NCBI GenBank assembly: GCA_951406725.2
Contig: OX597835.1
Span: forward strand, 41,850,001-41,914,000
DNA from: Octopus vulgaris
Taxonomy: Eukaryota
DNA: 64,000 bases
Direction: 5' to 3'
How positions within the stretch are numbered: the first letter of the stretch is position 1; every line of letters begins with the position of its first letter. The translations under genes were made by a program, and so were the position numbers. Below the pieces are notes generated by a model. The model did no database searches, was not told the DNA's origin, and worked only from the letters and a program-made list of their open reading frames with translations. Shown here piece after piece: positions 1-64,000 of this stretch.

Positions 1-186
1 AGTTTTAAAGTACCCAAAGATTTCCTGTTCACTTGGTATAGAATGACCTTCTTGTTCAGATTTATCTATGGGCACAGAGGTGTGGTTAAGAAGTTTGCTT
101 CTCAACCATGTAGTTTTGTGTTCGTTCCCACAGCATGGTACCTTGGGCAAGTGTCTTCTACTATGGTCTTGGGCCAGCCAAAGCTA

Positions 187-430
187 TCATCATCATCATT
201 TAACGTCCGCTTTCCATGCTAGCATGGGTTGGATGATTTGACTGAGGTCTGGCGAACCAGACTCCAATCTGATCTGGCAGAGTTTCTACAGCTGGATACC
301 CTTCCTAATGCCAACCACTCTGAGAGTGTATTGGGTGCTTTTACATGCCACCGGCACGAGGACCAGTTTGGTGGTACTGGCAACGGCCACACCCAAATGG
401 TGCTTTTTACGTGCCACCTGCACTGGCGAC
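187..430 (-). mobile_element. RTE 3'UTR fragment
   Basis: Homologous to 45950-46214; (TCA)n tail on the plus strand. Confidence 0.75.
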
Positions 431-498
431 GACCTCGCTCGAATATTTCACATGCTGAATTTTGTAGGCAGAAACTTGAAGAAGCCCATTGTGTGTTA

Positions 499-885
499 GG
501 CGCAGGAGTGGCTGTGTGGTAAGTAGCTTGCTAACCAACCACATGGTTCCGGGTTCAGTCCCACTGCGTGGCATCTTGGGCAAGTGTCTTCTGCTATAGC
601 CCCGGGCCGACCAATGCCTTGTGAGTGGATTTGGTAGACGGAAACTGAAAGAAGCCTGTCGTATATATGTATGTGTGTGTGTGTTTGTGTTTGTCCCCCT
701 AGCATTGCTTGACAACAGATGCTGGTGTGTTTACGTCCCCGTCACTTAGCGGTTTGGCAAAAGAGACCGATAGAATAAGTACTGGGCTTACAAAGAATAA
801 GTCCCGGGGTCGATTTGCTCGACTAAAAAAGGCGGTGCTCCAGCATGGCCGCAGTCAAATGACTGAAACAAGTAAAAGAGTAAAC
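499..885 (+). mobile_element. SINE family A (tRNA-like head, CORE-like CTTGGGCAAGT motif, AGTAAAAG tail)
   Basis: A/B-box-like head; more than a dozen homologous copies in the window. Confidence 0.85.
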
Positions 886-1225
886 AATAAAGACAGAGTA
901 GTTGGCTTATATACTCTTTTACTTGTTTCAGTCATTTGACTGTGACCATGCTGGAGCACTGCCTTTAGTTGAGCAAATTGACTAAAGGACTTATTCCTTG
1001 TAAGCCTAGTACTTATTCTATTGAATTCTTTTGCCGAAATGAGTGTGTTCATGGAAATTTGGTTGCTTTTTCTTGTAAATCAACGAACAGCATAGAGGTT
1101 TCATTTTGGTTTATCTCGTGCTTTGTCACAATGATTTAGCAAAATTACCCACAGGCATCATTTATATAAAGAAAATATAAGTCACGCTACAGCTGTCATA
1201 TTTAACATAATGAGGAAACCAAATA

Positions 1226-1518
1226 TCTATATATATATATATATATATGAGAGTATGATAGAGGAAGGCCAACTCTTCCTTCCGTAGAAGAAAAAATTCA
1301 AATCGGACCATGCTAACACCAAAAATTATTTACATCAAAAAGGTGCCTTTTTTCTATGAAAATCCCTATTTTTTACAATGTTTTGACTGCTGTGTCGCCA
1401 TTTTTCGGTGTATTTCACTTAAAAAGAATAACAAGCTACATACTGCCAAATTTTTACTTTTCAAAAATTCCAATTCTAAAGGGTCGAAACAAACCGCAAC
1501 GCCGGGCGATACTGCTAG
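1226..1518 (+). mobile_element. Non-autonomous Helitron-like element
   Basis: A|TCTATATA start, GCAACGCCGGG...CTAG|T end; 3' part shared with 47455-47610. Confidence 0.65.
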
Positions 1519-1747
1519 TATTTAATAATACTTAAGCTGTAAGGAGAATAAAACATTTGTGCAATGGTTAATATTAATTTGACTGAAACCCTCTTAAACA
1601 TAGCATACTAATTAAGGAAGCAGTGCTTTTATGCCTGCACCCAATAAAGTTGAGGGTTTTTCACATATCCTTCTTCTGCACAAGTCACATCCAGCTATGA
1701 TCAAATGATAGTGCAGTGGACGTGTGTGTGTGTCTGTGTGTAATTTT

Positions 1748-2558
1748 ATTCTTGTACTTGTTTGAGTCATTTGACTGTGGCCATACTGGGGCACTGCCGT
1801 AAGGGTTTTTTTAGTCAAAGAAATCAACCCTAGAACCTTATTCTTTGTAAGCTTAGTACTTATTCTATGTCCCTTTTGCTGAACTGCTAGGTTACAGGGA
1901 CGTTAACACACCAACATTGGTTGTTAAGTGATGGCTGGGGGGGGGAAGCAAACATAGACACACAAGCATAAATATATATGTATGTATTTTTCAGTTTCCA
2001 CTCACAAGGCTTTGGTTAGCTTGAGGCTATAGTAGAAGACACTTGCCCAAGGGGCCATGGAGTGTGATTGAACCCAGAACCATGTGGTTGGGAAGCAAGC
2101 TTCATGCCACACAGCTGCGCCTGTGCCCATAAATATATCTTTTATCTTTTACTTGTTTCAGTCATTTGACTGCGGCCATGCTGGGGCACTGCCTTGGAAA
2201 TTTTTTTTAGTTGAATGAACCAACTCCAGCACTTTATTATTTTAGCCTGGTACTTATTCTATTGGTATCTTTTGCTGAACTGCTAAGTTGCAGAGAAACA
2301 AATACACCAACACTGGTTATCAAGTGGTGGTGGTGGTGGTGGTGGGGACAAACACGTGTGCATATTCTTATACTTGTTTGTCCTTTGACTGCAGCCATGC
2401 TGGAGCACTGCCTTTAGTCGAGCAAATTGACCCCAGGACTTATTCTTTGTAAGCCTAGTACTTATTCTATTGGTCTCTTTTGCTGAACCGTTAAGTTACG
2501 GGGACATAAACACACCAGCATTGGATGTCAAGTGATGTTGGGGGGTACAAACACAGAA

Positions 2559-2595
<37 letters not shown>

Positions 2596-2754
2596 ATGGG
2601 TTTCTTTCAGTTTCTGTCTACCAAATCCACTCACAAAGCTTTGGTTGGCCCAAGGTTATATAGAAGGCACTTGCCCAAGGTTCCATGCAGTGGGACTGAA
2701 CCTGGAACCATGTGGTTGGTAAGCAAGGTACTTACCACACAGCTACTCCTACGC
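1748..2754 (-). mobile_element. Cluster of SINE A copies
   Basis: Homology to 499-885. Confidence 0.8.
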
Positions 2755-3046
2755 ATTATTCATTATTTTACATCATTTCATGTCTATTTTCCCATACTTG
2801 CATGATGAAAATATGTTGGGAAAGAGCTTTCTAAGGCTGGATGCCAACCCTCACCCGTTTCCGAGTGAGGCAATAATCTCCCAGTCTACTGAACTGTCTG
2901 AACATGCTTATGCGGAGAACTGGAAACAAACACTGAAATGTGGTGTTTGTGTATAAAGATTACACATGTGAAGACTATATTGGATATTCTTTCATAGTGG
3001 ACTGCAAGTTGTTAGATTGTAAAAATGGTCTTCTCTAAATTTTATT

Positions 3047-3233
3047 AGTGCCAGTGGCACGTAAAAAGCACCCACTACACTCACGGAGTGGTTGGTGTTA
3101 GGAAGGGCATCCAGCTGTAGAAACACTGCCAGATCAGACTGGAGCCTGGTGCAGCCTCCTGGCTTCCCAGACCCCGGTCGAACCATCCAACCCATGCTAG
3201 CATGGAAAGCGGACGTTAAACGATGATGATGAT
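3047..3233 (+). mobile_element. RTE 3'UTR fragment
   Basis: Homologous to 46020-46214. Confidence 0.75.
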
Positions 3234-3374
3234 AGTCCACATTAACACGAAACAAGGTTGAGCCATTGCAGGGTAACCTTGAAAAGAAATCCTACAATGA
3301 CCAACAAAGCAGAGATATCTTCAAGCAAATAACAAGGAAGAAAAAAACGAACATTTTTTACAATTTATAGCTTT

Positions 3375-3513
3375 TTAAAATTCCATTATTTCAGAATCTG
3401 GCTTCAATGGCTGTGTTTCAACATGAACAGTCTTTGGAGCAATATAGGAACCCATACCAGCTGCTCTTTCAGCTTCTGCTTGACTGTAAGGTTCGGTTTT
3501 CAATTCCTTAATT
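3375..3513 (-). CDS. ZNF593: ZNF593 exon 3 ([21 protein letters not shown]...EF*)
   Basis: TTTGCAG acceptor; conserved [15 protein letters not shown] motif; spliced CDS 200+63+139=402 nt, 133 aa. Confidence 0.92.
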
Positions 3514-3734
3514 CTGCAAATAAAATAAAAAAACAAAAGCTTCAATAAAAATATAGTGAGAGACTTCAACTGAGCCCCACCACCACCTTTCCTTATACTA
3601 TCAGTATTCTATTGAAGCAGAAAGTAACCCTGAACCCTTTAAGGGACAACGATTAATAATAAACAATAAATTACTGCTATGCAGAAAACTAAATTCTCTT
3701 AAAAGCAGACTGCACTTTACATTCAGATAACTCC

Positions 3735-4056
3735 GAACATGGCCGTTGCCAGCGTCGCCCGACTGGCCTCTGTGACATAAAAAGCACCATCCGATCGTGG
3801 CTGTTGCCAGCCTCCGTGCCGGTGGCACGTAAAATGCACCATCCGATCATGGCTGTTTTCCAGCCTCGTCTGGCACCTGTGCTGGTGGCACGTAAAAAGC
3901 ACCCACTACACTCTCGGAGCGGTTGGCGTTAGGAAGGGCATCCAGCTGTAGAAACACTGCCAGATCAGACTGGGCCTGGTGCAGCCTCCTGGCTTCCCAG
4001 ACCCCAGTTGAACCGTCCAACCCATGCTAGCATGGAAAGCGGACGCTAAACGATGA
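3735..4056 (+). mobile_element. RTE 3'UTR fragment with internal repeats
   Basis: Homologous to 45890-46200. Confidence 0.75.
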
Positions 4057-4089
4057 AACAATGTCTATTTATTCACTTTGTTTTGGATT

Positions 4090-4250
4090 ATCATCATCAT
4101 TTAACGTCTGTAGTTCATGCTGGCATGGGTTGGATGGTTTGACCGGAGCTGGTAAGTTGAGGAGCTGCACTAGGCTCCAGTCTGATTTGGCATGGTTTCT
4201 ATGGCTGGGTGCCCTTCCTAACACCAAGCACTTTACAGAGTGAGCCCTGC
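4090..4250 (-). mobile_element. RTE 3'UTR fragment contiguous with the 24-bp array
   Basis: TCATCATCATTTAACGTC...GCCCTTCCTAA. Confidence 0.7.
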
Positions 4251-5645
4251 ACAGGTGCTTTTACATCACACCACATGAGTACTTTTATGTGGCACAACAC
4301 GGGGACTTTTATGTGACACTGCACGGGGACTTTTATGTGACACTGCACAGGTACTTTTATGCGACACTGCACGGGTACTTTTATGTGACACTGCACGGGT
4401 ACTTTTATGTGACACTGCACGGGTACTTTTATGTGACACTGCACGGGTACTTTTATGTGACACTGCACAGGTACTTTTATGTGACACTGCACAGGTACTT
4501 TTATGCGACACTGCACGGGTACTTTTATGCAACACTGCACGGGTACTTTTATGTGACACTGCACGGGTACTTTTATGCAACACTGCACGGGTACTTTTAT
4601 GTGACACTGCACGGGTACTTTTATGCAACACTGCACGGGTACTTTTATGTGACACTGCACAGGTGCTTTCACATGACACTGCACAGTTGTTTTTATGTGA
4701 CACTGAACAGGTAATTTTATGTGACACTGCACAGGCACTTTTACGCGACACTGCACGGGTACTTTTATGTGACACTGCACGGGTACTTTTATGTGACACT
4801 GCACAGGTACTTTTATGTGACACTGCACAGGTACTTTTGTGCGACACTGCACGGGTACTTTTATGCAACACTGCACGGGTACTTTTATGTGACACTGCAC
4901 GGGTACTTTTATGCAACACTGCACGGGTACTTTTATGTGACACTGCACGGGTACTTTTATGCAACACTGCACGGGTACTTTTATGTGACACTGCACAGGT
5001 GCTTTCACATGACACTGCACAGTTGTTTTTATGTGACACTGAACAGGTAATTTTATGTGACACTGCACAGGCACTTTTACGCGACACTGCACGGGTACTT
5101 TTATGTGACACTGCACGGGTACTTTTATGTGACACTGCACAGGTACTTTTATGTGACACTGCACAGGTACTTTTGTGCGACACTGCACGGGTACTTTTAT
5201 GCAACACTGCACGGGTACTTTTATGTGACACTGCACGGGTACTTTTATGTGACACTGCACAGGTACTTTTATGCGACACTGCACGGGTACTTTTATGTGA
5301 CACTGCACGGGTACTTTTATGTGACACTGCACGGGTACTTTTATGTGACACTGCACAGGTACTTTTATGTGACACTGCACGGGTACTTTTATGTGACACT
5401 GCACAGGTGCTTTCACATGACACTGCACAGTTGTTTTTATGTGACACTGAACAGGTAATTTTATGTGACACTGCACGTGTACTTTTATGTGACACTGCAC
5501 GGGTACTTTTATGTGACACTGCACAGGTACTTTTATGTGACACTGCACAGGTACTTTTATGCGACACTGCACGGGTACTTTTATGTGACACGGCACAGGC
5601 ACTTTTACGCGACGCCACACAAGTGCTTTTACATGGCATTGCATG
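4250..5645. repeat. 24-bp minisatellite (GGTACTTTTATGTGACACTGCACR), about 58 units
   Basis: Direct reading; 8-residue periodic ORFs in all frames. Confidence 0.97.
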
Positions 5646-6380
5646 GCTTTGAGATTTCAAATGATGTGATTGTTTATTTTTAGAAGGATATTGCAGGGTG
5701 TGTTGAGAGAAGACCAGATTTGGCCAGGTTCAACACAGGAACAGAATACTGGGCCAGATAGGGTGATTTAAATGCTAAAGATCTGTCCTCACTCAAGGTC
5801 TTCACCAACAATATTCAATCAGAAGGGATCTATTGTGTATTAATTCTTCTGCACTCCTTTACTCCTATGGAGAAGAGGCAATTAATAACGATTTTCCCAC
5901 AATTCTCTTTCCTAGCAGCTCCCTTTCACATTTTGCTGCACCACACCATATGTTTCCCCGAGGAAAGATTTTCCTCCTAATTATTCTTGGTTTTGATTGC
6001 CATCAATGCTTCTGTAACATTCAAGGGAGAGGTGTTGGCACTATGCAAATCCATTTTTACCTCTGGGTAGAGTGGTCCATATAAGTCTAGTGACCTGTCC
6101 AGATGGGAGGCCCCTACCAGGAACTTGCACTCCAGTGGCATAGCAAGCAACAACACTGCAACAAGGACAGGACCTTGTGGTAGATTATGAATTGTTTAGT
6201 TCATATGAATTCAAATCTACAATGAAATGAGATAGACGAATCTACGTCCCACATTTATGAAGAGCTAATGAATCTGTAAATTGTGGGCTCAGCAGTAAAA
6301 GCCCCTCATGACAATACAAGTAAGTAAACACAGGGAGTTAAAACACAAAACTGACATTGCAAAAGGCAAAAAGTACTGTT

Positions 6381-6793
6381 GGATCTTTTCGGTTTGAACG
6401 GCAGTTTTTTAACATAATTTCCGCGTAACTAAACACTTTTAAACTTCGTTTACTGGTAGAATGTGTTTATAAAACATCTTTTTCTCTTGGCTTTCTTGAG
6501 AAAATTCTATGGTTTGTAAGATATCTGTTGTTTTTTTTTTCTTCAATTTCTGCTATTTCAACCAATCAATGACGTCTATTGAGGTGAAAGCATTCTGTGT
6601 CGTATGAATATGTCCCTCGTTTAAGAAACAGATTGGGTTTATTTACATTTGTGAAGAAAAAAAGATACCCTTCCCCCCACCCCTAATCCTAAAACAGATT
6701 GAAATGCAATAGATCGATACTAGGGTCATAATTATGGGTGACAATTTCATATGACACCGCTAGAAAAAACTGCCGTTCAAACCGAAAGGATCC
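6381..6793 (+). mobile_element. Merlin-like MITE (TIR GGATCTTTTCGGTTTGAACGGCAGTTTTT)
   Basis: About 28-bp TIRs; 8-bp TSD GTACTGTT/GTACCGTT; superfamily inferred from GG..CC ends and 8-bp TSD. Confidence 0.85.
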
Positions 6794-7176
6794 GTACCGT
6801 TTCAAGTTTTAATTTTTCCCGTTTTTCCTTATCTTTTATTGTTTCTGAAACACTCATAAACGGTTTGTGCCAGACTTCAAACCTACAGCGTTAAACGAAG
6901 TAACGGCCACGAACCAACAAAATGCAAATTAATCTTGTAACTTTTATCTCCCTCAGACAACAAAACAAAGTCAACTCGTTCGAATTCCTCCCCACCACCC
7001 AACACTCACACACACATCACGAATTAAATAAATTTCCTATCACGCCGTTTAAAAGTACATGCGAGGTTAAATTTAAGGGAGGTAACTCTGCGAAACCAGT
7101 TGTAAGCGCTAGCTGAAGATTTTTATTCACTTCGTCCCTTCTGTTACTCGACTTCTGTTGAAATACACGTGCTTTC

Positions 7177-7583
7177 GGATCTTTTCGGTTTGAACGGCAG
7201 TTTTTTAAAATAATTTCCACGTAACTAAACACTTTTAAACTTCGTATACTGGTAGAATGTGTTTATAAAACATCTTTTTCTCTTGGCTTTCTTGAGAAAA
7301 TTCTATAGTTTGTAAGATATTTGTTGTTTTTTTTTCTTCAATTTCTGCAATTTCAACCAATCACTGACGTCTATTGAGGTAAAAAACATTCTGTGCCGTA
7401 TGAATATGTCCCTCGTTTAAGAAACAGATTGGGTTTATTCGCATTTGTGAAGAAAAAAAGATACCCTTCCCCCTAACTCTAAAACAGATTGAAATGCAAT
7501 AGATCGATACTAGGGACATAATTATGGGTGACAATTTCATATGACACCACTAGAAAAAACTGCCGTTCAAACCGAAAAGATCC
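7177..7583 (+). mobile_element. Merlin-like MITE
   Basis: Same TIRs; TSD GTGCTTTC/GTGCTTTG. Confidence 0.85.
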
Positions 7584-8209
7584 GTGCTTTGTTTCAACTA
7601 ATTTTGAAATAATGTATTTAGTAAAATAATTTTGTCATTATTAAGCTGGTATTCAGAACAAAATAGCATGGAAGGTTTTAATTTACTTTCCTTTAAAACG
7701 GGAAGTTTGCATCATAGAACCAGTTTCAAGTGGGTTTATATCCAAACGGTTAAATATACGATCAGATATCTTTTCATTCACCAATGAGTTACCATTATCA
7801 CAGATTTGTTTAAACAGGTCTGACTCGTTTGAATGCTTTGTTTAAGAACAAAATTTTAAATTTGCTTCCTCCATCTAAGCTGACTGAAATATTCCATTCC
7901 CATGTAGTAAAAAGTTTTGGCAAGAGCTGAATGAGTGAACCCCAGTATATTACAGGTACTTATTTCTTTGAACAGATGATAGGCTAAACTCCACTAGAAT
8001 ATGAATTCATAAAAAAGCTGAATCAAACTAAATAGTGTTCTATATTTAAGAGATGAGGAATTATGTATATTATTTACATTTGACGGATATTTGTCCTCAT
8101 CTTGTTTGAAGAGTACATTGATATATATAATTAATTAATTTAATCTAATTCAATTCAATCATGAATTTGCATTATTTTTATATCTCTGTATGAAACGATC
8201 GTTTGCATG

Positions 8210-8690
8210 AATTAAAACTCTCTTATATATTTTAAAACTTGTCTTCTCTATTTTTAACTAAATTGGTGAGTTTTAGGGAATTTCTTTCCATAAATTCACC
8301 ACACATCATATACTAGTATTATTTTCATATTCGCAAAATTATGCCTGTAAACTACCAGCAAAATCTGAAGAATCAACATTAGATGTCTTTTGTGGAAATA
8401 CAGTTCTATATTTAAGAGATGAGGAATTATTTACATTATTTACATTCGATGGATATTTGTCCTCGTCTTGTTTGTTGTTAACACAGTTTTTCGGCTGATA
8501 TACCCTCCAGCCTTCATCAGGTGTCTTGGGGAAATTTCAAACCTGGGTTCTCATTCCTAAGGTATTTTTCGATGTTGTTATTATTGACTGCCTGGAATCA
8601 AACTTGGAATCTTAGGGTTAGTAGCCCACGCTCTTAACCACTACACTATATGCCAGTGAGCTATTTTGGAGTGAATTAGGGTTAGGAGAA
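8210..8690 (-). mobile_element. Penelope-like terminal repeat plus downstream extension, with hammerhead motif
   Basis: Reverse-complement match to 40150-40525; CTGATGA-stem-GAAA at 8520-8489. Confidence 0.6.
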
Positions 8691-8699
8691 TATTAGATT

Positions 8700-8955
8700 T
8701 ATAAACCCGAAAATTCACTCCATAATTGCCCACGGGCATATGGTGTAGTGGTTAAGAATGCGGGTTACTAACCCCAAGATCCCGAGTTCAATTCCAGGCA
8801 GTGACCTGGATAATAATAATAATAATAATAACAGCATCAAAAAATATCTTAGGAATGAGAACCCAGGTTCGAAATTTCCCCCCAAGACACCCGAAACGTT
8901 GTGTTAACAACAAACAAGATGAGGACAAATATCCATCAATTGTAAATAATGTAAA
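8700..8955 (+). mobile_element. Inverted second copy of the Penelope-like repeat, hammerhead core deleted
   Basis: Reverse complement of 8430-8690; reads AAGACAC-CCGAAACGTTGTG. Confidence 0.6.
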
Positions 8956-9430
8956 CTAAGTATTGCTTCCAAATTTTGGGCACAAGGCCAGCAATTTCAG
9001 GGGAGGGTGTAAATTGATTATATCAACCCCAGTGTGCAACTGGTACTTATTTTATCGACCCCCTAAAGGATGTCAGGCAAAGTCAACCTTGGCAGAATTT
9101 GAACACAGAACGTAAGGACAGACGAAATGCTGCTAAGCATTTTGCCTGGCATGCTAACAACTCTGCCAGCTTGCCACCTCAGAATTAAACTAAATACTGT
9201 AACATTTTTTGGTCTGGTATGTTACTGTAGCAACACATTATCCTCAAAGTATATCTAAAACACAACATCCATAGAATGATTTCAACAAAGACCTGCGGTT
9301 TAAAATCTCAAATCGCCAAGATTTACAGTAAAAGAAGTAATGAACATCATCATAAAGTGTGAATTGGGTCATTAATCTGGATGTGATAGCAACTTCCTGT
9401 AAATACCCTTAGATCATCATCACTGTTTAA

Positions 9431-9801
9431 TACTCTTTTACTTGTTTCAGTCATTTGACTGCGGCCATGCTGGAGCACTGCCTTTTAGTCAAGCAAATCG
9501 ACCCCGGGACTTATTCTTTGTAAGCCCAGTACTTATTCTATCGGTCTCTTTTGCCGAACCGCTAAGTGATGGTGACGTAAACACACCAGCATCAGTTGTC
9601 AAGCAATGCTAAGGGGGACAAACACAGACACACATATATACGACGAGCGTCTTTCAGTTTCCGTCTACCAAATCCACTCACAAGGCTTTGGTCGGCCCGA
9701 GGCTATAGTAGAAGACACTTGCCCAAGGTGCCACGCAATGGGATTGAACCCGGAAGCATGTGGTTGATAAGCAAGCTACTTACCACACAGCCACTCCTGC
9801 G
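9431..9801 (-). mobile_element. SINE A
   Basis: Homology to 499-885. Confidence 0.85.
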
Positions 9802-10350
9802 TTTAATGTCCACTTTTCCATACTTGCACGGGTCAGATGGAATTTACTGAAGTAGATTTTCTACAGCCAGATGCCCTTCCTGGTGCCAACTAGGTTTCCA
9901 AGCAAGGAAATATTTCACCATGGCTAAACATCATCATTTAACGTCTGTTGTCCATGCTGGCATGGGTTGGACGGTTTGACCAGGGCTGGCAAGCTGAGGG
10001 GCTGCACCAGATTCCAGTCTGATTTGGCATGGTTTCTATGGCCGGATGCCCTTCCTAATGCCATGTGGCAGAATGTTGGTCAAGACAAAGAAACACAAAT
10101 ATACACACACATGATGGGATTCTTGCATTTTCCATGCTTGACCAAATTCACTCACAAGGCTTCAGTTGACCTGGGGCTATAGTAGATGACACTTGCCTAA
10201 GGTACCACACAGTGGAACTGAACCAAAAAACAAAGTTTGGAAAGCAAACTTCCATGATTAATTCTACCCCTAATCTTATCCTCACCAACCCCTAAAACTC
10301 ACCTGGAACAGTCATAAATAAACAAACAATACAATAAAACACCAACTGAC

Positions 10351-10413
10351 CTTCGTTTATGGGGTTTGCCCCTAAAATGTTCTTTCAAGGCAAAATTGCT
10401 GATAAAATATTTC
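10351..10413 (-). CDS. ZNF593: ZNF593 exon 2 (S-KYFISNFALKEHFRGKPHKR-R), completes the zinc finger
   Basis: 63-nt exon found by eye, absent from the ORF track; TTTACAG acceptor and GTCAGT donor; phase matches exons 1 and 3. Confidence 0.92.
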
Positions 10414-10770
10414 CTGTAAAAGACAAAAACAGGGAACATGGGATAAAATTCTTAATTCATTCTTTTCTTGGTATTCAACCAATTAAACAATAAATTTCAA
10501 ATTAAACAAGCATGTATGGCCAAATTGATAGGGAAGTGGACGAAACAGTTGAAACATCACTACTGCACATGGTGGCCGCGAGACAGTATTATATCCAGAG
10601 TCAAGACAAACTCCTGAGTGACAGATTCCATGGTCAAATCTGACAAAACAAACACATTTATGATCAAAGATCATTCTAGCCTTGATCGTACCATCTTTTC
10701 TCCTGGAATAGTGTACCGTGGACGACATCTTCAAATGTGTCTTTTCATAATGAAGTAGGGTGTGGTTTAA

Positions 10771-10992
10771 CCCTTTAGTGTTCACATTATTCTGCCAAAA
10801 TTAATCCTTTTTTTATCCACATTGTTTTGAACTAATCATGAATTATCTTGTAGCTATGAGATTATGATGAGGTAGCTGTTAATTTTTAAAATGATATTGT
10901 AGGGTTAATGTGAGAGACCAGATCTGGCCAGTTTGAACATAAAACAGGCAGAATACTTCTGGCCGGATATGGCCGGTTTAAATGCTAAAGGG
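10771..10992. mobile_element. piggyBac-like MITE, second family
   Basis: TTAA|CCCTTTAG...CTAAAGGG|TTAA; decayed copies at ~5650-5780, ~30890-31080 and ~31120-31550. Confidence 0.75.
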
Positions 10993-11807
10993 TTAAAGGA
11001 AACTTGACTGTTATTTCTAGCGATTCAAACAACCCCACAAAGGCAGCTTCATTGGCTTGAGATAGCAGTAAGTAGATTCCAGAGAATAGGAGCAACTTTT
11101 TTTTTGTTGCAAGCAGTGGCAGTACTGTAAAAGTGATGAGTGTTTTCTTCCTTTGAAATTCTGAATTTTCTATCTCCTTTGAAAATATGGCCAGAATAAT
11201 TAACACCCGTCTCTTATATAAAAGTCACAAGACTCTTCCTATAACACTGGTTTAAATTCAAGATTTAGTTAATTATGGAAAATGAGCCTTTGTGTCCTGA
11301 GTTCAAATCCTGTCCAGGGTACATTTTGGTTTCATTCACTGAAGGTCAACATAATTGACTAAGCCTTAGGAGGAGCTCCAGCACGGCCACAGTCTGATGA
11401 CTGAAACCAATGAAAGAAATCCAAATGGCTCAACTGCTGCTACTCTCTCAATTTCACACCTGAACAACTCACCTCAAAGAAACCAGGTAAACTCCCAGAC
11501 AGGTTCCATATATTTTATTTAATTATACAATAAAAAGACGTATTTTGTTGGATATAGACTTCCGATGGATTTATTGTATTTCTGAGAGTGAGGGTAGCAA
11601 GAGATTGTTTATCTTACCTTGGCAGGACAATTACTACACGGGGTATTTTTCTTTCAATGCACCGGGTTTGGGAGTTTTCCAGCAAATCTTTTGCTTAAAG
11701 CAGGGTCTAACCTTACTATGGGTACCATGTAACTCAGAACAGCTAGTCCTAATGTCAAATACTCAATAACTAAGCAGTGCCTCCCGAATTTATAGGTGAG
11801 AACTACA

Positions 11808-12184
11808 GAATCTTTCACTTTGACCGGCAGATTTTTAAAATAATTTCTTTGTAACTAAACACTTTTAAACTTCGTATACTGGTAGAATGTGTTACATAAT
11901 ATATCTTTTTCTCTTGGCTTTCTTGAGAAAATTCTGTAGTTTGTAAGCTATTTGTTGTTTAATTTCTTGCATTTCGGCAATTTCAACCAATCAATGACAT
12001 CTCTTGAGGTGAATACAATTTCTCCAGATCTTTGTCAGCAACAATTATTTGCAGTGTGATATGAATCTGTCACTGTTATTTATGAGAAAAAAAGATACCC
12101 TGTGGCCATAAACTGAGGGGTCTCTCGTAAACAAAGTTACAAAGAAATTATTTTTAAAATCTGCCGGTCAAAGCGAAGAGATCC
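11808..12184 (+). mobile_element. Divergent subfamily of the same MITE
   Basis: TIR ...CTTTGACCGGCAGATTTT; shared internal sequence. Confidence 0.7.
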
Positions 12185-12528
12185 GAGAAGGGTGTTTGGA
12201 TTAAGAATAAAACGTGTCAAAGGGTAGATGAGTCTATTCTCGTTAAGAAGCCAATACCCTATTATTACAGCCTGTATAGACACACTATATATTCTTTTAG
12301 TTTTCATATTCTTTAGTTTTTAATCATGTGTGTGTGTGTATACACACTGATACAAATAGATATTATATATGTGTTTATGTGTGATATATTCTTTTACTAG
12401 TTTTTAGTTTTTGGACAGCATCCATAGTAGGTACATCATTCAGGTATATATATATATATGTATGTATGTATATATATATGTCTGTATATGTGTGTATATA
12501 ATGTGTGTATGTATGTGTGCATGTGTAT

Positions 12529-13103
12529 ATCGACTACTTACGACTAGCTAGCGCGGACGCGCGACTGCGCGTGTGCGAGCACCGGGTCCAGTCTTCGCTA
12601 GTAGTACCCAAAAGATGTCCGGCCATTTACAATAAAGAATTCAGAAATTGAACCAAAGTTCTTCCAAAATCGATCCCCTGCCCCTATGCCTAAATTTTAT
12701 TAACAAATTTGTAAATCTCCACCCTCGCAAATGCATCGCGACAAAATGTCATTAGAGACTGTTCGTTTTAAATATAGTTATGAGGAAATAAAGTCAGTGG
12801 GTGGTGGTGGTGGCGGGGTTATCAGGAGTTGTGTCAATTGATTGACCCTGCTAAATTCGGAGAACTATGTGGGTACGTACGATTTGAGAACAGTGGCCAC
12901 GGTGCGCGCACTGGCGTACTCGCGCATCCGCACAAGCTAGTCGTGACTAGTCGATCCTACGACTACCTAGCAAAATAAAACACAAAATAATTTTTTAAAA
13001 ACAAAGTAAATAAAACAAAAAGGATCGACTAGTCACGACTAGCTAGAGCAGATGCGCGACTACGCGAGTGCGCGCACCGGGACCACTGTTCTCAAGTAGT
13101 ACC
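12529..13103. mobile_element. Three alternately oriented CpG-rich arms of about 80 bp (GGATCGACTAGTCACGACTAGCT...), probable MITE termini
   Basis: 12529-12609 (+), 12872-12957 (-), 13022-13103 (+). Confidence 0.65.
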
Positions 13104-13285
13104 ACTATGTGTAAATCCATGGCAGACCAAGAGGAAGAAATAAATAAAAGAATCTGGCGTAACTTCGGTATAGGTACCGGATACATTTCAAGAAAGTGTT
13201 TTTTTTATATATATGGGGGGGGGGGGAGGTTAGGGTTTGTGTTAAGGTAAGGGTTAGGTTTAGGGGTGGGAGAAAAGGATTTCTG

Positions 13286-13707
13286 GGCGATCTTTCGCCT
13301 CTAGTAGACCTTTCCGTCGATTTCCGTAAAATTTTTTTTTTTTTTACATATGGGCTTGCGGGAGCTTTTAAAGTAATATACATACATATACACATACACC
13401 GAGTAAAAAATTTCAGTTATCTCTTTCTTTCACACATTACTCTGTCTCTTCGCACACACTAACAGAAGCACTTCACTTACACAACATACTGTCTGTCTCC
13501 CACACCCCATCAAACACACACACACACATGTACATCAATGCATTCCATGCACGGTAACTTCAAAAGAACTTCCCTCGTCATACAATCGCTTTCTCTTAGT
13601 CTCTTTCGCTCTCATTACTTCAAAAGTTCCCGCAAGCCCATATGTAAAAAAAGATATTTTTTTTTACGGAAATCGACGGAAAGGTCTACTAGAGACGAAA
13701 GATCGCC
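13286..13707. mobile_element. MITE with about 90-bp TIRs starting GGCGATCTTTCG
   Basis: 13286-13377 is the reverse complement of 13614-13707. Confidence 0.75.
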
Positions 13708-13778
13708 AGAGGGGCGATCGACGGAAAGGTCTACTAGAGACGAAAGATCGCCAGAGGAAGAAATAAATAAAAGAATCT

Positions 13779-13924
13779 GGCGTAACTTCGGTATAGGTAC
13801 CGGATACATTTCAAGTGGTTTTTTATATATATAGGGGGGGGGGCTTAGGCCTAGGGTTTGTTACCTTCAGAAATGTAAACAAAGCCACTTCCTGTACGTA
13901 CGGTACCTATACCGAAGGATCGCC
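13779..13924. mobile_element. Short MITE (TIR GGCG..CTTCGGTATAGGTACCG) 25 nt from the ZNF593 exon 1 donor
   Basis: TIRs visible; imperfect 8-bp TSD AAGAATCT/AAGAGCCT. Confidence 0.65.
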
Positions 13925-13949
13925 AAGAGCCTCGCGGCTTCTTACTTAC

Positions 13950-14149
13950 GAGCAATGGAGACAGTAGAACTGCGCGGCGCCGGGCAAATCGTAATTCACG
14001 GCTTGGTTCAGTAGTTTCGAGGCCTCCGCAGGTTTCATGTCGACGTGGATTTGATCAACGTCCCTCAAATAACGTTTGGTCTTCCATTTCTTCTTAAAAC
14101 AACAAGCAGATTTGTTCTTATGGAATCCTTTCCTCGACGTGTGGGTCAT
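13950..14149 (-). CDS. ZNF593: ZNF593/Bud20-like zinc finger protein (60S biogenesis), coding exon 1 of 3
   Basis: ATG at 14149; KTKRYLRDVDQIH...DLPGAAQFYCLHC matches the ZNF593/Bud20 family motif; GTAAG donor at 13949, phase 2. Confidence 0.93.
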
Positions 14150-14249
14150 GGTTGTTTACACGTGCCGAGTCAGAGAGAAAAGAGGAAGTTGGTGTTTGTT
14201 GCAATAACTCTTCTGTTAGGTGGAGGTAGATTTAGTGGTGGGGAGGTGC

Positions 14250-14306
14250 CAGCTCTGACGTCATTCATCAAAGTCCGGTCTCGTCTTTTCCTGACCGGAC
14301 AACTTT
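14250..14306. promoter_or_regulatory. Probable ZNF593 promoter with CRE palindrome TGACGTCA (14256-14263) and inverted repeat GTCCGGTC/GACCGGAC (14273-14300)
   Basis: About 100-150 bp upstream of the ATG; motifs read directly, function inferred. Confidence 0.4.
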
Positions 14307-14524
14307 AAACGACAAAACAATCAGCTGATTTCTCTACACAGCCAATGCTTTATTTAATAATAATAATTAGTATTAATTGGCGATCGATACGATAAAGTTT
14401 CGATTCGAAGTTAAGAACCAATTCGCTTCACTTCGTTGGCTGAAGTTTTGAGAAAAAAATATGTCAAAAGACATTTCTTTCTTCTATAAATAAGAACTCC
14501 AAGAGTGTGTATCCTTATAATAAT

Positions 14525-15498
14525 TTACTTGTCTCAGTTATGTGATTGCGGCCATGCTGGAGCACCACCTTAAAGGGTGTTTTTAGTCGAAGAAATCGAC
14601 CCCAGGACTTATCTTTTGTAAGCCTAGTACTTATTCTATCGATTTCCTTTGCCGATCTGCTAGTTTACGGGGACGTAAACACACCAACATCGATTATCAA
14701 GCGTTGGTGGATCACAAACACAGACACAAAGACACACACACAAACACACATATAAATATACGACCGACAGGCTTCTTTCAGTTTCCATCTACCAAATCCA
14801 CTCACAAGGCTTTGCTCGGCCCGAGGTTACAGTAAAAGACAATTGCCCAAGGTACCATGTAGTAGGACTGAACCCTGAACCATGTGGTTGGGAAACAAGC
14901 TTCTTACCACACTCCCACGCCTGTGCCTATGTATCTCTCTTTTTACTCTTTTACTTGTTTCAGTCATGTGACTGTGACCATGCTGGAGCACTGCCGTTAG
15001 TCGATCAAATCGACCCCAGGACTTATTCTTTGTAAGCCTAGTACTTATTTTATCGGTCTCCTTTTTTGCCGAACCGCTAAGTTACGGAGACGTAAACACA
15101 CCAGCATCGGTTCTCAAGCGATGTTGGGGGGGACAAACACATACATATATATATATACATATATACGACAGGCTTCTTCCAGTTTCCATCTACCAAATCC
15201 ACTCATAAGGCTTTGATCAGCCTGAGGCTATAGTAGAAGACACTTACCCAAGGTGCCACACAGTGGGACTGAACCCAGAACCATATGGTTCACAAGCAAG
15301 CTACTTAACACACAGCCACTCCTACGCCTATGTATGGTAATATATCTTTTTTTAGTCGAACAACTCAGTACGTGTTCTATTGGTCTATTTTGCCGAACCG
15401 CTAAGTTACAGGGACATATGCACAAGGCAATGCTGGTTGGATATATACACACATTACAGGTTCCTTCCAGTTTCCGCCTATCAAATCCACTTACAAGG
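14525..15498 (-). mobile_element. Three tandem SINE A copies (last one partial)
   Basis: Homology to 499-885. Confidence 0.8.
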
Positions 15499-15995
15499 TG
15501 TAAAACACTTCTTTTTTCCCGAGCTGAGATTCGAAACCGAATCTGAGTAATCTCGCTCGTCTGATCCACCACTGGCCAAACGGGTGTGGAAGAAATTTCT
15601 CTGTCCTGTCAAAAAGTGATGGATGGATTTCTCTTGGACCTCTGACCCGAGCTGTTTCATTTAAGGTTCAAGTGGACAAAAGGCGACCTACATTGGTAGA
15701 AATTACTCCTGTGGTATATCTGTCCTTCTAGCTGGGATGACCCTTATAAATACAGTCAGACACACGACAGATAAGCAGACAGCCAGCAAGAGGCAAACGG
15801 TCAACAGACCACAGTTAACTTGTGCCAGTCAAGCAGCCAACACAGAACCACATGTTCGGCATGAATGACCCAACACAGAACCACATGTTCGGCATGAATG
15901 ACCCAACACAGAACATACACAGACATGACCGAATGACCAACACACACACAAACACAAAGCATGCCTAGTCCTACCTCATCACATCAAGAGAGTAT

Positions 15996-16622
15996 GGATC
16001 TTTTTGGTTTGAACTGCAGTTTTTTCTAGCAGTGTCATGAAATTGTCACCCATAATTATGACCCTAGTATCGATCTATTGCATTTCAATCTGGGTTTTAG
16101 GGTTAGGGGTGGGGGGAAGGGTATCTTTTTTTCTTCAGAAATGTAAATAAACCCAATCTGTTTCTTAACCCTTTCGTTACTGTATTTATTTTGAGATGTT
16201 CTGTGTTTCTTTCAATTACTTTAAGTATAACAAAGAATTTAGTAAAATAACTTAGTTATCATTCAGCTAGTGTTAGGAATATAAATTGTGACTAAGGTTT
16301 GGTGGAAGATTTTAATTAAAGCCTTAAGAAAACAAGACATTTGTACAACACAGCCAGAGCCAGTTTCAGCCGGGTTGGTAACAAAAGGGTTAAACAAGGG
16401 ACATTTTCATACGGCACAGAATGTTTTCACCTCAATAGACGTCATTGATTGGTTGAAATTGAAGAAAAAAACAACAAATATCTTACAAACTATAGAATTT
16501 TCTCAATAAAGCCAAGAGAAAAAGATGTTTTATAAACACATTCTACCAGTATACGAAGTTTAAAAGTGTTTAGTTACGTGGAAATTATTTTTAAAAAACT
16601 GCCGTTCAAACTGAAAAGATCC
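15996..16622 (-). mobile_element. Merlin-like MITE containing a nested TTAA-MITE
   Basis: Same TIRs; TSD GAGAGTAT/CAGAGTAT. Confidence 0.85.
16169..16389. mobile_element. piggyBac-like MITE
   Basis: TTAA|CCCTTTCGTTAC...GTAACAAAAGGG|TTAA. Confidence 0.8.
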
Positions 16623-17149
16623 CAGAGTATTTCTCCTGTTTATTTTTTACTTTGCCAACTTGAAGCAAGTTGGTAATGTTATATAGCAGATTTTCTTGTG
16701 CATACAACACGTAAATGCAAGTGTCAATTAAATTATTTAAACCACAATCTGATGCTTTCCAATTATTTTACTTTGATGTCGTCCACATGCCTGTTTCATC
16801 TTCTGCATCAACAGCATCTTTTGCTACACATCCCGCTACAAAGGTTTTGGTTGGACTCTTGCTATAATAAAAAAAAACACTTGCTCAAAGTGCCATGCAG
16901 TGGGACTGAACCTGAAACCATGTGGTTGGGAAGCAAACTTCTTATTTCTTTGTTGCCCATAAAGGGCTCAGCATAGAGGGGACAAACATGGACAGACAAA
17001 GGGATTAAGTCGATTATATCGACCCCAGTGCGTAACTGGTACTTAATTTATCAACTCCAAAAGGATGAAAGGAAAAGTTGACCTTGGTGGAATTTGAACC
17101 CAGAACATAAAGAAAGAAAACATTAATGCAAGAACAGTGATGTTGGCCG

Positions 17150-17453
17150 TGGAGGCACGTGGCCCATCGGTTAGATCAGTGGACTCACGGTCGAGGGATC
17201 ATGGGTTCGAATCTCAGACCAGGCGATGTGTGTGTTTATGAGCAAAACACCTAAGCTCCATGCGACTCCGGCAGAAGGTAATGGTGAACTTCTGCTGACT
17301 CTTTCACCACAACTTTCTCTCACTCTTTCCTCCTGCATCTTGCAGCTCACCTGCGACGGACCGGCGTCCTGTCCAGGTGGGGAATCTATACGCCAAGGAA
17401 ACCGGGAAACCGGCCCTTATGAATCAGGCATGGCTCGAGAAGGAACAAACAAC
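17150..17453 (+). mobile_element. SINE family D (tRNA-like head GGAGGCACGTGGCC..GGTTCGAATC)
   Basis: A/B boxes; another copy is split by the CR1 LINE (35224-35283 plus 38374-38592, -); related copy at 39784-40075. Confidence 0.75.
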
Positions 17454-17832
17454 AGTGATGTTGGCTGGGATAATCATATTACTCTTTTTTACAGCTCCTC
17501 TGCCTCCTTAACACCTCATCTTTCTCTTCCTAATGTATATTGCACCACTATCCTCTCCCCAGCTTCTCATATTCACCGAACCCTCTCATTCATATAACAT
17601 AGAGTTATATGAACTCACTTTACTATCATTATCTCACACACACTCCCTTTCTGTTTCTCTCCTTCTAACCTCTAAGTCTATCATTTCTCTTTCATGACTT
17701 CCCCCAGCCCTGTCCCTTTTTCTACCTTTTCATAAAAATGAATTTGTTCTTCCCATCATACTTTTACTTCACTTAACACCTCACCTTCAACTCTCCTCAT
17801 ATCATCACCCTCTCCTTCAGTTTTCCTCTTAA

Positions 17833-18054
17833 CCCTTTCGTTACCAACCCAGCTGAAACCAGCTCTGGCTCTGAGTACAAATGTCTTGTTTCCATAAGTT
17901 TTGAATTAAAATCTTCCACCAAACCGTAGTCACAATTTATGTTGCTAACACTAGCTTAATGATAACTAAGTTATTTTACTAAATTCTTTGTAATATTTAA
18001 AGTAATTGAAAGAAACACAGAGCATCTCAAAATAAATACGGTAACAAAAGGGGG
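17833..18054. mobile_element. piggyBac-like MITE, same family, opposite orientation
   Basis: TTAA flanks and same TIRs. Confidence 0.8.
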
Positions 18055-18509
18055 TTAAAGTACTGGAAACTCTTTAACATTACAAGTCACACAGGAGAAC
18101 TTTTATCAAGACAGTTGTTACGATGTAAGTTGGGTTGAAAACAAAGGCAAAATAACAATGGAAAACAAAGGTTTACACTTTATTTTATTATTCAATATTT
18201 CGGGTCTAAAAAACCCTTAACAAGAAAAGAAATACTGAAAACTGATATTACCTCCAATCACTGATAAGAGGATATAGAGAGATGGGGGTGGGGGTGGGGG
18301 AACAGGTAGATGGGAAAAGGAAGTTTGCTAATTAGCATCACAAAACATTTGTCTGTTGTTGAGGCAGGGTTTTAGTTTTTCTCTTCTTTAACCAATAAGT
18401 TTTTGTTTCCTTCATTTGTAGGAATTGTTAAGGGTAAACAAGTTCTTCATTGGATCCAAAAGACGATTTCCCATTTCACTTCCTCATTCCACCTAGATTA
18501 TCTTTTTTG

Positions 18510-18840
18510 TTTACTTGTTCCAGTCATTAGACTGTGGCCATACTGGAGGCACCACCTTGCAGAAATTTTAGTGGGGACATAAACACACCAACACCAGTTA
18601 TCAAGTGGTGGTGGTGGGGGGGAACAAGCATTAACACAAAAATACTCACACACATACATACATACATGCATACATACAATGGGCTTCTTTCAGTTTCCTT
18701 CTACCAAATCCACTCACAAGACTTTGATTGACCTGAGGCTATGATAGAAGATACTTGCTCATGATGCCTCACAGTGGGACTGAACCTTGAACCATGTGGT
18801 TAGGAAGCAAACTTCTTACCACACAGCCATGCCTCAGCCT
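18510..18840 (-). mobile_element. SINE A
   Basis: Homology to 499-885. Confidence 0.75.
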
Positions 18841-18954
18841 TATTTTACTTACTTTCCTGATGCTGTTGAGAAAAGCATGATTGTCACAAAATCACTTTTT
18901 ATATTCATTGATAATCTGGAATTTTCTCATTAATTTCCTTGTTTTTATCCATAG

Positions 18955-19001
18955 GAAAACGGTGATGAAAAAAATGAGAGAATTACATTGAATTCTGTGA
19001 T
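18955..19001 (+). CDS. Candidate small exon of a plus-strand gene (ENGDEKNERITLNSV)
   Basis: TTTTTATCCATAG acceptor, weak GTATTT donor; phase fits the next candidate exon. Confidence 0.3.
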
Positions 19002-19202
19002 GTATTTAGATCTGTATCTTTTTGTTCTGAGTTCAAATCTTGTCAAGGCACACTTATCTTGTCCTGGATATGGGCCCATTAAAATAAATACCCATAACAT
19101 AACTGCAAAGATGTTTTTTATGAATTATTAATAAAAATAAATTACTGTTGTTCTTGTTGTTGTTGCTGCTGTGTGAAGTTGTATGTTCAAAACTTGTTTG
19201 AC

Positions 19203-20096
19203 TCAGTTTCCTAATATTCTACGAGAAAATGAAGAAGAAACACACTCGGGTCTCGATGTAGCTAATGGTAAAATTTCCATTTTGTTGTATTTGATGCTAT
19301 TTGTGTTCTGTTTAAGAGAGAAACCATTTTGAGTCAAAGACTTTGGAACAGAAGCAGTATCCTTATTCACAGATAATGTTTTTAAAGGTTGGTTCCACAT
19401 ACATTTCTGTAAAGTTTTTGGTGAAAAGGAAGCAACTCTTTTAGTGTTTAAAGAATTTCTGCTATCTCTCATAGAATTATGGTTGTTTAATTTCGACACC
19501 CAGTCCTTGTAGGAACCAAAATTCAAAAGTCTTTGACTTTCAGTGATTTTTCTCTGGTAAATTTTCCCCATTGTAGTTTTTAAGCGATCTTGGTACGGCA
19601 TAAAACCATGAATTGAAGAATAGATGAATGTAGGACTGTCAAGAACTGACTGGTGGAAACGCGACCTGAATGCTTTGGATTTTGTAATCAATATATCAGA
19701 ATTGTTTATATTTGTTTTATCTGAATTTGCCTGCAGATGTATCGAAGCCTTGTAATCTTGAATACCATTGTTCTCAGTAGCGTCACATTTAGATTCAGCC
19801 AAAAAAGTTGGTGCTTTTTTGGTAAGCTTCAAATTCGAAATGCTTTTCTCTTGAATCCAAAATTTCTTGTAAGAACTTGGAGGAATCTGGAGGTTTTCTG
19901 TTGAAGACTTACTTAAAGCCACTTGCGAAATATCTAAAAGTAAATTGTTGGTTCTTATCGTATAAAAATGTTCGTATTTTGTGTCTTTGTAATTTTGCTT
20001 TTCAGCTTTATCTTTGCTTCTTAAACCCACCATTTTTCGTGAGAAATTCCTGTTATTTAAAGTAGGTTTCAATTCTTTCATGGTTTCTATTTCCAC
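19203..20096 (-). CDS. Uncharacterised K/S/N-rich orphan protein (first ATG at 20081, about 292 aa)
   Basis: Long stop-free non-repetitive frame in very AT-rich DNA; no recognisable domain. Confidence 0.55.
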   Translation of the reverse strand: MEIETMKELKPTLNNRNFSRKMVGLRSKDKAEKQNYKDTKYEHFYTIRTNNLLLDISQVALSKSSTENLQIPPSSYKKFWIQEKSISNLKLTKKAPTFLAESKCDATENNGIQDYKASIHLQANSDKTNINNSDILITKSKAFRSRFHQSVLDSPTFIYSSIHGFMPYQDRLKTTMGKIYQRKITESQRLLNFGSYKDWVSKLNNHNSMRDSRNSLNTKRVASFSPKTLQKCMWNQPLKTLSVNKDTASVPKSLTQNGFSLKQNTNSIKYNKMEILPLATSRPECVSSSFSRRILGN

Positions 20097-20098
20097 AG

Positions 20099-20136
20099 CA
20101 ATAAATCCCTTGGCATTGTCAATTTAATGGACTCAG
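20099..20136 (+). CDS. Candidate 38-nt exon (NKSLGIVNLMDS)
   Basis: TTTCCACAG acceptor and CAG|GTGAGT donor; phase-compatible on both sides. Confidence 0.38.
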
Positions 20137-20843
20137 GTGAGTACAAAAGAGTGATTCAAATTTAGGTTGGACAATTTGTTTTTCAAATAAAACTAATTCA
20201 TGTAGTAGCAGTTGATAGCAAATTAACCAAATTTGAAAGGGTTAGCAGTAGTAGTGGCGGCAGCAGCAACAGTAGTAGTAGTAGTAGTAGTAGTTATAAT
20301 TCTTTCTACTTTTGGCACAAGGCCAGCAATTTTAGGGTAAGAGGGACAAGTCGGTTAAATTGAGTGCAGTGCTTGACCAGGAGTTTATTTCATCAACCTC
20401 AAAGGGATGAGAAGCAAAAAGGGATGACCTTGGCAAAATTTAACCCAAACATAAAGAACTGGAAGAAATACCACCAGGCATTTTGCTTGACGCTAACCAT
20501 TCTATTAATCCACCACCCTTGTAATAATGATAATAATAATAATAATAATAATTTATTTCATTTGTCACAAGGGTGAAGGGAGGAGGAACATAATGAAGAC
20601 AAATCACTGAGGTGGCAAAGTTCTTCCTAGAATTGATGATGGGTGTGGGGAAAAATTAGGAACCGAAATAATCAAATCCAATCATGTTGGAGTTGGTAGG
20701 ATTTGATCCCAGAATAAGAAATTGATATATATTATCTTGTTGCCAATAATCCAGTGAATCCTTGTTCTTTGTTCTTGACACATTCACATCAGGGTCAAAC
20801 ATATAACAAATTAATATTTGTCTTTAAAATGGTTGATCCTCAC

Positions 20844-21005
20844 AGTTAAACAATAAAGCACCTGGATTTATTGCCTGGTCTTCGTTTGTGTTTCTTTGTT
20901 GCAATGAAGAAGACATCCAAGACTAAAAGAGTTTATGAATTCAGTTGCTAACGAAATATTCTTCCAGAAAAACTGGAATCACATCATATTAATCCAAAGA
21001 TGAAC
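20844..21005 (-). other. Candidate non-coding (5'UTR) exon of the orphan minus-strand gene
   Basis: Strong polypyrimidine acceptor TTTTCTTTCCAATTTAG and GTGAGG donor; stops in all three frames; another GTAAG donor at 23919. Confidence 0.3.
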
Positions 21006-21171
21006 CTAAATTGGAAAGAAAAGGAAAAATTAGGAGGGATTACTTGAGACTTCAATAAAGGAAAAACCGTAATTATTTCAGAGAGTAAAAAATAAAGTCT
21101 GTATAAAATATGTGTCAGTTGGTTGATTTCCAAGTAATGCTTTATCTTGCACAGACTGTGTTTGTGCATGA

Positions 21172-21216
<45 letters not shown>

Positions 21217-22272
21217 TGTGTGTGTGTGAGAGAGAGAGAGAGAAAGAGAGAACAGAGGCAGTTAACATAAGAGGAGCAGGATGAGTGATGAATGTCTGAT
21301 AACTTTCTGAAAAATATACATTTTTTTAAAATTAAATTTTGCAGAGATAGGTTTTCAGTGGAGCAGATTGTGATTATGTGGATGAGATTCAGAAAAATAA
21401 TACATTTATTGAAAATATTCAAATGGGATCATGATAGTGAAATCAACAAGTCATGGGGTATAAAGAATGGAATAATCCCAAAAGTCATTGGAACTGTAGG
21501 ACTCATCAGGAAGAGTGTGGGGTGGGAAGAAAACTTCCCTAATTAGACAGCATCAACATCTATACAGTACAGATGATTATCCTACAGGGGATGCCCCCAC
21601 ACACACACACACTATAGAGAGTGCTGTTAATCAGGTGACATTGTCTCTAATGCACTACCTCAGGCCCATTGTTTGGACCTGGTCCTACTTGCTATAAAGT
21701 AGGGACCCATAAAAGAATGTTGTCTTCGATTGATTAGAAGGACTGAAGGACCCGTGATATTTGGGGAAGTACAAAAGAGAAATAGAAAAAGAAAGAAAAC
21801 ATTGAAACAATTGTGGGTGGGGGTGAGATCAACAACAATGACAAAAACAATAATAAGCAGATAACAATGAATAGTATTGTTGTATTTTGGGAGGGTCATA
21901 CTGTCAATAAATAAAAGCATATGCACTGGTACTGTTTCACTTCAGTTTATTTCTAATTAAGTACATAATTAATCAATGAATCAATTAATTAGTCTGACAA
22001 AGCCCTTTCATCACAGTCTGTGACCCTATCAGTGTCAACATGTGAAGGCGCACGTCTCAGTGGTTAGAGCATAGTGAGTTCAATTCCTAGGCTTGGCCAT
22101 GTGTTGTGTTCTTGAGCAAGACACTTTATTTCACAAATTTGGTGGGAGGTGGCTAGTTGATTACATCGACCTCAGTGTTTCATTGATAATTATTTCATCA
22201 ACCTGTATTCCGATTCCTGTATTCTGATGGAAGAAGGAAAATATAGAACTGTGAAAGAAGTTTTTCCTTCAG

Positions 22273-22345
22273 ATGTAAATCCACTGGAGCCTGAAGTGAG
22301 TATTGAACCTAGCACCTCAGTGGTGAATTATGATGACATAAAATG
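22273..22345 (+). CDS. Candidate 73-nt exon (D-VNPLEPEVSIEPSTSVVNYDDIK-W)
   Basis: TTTTTCCTTCAG acceptor and GTAAGT donor; open frame continues from 20099-20136. Confidence 0.42.
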
Positions 22346-22626
22346 GTAAGTTGAGATTATTTTAAAGAACTGTTAAAGAAGTTTTGTTTGAAATAATTGA
22401 TATCAGATAATCATTCTGGAGCGGGGCCGGGGTGACCATTTTACCTTGATTGTAAAATTTTCATTTTATTCATTTTTCATGCGTTAATTGTCCCCGCATG
22501 TATGTTTGTCCCCTCTATGTCGGCCCCTTCTGGGCAATAAACAATCAACTTATTTCATCAACCTTGAAAGAATGAAGTGCAAAGTCAACCTAGGCAGAAT
22601 TTGAATTGATAACAGTAACAATAAGC

Positions 22627-22829
22627 TTTTCTACTAAAGGCCTGAAATTTGTGGGGAGGGGCTAGTTGATTATATCGACCCCAGTGTGTAACTGGTACTT
22701 ATTTCATCAACCTTGATAGGATGAAAGACCAAGTTGACCTTGATGGAATTTGAACTCAGAGCTTAAGGATGGACAAAATGCTGCAAAGCAGTTTGCACGG
22801 CTTGCTAACAATTCTGCCAGCTCGCTGCC

Positions 22830-22871
<42 letters not shown>

Positions 22872-23102
22872 GGCAAACTGACAGAAACGTTAGCACGCCG
22901 GGCAAAATGCGTAGCCGTACTTCGTCTGCCGTTTCGTTCTGAGTTCAAATTCCACCGAGGTCGACTTTGCCTTTTTCCTTTCGGGGTCGATAAATTAAGT
23001 ACCAGTTACGCACTGGGGTCGATGTAATTGACTTAAGCCGTTTGTCTGTCCTTGTTTGTCCCTTCTGTGTTTAGCCCCTTGTGGGTAGTAAAGAAATAAA
23101 TA

Positions 23103-23139
<37 letters not shown>

Positions 23140-23593
23140 TAATAATAATAATAAAAATGATCCTTTCTACAAAAAGCACAAAGCCTGAAATTTTGAAGGA
23201 GGGGACTAGTCGATTACATTGACTCCAGTGTATCACTGGTATTTAATTTATTAACCCCAAAAGGATGACAGGCAAAGTCAACCTCTGCAGAATAACGATA
23301 ATAATGATAATAATAATAATCCTTTCTACTATAGGCACAAGGCCTGAAATTTTGCGTAAGAGACTAGTTGATTACATCAATTCCAGTGTTCAACTGGTAC
23401 TTATTTTATTGACCCCGAAAGGGCGAAAGGCAAAGTCAACCTCAGCGGAATTTGAACTCAGAACATAGCGATAGGTGAAATACCACTAAGCATTTCATCC
23501 AGAGCGATTCTTCCAACTCCCTGCCTTAATAATGATAATAACAACAATAATGATAATAATAATAATACCAACAACAACAACAACAACAATAAT

Positions 23594-23636
<43 letters not shown>

Positions 23637-23880
23637 GCAGCAGCAGCAGCAACAACAACAACAACAACAATAATAATAATACCAACAACAACAACAATAA
23701 TAATAAACCTTTCTACAATAGACACAAGGCCTGAAATTTTGGGGAAGTGGGGTTAGTCAGTTATATTAACCTCCCCACCCCACCTCACCTTACCCAATCC
23801 CCTAAAGTTTGAATGGTACTAATTTTATGGCCCCGAAAGGATGAAAGACAAAGTTTGATCATGACAGAATTTGAACCGAT
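22627..23880. mobile_element. Cluster of about 5 SINE B copies separated by (AAT)n/(AAC)n
   Basis: Homology to SINE B; mostly minus strand, tail type ii. Confidence 0.8.
23528..23707. repeat. (AAT/AAC/CAG)n compound trinucleotide repeat
   Basis: Direct reading. Confidence 0.95.
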
Positions 23881-24302
23881 AACAACAACAACAACAACAA
23901 TAATAATAGTTTCTCTTACCTTTTAGTTTTCCCCAAATGAATTCACTGAAGATTATTTACTCTGGTCGAGTAATTAAGGTATCAAACATGTCCAGAGTTT
24001 TGGTTAATCTTCCACTTGATTGTGCTGTGTGTTATGTGTTGTGGTCTAAACACTGAGGAGACTGTCTCTCTCTCACAGCAAGTCCTCGCTCTGAGGGACA
24101 GACTATAAAAACCAGAGAGACAGACAGACAGACAGAACGACTTGGCTTTGGTGTTGCTGGTGTTGTCGGTCAAACAAAGAACTGCTACCAAGCTTTAGTA
24201 TTCGACTGTGGTTGGGCTGAGATTAGTCCTCTTCCTTCCCTCCCGCCACTCCAGAATTTCCCAACTGGAAACATTATGGAGTTGAAGATAAACAGTACAA
24301 GA

Positions 24303-24312
24303 TTTCTTTCCT

Positions 24313-24368
<56 letters not shown>

Positions 24369-24493
24369 TCCTTCTTTCTTTCTTTCTTTCTTTCTTTCTG
24401 CCTCTCTCTCTCTTTCTTTCTTTCTTTCTTCTTTCTCTTTCTCTAGCTTTCTTTGTTTGTTTGTTTGTTTCTTTCTTTCTTTCTGCTTCCCTC

Positions 24494-24528
<35 letters not shown>

Positions 24529-24534
24529 GCTTCC

Positions 24535-24566
<32 letters not shown>

Positions 24567-24659
24567 CTGCCTCTCTCTCTCATTCTTTCTTTCTTTCTTC
24601 TTTCTCTTTCTCTGGCTTTCTTTGTTTGTTTGTTTGTTTGTTTCTTTCTTTCTGCTTCC

Positions 24660-24695
<36 letters not shown>

Positions 24696-24730
24696 GTTTC
24701 TCTCTGTTTGTTTGTTTCTTTCTTTTTGCT

Positions 24731-24762
<32 letters not shown>

Positions 24763-24889
24763 TCTTTCTTTGTTTCTTTGTTGCTTTCTTTTTTCTTTCT
24801 TTCTTCCTTTCTTTCTGCTTCTCTTTCTTTCTTTCTTTCTTTCTTTTCTTTCTTTCTTTTTTCTTTCTTTCTTCCTTTCTTTCTGCTTC

Positions 24890-24921
<32 letters not shown>

Positions 24922-24952
24922 TCCTTCTTTCTTTCTTTCTCTTTCTCTCTTT
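24303..24952. repeat. Compound polypyrimidine tract (TTTC/TC/TTTG)n
   Basis: Direct reading. Confidence 0.97.
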
Positions 24953-25254
24953 CACATCTTGTTGCCGATGTGCTTCTCTACTAGAAACAACAACAACTCA
25001 GTCCATTTCATTTTGTTATTGCTTTTTTTGTTTGTAGCATGAATAACAACAATAACAACAACAACAATAATAGTAATAATAAATCCTTTCCACTATAGGC
25101 ACAAGGCCTGAAATTGTGGGGGGATGGGGAATGTCAATCGCATCAACTGGTACTTGATAATTTGTCGACCCCCAAAAGATGAAAGGCAAGGTCGACCTCA
25201 GCGGAATTTGAACTCAGAAAGTAAAGACGGATGAATAATAATAATAATAATGAT

Positions 25255-25496
25255 ACTTTTATCTTTTGCTTGATTCAGTCATTAGGTTGTGGCCACACTG
25301 GAGCACTGCTTCGAATTTTTAGTTGAATGAATCGACCCCACCACTATACTTCTTTCTTTTTAAGACTGGTACTTATTCTATCGGTCTCTTTTGTTGAATT
25401 GCTAAGTTACGGGGACATAAACACACCAACACCGGTTGTCAAGTGGTAGTGGTGAGACACACACAGACACAAAGATACACACACATAGATATATAT

Positions 25497-25551
<55 letters not shown>

Positions 25552-25727
25552 CATATATATATACACACATACGGTGGACTTTTTTCAGTTTCCATCTACC
25601 AAATCCACTCACAAGGCTTTGGTTAGCCTGAGGCTATAGTAGAAGACACCTGCCCAATGTGCCACACAGTGGGACTGAACCTGTAACCATGTGGCTGGGA
25701 AGCAATCTTCTTACCACACAGCCACGC
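25255..25727 (-). mobile_element. SINE A with expanded internal (CA)/(TA) tract
   Basis: Homology to 499-885. Confidence 0.8.
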
Positions 25728-25834
25728 ATATTTCTTTGGTTTTAAGTGTTTACAGGTTTGTAGATTGTGAAGTGTGAGTATACATAAAACTGGTGTTGGT
25801 AGGAGACAACTTTCTGTGTGTAAACACCACATAA

Positions 25835-26065
25835 TACATACATGTATAGGGGTATGTATGTATGTATGTATGTTTATATGCATGTATGTATGTATATATA
25901 TTGATATGTATGTGTGTGTGTATTTACATTTTGATGAATATGGATATATTATGTATGTATAGTATATGTATGCATATGTCTATATATGTGTGTATGTATG
26001 TATGTACATACAATACTATATGTCTGTATGTGTATGCACACAGACACACATGCATACATACATAT

Positions 26066-26099
<34 letters not shown>

Positions 26100-26132
26100 T
26101 GATAAAAACGGTAAGACAACAAAAGAAAACAG

Positions 26133-26193
<61 letters not shown>

Positions 26194-26282
26194 CATATAT
26201 ACACACACACATATAGCTAAAATTTTAATATAAACAATGTATTATGTCTGTGGGGGGTTGAGTGTACAACTGAGAGAGAGAA

Positions 26283-26346
<64 letters not shown>
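25835..26346. repeat. (TA)n/(TATG)n/(GA)n low-complexity block
   Basis: Direct reading. Confidence 0.9.
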
Positions 26347-26349
<3 letters not shown>

Positions 26350-26806
26350 GTGCTCACAGAAATGTGTCAGCCTCGTTACTGAAGCAGCTATCATGTTCAG
26401 CATTTGTTGTGGTTAGTTGTCCCTCTATCTGAGACTCTGTTTGCCTCTCCTCCTTGGGCAGAGCTTAACTGTGGCACCATAAATTAACTTCACTGCTAAC
26501 CTGTTGCCGAGAGACCTCACTAAGATGTTAATCTGAAGTGGCTTAAGGACTTGGAGACACAGGCACACGGCACACACACGCACACATGCACACACACACA
26601 CGCACACATGCACACACACACACACACACATGCGCACACATGCACATACACACACCATATACTCATACACATATGCAATCACCTATGCTCACACATGCAA
26701 ACCGTACACATACACACTGATGATGGTGGGTGGTAGAAACTTATTTTAGACAGATGAATAAATAAATAGCCAGATATAAATATAGAGAAGGACAAGGAGA
26801 AGACAA

Positions 26807-26854
<48 letters not shown>

Positions 26855-26959
26855 TAAGAAAGAGAAAAATGCAACTACACACACACCCATACGCATATGT
26901 ATATGTGTGTGTATCTAATATTTTTATACGTGTATGGCACACATATATATATATGTACA

Positions 26960-27006
<47 letters not shown>

Positions 27007-27089
27007 TAGCTTGCTTACCAACCACATGGTTCTGGGTTGGTTAGCATGGAAAATGGGTGATGATGATGATGATATATATATATATATAT

Positions 27090-27470
27090 AGGTGTAGGAG
27101 TGGTTGTGTGGTAAGTAGCTTGCTTATGAACCACAAGGTTCCCGGTTCAGTCCCACTGCGTGGCATGTTGGGCAAGTGTCTTCTACTATAGCCTCAGGAT
27201 TTGGTAGATGGAAACTGAAAGAAGCCCGTCGTATATATGTATATGTATATATGTATGTGTTTCTGTGTTTGCCCCCCCCCTCCCAACATCGCTTGACAAC
27301 TGATGCTGGTGTGTTTACATCCCTGAAACTTAGCGGTTTGGCAAAAGAGACAAATAGAATAAGTACTAGGCATATAAAGAATAAGTCCTGGGGTCGATTT
27401 GCTCGACTAAAAGCAGTGCCCCAGCATGACCGCAGTCAAATGACAGAAACAAGTAAAAGAGTAAAATGAG
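27090..27470 (+). mobile_element. SINE A
   Basis: Homology to 499-885. Confidence 0.8.
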
Positions 27471-28067
27471 TATATACACATACACACATATATACATCCA
27501 TAGGTATATACTTAACCCCTATATTTGTACAGCAGTAAGGGCCTAGGTGCAACACAAAGTAGGAAAGAATAGTACTGAAATGCTAAGGATAGAATAAAGT
27601 ACTTATTCTACTGAAGCCAAAACAACTTCACAAACTGTTACTCAGAGTTTCACATAACTGCTTGTCAGATGATTCAGAGTCTGAATCATCAGAGCCATTG
27701 GATGAAGAGTCTTGAGGCACTTTGAGTTTCAATAAAATAATATGTATATAATGTAAAGTATAATAGCCATCTCAATATGGCTAACCACAAACGGTGGGTG
27801 TTACTGTAGCTTTTAGCCCCAGGAGATCATCGTCTCCAGCTGGCTTTAGGCACACTTTCTGTACTCTTATGGTATTTGCAAAGGGAGGCCATCCCTTTCT
27901 CGTAAGACTAAGTGATACGCACCGGACCGCAGTTTCGAGGTTGTTGCTTCTTGTCAACGGGTGGTAAATCACCGGATTACGATGAAAGGGAAAGCCTGTA
28001 TGCAAATATATATGTGTTTTTCTATGTATAGATATATGTATATATGTATGTATGTATGTATGTATAA

Positions 28068-28280
28068 GGTGGCGAGCTGGCAGAAATGTTAGCACGCCAG
28101 GCGAAATGCCTAGCGGTATTTCGTCTGCCGTTACATTCTGAGTTCAAATTCTGCCGAGGTCGACTTTACCTTTCATCCTTTCGGGGTCGATTAAATAAGT
28201 ACCAATTACGCATTGGGTTTAATTTAATCGACTGCTCCCCCACTCCCCCAAAATTTTGGGCCTTGTGTCTAGAGTAGAAA
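28068..28280 (+). mobile_element. SINE B, tail type ii (GGCCTTGTGYCTAGAGTAGAAA)
   Basis: Homology; similar copies at ~8962-9180, ~25084-25235, ~62822-63025 and ~63053-63268. Confidence 0.8.
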
Positions 28281-28485
28281 ATATGTATGTATGTATGTAT
28301 GTATGTAATTATGTATGTATGTATGTACCTGTGTGTGTGTGCGTGCATGCATGCATGTGTATGTATGTATATGTTCTTTCTCTTTTTTGAATTTTAAAGT
28401 AAAGTTTGACCAGTCACCTAATTGGTATGAAGGTTGTGAAGGAAAGTATCTAGATTTAACCATCATCCTCTAAATCTTAAGAAAG

Positions 28486-28663
28486 TATGTATGTATGTAT
28501 GTATGTATGTATGTATGTATGTATGTATGTATGTATGTATGTATGTATGAAGGTATGTATGTATGTATGCATGCATACATGTATGTGTGTATGTTTGTAT
28601 GTATGTATGTATGTATGTATGTATGTATGTATGAAGGTATGTATGTATGTATGCATGCATGTA
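28486..28663. repeat. (ATGT)n microsatellite
   Basis: Direct reading. Confidence 0.95.
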
Positions 28664-29056
28664 TGAGGAGGCCAGGATAACATCTGCAAGAGTCCGGAGA
28701 GATTTAAAGAAGAATGTAGCAATCAAGAAGGTGAATCTCAGTGACCTTTTTGTGTGCACAGTTTGTGACAGACGATGCCTTTCTTTTGCTGGGCTCAAAT
28801 CTCATTTGAGGACCCATGGAAAACGAACCTCCACTAACTACTTTGCCAACATACCTGTGCACACCTGTCAATGCTGTGCATGCTATAAGATCTGCAATTG
28901 TAATGGAGGCCTCAAAAGACATTTTAAGATCCAAACCGGTTAATCAGTCTAAGTGGGTGTCTGGTTTAAAAGCCACATCAGATGCCATAATGAAACTGAG
29001 GTTTAGGGACAAGAGGTGGTCAGGCTGTGCATAAGGAGTAGACAACCACTATCTTT
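28664..29056 (+). mobile_element. Probable LINE 3' end carrying two C-terminal C2H2-like fingers, embedded in (ATGT)n
   Basis: CTVCDRRCLSFAGLKSHLRTH and CACYKICNCNGGLKRHFK; no TGEKP linkers; resembles RTE-group ORF C-termini. Confidence 0.55.
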
Positions 29057-29970
29057 GTATGTATGTATTGATGTATGAATGAATGTATGTATGTATGCAT
29101 GCATGTATGTATGTATGTATGTATGTATGTATGTATGTATGTATGTATGTATGTATGTATGTATGTATGTATGTATGTATGTATGTATGTATGTATGGAT
29201 GGATGGATGGATGGATGGATGGATGGATGGATGGATGGATGTATGTATGTATGTATGTATGTATGTATGCATGCATGCATGGATGGATGGATGGATGGAT
29301 GGATGGATGTATGTATGTATGTATGTATGTATGTATGCATGCATGCATGCATGGATGGATGGATGGATGGATGTATGTATGTATGTATGTATGTATGTAT
29401 GTATGCATGCATGCATGCATGCATGCATGCATGCATGGATGGATGGATGGATGGATGGATGAATGTATGTATGCATGGATGGATGGATGGATGGATGTAT
29501 GTATGTATGTATGTATGTATGTATGCATGCATGGATGGATGGATGGATGGATGGATGGATGAATGTATGTATGTATGTATGTATGTATGGATGGATGGAT
29601 GCATGCATGCATGTATGGATGGATGGATGGATGTATGGATGGATGTATGTATGTATGTATGTATGTATGTATGTATGTATGCATGCATGCATGCATGGAT
29701 GTATGTATGTATGTATGTATGTATGTATGTATGTATGTATGTATGTATGTATGTATGCATGCATGCATGCATGCATGCATGCATGGATGGATGGATGGAT
29801 GAATGTATGTATGTATGTATGTATGTATGTATGTATGTATGCATGCATGCATGCATGGATGGATGGATGGATGGATGGATGTATGTATGTATGTATGCAT
29901 GCATGCATGCATGTATGTATGTATGGATGGATGGATGGATGGATGAATGTATGTATGTATGTATGTATGT
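29057..29970. repeat. Compound tetranucleotide microsatellite (ATGT/ATGG/ATGC)n, about 0.9 kb
   Basis: Direct reading. Confidence 0.97.
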
Positions 29971-30529
29971 GGAGGACTTAAACAACATGCAAAGGTACAT
30001 GAAGCCCAGTTACAACTACAGCTGGCTATTACCAGTAAAGGTTTTAGTTGCCAATTTTGTATAATACATTGTAGATCTTTAGCTGGGCTAAAAAGTCACA
30101 TTTGATCACAGCACCAGTAACAGTTAAGCTTCGTGCAATGGCCATACTCGATAACGAGGGGGCAGCCATAATGTATGTATGTATACGTGTGTGTGTGTGT
30201 GTGTGTGTGTGTATGTATATATGTATAAGGTGCATATTGAAAGAAATCAACAGGCGGTTATTTTTGGTGTTCAACCCTAGGTCAACCCATTCCACCCTAA
30301 AATGTGAATGAATCTAATTAAACTTCACATGTGAGAATTTGCGACGTTCTTTATCTCTTCATAACTTTCATTGAAAATTCCTGCATTTTAAGGAATTCTT
30401 CTATATTTATGATATTTAATCATATTTCCCTGTTGTCTTTGTGAAGAACCGCTTGTCCCTGGTGGTATCTGAACTGGGAACACAAAGAATCAGAATAAAC
30501 ACCACAAGGCACCCAGTTTCAATATTTCT

Positions 30530-30630
30530 CATCATTCATCATTGTTCGACCGTGGTCGAGACAATGGAATTTACGATGCTACGCCAGACTTCACGGTCCA
30601 TCATGGCATTATGGAGGTCCTATTTCTACA
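30530..30630 (-). mobile_element. Short LINE 3' end (RTE-like)
   Basis: Minus strand reads DLHNAMMDREVWRSIVNSIVSTTVEQ* then TGATGA. Confidence 0.55.
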
Positions 30631-31828
30631 GTTCCACCAATTCAGCATCAATCAAGTTAATGTGATAGATACTCGAACCATTTTTATTGTTTGGATTAAA
30701 ATTCCTTGAATTAAATTGAAAATATCTTCAGGAGATTTAGAGATCAATTCAGGTAAAGATTACCCAATGGATCTGATGTGTGTGTGTGCACGTATGTATG
30801 CATATGTGTGTATGTGTTTGTGCATGTGTATGTGTGTGTGTGCGTGTGTGCATGCATGAGTGTGTATATGTATGTATATGGGATTTTAGCCTTTTAGCAG
30901 CATTCAGATTATACTTTTAAATGTAAAGCTTATTTATTCACATTGATTTGAATTAATTATGCTTTACCACTTAATTTCAAGATTTCAATGATGCAATTGT
31001 TTATTTTCAGAATGACATTGTCAGGTAGGTGCAAGAGGCCAGATCTGATCTGTCTGAACATGAAACAAGTAGAATATTTAATACATGTATATATTACTGA
31101 CGTTCATATCATTAACATTGACCCTTTAGCATGCAGATTACTCTGTCAAATATAAAGCTTATTTAGTCACATTTACGGAGATGTACTTGCATAGCATGAC
31201 CTGATCTGAGATCGTGTGCTGGAACGAAAACAATTGTATTGTGGAAGGTGTTTATAAGCCATTTAAGAAACACACAAAAACCGTTAGATTCACTTCAACA
31301 TTTAAATTTAATTTGTCAAAATATTTTTGGCGCTTTGAGACCGCAACTTGTTCACTGACAAAACTTTGTGCTGCATTGTTTTGAATTAATCCTGCATTAT
31401 CTCATAGATTCAAGATTTCAATGATGTGGTTATTAATATTTAGAATGGCATTGTAGGGTAGGTGTGAGTGGCTGGATCTGGCTAATTTCAACCTAAAACA
31501 GGTAGAATACCTGTGTCAGATGTGGCCAGTTTAAATGCTTTAAATGCCAAATGGTTCAGGCAATTTCCAACAGATTGTGTTTCCAGATGCTTCCTGCAGT
31601 TTGAAGGAGACACCAGTCACCTTGGGACATTCTTGCCACCAGACACTGGATATCCAGCCTTCAGTGTAAAGATAGGAATACTGGCAAAGGGGCCGTGTCC
31701 AACATCGTTCTACGCTTCATTGCACATCTCTCTTCCTTTCCTGCAAAAGTGGGTCACTTCCTGTAACTAATTTGATTTTCAATGATTAAATACTTCCTGT
31801 TCTGTTCCTGTGTTGCTATGTTGCTTTG

Positions 31829-31860
<32 letters not shown>

Positions 31861-32241
31861 GAGAGAGAGAGGGTGAGGGAGGGGAGTGGAAGGGAGAGTA
31901 ATGAAGAAGAGAAGACAGGAAGCTGGAAGACACGCAATATATTTTAAATATTAATTCAAATAGATTTATGGCTCTGCAATTGATGCGATGGATTGTCTGG
32001 CAATGGAAGTGTGGCTGAATTGTACCTAAAGCTTCCGGTTAGAACTCTACCTGTCAACAATACAGGATAATAGCCATTGGCAGCATGGACTGAATGGAAG
32101 GTGCCCCCGTCAGACTCTTGTGAGACTAAATGGGAGCTGCTTCTGTCAGAACCCCTGTGCAACTGAGCAATTCAGTCTGGGGTCCACTCCATTTGGGAAA
32201 GGGCCCAGAAAAGTGACATTAAACTCATCCATGCAATTCTT

Positions 32242-32655
32242 ATTTCTTTATTGCCCACAAGGGGCTACACACAGAGGGGACAAACAAGGACAGACAAATG
32301 GATTAAGTTAATTATATCAACCCCAGTGTGTAACTGGTACTTATTTAATCAAACCCGAAAGGATGAAAGGCAGAGTCGACCTCAGTGGAATTTGAACTCA
32401 GAATGTAAATCAGACGAAATACCTATTTCTTTACTACCCACAAGGGGCTAAATACAGACAGGACAAACAAGGACAGACAAATGGATTAAGTCGATTATAT
32501 CGACCCCAGTGTGTAACTGGTACTTATTTAATCGACCCTGAAAGTATTGAAAGGCAAAGTCAACCTCGGTGGAATTTGAACTCAGAACGTAAAGACAGAC
32601 GAAATACTACTAAGCATTTCGCCCGGCGTGCTAACGTTTCTGCCAGCTCGCCACC
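32242..32655 (-). mobile_element. SINE B dimer with 17-bp TSD
   Basis: TCATCCATGCAATTCTT at 32225 and 32658; internal junction at GGTATTTCGTC (32423-32413). Confidence 0.85.
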
Positions 32656-32894
32656 TTTCATCCATGCAATTCTTGGACAGGAAACTGTACCTGTCAGGAC
32701 ATTTCTCCAAATTATATCTGTAACCCACAAAGAGAAGAGAATAAGTCAATGCAGCAATGAAAAATCTTATTTTTCATTTTAACCCAATTTTCATGATTAA
32801 AAATGAAAAGATTCCTTGATGATCAGCATTTGATGTTAATTTTATGTATAGTAAAATGATGGACCATTTCATAATTAGGATAAGTATAGTAAAA

Positions 32895-33047
32895 ACACCT
32901 CCAGCACTCACGGAGTGGTTGGCATTAGGAAGGGCATCCAGCTGTAGAAACACTGCCAAATCAGACTGGAGCCTGGTGCAGCCTCCATGGCTTACCAGAC
33001 CCCGGTTGAACCGTCCAACCCATGCTAACATGGAAAACGGACGTTAA

Positions 33048-33079
<32 letters not shown>
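32895..33079 (+). mobile_element. RTE 3'UTR fragment
   Basis: Same family with (TGA)n tail; further copies at ~9930-10062 and ~38908-39110 (-). Confidence 0.7.
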
Positions 33080-34996
33080 AGTCTACATTTAAGTTGAGAG
33101 ATTTTGTTCAGGAAAAAGAAAGTGATTGGTTTATCACACTGACAAAGGTTACCAAAATTGTAGTTCTGAAAATATCAACCTTCATATGTAGAGAAACATC
33201 AGGGAGGACAGAAGCTATGCAGTAATTTTTAACATCGGCCATCTTTTTGGCAATAGAAAAATAGGACTTAATTCCAACAGAGAAGACATCCATTTTGAGA
33301 TTTACCTACACAAACCTAATTGTCATGGTTATTAAGTATTGCTAAGATTTGACTAATTAATCAGAGACCTCATGGTGATTATGATTAATTTCAAGTTTGT
33401 ATCCTAAGAGATAACTGGATGTCTGATGCAGAAGGCATTTGTTATTGATCAATAAAATACTGAGTATTGCAGTACTTGATATAAATTGAATCAAGTCTCA
33501 ACCTCATTCAATAGTTTTCACCAATGACAATAACTTCATAAAGTAAGAAAGAAATTCTTTCCATATCACTTTTGGTAAATTAACATATGCACTTGAAACA
33601 CCTTTAAGCTAAAATACTAGTGTATATAACATTTATAATGTTAATAGAAATGTAGAACAACACTATCTGTGAAAACTGTGGTGTATTAAAAACTCAGGGC
33701 TCCACTCACAAGAGTGGTGAACCACCAGACACCAGTGTTTCAACCTGATTTGGCCTCCTCAGTGAGAAATGCCTTGGATGTTTTGAGCTAGGCTGAAAAA
33801 TGCCTGTCCTGCTATACAAATCCCTGAGGAGGGGAATCTGATAGAATGACTACTTATAAATGTAATTTAATGTGGGAAATAAAATGTATGGGACCTTCAA
33901 TGTTAGGGAGTAAAAAAGGTAACTAAAAAGCTGTAAAGAATTATCCTTTGTGAATAGTTAATAGCAAAATGTTTGCTATTGTCATTTGTGTTTGTAGCAG
34001 AGAGATAAATAAGAGCCCATTGATATCATAAAGAAGCTGTTTATTCTCTCTTTTAATAAATATTTCGTGGTGTAGCGAGAAACAGTGGTATTTAGTAGCA
34101 ATGAATTAGTTATTGTATAGGTAGGGGAAAATATGATGAGGGGTTGCCAACAAGTTGAACACAAGTCAGGCAAAATATTTTAATGCACCATCTTGTAAAA
34201 ATAATAATCAAAGTATTTGAAACTCAGAGAAATGAAGTAAAAAAAACTGTTTAAGGTTGGGATATCAGAACGTTTTGAAGACATTTTGAAGAAAGATTTT
34301 AGAAGTAAAGGACCTTTGCAAATATTCTCATTTATGAAATTGCAACACTATCCAAATCAAATATTAAATTGCTGATTTGCCATATATTTTTATGGACACA
34401 CACACACACACACACACAAACACAAGTACACACATACATACGTTGGCAGAATCGTTAGCATGCCGGGCGAAATGCTTAGCAGTATTTCGTCTGTCGTTAC
34501 ATTCTGAGTTCAAATTCCGCCGAGGTCGACTTTGCCTTTCATCATTTTGGGGTCGATTAAATAAGTACCAGTTACGCACTGGGGTCGATATAATCAACTT
34601 AATCCGTTTGTCCCCTCTGTGTTTAGCCCCTTGTGGGTAGTAAAGAAATATATATACATACATACTTATACACGTAGATATTTTGACAGACAGACAGATA
34701 AATATCTAAAAGAGCAAACGAATGTAAAGACATCAAGGGACCTTGGTAGAGCCAATGAGATTAAGCAAAAGAAACAGGAGGTGGAAGGGGTTTTGTCTGT
34801 TTTGAAATTTTAGGCATGTTTCAGCCTCAGTGCATTATAAGTGCTTCGTGGGTTGAGTGCTGTTACCCTCCAGCCCCTCACAGACTCTCTCCAGTCCTGT
34901 AAACAATTTTGTTTCTCACACACACTACATAATCTCTGTGTAGGTAAGTTGCTGTGACAACAATATACCAGAAACACAGAGAGAAGGAGAAAGAGA

Positions 34997-35036
<40 letters not shown>

Positions 35037-35283
35037 ATAGAGAAAAAGAAGAGAAGGAAGAGCAACAAAAGTGTATAGAGTATATTTTAAATATTCGTAT
35101 CAGGAGATTGACAAGCTTGACCACTGATTGAGCAGAGGACACAGAGTAGACAATAGGTGAGAGAAATAAAAGCCATACATGAATAAGCAACCCATAACTA
35201 CCTACAGACAGACAGATAGACACGTTTGTTTGTTTGTTCCTTCTCGAGCCATGCTTGGCTCATAAGGGCCGGTTTCCCGGTTT

Positions 35284-38200
35284 GTTAGTTAGTTAGTTAG
35301 TTAATTTGGCTCAAAAGCAAATAGCAAGGCCATGTAGGGGGACATGGAGTTAAGTACAGGGTGGTGTTCATGTAAAGAGTTCAGGCCACTTGAGGTCAAG
35401 GTAGGCTTTGAACAAAGCGGTCGTCGGCATCTTCACCATCTCGTCTGGCAGCTTGTTCCACGGATCCGCAACCCAGACGGAGAAAGCTCCTCTCCTTCGA
35501 TTGAGATGAAATCGTCGCAGGTAGAGCTTTTCAGAATGACCCCGCAGCCGACGCTCCGGGGCAGGAGTGAAGAACAGCTCTTTCGAGAGGTTACACTTCC
35601 CGCTTATGATGTTGTGGGCGAGAATGAGATCACCACGGCGGCGGCGTTTTTCAAGAGAATAAAGGTCGAGCGTCCTCAGCCTTTCTTCGTAGGACAAATT
35701 TTTGAGACCATGAACCAGGCGGGTAGCCAGCTTCTGGACTCTTTCGAGGTGCTGTATGTCTTTGAGGAGATAAGGAGAAGAGGCTTGAATCCCATACTCC
35801 AATATGGGTCTCACCAGCGTGACATAGAGTGGCAGGAATATGGCTGCTGTGAGCACTCCGAATGACCGTCGAATCAAAAACAGAATTCCGCGCGCTTTGT
35901 TGGCAGCATGGACGCACTGGGCCGAAGGCGAAAAGGAGGAATCCACCAAGATACCCAGGTCCTTTACCTGATCGGTCCTCTCCAGCAGCAGACGACCCGG
36001 CTCGAAATCAAGTTGAGTTGTAGGAGTAGAGCCGACAGGCAGATGACAGCACTTTGACACGTTCAGACACAGGTCCCAATCGTTAGACCACTTCCAAATT
36101 TGGTGGAGGCATCGACGAAGATCCTCTATACTACCGCGAGGAGCGACCAGTTTGATATCGTCGGCAAATAGAAGGGTGTGTTGCGTGAGGTCGTCGGGCA
36201 AGTCATTTATGAAGACTAAGAACAACAAGGGCCCAAGCACTGAACCTTGAGGCACGCCACTGCTCGCACTGGAGACGTCGGACCGCGAACCTTAACTTGA
36301 ACTTGGAAGGAGCGATCTGAGAGGAAGGCACCAACCCATCGTACAATATCCGGATGGAAACTATATGCTTGAAGCTTGACAAGTAGTAGGCGGTGGTTTA
36401 CCGAGTCAAAAGCTTTGGCAAAGTCCAATAAAACGATGTCAACAGCATCACTATCATCGAGGATGCGCGTCACCAATTCTTCCATTACTAGTAAGTTGGT
36501 CAAGCATGATCTCTTCGGCACGAAGCCGTGTTGGGAATCAGTGATCGAGGCTGTGCTTAGGAGGTGGAGCATCATACTTTTCTTAAGGATGGTTTCGAAC
36601 ATCTTGCTGATTATTGATGTAAGGGAAACCGGTCGGTAGTTAAGCGGGTCTTCGCGGCTCCCTTTCTTGAAAATTGGGCAGATTATCGCTGTTCTCCAGT
36701 CTGCAGGTATAACACTCGTCGCCAATGACATATTGAATAGTCGTGTTAAGGGCTCGCAGATGACCGGAGCCAACGCTTTGATAACCCGTGGGTGTATGCC
36801 GTCAGGGCTGTGACCCTTGTTGACATCGAGGCCTTGAATAACACGTTTGACTTGGTCCCGCGTGATGATCAATCGAAGCATTGGAGGTACCGATCTATCA
36901 AATGGAGGGGGTTCACGACCATCATCTTGTTTGAAAATAGTTGAAAAAGCCTCGGCAAATAATTGACTCTGTTGATAAGGGTCCTCAATCGATACGCCTG
37001 TTGAGTCTACCAATGTTACAATCTGGTTGTTCAAGCGGGAATTCCGCTGGACATGGGCAAAGAAGGTTTTTGGATTGCTACTGGCATTTGCCGCGATTTT
37101 GTATTCATAACTGAAGCGTTCTTTCTTTTCAATTTTCACGGCTCGGTCTCGTTGAGTTTTGTACACCTCAAAAGCTGCAGTCGAATCCAGATTTTTGAAT
37201 TCAGCCCAAGCAATATCTCTGAGTCGACGTTCTCGTTTAACCTTCTTCGTCACCCAGGGCTTGTGTTTCTTCCTCTTGGGAAGTCCAACGGGAACTGCCT
37301 GGTCAGTCAAACAGATTACATATGCTTTGAGGGATGACCATAGTTCGTCAACTGAGGACAACGTCATCAGGGAACGCCAGTCCAGAAGCGCGGAAGCCTC
37401 GGTTAGAATTTCAAGATTAATTGCAGAGAAGACTCTACGTGGCAGCGAAGTAATCGTGGGCGTGGAAAAAGTTGTGTGCATGACGAACTTCAGGACCGCA
37501 TGATCACTTTTGGCAAGAGGGGCGCACACAGATACGTCTGACACTGATCTTGGATAGCGGGAGAATACCAGATCTAGCATAGATGGCTGCTGCCCAAACC
37601 GATGCCTTGTCGGATATTCAACATGTTGCGATAGAAAACAATCTTCAGCCACGTCAAGAAGGGCCTGGCCGAACCGGGAAGATGTTGTACAAATTGATGC
37701 GGGCCAATCGATCATGGGAGCGTTGAAGTCGCCTAGTACCAAGCAGTCATGCGAAGCTGAAACGAATCTTATCGCCTCGAGTAGATGAGCATCGTCCTGG
37801 AGGTCGGCTAGAGGCGGCCTGTAGACAGCCAACACGGGCAGGCAAAACTCAGATAGGCTCAGCTTGCAATAGACGGCATCGAATTTGGTTGTAGGTTGAG
37901 CATTTGTGGGTAGAATACCGCAGGACAGTTTGTGCTCAGACTTAACATACACAGCAACACCTCCACCTCGCCTTTTTCCTCTGTCACATCTGAAAAGGAC
38001 GTAGCCCTGCAGGTGGATCTCTGACTCCTTTACTGCTGGAGTCAGCCAAGTCTCGGTGATAGCTATCACATCAGGGGAGTCGCGTAGGGCCAGTGTAAAT
38101 AGTTCACTGAACTTTGGGAATAAGGAGCACGAGTTGGTGTAGACGATGCTGAGCTGTGAAGTCTGAGGGGCGGGAGTTGGGGAACAAGCAGAATAAAAGG

Positions 38201-38373
38201 CATCAGAGATAGCATCGTTGACGGGGGTATCAACTTCACTTCGATTTGCCCTCACATCACTTTCCCTGTCAGCACTACAGCATGGGACCAGAGGTAGGAC
38301 TTGATTATCTGTCCATCTTGGATTCGTAAACCCTTCTCTCCCATTTGTTTCCTCATCTTTAGCTCGGATATCA
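35284..38373 (-). mobile_element. CR1-group LINE, 5'-truncated, ORF2 (APE endonuclease + RT) nearly intact
   Basis: ITETWL, GDFNAP, SDH, YRPVSLTS, QHGF, LDFAKAFDSV, PQGSVLGP and FADD motifs; (AACT)n tail; GGTTT duplication at 35279/38374. Confidence 0.93.
35368..38373 (-). pseudogene. LINE ORF2 split by one frameshift near 36292
   Basis: ORFs 36216-38399 and 35368-36255 join as FQVQV(N)GSRSDVSSASSGVPQG if one base is restored. Confidence 0.85.
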
Positions 38374-38906
38374 GGTTTCTTGGCGTATAGGTTCCCCACC
38401 TGGATGGGACGGCGGTCCGTCGCAGGTGAGCTGCAAGATGCAGGAGGAAAGAGTGAGAAGTTCCGCCATTACCTTCTGCCAGAGCTTAGGTGTTTCGCTC
38501 ATAAACACACACACATCACCCGGTCTGAGATTTGAACCCATGATCCCTCGACCGTGAGTCCACTGCTCTAACCACTAGGCCATGTTCCTTCACACAGACA
38601 TGTATGTATAGGTAAAGGAATAGTTATCTTCTCGAGTCATGCTGACTCACAAGGGCTGTTTTCCCCAGTTTCATGGCATATAAATTCCCCACTTCTCTCC
38701 TGGATGGGATGCTAGTCTGTTGCAGGAATACTCCCTTTTGCCAGCTGAGTGGACTGGAGTAGCATGAAATGAAGTGTTTTGCTCAAGAACACAACACGTT
38801 GCCTGGTCCAGGAATCGACACCACAATGTTACGATCACGAGTCCAACATCCTAACCACTAAGCCATATGCCTCCACATGTATGCATATATGTGCATGCAT
38901 GCTTTT

Positions 38907-38938
<32 letters not shown>

Positions 38939-40149
38939 TACATGTCTGTTTCCCAAGCTAGCAGAAGTTGGTTGGTTTGGCAAGAGCTGATAAGCCAGAG
39001 GGACATGCCAAACACCAATGTCAGCTTTGGCGTGGTTTCTACATCTGGACGCCATTCCCAAAACCAACCACTTTACAGAGGTTACTGAGTGCTTTTTTGT
39101 GACATTGACACCAGTGAGGTCACCATGATACTCAACTCACAAAATAAGAACCACAACTGGGGGTTGTGCAGTACTGAGGGAGGTGACTTTATGTCAGGTG
39201 ATGAAAGGTTAAATTATAATTGCGGGACAGGTGGTGAGCTGGCAGAAACGTTAGCATGCCGGACAAAATGTGTAGCCGTATTTCGTCTGTTGCTCTGTTC
39301 TGAGTTCAGACTCCGCCGAGGTTGACTTTGCCTTTCATCCTTTCGGGGTCGATAAATAAAGTACCAGTTTCGTACTGGGCCGATGCAATCAACTTAATCC
39401 GTTTGTCTGTCCTTGTTTGTCCCTTCTTTACTTAGCCCCTTGTGGGTAGTAAAGAAATATATAATTGAGGGAGAGGAACAGGTGTGTTGCTGTGGGGGAA
39501 ATACATGGTTACCCCAAATGGAAAAGGGAGTCAATGACAGTGTTGATGTGTCAGGGTGTATCCTCAAGCGACAGGGTGGGGAATATAAGAAAAGGGGTAC
39601 AGAAGGTTTGATAGGGTGACTGGGTAAATAAATAAGTTGTCAAGAGTGTGAAAGGAGAGAAGGAGATGGATTGAGATGGTGAACACAGGTAGATTGGGTG
39701 GGGTGGTGGTGGAGATAGGAGTGGATCAGGGAGGTGATGTTAAGTGTGTGGGGTGATATATATATATATATATGTGTGTGTGTGGAGGCGCAATGGCCCA
39801 GTGGTTAGGGCAGTGGACTCGCAGTCGTAGGATCGTGGTTTCGATTCCCAGACCAGGTGTTGTGAGTGTTTATTGAGCGAAAACGCCTAAAAGCTCCACG
39901 AGGCTCCGGCAGGTGGTGGTGATCCCTGCTGTACTCTTTCACCACTCTTTCTTCTGTTGGCCTGCTCGCTTAGCCAGTGGGGTGGCGTCATTTGAAGGCT
40001 AAAACAAGGCGAACGCATTGTGACCAGCGATGTGTAACTACATCTGATGGACTGGCCGGTCACGTGATCACGTGATATATATATATATATATTTATATAT
40101 ACACATACTCACACACACACATACACAACAACAACAATAACAACAACAT

Positions 40150-40525
40150 CATCGAAAAATACCTTAGAAATGAGAACCCAGGTTCAAAATTTCCCCAAGA
40201 CACCTGATGAAGGCTGGAAGGTATATCAGCCGAAATGTTGTGTTAACAACAAACAAGATGAGGACAAATATCCGTCAAATGTAAATAATGTAAATAACGT
40301 AAATAATGTGCATAATTCCTCATGTCTTAAATATAGAACTGTATTTCCACAAAATGTTGATTCTTCAGATTTTGCTGGTAGTTTACAGGCGTAATTTTGC
40401 GAATATGAAAATAATACTAGTATATGATGTGTGGTGAATTTGGGGAAAGAAATCCCCTAAAACTCATCAATTTAGTTGAAAATCGAGAAGAGAAGATGTT
40501 AAAATATTTGAGAGAATTTTAATTA
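40150..40525 (+). mobile_element. Penelope-like repeat copy
   Basis: Homologous to 8210-8580. Confidence 0.6.
40199..40244 (+). ncRNA. Minimal type I hammerhead ribozyme motif
   Basis: GACAC-CTGATGA-A-GGCTG(loop)CAGCC-GAAA-TG-TT-GTGTT; stems I and II pair; stem III is minimal. Confidence 0.55.
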
Positions 40526-41562
40526 ATTAGTATGGTAGCCCCAAATTTTCTAATTGTCAAATGAATCTATTCGATTTCATACAACAGATTCGAATGTGTT
40601 TCGAAATTTTCTATACCAGTGTAGTCTTTTTTAATTGAGGTAATCGTAACTATATTTTTGTAGAAATTAATAATAAAAGAGTTAACCTTCAAGTATGGAC
40701 TGCAAGTAAATAAATAAATAAATAAATAAATAAATAGAGCGAAACCTAGCAACCAGACGCAACACAGTCACAGAAAATAAAAATTCATCCGCTGACCGCA
40801 TCACAGTCGTAAAAATAATATCGTTCCGCTACAGTATAAACTGAAAATTACTTTTCGAAATGAATTGTCAATTTGTTATTAACTTTACGTTATTAACTTT
40901 TATATCTTTTCGATGAGAAATATTTTGTTTTTTTTTATTATGCAACTTTTATAAGTTAATAAAATAATGCTGTAGAGAAATCTGCCATAATGAAGTTTAA
41001 TAACTTACTTTTATGCATTTATCGTTTCGTTTCGTTTATTCAAGATAACCAAGTCTAGTTTTGAATAACTTTCCCATTTCCAGCTTCCCAATATTTCCAA
41101 TCTAGCACTTATATGTGCATACAACGAAAGATGATCACCCACCTGAGTTATTGGCTGTTACTTTAACTGGATCGCCCCTGGGACATCGAAAGACAGCAGT
41201 TGACCTCAGCAGGATTCGAACTCTGAACATAAACGGCCGTAACCACGCACCTCTCTATTTTCCGAGTTCCTCCACGCCTATTCGAACTGCAGCTGATGTG
41301 TAAGTATTATTATAAATATATCGAATTATTATATTTTACTCAAAGCAGGGTTTATATCTAGGAAAAGGTTTGCCTAATGTTTCCTTCGGTTTTAAATTAC
41401 AAAATGATGTGATATAGCTGCTATTTCTAGTAAATCAATTTACCTTGTCCAAGCTCCGTCGTTCACTTTGATACTTTGGTCAATGGGTCAAGATTTAAAC
41501 ATTGACCGATACTTTTGTTTAGTTTAGAATATTCTCAGAAATACATTGGAACGAGCGAAGTG

Positions 41563-41979
41563 GGATCTTTTCGGTTTGACCGGCAGTTTTTTAAAATAAT
41601 TTCCACGTAACTAAACACTTTAAAACTTCTTATGCTGGTAGAATGTGTTTATAAAACATCATTTTCTCTTGGCTTTATTGAGAAAATTCTATGGTTTGTA
41701 AGATATTTGTTGTCTTTTCTTCAATTTCTGCAATTTCAACCAATCAATGACGTCTATTGAGGTAAAAAAAAACATTCTGTGCCGTATGAATATGTCCCTC
41801 GTTTAAGAAACACATTGGGTTTATTTACATTTCTGAAGAAAAAAAAGATACCCTTCCCCCACCCCTAACCCTAACCCTAAAACATTGAAATGCAATAGAT
41901 CGATACTAGGGTTATAATTATGGGTGACAATTTCATATGACACCGCTAGAAAAAACTGCCGTTCAAACCGAAAAGGTCC
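41563..41979 (+). mobile_element. Merlin-like MITE
   Basis: Same TIRs; TSD GCGAAGTG/ACGTAGTG. Confidence 0.85.
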
Positions 41980-42280
41980 ACGTAGTGTTTCAAAACCGAT
42001 ACCTTACTAAGGTTCGCTACTTTATTTAGTAAAAAATACAATCAATATTTTGAGACATTTTAAAATAGAAACTTAAATGAAAGTAGACAGGTTCATTTGA
42101 AACTAGTGAGGACTTTGATATTACAGGCAGAAGCGATTCAGCTGAAAAGCAATTAAAGAAACAAATTTTTAAGGAAATTGCCGAGCAAATTCTTTCAGTT
42201 TTGGTAGACTTTCTCCGAAAGATCGCTGATTAATGTATGGTTTCTGTTTTAAGATTCAGCAGTCTTTCGGTACCAGCATA

Positions 42281-42400
42281 TGACGTCAGTCATGGATGAG
42301 TGCGTGTTTGTTCAACTTTGTCGAGCAGACGAATCATGTTACACACTCGTGACGTCATAGACTTAATCGAAATATTGTCTATTTATTTAACTTAGAGGTA
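42281..42400 (+). promoter_or_regulatory. Candidate promoter or first exon of the C2H2 gene, with two TGACGTCA sites (42281, 42350) and a possible donor GTAAAT at 42398
   Basis: Motifs seen in a CpG-retaining non-repeat patch about 1.7 kb upstream of the 44136 acceptor. Confidence 0.3.
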
Positions 42401-42419
42401 AATCCTCAAGACTATTGGG

Positions 42420-43420
42420 GGACCTTTTCTTACGAGAAAAATTATTGGCAATCATTCGTTGTTGGTCTCAGAACTGTTTGTTCGTTAGTTTCCGTAAACT
42501 TTTTTTTATTTATTTACTTTCGGTTTCATGACGTGTCGAAGTCGGTGGAAAGTGAAAGAGATGGGTGTGCGTGTGCGCATATGTCCGTGTCTATGGAGGA
42601 TAACGGGTGTACGTGTATGTGTGTGAGAGCGTGTTCAGCTTTATATATTTGTATTCACTCGCGCGCACACACACACACGCGTTATCTTTTATATACACGT
42701 ACGTACATAAATACACACGTACACTCGTCATCTTTCATAGATATGGACATACACACGTGCGCGCACCCGTCTCTTTCCTCTTTCACTTTCCCGACTTGGA
42801 TCTTTTCCTTTTGAACGGCACATGTCAACACAATTTCTAGTTAACTAGAAATTATTTTTTAAACTGTCGTATAAACTGGTAGAATGTGTTTATAAAACAT
42901 TATTTTTCGTTGTTGGTCTCAGAACTGTTTATTCGTTAGAAAATTCTGTTTGTAAATATTTCGTCTGAAATTTCAAGCATTTCGGTTTTAACAATCGACA
43001 TGACCTTCATTTCGGTGGAAATGAAAACATGGATCCGCGCTATATGAATATGTCCCTCGTTTAAGAAACAATGGGTGTACGTTGTGTGTGTGTGTGAGTG
43101 AACGTGTTGCGAAGAAAAAAAGATACCCTTCACCCATACACAACGCTACACACAGATTGAAATGCAATACACGTACGTACATAAATACACACGTACACTT
43201 GTCATCTTTCATAGATATGGACTTATACACGCGCACACACCAGTCTCTTTCCTCTTTCACTTTCCCGACTTGGATCTTTTCCGTTTGAACGGCACATGTC
43301 AACACAATTTCTAGTTAACAATCTATTTTAATTTAGGGTTAGAGTTAGGTTAGGGTTAGGGTTGGGGGAAGGGTATCTTTTTTTCTTTGCAAATGTAAAT
43401 AAACAATCTATATATTGTAA
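42420..43420. mobile_element. Rearranged MITE nest with an inverted repeat (42539-42797) and a direct duplication
   Basis: 42692-42845 repeated at 43166-43318; GGATCTTTTCC.TTTGAACGGCA termini at 42798 and 43272. Confidence 0.65.
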
Positions 43421-43493
43421 GATATTGTATTAAATTTCAAGGAACATGGTAACAGGCAGAGAAAACCTGCCTTTTATCATAAGATATATATAA

Positions 43494-43893
43494 GGCGCAG
43501 GAGTGGCTGTGTGGTAAGTAGCTTGCTAACCAACCACATGGTTCGGGTTCAGTCCCACTGCGTGGCATCTTGGGCAAGTGTCTTCTGCTATAGCCCCGGG
43601 CCGACCAAAGCCTTGTGAGTGGATTTGGTAGATCTAAAATGAAAGAAGCCTGTCGTATATATGTATATATATATGTATGTGTGTGTTTGTGTGTCTGTGT
43701 TTGTACCCCTAGCATTGCACCATATGACAACCAATGCTGCTGCCGTCAATCTTTTTAGCGGTTCGGCAAAAGAGACCGATAGAATAAGTACTGGGCTTAC
43801 AAAGAATAAGTCCCGGGGTCGAATTGCTCGACTAAAGGCGGTGCTCCAGCATGGCCACAGTCAAATGATTGAAACAAGTAAAAGAGTAAAGAG
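43494..43893 (+). mobile_element. SINE A
   Basis: Homology to 499-885. Confidence 0.85.
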
Positions 43894-44494
43894 TATATGA
43901 TATTATATATTATGGTGCTGCACAAGCACAAATTGAAGAGGTGCTTCAGCCTGCAGAAGTAAAGATTGAATGATATAATTTTAATATCCAATGGAAAAAT
44001 AAAGTTCACTTGTTCAGGTAATGGTTTATATCTACAAGTCTTTTCAGTATTGAAATATAATAAAATGTCTACTTTTGCATCTCCACGTTTTTAAGTATTC
44101 CCCAATGTAACTTTTGCCTTTTCTTTATTATTTCAGAACAAAAGATAACATTGTTTACATGAGAGACATCATGAATATTTGTCATTTCTTTGAGACTACA
44201 TGGACAGAATAGATGTAACCTTGATTGCTATATAAGTCTATGGAAGAATTACTGTGAAATATTTTCTCTCTAATTGAGATTATTCATAAAATTTTCTCTC
44301 TTTCACTGAGTAGAATGGTATACAAGACGATTTTGTATTCTAATGAAATTTGGATGAATATCAAAGGATTAGACAACATCTTTAGATATTGATAAAGATC
44401 GTATTTGAGTGAAATTAAACAATAATTTATCTAGGGATAAAATAAAAGTGGAAAGAAGAGAATATCAGTTCATAGGGGTTGGAGAAGAAATAAT

Positions 44495-45421
44495 ATGGAG
44501 AATGAATTATGTGAGAATGATTTGAGAAAAATAAATTTTATTGATGAGATGGAGAAAGAGACAGAGAAAACGTCATACCAATGTGATATCTGTAAACAGT
44601 TATTCTCTGAAAAATGTAACATTACGACACACAAATGCATTCTTACAGGAGAGAAACCATATCATTGTGATATTTGTGGTAAAACATTTTCTCGTGTGAT
44701 TACCTTAACAAACCATAAGCGTGTTCATACTGGAGAGAAGCCATATCTGTGTGATATTTGTAATAAACCATTCTCTCATTTAATTACACTAACTAACCAT
44801 AAACGTATTCATACAGGAGAAAAACCATATCATTGTGATATTTGCAGTAAATCGTTTTCTGATGGGTCTAATTTAATGAAACACAAACGAGTTCATACTG
44901 GAGAGAAGCCGTATCACTGTAATACCTGTGGTAAATCTTTCTCTCAAACAAATAAATTAGCTAGTCATATACACACTCATACAGGAGAGAAACCATATCA
45001 CTGTGATATCTGTGGTAAATCTTTCTCTCTTATAACTACCTTAACTAACCACAGACGTGTTCATACAGGAGAGAAACCATATCACTGTGATATTTGTGGT
45101 AAATCATTCTCTACCCCAGGTAACTTAAATAACCACAAACACATTCATACAGGTGAGAAACCATATCGCTGTGATATCTGTGATAAGTCATTCTCTGATC
45201 CAGGTAACTTAACTAAACACAAACATATTCATACAGGAGAGAAGCCGTATCACTGTGAAATCTGTGGTAAATCATTCTCTCGAAATGGTACTTTAACTAA
45301 CCACATACGTATTCATACAGGAGAAAAACCATATCACTGTGCTATCTGTGGAAAATCCTTCTCTCAAAGAAGCCACTTAACTAGACATGTGTGTGGTTGT
45401 ACAGAACAGTTACGGCATTAA
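44495..45421 (+). CDS. Tandem C2H2 zinc-finger protein, 308 aa (8 canonical fingers, plus a degenerate first finger and a C2HC-like last finger)
   Basis: CxxC-x12-HxxxH repeats joined by TGEKPY linkers; acceptor TTTCAG at 44136 suggests a 5'UTR-bearing last exon; AATAAA at 45577. Confidence 0.93.
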
Positions 45422-45617
45422 TGTTAAAATCCTTCTATTAAAAAAAAAAAAAATGTAATCTTAAACAAGAAAGAAGGTATTGTTGTGATGTCAACCTCTC
45501 AGCACTATATTTTATACAATGGTTTGAAAAACCAGCTTTTGGTGAAACTCAGAAGTAACTGTCGTCCTTTTTTTATAATAAAAGTTTGATTGTATCTCAT
45601 GTATCTCATCCTTTGCT

Positions 45618-46214
45618 CACGACCATCGAACTTTAGGCCTCACTGAGGAAATGACCAGTGACCGAGACCTTTGGAAATATGCTGTACGTGAGAAGACCAG
45701 GCAGGTCAAGTGAGCCCAGCCCACTTATGCATGCCTTTCCTCCCTTGGTCACAAAGACCTGTTGAGGCAAGCGAAGTCGATATAGAACCTCATCCGACGA
45801 CAGGCACCCATGCCAACCCCCTTTGCTTGCGAAGACATGTTGGGGCAAGCGAAATCGAAATCGAATTGAACCAGCCAGGATCCCTGGTCTGGTGGTACGT
45901 AAAAAGCACTATCCGACTCGTGGCTGATGCCAGCGCCGCCTCGACTGGCCTCCGTGCCGGTGGCACGTAAAATACACCAATCCGACCATGGCCGTTGCCA
46001 GCCTCGCCTGGCACCTGTGCGAGTGGCACGTAAAAAGCACCCACTACACTCACGGAGTGGTTGACGTTAGGAAGGGCATCCAGCTGTAGAAACATTGCCA
46101 GATAAGACTGGAGCCTGGTGCAGCCTTCTGGCTTCCCAGATCCCCGGTCGAACCGTCCAACCCATGCTAGCATGGAGAACGGACGTTAAACGATGATGAT
46201 GATGATGATGATGA
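45618..46214 (+). mobile_element. RTE LINE 3' end (ORF C-terminus plus 3'UTR with internal GGCACGTAAAA repeats)
   Basis: GLTEEMTSDRDLWKYAVREKTR..* followed by UTR and (TGA)n. Confidence 0.75.
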
Positions 46215-46232
46215 TATTTAAGAAGACTAAAA

Positions 46233-46460
46233 CGGCGGTGAGCTGGCAGAATCGTTAGCACGCCGGGCAAAATGCATATTCGTATTTCGTCTGCCGTTAC
46301 ATTCTGAGTTCAAATTCTGCCGAGGTCGACTTTCATCCTTTCGGGGTCGATTAAATAAGTACCAGTTACGCACTGGGGTCAATATAATCGATTTAATCCG
46401 TTTGTCTGTCCTTGTTTGTCCCCTCTGTGTTTAGCCCCTTGTGGGTAGTAAAGAAATAGG
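46233..46460 (+). mobile_element. SINE family B (tRNA-like head GGCGGTGAGCTGGCAGAA, core TTTCATCCTTTCGGGGTCGATAAAT), tail type i
   Basis: GAGTTCAAATTC B-box; flanking repeat TATTTAAGAAGACT; other copies at ~22872-23098, ~34444-34650, ~39230-39458 and ~16945-17110. Confidence 0.85.
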
Positions 46461-47204
46461 TATTTAAGAAGACTTAACTATAAGCAGCCAGAATTGTTAG
46501 CATTGCCAGGTGAAATACTTGGCAGTGCTTTGTCTGCTGGGTACAAATTCCATCAAGGTTATCTTAGCCTTTCATCCTTTTGTGGTTATTGAAATAAGGG
46601 CCAATTGAGTCCTGGGGTCAATGTAATCAACTTAAATACTCCTGGGTATAAGTATAAAACCTGCATCTCTCTGTTAAACCATATCAAGCCAGTGTGGCAG
46701 AGTTGACTCAACAGACCAGTATGATATCAGGCTCAAATTCACAGCCTCCACATTGGATTTTGGTGGGTGGAGAGAACATGCCAAGGCCTTCATCCTGCAG
46801 TAGACTGAATATAAGCAATCCAATTCAATCCAAAAACACTTATGTGAATTAGTATTGTATACTAGTATACTATTTGTATGCTATAGCTCATGGTTGACCA
46901 AAGCCTTGTGAGTGGGTTTGGTTGAAGGAAACTGAAAGAAACCCATCATTGTGCTTCTCTAAAAATCATTAGCTACAACTGATGTTATTTCCCCTCATCT
47001 AAAGACTTGTGAAATAAGACATCTCTTATTCCAGGTAAAACTGGTAAGGGTTTGCAACAGGAAGTTCATTTAACTGTAAATCAAATGTCTCACTAATATA
47101 TTCATCTCACCCATGCTGGCATGGGAAAATGGACGTATAAAAATGAATTTTATATAAGCACAACAACTATACTTTCATGAGTGAGTTAATATACCTCTGT
47201 GATA

Positions 47205-47610
47205 TCTATATATATAAAACTCAACTTGTGTGTCTGTGTGTTTAACTTCCCGGCACACCTCTTTCTCACCAACAAATCGTAGAACTACCAAAAATGGGTC
47301 ACTTAAAGTTTAGGCAAATGAAAATTGAACTGCACTATTTCTTTTCCGAAATTCATCTCGCAAGTGCAAGAATTGATAATGTGTTTGTTTAGGCCTTATC
47401 CCATTCATTGAATAGTGAACTTTACTCAGTCAGCTGTTTGACGTGAACATGATTTTTGACTGCTGTGTCACCATTTTTCAGTGTATTTCAACTGGAAAAA
47501 TGTTCACTCGAAGAGAATAACAAGTTACATAATGCAAATTTTTTACTTTTCAAAAATTCCAATTCTAAAGGGTCGAAACAAACCCAAACAACACTGGGTG
47601 ATACTGCTAG
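47205..47610 (+). mobile_element. Non-autonomous Helitron-like element
   Basis: A|TCTATATATATAAAAC...CTGCTAG|T. Confidence 0.7.
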
Positions 47611-47789
47611 TTTTTTAAATAAAATCATTCTTTCAGAATACATGTGTATTCTATTTATATACAGTTTCATTTTTGTATTTTTATCTATCCATGTATGTGT
47701 ATACACACACACACACATCATTGTCTGTCATTGTTTTAATGTTGACTGTTGCATGTTTGCATGGGTCAGAAGGAATTTATTGAAATACT

Positions 47790-49390
47790 GATGATCTTGC
47801 CCTCATAGTAGATTCCATATCAGAGCTAGAAGAGAAATTCCAGGTGTGGAAAGAAAAGGTGTTGTCAGGAACTCCATACAATGTACCCAATGTAAGCTAT
47901 GGACACACAAGAGGTACAGTGGATTAATAGGAAGGTTATCAGAGAAGATAGTGTTTGTATGTGGAAGATCACAGGATCCATAAAAACTCGGGAAATAATT
48001 TACTGTAAATCCTTGAGTATAATCTGCATTTTTTTCCCAAAATTTAAAGGTCAAAATCCCTAGTGTATACTATATACGAGGTTAAAAATGAAAAATATTT
48101 TCTAAGCAATGTCCGAGTCTCTTTTTGCTGTTCGGCAATGTTTATTCAGACGCATTTTGTGATGTCGGGCGTGAAAATACCTTAAGCTAAGCTTGAAAGC
48201 AATGAAGTCATAAAAGAATCATCCATAACTTGCAGTAACCAACATTTATTAAAATAAAAGTATTCAGAACACAGAATAACATGTAACAAAAACAATTTGC
48301 AAACATATTTACATTCCCATATAACAGTTAAGAACATCACCATCATTGTATTACGCATGTGCGGAAGTGTTTGTTCGACTAGGTTCTGCTGGCTTAATTA
48401 CGCACGACTCAAGTTAGAGAAGGGGTGCGTATTATACACAAGGTTTAGGTTTTTCAGAAGTACAGCCCCCTAAAAATCCTCTGCGTATTATACTCAAGGG
48501 CAGACTATACTCGAGGATTTACGGTATCTGAAATGCCCTGATGGCTCATTAGAGGTAGTAGATAATTTCTACTACCTAGGGAACCAAATGAGTAGTGGGG
48601 AAGGGTGCACAGAGAGTGTGATACCTAGAATAAGAGTAGGATGGAGGAAATTCAGAGAAATGTTACCTCTGTTGGCTATGAAAGGTTTCTCTCTGAATGA
48701 AAGGAAGATTGTATGATGCATGTATACAGACAGCAATTCTGCATGTTTGTGAGATGTGGGACCTGAATGCAGAAGACATGCGATGGTTAGAAAGGAATGA
48801 GGCTAGTATGCTCTGCTGGATGTGTAATGTAAGTGTACATGTTCAACAGAATGCTAGTGTTTTGTGAGAGAAGTTTGGTATAAGAGGAATGAGTTTCTGT
48901 GTGCAAGAAAGAAGACTGTGCTGGGTTGGTCAAGTGATGCAAATGGAAGCCAACAGCTCCATAAAGAAGTGATGATCTCTCAAAGTAGATGGAACATGTG
49001 GAAGTGGGAAACCCAGGAAGACATGGAACGAAGTGCTGAAGAATTACCTCAGGACACTGAACCTTTCAGGCGAGATGCAATGGGCAGAGATGCCCGGTAC
49101 CTTGCTGTACTCAAGAAACCCGTACTCTGCAACAGAAGTGTTAAGACTGGTCACCCTGGTGGTGAGGATTGACCTACAAAAGTCCTACACCAGTGCCATG
49201 TAAAAGCACCTGTGGTGTGCCACATAAAGCACCCATTAGTGCCACGTAAAAGCAATCCGCACACTGTAAAGTGATTGGTGTTAGAAACCATGCCAAATCG
49301 GTCTGCAGCCTGACGCAGTTTACCAGCTCTGGTCAAACTGTCCAACCCATGCCAACATGGACAACGGATGTCAAATGATGATGATGATGA
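47790..49390 (+). mobile_element. Decayed RTE-clade LINE, 3' part with 3'UTR and (TGA)n tail
   Basis: LEVVDNFYYLG and RIRVGWRKFREMLPLL readable at ~48549-48672; UTR matches the dispersed (TGA)n-tailed repeat. Confidence 0.75.
48003..48524. mobile_element. pogo/Tigger-like MITE inserted in the RTE fragment
   Basis: TIRs CYGTAAATCCTYGAGTATARTCTGC with TA on both sides. Confidence 0.75.
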
Positions 49391-49664
49391 ATTTTCAGTG
49401 ACCAAATGCCCTTGTCACCGATCCTCACCTGTTTCCAAATAAGGATATATTTTGCTTATGACCAAACATGTTTCCATGGAAGATTGCAAATGAATGATGC
49501 TGTGTGATGTTGCTTGTTTACAACAACCTCGCAATGTCAAGATAAGAAGACACACACACGCATGTGATGGGTTTCTTCAGTTTCTGTCTACTAAATCCAC
49601 TGTCAAGGCCTTGGTCAGCTCAGATCTATAGCGGAAGATATTTGTCCAAGTTATATACATACAT

Positions 49665-49910
49665 AGGCGTAGGAGTGGCTGTGTGGTAAGTAGCTTGCTT
49701 ACCAACCACATGGTTCCGGGTTCAGTCCCACTGCGTGGCACCTTGGGCAAGTGTCTTCTACTATAGCCTTGGGCCGACCAAAGCCTTGTGAGTGGATTTG
49801 GTAAACGGAAACTGAAAGAAGCCCATCGTATATATGTATATATATATATGTATGTGTGTGTGTAATATGTTTGTAAGTCTGTGTTTGTCTCCCCAACATC
49901 ACTTGACAAC
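49665..49910 (+). mobile_element. SINE A, 3'-truncated
   Basis: Homology to 499-720. Confidence 0.8.
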
Positions 49911-50387
49911 CTATTACATTATTTTTTGTTTTGTTTTTGTGCCCGGATCAGACACGGAACATTCACTATGTGAATTTTCCGAGGCCTCTCCTTCACCATA
50001 TTCGTTTAGAGGAAGTTGTTTTACACCTATTACACTATTTTTGTTTTGTTTTTGTGCTCGGGTCAAACGCTATAGTTTGACTTTATATTCTTATATATCA
50101 TAAAACAGTACATTACTGGTCATGGCATACAACTGACCAGAAGAGCACTGTCCGTTTCACCCTGGTTATTGCAATTTGGTAATATTGACGACTCTTCAGA
50201 CGAGCAGGCTGGAAGCACATAACCGTTTCATACGCAAAAAGTATATATCGCTGCTATTATGCAAAAGTGTCGTAAGTCTAAAACGTTGCTTTTCCAGAGA
50301 AAGAAAAACTAGAAAAATAGTTTCACCATTTCACTTCTTTTTAAATTAGCAACAGTTTTAGCTTAGCAACAAATACGTTGTTGGAAA

Positions 50388-50662
50388 GGTGGCGAACTGG
50401 CAGAAACGTTAACACGCCGGGCGATATTCTTAGCGGTATTTCGTCTGCTGTTACGTTCTGAGTTCAAATTCCGCCGAGGTCGACTCTGCCTTTCATCCTT
50501 TCGAGGTCGATAAATTAAGTACCAGTTACGCACTGGGGTCGATGTAATTGACTTAATCCGTTTGTCTGTCCTTGTTTGTCCCCTCTATGTTTAGCCCCTT
50601 GTGGGTAGTAAAAAAAAAAAGAAACGTTAGCACGCCGGGCGAAATGCATTGTGGTATATCGT
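50388..50662 (+). mobile_element. SINE B plus a second SINE B head interrupted by the Tx1-like LINE
   Basis: Second head 50621-50662 stops at GGTATATCGT. Confidence 0.8.
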
Positions 50663-52021
50663 ACGTCTGTTACTGAAAATTTATTGATGGAGTGTGTTCG
50701 TGAGTTTCTATTAATTGTTATATCTCTTGTTGTGCCTATTGTTGGACTTATTGTTGAAAAAAATTGTAGTATAGTTTTCTGTTCGAAAGCTATCTGTAGT
50801 TTTCCCCTGGGAAAACATTAGTTGCCGGCAAGATGGCGAAAAGTTCGTGTTCTTCGTCGGGGGACGAATCGATTGAAAGAGAAGCTAAGAAAATAGAAAG
50901 CTTAATTTTTGACAACGTTTCTGATGTGTCGGAAAGCGAATTTCCAACATTACCAAGTGTTACGAACACCAAAAGGAAGACAGAAAAAAAGGGACCATCC
51001 AATATGAAGAAAAGAAAAGTTTTGTGTCAGAGGCTGGTGGTGGAACACGACAGCTGTCAACTGACATAAAAGAATTATTAAAATATAAAGATATGATAAC
51101 AGAACGAAATGGAATTGTCAAAGTAGAAATACCAGAAGAAGAATTCAGTCATTATTTTTAAGACCTTTTGCTTAAAAACACGTAAAATTGATAAAATAGG
51201 TGAGCAAAAAATTGAAAAATGTCTAAAACCCATCTGGCAGGACATTACGTATCTAGCCAGAGGGAAGAAGTTTGGAACCATCGTGGTGAGGTTCAAGAAT
51301 GCAGAAACGGCACAAAAACACTATAAAATCTTTAGAGTCGGACGACACTATGTTAATCCCAATCTACATGGAAATGAGAACATTAAACGTGAGAATACCT
51401 AGAATTCCGCCCGGAGTAAACCCTATGGTTTGATGGCGGCGGTCCTGGAAAACAAGGAAGATAGTATTAACCTCCTGCAGGCTACCGACAGAGAAAATAC
51501 TTATTGGACAGGTCTAACGCTTAACATCATATTACAGGCTGACCAAAAGATTTTAGAACAGCTCCCAGAAATTGTAGAAGTAGGGGAGGAAGTTCTAAAT
51601 ATTTTTGTTGAGGGTCGTAAGCCCCGATGTTTCTAGTGTGGCCAACTGGGTCACATTAAAAAAATATTGTAAAGAAGGTGAAGAAGAATCAGACGGCGAG
51701 GAGGAAGAAAGAGAGAGAGAGAGAGAGAAACTGAAGGGAAAATAAACAATAAAAGGAAAGAAGAAGGATCGAACCAGCAAAAGCAGAGCGAGCCGAGACC
51801 AAAATGAAAAAAAAAACCCAGCCAAGAGAGACAGACCGAGGAAGGCGGATGGGGAGACGAACAGAGGAATAAATGCTCTATACAGTAAAAATGAAGATTT
51901 AATGCGGGAAATAAAACACCCAAAATCAGCAAATTCGATTAATTGAACTGTCAGAGAAATATAAAAACTAACGAATTTTACGATTTGGACGAAAAAAAAC
52001 GTACAAAATGTTGTCAAACAC

Positions 52022-52410
52022 ATACTCTTTTACTTGGTTCAATTATTTGACTGTGGCCATGCTGGAGCACCGCCTTTAGTCGAGCAAATCGACCCCAGGG
52101 CATATTCTTTGTAAGCCCAGTACTTATTCTATCGGTCTCTTTTGCCGAACCGCTAAGTAACGGGGACGTAAACACACCAGCATCGGTTGTCAAGCAATGC
52201 TAGGGGGACAAACACAAACACAAACACACACACGCATATATATATACGACGGGCTTCTTTCAGTTTCTGTCTACCAAATCCACTCACAAGGCATTGGTCG
52301 ACCCAGGGCTATAGTAGAAGACAGTTGCCCAAGGTGCCATGCAGTGGGACTGAACCCGGAACCATGTGGTTGGTAAACAAGCTACTTACCACACAGCCAC
52401 TCCTGCGCCT
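52022..52410 (-). mobile_element. SINE A inserted in the Tx1-like LINE
   Basis: Homology to 499-885. Confidence 0.85.
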
Positions 52411-52820
52411 ATAGAATTGGGTCTCAACATGGAGACTTGATTTTCGCCAATCCATGTTTGAAGGATTACCATCTCGGACCCTAAGTCAAGAAAAGGTGGA
52501 GAATTCCTCTCCACAAAATGCCCCGATGTAAAAGGTAAGTCATGTCTATTCACATTGATTGTATAAATGTTCGTGGCCTGATGTCGAGTTGGAAGCAAGG
52601 GCGCTTCTTAGATGACACCAGGTCGAGAAATTTGGATGTAATTGTTGCCACGGAAACCCGGTTGAAGGGGCCAAGGGATCTGCTCCCCCTCCTGAACGGC
52701 TACGAGAAATACGTTTCTCCGAGTCGGGCGGAAGATGGGGGCGGTGTGTTGGTCATACTAAAAAGAAACCGGGTAGCCGAGAAAAAGTTGGGTTTTTTTC
52801 TGACCCAGAAGGAAGGTTGG

Positions 52821-53250
52821 GGATCTTTTCGGTTTGAACGGCAGTTTTTTAAAATAATTTCCACGTAACTAAACACTTTTAAACTTCGTATACTGGTAGA
52901 ATGTGTTTATAAAACAACTTTTTCTCTTGGCTTTATTGGGAAAATTCTATAGTTTGTAAGATATTTGGGTTTTTTTTCTTCAATTTCTGCAATTTCAACC
53001 AATCAATGATGTCTATTGAGGTGAAAACATTCTGTGCCGTATGAATACGTCCTTCGTTTAAGAAACAGATTGGGTTTATTTACATTTGTGAAGAAAAAAA
53101 GATACCCTTCCCCCAACCCCTAACCCTAAAACAGATTAACCCTAAAAGAGATTGAACGGCAGTTTTTCTAGCGGTGTCATATGAAATTGTCACCCATAAT
53201 TATGACCCTAGTATCGATCTATTGCATTTCGATCTGTTTTAGATTTAGGG
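52821..53250 (+). mobile_element. Rearranged Merlin-like MITE (right arm inverted) inside the Tx1 ORF2
   Basis: Left TIR intact; 53155-53250 is the right arm in reverse orientation. Confidence 0.8.
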
Positions 53251-54207
53251 TGTCCGCTCTTTCCACTTTTGTATGTGATGGCTCTCGAACCCTTACTGCG
53301 AAGGTTAAGTGGCATCCCGAGAGAACCAGGTCTAGAGGAGTTTGTTAGGGCTTCCGCGGATGATATCACTATCAGCGTAACCTCAGTCGCACGCCTACGT
53401 GAAGTGGGTAAGACTATTGGGACTTACGAGGGGGTGGCAGGAGCAAAGATTAACCGGGAAAAGTCGGTCGGCTTGCAGCTCGGCACCTGGGTTGGCAAGT
53501 CGGTGGCTTCAGACGGCGTTGTTGGGCGCTGGACGGAGGGACCGGTTAAGTTGCTGGGAGTCTGGTTTGGACCAGGCCTCCAGATAGAGAAGAACTGGAC
53601 GGAGGTATTGAGCAGGGTGGCTGCAGTAGTCAAGACCTGGTCTTGGCGGTGGCTATCCCTGAAAGGGAGGGCGGAGGTGGCCAATGTGTTTACCGCCTGA
53701 CCGTCGTGCCCTGTCCGGATTCGTGGTCGATCATGTTGGAGAGACAGCTCTTTCGCTTTTTGTGGAAAGGCAGGTCGCCACTTGTGAAACGCTCTCTCTA
53801 CTGTCAGAAGCCTTTAAAGGGAGGTTTAGGGATGCCTTGGTTAATGATGCGCAGACATGCGTTGAGGTCGAGGCACCTCTGGATTCTCCTGGATAGTGAA
53901 CGGGTGTGGTCTCTGCTGGCCAGACAAATGTTCCCCGAGTTCAAAAGTTTTTGCGAACAGGAAGCCTGTTGTTCTCGTAGACCGAGGTCGAGTGAATGGT
54001 ATAAAAAGTGCCGTAAGGCCCTCTTGCTATTTCCGGCGCTCGAGCAACGCCAGCGGTGGGGGTTCCACATGGATTTTATATAGTGGGTTGAATGCGACGA
54101 TGGCCTGGGGTCGACTCTAGGTCTCGGATTTATTCAACTGGACAGCCTGTTTCACCGTACATTCGGGTTGAGAACGTTGGACAACTTCCAAAAGTCCTTA
54201 ACCTGAC

Positions 54208-54432
54208 GAGGTCCTGGAAACAACTGTTAAGCCCTGGATAGACAGTGTATGCAACAGAAGGCCATATGTGTTTCAGTAAGACTCTGCACTATCACACATG
54301 GCTCTAGTAACACAGGAATGGATGGCTGAAAATTTTCACGATCACATAACCCCAAACTTTTGGCCTCCTAATTCCCCAGATCTCAATCCATTGGACTATT
54401 ACATGTGGAGCATTGTTGAGAGACAGGTCAAT
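54208..54432 (+). mobile_element. Internal DD37D transposase fragment without TIRs, inside the Tx1-like LINE
   Basis: Near-identical to 58774-58996. Confidence 0.85.
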
Positions 54433-55067
54433 GGACACGGTAAACGTCAGTCGCCGACCTGTCCAAAATGAGGTGGGGACAGGGAAACCGTCCCTCACGC
54501 TATTGTCCAGTGTCCGGAGATAACTGAAATGTGGGTTTTATGCTGACCACCTATTGTCCGGCGAAGGAAGAGTACAGCTGTCGACTGAGTCAATTATAGA
54601 AATTGACCCACCGGGAGTTTTAACGAACGAAGGTAAGAATTGTTTTCTCACGGTTGTAGCAATAGCGAAAGAGGCAGAATGGAAGACTAGGATAAAAGGA
54701 ATTTATAAGACAGGCAACTTTATCTCTTTCCATTTGAAAAGGAAGCTGTGGCTGGAGAAGAGGTGTCTGTCGGAGTGTACGTTCCAAAAGAGATGGAAGC
54801 ATGTTGCACGAGTGTTGTGCGTGCAAGGAACCGTGTGAATAGACGAGGGAAAAAAAAGAAAAATAGGTACCAGCGGTATATTGGGGCTTGTGGGGTCGGA
54901 GCGGGGCCTGATCATCGCTTCATTTGTATCGTAATTCCATTCGATTTTTTATATATAGTATTTAAATTTTTAGAGTCACATTATATGTAGAATTATATCG
55001 CTTCACTGACCCCATCAGTTGTTCTGTCCATTTCTATGTTTGGCCCCCGGTGGGCAATAAAGGAATT

Positions 55068-55605
55068 GGTATTTCACCCGTCGCTACATTCTGAGTTCAA
55101 GTTCCACTGAGGTCGACTTTGCCTTTCATCCTTTCGGGGTCGATAAATTAAGTACCAGTTACGCACTGGGGTAGATGTAGTCGACTTAATCCGTGTGTCT
55201 GTCCTTGTTTGTCCCCTCTGTGTTTAGCCCCTTGTGGGTAGTAAAGAAATTGGTATTTCGTCTTTCTTTACGTTCGGAGTTCAAATTCCGCCGAGGTCGA
55301 CTTTGCCTTTCATCTTTTCGGGGTCGATAAATTAAGTACCAGTTACGTACTGGGGTCGATATAATCGACTTAATCCCTTTGTCTGTCTATGTTTGTCCCC
55401 TCTATGTTTAGCCCCTTGTGGGTAATAAAGAAATAGGTATTTCGTCTGCCGCTACGTTCTGAGTTCAAATTCCGCCGAGGTCGATTTTACCTTTCATCCT
55501 TTTGGGGTCGATAAATTTAGTACCGGTTGCGTACTGGAGTCGATCTAATCGACTGGTCCCCTCCCCCAAGATTTCGGGCCTTGTGCCTAGAGTAGAAAAG
55601 AATAA
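55068..55605 (+). mobile_element. Three head-less SINE B units with 184-bp period
   Basis: Units start at GGTATTTC at 55068, 55252 and 55436. Confidence 0.85.
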
Positions 55606-56092
55606 TACTTTGTTGGGTGCATAAAATCCAAACTCCATGCATGTGTGATATTTTCAGTCAGAAATATTTTTGCAAAACTGTCGTATGTGCCATTTACTAA
55701 GCTTTTGATAAATGGTATCTCAAGCAGCTGGAGATACGATACTTTAACCAAAAGAACCGGCTATTGCAAGAAAAATTAAATATTGTAAAACAAAAAAAAA
55801 AAAAACAACGCATTTGGCCAAATTTGGACATACGATAGTTTAACATAATAGCAATGCTAAGGAGATTCTGGCTGGAAAGACGTTGGCGATGGTGAAACGA
55901 AAGGGAGGTAAACAGGGAGGGTAAAAAACATATTTTGTAGGGAGAGAAGAAGAGTTATTTCCCATGGATTGATGTTAAACTGTTAATTGCGTGTGTGTCT
56001 GTAATTATATGTTGGTTGCTGCTCCAAAAGCGAACGTGACTACGTTGCCAACACGAATTTCTGCTTTTGAAGGTAGCATCTGAATTGTTTTG

Positions 56093-56508
56093 GGATCTTT
56101 TCGGTTTGAACGGCAGTTTTTTTTAAATAATTTCTACGTAACTAAACACTTTTAAACTTCGTATACTGGTAGAATGTGTTTTTTAAAACATCTTTTTCTC
56201 TTGGCTTTATTAAGAAAATTCTATAGTTTGTAAGATATTTGTTGTTTTTCTCTTCAATTTCTGCAATTTCAACCAATCAATGACGTCTATTGAGGTAAAA
56301 AAACATTCTGTGCCATATGAATATATCCCTCGTTTAAGAAACAGATTGGGTTTATTTACATTTCTGAAGAAAAAAGATACCCTCCCCCCCCCTAACCCTA
56401 ACTTTAAAACAGATTGAAATGCAATAGATCGATACTAGGGTCATAATTATGGGTGAAAATTTCATATGACACTGCTAGGAAAAACAGCCGTTCAAACTGA
56501 AAAGATCC
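56093..56508 (+). mobile_element. Merlin-like MITE
   Basis: Same TIRs; no TSD evident. Confidence 0.85.
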
Positions 56509-56828
56509 CAAGATGATGATAATGGTGGAGATGTTGATGGCGGTGGCAGTTGTGGTGGTGGTGGTAGTTGTGGTGGTGGTGGTGGTGGTTGTGGTATGAG
56601 CATGATGATGGTGATGATGATGATGATGATGATGACAGCAACAGCAACAGCAACGCTATCCCTCACTTCAGTGAAGACTATCCCAGCAGCTATTTAAGTT
56701 CGAGGGTAACCAACGTTAGATTCACCCGTCTGAGTGAACGACGTGGACACAGCGATGTGAACTGCCCCCTCATTCAATCAACTACCATAGAATAAAAACA
56801 ATTGGATCACCAATTGCTTTATAACCTA

Positions 56829-57197
56829 CTAGCACTATGACCCGGCGTTGCCAGGTCATAGTGCTAGCGCATGCATATATATACAGCTGCATGCGTGCAC
56901 ACATACACGCGAGTACTGTCCAAATCTCCGACCAATCACATACAGCTAGCTGGCATTCGATTGGTGTATCAAGTTTCGGGCATTTTGATTGGGTTTTGGA
57001 TAGAAAATTCACGAAAAAGTCACTTCTATTGATTTTTTTAATGGCTTTGCGGGGTGACTGGGGAAATGTAAAGATGTGCACGACCACCCTTGGACGGTTT
57101 TGAATGACCATAGAAAGTGCGAGCGCTCTAACTGAAAAATTGTGGATTTGTATAAAGGACACACACACAGACATTTTGCCGTTTATATATAGAGAGA
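56829..57197 (-). mobile_element. Non-autonomous Helitron-like element with terminal hairpin
   Basis: A|TC start, CTAG|T end, 14-bp perfect stem CTAGCACTATGACC/GGTCATAGTGCTAG (56829-56867). Confidence 0.75.
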
Positions 57198-57780
57198 TTT
57201 GATATTCAGAATAGGTTTCTATGATCTGAGTTCAAATTCCAGTGAGGTCAACTTTGCCTTTCATCCTTCAGGGTCAATGAAAAAAATACCAGTTGGACAC
57301 TGGCTTCAGTGTAATTGATTTATTCTCATCTCGCAAAATTGCTGGCCTTGTGCCAAAATTTGAAATCCATATTTTGTATAGATTGTTGTTGTTGTTGTTG
57401 TTGATGATGATGTAGAAGTTGTTGTTATATAGCTCCAGCTCAGCTTCATTCAGTAGATATACAATCCAGCCGTGACCATTCCAGCTCCCTGTATGTTTAA
57501 GACTCCGTTGCACCCCTCCTGTTTTTAAAATAATAGAATGTAATTTGAGGGACTTTGGCTGTGTTTGTGTAAATCTCGCAGGAAAATTTAAATATTAACA
57601 TTTGGTTTCGTCTTCCTTGTGGTTTTAGTTTCTCCGTTTTTTTCCATTAGATTAGGACGTAGTGTATCAAATTTCATTTGAAACCATAGTGCAGGTTTCA
57701 AATTTCAGATTGGCATCTAGAATATTTGTTTAACTAATAACATCTGAAGGACATATGTGTGTGTGGTGTGTCTGTCTGTA

Positions 57781-57863
<83 letters not shown>

Positions 57864-57959
57864 TTATCTATCCATCCATCCATCCATCCATCCATCCATC
57901 CATCCATCCATCCATCCATCCATCCATCCATCCATCCACCCACCCACCCACCCACCCAC
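57781..57959. repeat. (TATC)n-(CATC)n-(CACC)n compound microsatellite
   Basis: Direct reading. Confidence 0.95.
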
Positions 57960-58015
57960 TCAAAACCCACCCACATATGGAAAGAGAGAGAAAAACAGAA
58001 ATATTTATGTATGTA

Positions 58016-59275
58016 CAGGGTGCATAAGGTATTTGAGGACATACCTTTTTGGGGGTCATTGCTGCATTTTTTGCTCACTCTGTATAATCTTTGATTCAGA
58101 AAATAATAATGGCAGACCCTCAGCTTACTCAAGAAATAAAGAGGTATGCTGTTATTGTGGTTATAAAGATGAGCATAGCGATTTAGAAATATCTTGAGTT
58201 TTAAAAGTTGCCAGATCTTTTGTTTACAAAGTTTGTAAGGAGCTGGAGATTGAAACGTATCACCAGTATCAAAGCATAAAAAGCATGCTAAATGCTCTGA
58301 AATCACCAGAACACCTGAATTTATCCAGCAAGTTCAACAGACCATTGATTACAATCCCAGAAAGTCCATGGGGTCAATAGCAAAAGATCTCCATGCGTCA
58401 GAAGGAGGAGTCAGAAATGTTGTCCACGAAGACATCAGATATAAGTCTTATATGATGAGGAAAGGTCAATTAGTCAGAAAAAGCAAAAGAAGAATCACTA
58501 CATCAGATCTAAAAGTCTCTTAAACAAACTGAAAAATCCAGCAGAAGAAGATTTGATTTGGTTTTTCTCAAACAAGAAAAACTTCGACCAAGATCAAAAA
58601 GTTAACAGAAGAAATGACAGATGGTTATGTGCAGACCCTTCTGAAGTTCTAAGTGTTATGCATTAAAATTTCCCTTCAACTGTCATGGTTTTAGGGGGAT
58701 CAGCAATGAAGGACATGTGATGTCTCCTTACTTCTTTCCAGAAGGCCATAGAGTTAACTCTGTTGCCAACATTGAAGTCCTGGAAACAATTGTTAAGCCC
58801 TGGATAGACAGTGTATGCAACAGAAGGCCATATGTGTTTCAGTAACACTCTGCACTATCACACATGGCTCTAGTAACACAGGAATGGATGGCTGAAAATT
58901 TTCACGATCCCATAACCCCTAAAATTTGGCCTCCTAATTCCCCAGATCTCAATCCATTAGATTATTACATGTGGAGCATTGTTGAGAGAGCGGTCACCTA
59001 TAACACCAAAGATTCTTTGAAAGCTGCCATGGTCAGAGTAATGTCCAAAATGAACCAGGACCACTTGATTTGAGCATGTAGATGATTTAGATCTCATATA
59101 GAAGCAGTTGTTGAAGCTGAAGGTGGTTTTATTGAATAACATTATAGAAAAGAAAGTTTATATTTATCCTCATTGCATTTTTTGATAAATGAAGTCATCT
59201 GTTATTATATATGTTTTTTTTTTTGGGGGGGGGGTTATAAACATAAGTCTGTCCTCAAATATCTTACACACCCTG
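58016..59275 (+). mobile_element. Tc1/mariner DD37D (maT-type) transposon, full length, with a pseudogenised transposase
   Basis: TIRs CAGGGTGYRTAAGRTATTTGAGGACA, TA flanks, WPPNSPDLNPLDYY motif, 37 residues between the last two catalytic positions; stops and frameshifts. Confidence 0.9.
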
Positions 59276-59279
59276 TATA

Positions 59280-59591
59280 TACTCTTTTACTCTTTTACTT
59301 GTTTCAGTCATTTGACTGTGGCCATGCTGGAGCACCGCCTTTAGTCGAGCAAATCGACCCAGGACTTATTCTTTGGAAGCCTAGTACTTATTCTATCGGG
59401 GGACATAAACACACGGGGACATAAACACACAACCATCGGTTGTCAAGCGATATTGGGGGGGACAAACACACACACACACACATACATATATATATATAAG
59501 ACTGAGGGCTTCGAATGTCCTGTCTGTGTTTGTTGTATCGTCTTCTAAGTTCTTATGCGTTCTTGTCTCAGTTTGTATTTTTCTACATATC

Positions 59592-59662
<71 letters not shown>

Positions 59663-60056
59663 ATGTTTCTTTATTATCCACAAGGGGCTAAACATAGAGG
59701 GGACAAACAAGGACAGACAAAGGGATTAAGTCGATTACATCGACCCCAGTGCGTAACTGGTACTTTAATTATCGACCTCGAAAGGATGAAAGGCAAAGTC
59801 GACCTTGGCGGAATTTGAACTCAGAACGTAACCACAGACGAAATACCGCTAAGCATTTCGCCCGGCGCGTTAACGTTTCTGGCATATACGATGTTAACGT
59901 CGTATATATATACATATATACGACGGGCTTCTTTCAGTTTCCATCTACCAAATCCACTCACAAAGCTTTGGTCGGCTCGAGGCTATAGTAGAAGACACTT
60001 GCCCAAGGTTCCACGCAGTGGGACTGAACCCGGAACCATGTGGTTGGCAAGCAAGC
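59280..60056 (-). mobile_element. SINE A interrupted by SINE B (59665-59884) and (TA)n
   Basis: Homology to both families. Confidence 0.75.
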
Positions 60057-61354
60057 GATATACCACAGAGATTTTAGAACCAGGTACTTTGCTAGCTATA
60101 CACAACGCATTGTTTCTTTACATTTTAAATAGAAAGACGAACAGACAGATATCGATGCACCTCATTATCTCTTATTCAGCTAATTCTTTATACAGGTCAC
60201 CACACAGCCAGCTGTTCGATCTGCTATTATTTCTATCACCGACGGGGATTCGAAACGCAATCTGTGCCAATTCCATTTCCTGGGTCAAACAGCAGGAGGT
60301 TGGTGGTGGTGGTATGTCTGGTCTATCATCTATCAATAAATATATACGTTTTTTCTTCAGCTGATTCCGTTCGTTGCTACTTTGGCAAAGTACTGAGAGA
60401 CAGGCTGTTCTGAGAATAATGGAAGACCAAAAAAAAATATAATAAAGTAATCCAGAGTTGTCTCCCATGTATTACAGACATACATACACTATACATGTGT
60501 GTGTGTGTTCAAAGTAATGATGGTAGTATTATATTTTTTTTTAAATCAGTGACGATCGATACAATGATCAATAGAATTTTTTACAACAATCAACATGATG
60601 GCTTGTGGTAAGAAGCTTGTTTCCCAACCACATGGTTTCGGGTTCAGTCCCACTGCGTGGCACCTTGGGCAAGTGTCTTCAACTTTGCCTTTCATCCTTT
60701 CGAGATCGATTAAATAAGTACCAGTTACGCACTGGGGTCGATATAATTGACTTAATCCGTTTGTCTGTCTTTGTTTGTCCCTTCAGTGTTTAGCCCCTTG
60801 TGGGTAGTAAAGAAATATATATATATATATATATAAATTAATTAAATTAGAGATAAAACCACTATTAGGCAAATCAAACAGTGAAAAACATAAACCAAAA
60901 CATAAAAATAAAAATAATTAATATAATTTACAAAATATATAAAATATAAAATTTAAAATTTAAATTATTTAAATTTTAAATTATTAATTTATATTTATAT
61001 TTATTTTTTCATTATTATATAAATGTACAGAGGAAAAGGTCACTCAACACATTTAGAAGGAGTTACATGTATTATTTAAAGCAGTTTGATTCGGTTCCAT
61101 GCTATTTCAAGTATTGCAGGCTCTTAAAGGGAGCCCCACTCCTTCAGGCTTCTGCCTGTAATTGAAAGGCGCTAACCTCGGTGCATTCTGTGTCATGCTG
61201 AATCTCGCTGAGAAGTATTTTAAGGATATGCATGTCTGTGGAGTGCTCAGCCACATGCACATTAATTTCATGAGCAGGCTCTTCTGTTGATCTGATCAAC
61301 TGGAACCCTCATTGTCGCAACCAATAGAATGCCAGTATATATATATATTTTTTT

Positions 61355-61748
61355 CCTTGTTTCAGTTATTTGACTGCGGCCATGCTGGAGCACCGCCTTT
61401 AATCGAGCAACTCGACCCCAGGACTTATTCTTTTGTAAGCCCAGTACTTTTTCTATTGGTCTCTTTTGCCGAACCGCTAAGTAACGGGGACATAAACACA
61501 CCAGCATCGGTTGTCAAGCAATGCTAGGGGGACAAACACAGACACACAAACACACACACGCATATATATATATATACATATATACGACGGGCTTCTTTTA
61601 GTTTCTGTCTACCAAATCCACTCACAAGGGTTTGGTTGGCCCGAGGCTATAGTAGAAGACACTTGCCCAAGGTGCCACGCAGTGGGACTGAACCTGGAAC
61701 CATGTGGTTGGTAAGCAAGCTACTTACCACTCAGCCACTCCTGCGCCT
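61355..61748 (-). mobile_element. SINE A
   Basis: Homology to 499-885. Confidence 0.85.
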
Positions 61749-61787
61749 ATATTATTATTCTATTATTATTATTATTATTATACAACG

Positions 61788-62790
61788 TGGTCAGTGGAAT
61801 TTTCGCTATGGAGTTTTTAGGGGATTAGTGGAGGGAAAATATGACAATGTAATTGAGGAAATTCTAGGCATCAAAAGGATCAACTAAATGGTCTTTTCCA
61901 GAGTACTTTCAGGCTGAGGCCTGTGGATAACGGCCAGAAATTCCTGGCCTGGCAGCGCCTGCCAGTACGAGACATGCTTTACCGACATGGAAGTGCTGTC
62001 AGATGGACCTGAACAAGGTGTGCACAGGGCAACGAAACCATCCGGCATGCACTTGTCTAGTGTCCTTTCATTACAGACTTGTGGAGCTTTGTTGAGATTG
62101 CCCCTACTGCCTTCTTTTGGACAGGAAGGAAAAGCAGTTTTCTTCTGTCTGGTGGCCATGGCGAAGGAGGTAGTGTGGTGGATGAGATTGAAAGGACTGA
62201 AGACAGATACTTTCCTCTTTGGCCAAGCCCTCATCGACTTTTTCAAGTTCTACCTGAAAAGGAAAGGGAGAGTAGAGAGGTAAGTGAGAGTGAAAGAGCA
62301 GTGCATGCCATCAAAGTGACACTGGGGTAAAACATACGAAGCCCGATATACCCATCATAACTACCTATCCAATAAGGGTGCACCAGGTACATTCATCACA
62401 ACCATATGTGCACGACGTGGTGATCATATAGCAAGATAAACAGTGCATGATCTTGCAGGTGGGGCCCCCAATAAATTTGTTGAAAGGTAAGTGAATGTGG
62501 AGAGGATGGCCCATGTGAAAGGGGCTACTCTGAACTTTCGTTTGTAAACTAGAGGAGTTTGAGAAGGAGAGAGGCGCCTGCTGAAGTGCATCTGATGGTT
62601 GGGGTAACCAGAATGTGTGGGGTTCCTCGTTTGTCCTTGTGAAGAACTACCCCCTTTTGGGGAACTTTTATTGCTTAATTGTTTTTGTTTTTGTTACTTA
62701 TTGTATACACAGCATTGTTCAACATCCCACTTGTCCCTTGTATTTTATCGTCTCTGTTTTGTGTTCAGCCCTTGTGGCCAATAAAAGCAA
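61788..62790 (+). mobile_element. Second Tx1-like LINE, 3' fragment
   Basis: FFCLVAMAKEVVWWMRLKGL is homologous to CFLTVVAIAKEAEWKTRIKGI of the first copy; ends CCCTTGTGGCCAATAAA. Confidence 0.65.
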
Positions 62791-63283
62791 GTATCATCAT
62801 CATCATCAGCATCATCAAGTCAGGCAGAACCATTAGCATGCTGGACGAAATGCTTAGCAGTATTTTGTCTGCTGCTATATTCAGAGTTCAAATCCCACCA
62901 AGGTCAACTTTGCCTTTCATCCTTTCAGGGTCGATAAATTTAGTACCAGTGAAATACTGGGGTTGATGCCATTGACTAGTCCTCTCCCTCCAAATTTCAG
63001 GCCTTGTACCTTTAGTAGAAAGGATTATTATTATTATTATTATTATTGAGTAAGGCTGTGATCTAGCAGAAGCTTTAGCACACCGGGCAAAATGCTTAGC
63101 TGTATTTCGCCCGTCACTACGTTCTGAGTTCAAATTCCGCCGCTGTGGACTTTACTTTTCATCCTTTCAGGGTCGATGAAATAAGTACCAGTGACGCACT
63201 GGAGATGATATAAGCGACTAGCCCCCTTCCCCCCAAAATTTTCAAGGCTTTGTACTTAGAGTAGAAATTATTATTATTATTAC

Positions 63284-63722
63284 TGAGTGAGAGAGCAGTG
63301 CATGTCATCAAAGTGACACTGGAGTAAAACATACGAAGCCCAATATACCCATCATGACTACCCATCCAATAAGGGTACACCAGACACATTCATCACAACC
63401 ATATGTGCACGACATGGTGATCATATAGCAAGATAAACAGTGCATAATCTTGCAGGTGAGGCCCAGTTAGAATTTTTTTCCGGCTGTGTAACCCATCCCA
63501 CACGAAAGGTTCCTGAATAAGAATTGTTTAAGGATGATGAACAAAACATCCATGTTTCCAGATGTGAATTATCCAAACACCAAAGAATTCCTCTCAACAC
63601 ATAGCTATGGTGCTCCCCCACTACTTCTGCTCGTTATCAGAGATGCACATATCGTCAGCCACTAAGAGACATGGTCAAACAACTGACAAGTAAATCTGTG
63701 GTATTGAGCAGAATATTTGCTG
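63284..63722 (-). mobile_element. Unclassified interspersed repeat with (AAT)n tail; second partial copy at 62287-62468
   Basis: Direct homology between the two copies. Confidence 0.6.
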
Positions 63723-63728
63723 ATGCTC

Positions 63729-63820
63729 TCTCTTCTTCTTCTTCTTCTTCTTCTTCTTCTTCTTCTTCTTCTTCTTCTTCTTCTTCTTCTTCTTCTTCTT
63801 CTTCTTCTTCTTCCTCCTCC
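63729..63820. repeat. (TCT)n microsatellite
   Basis: Direct reading. Confidence 0.95.
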
Positions 63821-64000
63821 TTCACCTTCTTCTCCTTCTTCGTCTTCTTGCCATTGGCTAATGATGCACTGAGGCTGCGATATCTCCAGTAATACCTTAA
63901 TGGTGAGCAGGTGTGATTGCTATTTGTTGGACACGCTTTTCTGCAGCTCACCTCCTTGATGGAACTACAGTCCTGGGTCAGGCATAGACTAAGGCAGGGC

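What the first reader, a model, noticed from the sequence alone, without database searches (positions are those of the whole stretch)
50388..55605. Apparent SINE-targeting Tx1-like LINE and a self-targeting SINE that carries its tail
Seen: the LINE begins right after a SINE B head that stops at GGTATATCGT (50653-50662), and SINE B sequence resumes at GGTATTTC (55068) right after the LINE end. Two more head-less SINE units start at the same motif (55252, 55436; exact 184-bp period). The independent dimer at 32242-32655 has the same junction. The LINE 3' end (TCTATGTTTGGCCCCCGGTGGGCAATAAAGGAA) closely resembles SINE tail i (TCTGTGTTTAGCCCCTTGTGGGTAGTAAAGAAA). The last unit carries the other tail (ii), as expected for the original host copy. 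Known: Tx1-clade LINEs are often sequence-specific for multicopy targets (snRNA, 5S, tRNA arrays, transposons), and many SINEs share 3' tails with their partner LINE. Inference: the LINE targets a fixed site in the head of its own parasite SINE, and tail-i SINEs home into each other to build tandem arrays.
Basis: partly seen in the sequence, partly recalled or inferred. Interest (0 to 1): 0.8.

Follow-up and report, generated by a model that had tools for sequence, protein, structure and literature searches.

The report
Octopus retroelements homing into SINE head
In an octopus-type genome, one short repeat (a SINE) is split at a fixed base by a decayed long retrotransposon and three head-less SINE copies that share that retrotransposon's tail, which likely means the retrotransposon's machinery prefers to insert into its own parasite, though most copies land elsewhere.

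Summary
The whole 5.2-kb composite (50385-55603) lies inside one target-site duplication (12 of 13 bases; chance about 3 in 10,000). So one tail-ii SINE was the host and everything between was inserted: a broken L1-group, Tx1-like LINE and three tail-i SINE bodies. The LINE and two of the bodies end just before SINE base 48 (GGTATTTC); the third ends before base 20. The LINE's last 49 bases match tail i. Array units are no closer to each other than to dispersed copies, which argues against plain duplication. The tail-to-GGTATTTC junction recurs in 136 and 164 raw reads of one organism and in 76 and 89 contigs of two others. Targeting is not exclusive: 3 of 12 tail-i SINE ends and 1 of 3 Tx1-like 3' ends in the window use the site. 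The LINE-only fraction genome-wide was not obtained. Best reading: Tx1-like machinery with a preferred site in its own SINE's head, with homology-guided 5' joining giving head-less arrays (inferred). Closest precedent: crocodilian Tx1-Mar and SINEU targeting a Mariner. New variant of a known kind; interest 0.5.

The parts
50372..50384 (+). Left copy of the 13-bp outer target-site duplication
   Evidence: 12 of 13 identical to 55604-55616; 42 of 142,626 random non-microsatellite pairs, and 105 of 198,799 of all pairs, do as well
50385..50434 (+). Head of the SINE B host (bases 1-47; base 1 = 50388). Part of it may derive from the first inserted copy
50435..50624 (+). Tail-i SINE body (base 48 to end, with an expanded A run) whose 3' end joins SINE base 20
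   Evidence: a tail-to-base-20 junction also appears in 2 reads of run X22 (table 5c)
50625..50673 (+). SINE head piece, bases 20-67; 50653-50673 is a diverged copy of bases 48-67 (possible duplication made by the LINE insertion)
   Evidence: score 65 against shuffle mean 14.5, 0 of 500
50674..55067 (+). Decayed Tx1-like LINE: 5' UTR, broken ORF1 from ATG 50833 with a broken CCHC knuckle near 51625-51670, ORF2, 3' UTR
   Evidence: ORF1 matches the ORF1 of a relative, E 1e-8; ORF2 pieces match a profile of 55 relatives
52022..52413 (-). A different SINE family (SINE A) inserted in the LINE
   Evidence: many BLAST copies in the window
52542..52769 (+). N-terminal remnant of the AP-type endonuclease (NVRGL ... 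TETR)
   Evidence: profile E 2.5e-5; pairwise E 0.002; no Pfam hit
52817..53250 (+). Inverted-repeat element at the place where most of the endonuclease and the RT N-terminus are missing
   Evidence: other copies near 6381, 7177, 16000, 41562 and 56089
53245..54203 (+). RT C-terminal half and thumb region
   Evidence: Pfam RVT_1 E 5e-7; 57-63% identical to P0001-P0003
54208..54430 (+). Tc1/mariner-type transposase fragment inserted in ORF2
   Evidence: Pfam DDE_3 E 4e-6, below the curated cut-off; 95% copy at 58774-58996
55018..55067 (+). LINE 3' terminus shared with SINE tail i
   Evidence: joined to ORF2 in one internally deleted contig each of runs X1 and X2 (joint 54593 to 55040, 24 letters on the short side)
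55068..55251 (+). Head-less tail-i SINE unit (base 48 to end)
55252..55435 (+). Head-less tail-i SINE unit (base 48 to end)
55436..55603 (+). 3' part of the original tail-ii host SINE
   Evidence: tail ii followed directly by the right duplication copy
55604..55616 (+). Right copy of the outer target-site duplication
32225..32674 (-). Independent SINE dimer [1-end][48-end], both tail i, inside one 17-bp duplication (32225-32241 / 32658-32674)
   Evidence: 17 of 17 identical
46232..46460 (+). Tail-i monomer whose tail runs into GGTATTT outside any SINE; the left duplication copy reads GATATTT
   Evidence: 17 of 19 duplication
61785..62793 (+). 5'-truncated Tx1-like LINE of another family with a tail-i-like end, followed by an (ATC)n tract and not by the SINE site (start approximate)
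   Evidence: profile E 2e-12 and 4e-13; tail score 36, 0 of 500 shuffles
22415..22548 (+). 3'-UTR-only fragment resembling the LINE end, followed by TATTTCATC of an antisense SINE B body
   Evidence: score 46, 0 of 500 with the tail; 34, 5 of 500 without the tail

Best explanation
A Tx1-like LINE and the SINE subfamily that shares its 3' tail (tail i) likely use the same endonuclease and reverse transcriptase, which likely prefers, without being restricted to, a cut just before base 48 (GGTATTTC) of the SINE's own head. Shown: a single tail-ii SINE was split, and a LINE plus three tail-i bodies sit inside it. The LINE and two bodies end at the same base and one ends at base 20. The junction recurs many times in three organisms. 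Inferred: (1) target-primed reverse transcription starts at the nick before base 48. (2) A SINE cDNA entering a SINE pairs with the host head at its 5' end, so no second head is laid down and each event adds one 184-bp head-less unit. (3) Each insertion leaves GGTATTTC intact behind it, so the site can be hit again. (4) SINE RNA read through from such arrays ends in target sequence, could pair with the nicked primer and would reinforce homing; copy 46234, with GG in place of the GA of its left duplication copy, is the one hint. Other tail-i copies went into TA/AAT microsatellites and unique sites, by a looser preference for TAT-starting sites or through sister LINE families.
For: One outer duplication around the composite, chance about 3e-4. 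The LINE has SINE sequence at the same site on both sides. It holds 31 runs of four or more T on the sense strand, so it could not have moved inside a Pol III SINE transcript (Pol III termination at T runs is established knowledge). 3 of 12 tail-i ends lie at the exact site against about 1.3e-4 per insertion by chance: P 5e-10 overall, and 1e-3 for the 1 of 9 outside the flagged array (the 17 sites are my count from the alignment). Adjacent units rank 43 and 34 of 66 tail-i pairs in distance, and every non-consensus state they share also occurs in 2-7 other copies; 136 (X22) and 164 (X23) reads cover junction base 55067 away from their ends, against 4,228 and 3,191 reads in the four listed head-type loose-end rows (about 3% and 5%; chance about 0.01%). 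76 (X1) and 89 (X2) contigs carry the A variant at that base. One X2 contig aligns from LINE-only UTR 54932 through GGTATTTC to 55075. Relatives at 42-43% amino-acid identity end in a motif like tail ii (0 of 200 shuffles as good for 5 of 7 loci), tying both SINE tails to this LINE group.
Against: Most tail-i ends (9 of 12) and 2 of 3 Tx1-like 3' ends in the window are not at the site. One search does not separate LINE from SINE upstream of the junction. Reads with tail plus target align more easily than tail alone, so the shares are biased upward. 16 X1 contigs leave the reference at 55066 into mixed flanks. The X2 contig has only 8 letters past the junction (under the tool's 31-letter rule), is 1 of 16 listed rows (4,758 more not shown), and may be the orthologous locus. 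The left 48-67 copy matches the right side at only about 15 of 21 bases (my count by eye). The two dimer units rank 7 of 66 at non-CpG sites. No intact endonuclease of this family was examined.
Confidence: 0.6

Rival explanations
1. This LINE family is strictly specific for SINE B base 48. The dispersed tail-i SINE copies were moved by sister Tx1-like families that target microsatellites.
For: The window copy sits exactly at the site. One X2 contig runs from LINE UTR into GGTATTTC. The microsatellite-flanked LINE at 61785-62793 is another family (205 of 421 aligned positions identical at the ORF2 end). Tx1 families with different targets coexist in crocodilians (PMC4494074).
Against: The fragment at 22415-22548 resembles this LINE's UTR and is not at base 48. 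16 X1 contigs leave the tail into mixed flanks (LINE or SINE not told apart).
Confidence: 0.2
2. The junction arose once or a few times. SINE multimers then spread as units by Pol III read-through, and the LINE joined by template switching or recombination between the homologous tails.
For: The dimer has one outer duplication, which fits transposition as a unit. Two of the four array units have no run of four T. Dimeric and multimeric SINEs are known (PMC10702118). Read counts cannot tell independent events from copies of one master.
Against: The LINE has SINE head on its 5' side and base 48 on its 3' side, which needs an insertion in place. Units differ right after GGTATTTC and in tail variant. 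A second junction type (base 20) sits in the same host.
Confidence: 0.13
3. Plain DNA-level tandem duplication of a SINE segment (SINE-derived satellite), with chance nesting of the LINE.
For: The period is an exact 184 bases. SINE-derived satellites exist in reptiles (PMC10702118).
Against: The host has tail ii and the inner units have tail i, so they cannot be copies of it. Units are as distant as dispersed copies. A chance hit at one base is about 1.3e-4.
Confidence: 0.05

Closest known systems
Crocodilian Tx1-Mar LINEs and SINEU (Kojima 2015, PMC4494074; parts 1-4 of 5 of the text read)
   Same: A Tx1 LINE and a SINE share a preferred site in an abundant repeat. Preference ranges from 13% to 90% of copies. 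Tandem SINEU-3 copies are attributed to sequential insertion at one site.
   Different: There the target is an unrelated Mariner DNA transposon, no LINE sharing the SINEU-1 3' end was found, and tandem copies sandwich a duplication. Here the target is the SINE itself, the tail is shared, and the added units lack the head.
Xenopus Tx1L in Tx1D; Keno in U2 genes; Kibi and Koshi in microsatellites (as summarised in PMC4494074; primary papers seen only as citations)
   Same: Sequence preference for multicopy targets in the Tx1 clade; microsatellite insertion resembles the other copies in this window.
   Different: None of those targets is a SINE mobilised by the same LINE.
Octopus OR1/OR2 tRNA-derived CORE-SINEs (Ohshima and Okada 1994, seen only as a citation in PMC4824008 and PMC4758252) and octopus L1-Tx1 families (PMC13282606: 80 families, 56 Mb, 13 recently active; PMC8967140)
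   Same: An abundant octopus tRNA-type SINE and the L1-Tx1 class are both on record. SINE B may be OR1 or OR2 (recalled lead, untested).
   Different: The passages read report no partner LINE, target preference or nesting for them ('target' and 'nested' occur 0 times in PMC13282606).
SINE-derived satellites and SINE multimers (Vassetzky 2023, PMC10702118; passages read)
   Same: Tandem units made of part of a SINE with SINE termini at both ends; insertion into the same locus is mentioned as a route.
   Different: Here the units are heterogeneous, end in a LINE-derived tail, differ in tail from the host, and share the junction with a LINE.

Membership tests
Tx1 clade (L1 group) non-LTR retrotransposon | RT of the L1 group | tested here: met
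   Window fragment hits Pfam RVT_1 and groups with P0001-P0003, P0094 and P0162 (98/99). P0003 scores 174 bits on human L1 ORF2p against 88 on R2. The window fragment alone is too short to decide (E 0.85).
Tx1 clade (L1 group) non-LTR retrotransposon | RT groups with characterised Tx1 elements rather than with L1 | tested here: inconclusive
   P0003 scores 289 and 296 bits on two coral proteins automatically named 'Transposon TX1 uncharacterized 149 kDa protein' against 174 on L1. The tree held no L1, Tx1L or Keno reference and its base is open.
Tx1 clade (L1 group) non-LTR retrotransposon | AP-type endonuclease at the start of ORF2 | tested here: met
   Remnant at 52542-52769; full domain PF03372 in relatives.
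Tx1 clade (L1 group) non-LTR retrotransposon | ORF1 with a CCHC zinc knuckle (feature recalled, from no call) | tested here: met
   Broken knuckle in the window aligned to an intact one in a relative.
Tx1 clade (L1 group) non-LTR retrotransposon | Family-level target preference (over 20% of flanks, the criterion in PMC4494074) | tested here: inconclusive
   One certain copy at the site and one suggestive contig; the LINE-only fraction was not obtained. For the tail-i SINE, 3 of 12 ends in the window, 1 of 9 outside the flagged array.
tRNA-derived SINE (SINE2) | tRNA-like head with A and B boxes | tested here: inconclusive
   Box-like motifs read by eye; ARAGORN found 0 tRNAs and Rfam gave only 2 chance-level matches.
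tRNA-derived SINE (SINE2) | Dispersed short copies with target-site duplications and a LINE-derived tail | tested here: met
   More than 25 copies or pieces in 64 kb; 13-19 bp duplications at four unique sites; tails match LINE ends.
Octopus OR1/OR2 CORE-SINE | Sequence match to the OR1/OR2 consensus and the CORE domain | not testable with these tools
   No reference sequence was available; supplement searches gave nothing and file 1 was not searchable in two papers.
SINE-derived satellite | Units arise from one another (closer to each other than to dispersed copies) | tested here: not met
   Ranks 43 and 34 of 66; no private shared changes.

The most novel reading that the evidence does not exclude
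An octopus Tx1 family has made its own SINE parasite its main target. Its endonuclease cuts the SINE head inside the Pol III promoter region, the SINE inherits that aim through the shared tail and homes into itself, and read-through SINE RNA carrying the target sequence feeds back on the targeting. The LINE gains about a million safe sites while breaking its competitor's copies, and the SINE builds head-less arrays by retrotransposition.
Probability: 0.3. Interest if true: 0.72.

Novelty: new variant of a known kind. Interest (0 to 1): 0.5.

Why it matters
Target choice in Tx1 elements is known for RNA genes, microsatellites and DNA transposons. I found no report of a LINE whose preferred target is the SINE it mobilises, nor of a SINE that builds head-less arrays by homing into itself (searches; subscription journals and Repbase Reports are not covered). 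If it holds, it names a partner LINE group for one of the most abundant octopus SINEs. It also gives a retrotransposition route to SINE tandem arrays and a testable case of a host-parasite loop between two mobile elements. SINE multimers and chimeric full-length SINEs in octopus annotations would then be partly insertion products.

Tried and rejected
No whole genome is held for the window, so the genome-wide tabulation could not be run directly. DNA pattern scans found nothing: tail i in viral contigs and metagenome contigs, SINE body in viral contigs. Protein scans of viral and metagenome contigs gave 0 confirmed relatives of 23 and 307 candidates. The closest proteins (P0001-P0003, P0087, P0094, P0162) came without DNA context. 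In the read lay SINE-head reads crowded the loose-end table (24 rows shown, 724 not), so LINE-only flanks were not seen. Depth at the ORF2 end mixes related families and is no copy number for this one. I tested whether the relatives' 3' UTR holds a whole captured SINE body: without the tail it was not significant (6 to 186 of 200 shuffles as good), and the SINE had no match in G001; rejected, only the tail-ii motif matches. No telomeric repeats lie in the relatives' arrays. A conserved stem-loop in tail i or tail ii was not supported (z -0.3 to 0.5); a hairpin around the target appeared in one of two copies folded (z -2.7 and -0.7). No earlier scan findings were returned.
Full report
Setting. 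The window looks like octopod DNA. It is AT-rich, with dense SINEs and microsatellites and a C2H2 zinc-finger ORF. The closest named relative of the LINE protein is from Argonauta hians (72% to P0003). This is an inference; no genome is held.

Observation. Every coordinate of the finding is right. SINE B has a shared head and body and two tails; the window holds 12 SINE ends with tail i and 10 motif hits for tail ii. GGTATTTC is base 48 of the SINE. The LINE (50674-55067) has a broken ORF1 with a zinc knuckle, an endonuclease remnant, the C-terminal half of RT and the end of ORF2. Three other repeats interrupt it, and it lacks most of the endonuclease and the RT N-terminus. Its last 49 bases match tail i (0 of 500 shuffles), while the stretch before them does not match the SINE body (146 of 500), so the tail is not a left-over SINE. 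In two other organisms one contig each joins ORF2 to this tail, and 47 and 49 raw reads cover LINE-only base 55010 where depth further left is lower.

What is new. The whole composite lies inside one duplication, AATACGTTGTTGG at 50372-50384 and AATACTTTGTTGG at 55604-55616; 42 of 142,626 random non-microsatellite pairs match as well. The first head and the last, tail-ii, unit were therefore one SINE. Inserted in it are a tail-i body ending at SINE base 20, the LINE ending at base 48, and two more tail-i bodies ending at base 48. The LINE carries 31 runs of four or more T, so it cannot have travelled in a Pol III transcript and must have inserted in place. It has SINE bases 20-67 on its left and base 48 onward on its right. 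The dimer at 32242-32655 also sits in a single 17-bp duplication, which fits either homing or movement as a unit. Adjacent units are not closer than dispersed copies (ranks 43 and 34 of 66 tail-i pairs). They share no private changes and differ just after GGTATTTC. The dimer units do rank 7 of 66 at non-CpG sites.

How often the site is used. In the window 3 of 12 tail-i SINE ends are at base 48. One is at base 20, one runs into GGTATTT outside a SINE (46234), four are in TA or AAT microsatellites, two are at unique sites and one is in another SINE. Chance for the exact base is about 1.3e-4 per insertion, giving P 5e-10 overall and 1e-3 for the 1 of 9 outside the flagged array. Two more Tx1-like 3' ends are in the window. 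One of another family ends in (ATC)n (61785-62793). A 130-bp UTR fragment ends at TATTTCATC in an antisense SINE B (22415-22548), a motif close to TATTTCGTC at the main site.

Other organisms. Twenty runs of six coded organisms hold 0.23-0.40 of the words of the LINE stretch; I laid three of those organisms (4 of 24 runs) on 54431-55105. In two raw runs of organism C (1,934 million letters each), 136 and 164 reads cover the junction base away from their ends, against 4,228 and 3,191 reads in the listed head-type loose-end rows. For a 2.8-Gb genome (the size given for O. vulgaris in PMC13282606; an assumption) that is roughly 200 or more junctions. In contigs of organisms A and B, 76 and 89 carry the A variant at that base. 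These counts do not tell LINE from SINE, nor independent events from copies of a master, and are biased towards target-bearing reads. Sixteen X1 contigs leave the tail into mixed flanks. One X2 contig aligns from LINE-only UTR through GGTATTTC (14 other letters and 5 gap letters over 54932-55075), but with only 8 letters beyond the junction, and it could be the orthologous locus. Two reads show the base-20 junction.

Relatives. A genome scan returned 20 loci, 42-43% identical in protein, on animal-type contigs within one MAG record. They form head-to-tail arrays of whole and 5'-truncated LINEs. Their 3' ends carry a motif like tail ii just before AATAAA (0 of 200 shuffles as good for 5 of 7 loci; 1 and 2 of 200 for the others). 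The SINE body without the tail does not match. Both SINE tails thus likely come from LINEs of this group.

Classification. The LINE is in the L1 group, and its closest intact relative scores higher on proteins labelled TX1 (289-296 bits) than on human L1 (174 bits). The labels are automatic and the tree had no characterised Tx1 or L1 reference, so Tx1 membership is likely but not formally shown. SINE B may be OR1 or OR2 (recalled, untested).

Mechanism. Shown: nested insertion into one host, a shared tail, a shared junction base, and recurrence. Inferred: a preferred nick before base 48; priming on the shared tail; pairing of SINE cDNA with the host head so that only a 184-bp body is added; renewal of the site after each event; and possibly read-through RNA that pairs with the primer. 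The order of events in the array cannot be fixed from one locus. Confidence 0.6; strict specificity 0.2; multimer masters 0.13; DNA duplication 0.05.

Comparison with print. The nearest case is crocodilian Tx1-Mar with SINEU (PMC4494074; parts 1-4 of 5 read), where LINE and SINE share a site in a Mariner and tandem SINEs arise by sequential insertion. Of PMC4758252, PMC4824008, PMC8967140, PMC8869645, PMC10702118, PMC3747384 and PMC13282606 I read matching passages only. I searched the supplements of three of them; one file each could not be searched in the first two, and it could hold SINE sequences. L1-Tx1 is known in octopus, but I saw no target described. Nine searches showed no LINE that targets its own SINE; Repbase and subscription journals are outside the library.

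Verdict. A real feature and a new variant of Tx1-type targeting, less exclusive than first proposed. Interest 0.5; 0.72 if the LINE family proves dedicated to the SINE head (probability 0.3).

Noticed in passing
L001-L026 (G001 contigs C3-C19): Tx1-like relatives form long head-to-tail arrays (period 6.4-6.8 kb; 40 scored matches of 83 candidates), with intact ORFs, some 5'-truncated units, no poly(A), several 5' UTR types and no telomeric repeats. They sit on animal-type contigs inside a bacterial MAG. A 12-17 bp stretch after AATAAA recurs at array ends.
   Followed up: partly
L003:7310-7365 and equivalents; window 55556-55603: The 3' end of these distant LINEs resembles SINE tail ii, suggesting a second Tx1-like partner. 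Most tail-ii copies in the window sit in (TTA)n-type microsatellites.
   Followed up: partly
window 35368-38468 (-): A LINE of another clade with long open frames (endonuclease and RT, 750 aa plus 307 aa), only 25% identical to the Tx1-like proteins.
   Followed up: no
window 44441-45421 (+): 326-aa open frame of tandem C2H2 zinc fingers.
   Followed up: no
window 52817-53250; copies near 6381-6793, 7177-7583, 15996-16623, 41562-41979, 56089-56509: Short non-coding element with terminal inverted repeats and internal CCCTAA-like repeats; one end is inverted in the LINE copy where about 1.9 kb of ORF2 is missing.
   Followed up: no
window 16942-17110 (-) and 60599-60815: Two truncated tail-i SINE bodies abut pieces of the other SINE family (SINE A).
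   Followed up: no
window 62286-62408 and 63286-63400: A third SINE-like repeat, one copy inside the second Tx1-like LINE.
   Followed up: no
window 4199-5729, 24195-25042, 29003-30095: Long minisatellite and microsatellite tracts that give spurious open frames.
   Followed up: no
window 19203-20123 (-): 306-aa open frame of unknown kind, possibly an exon.
   Followed up: no
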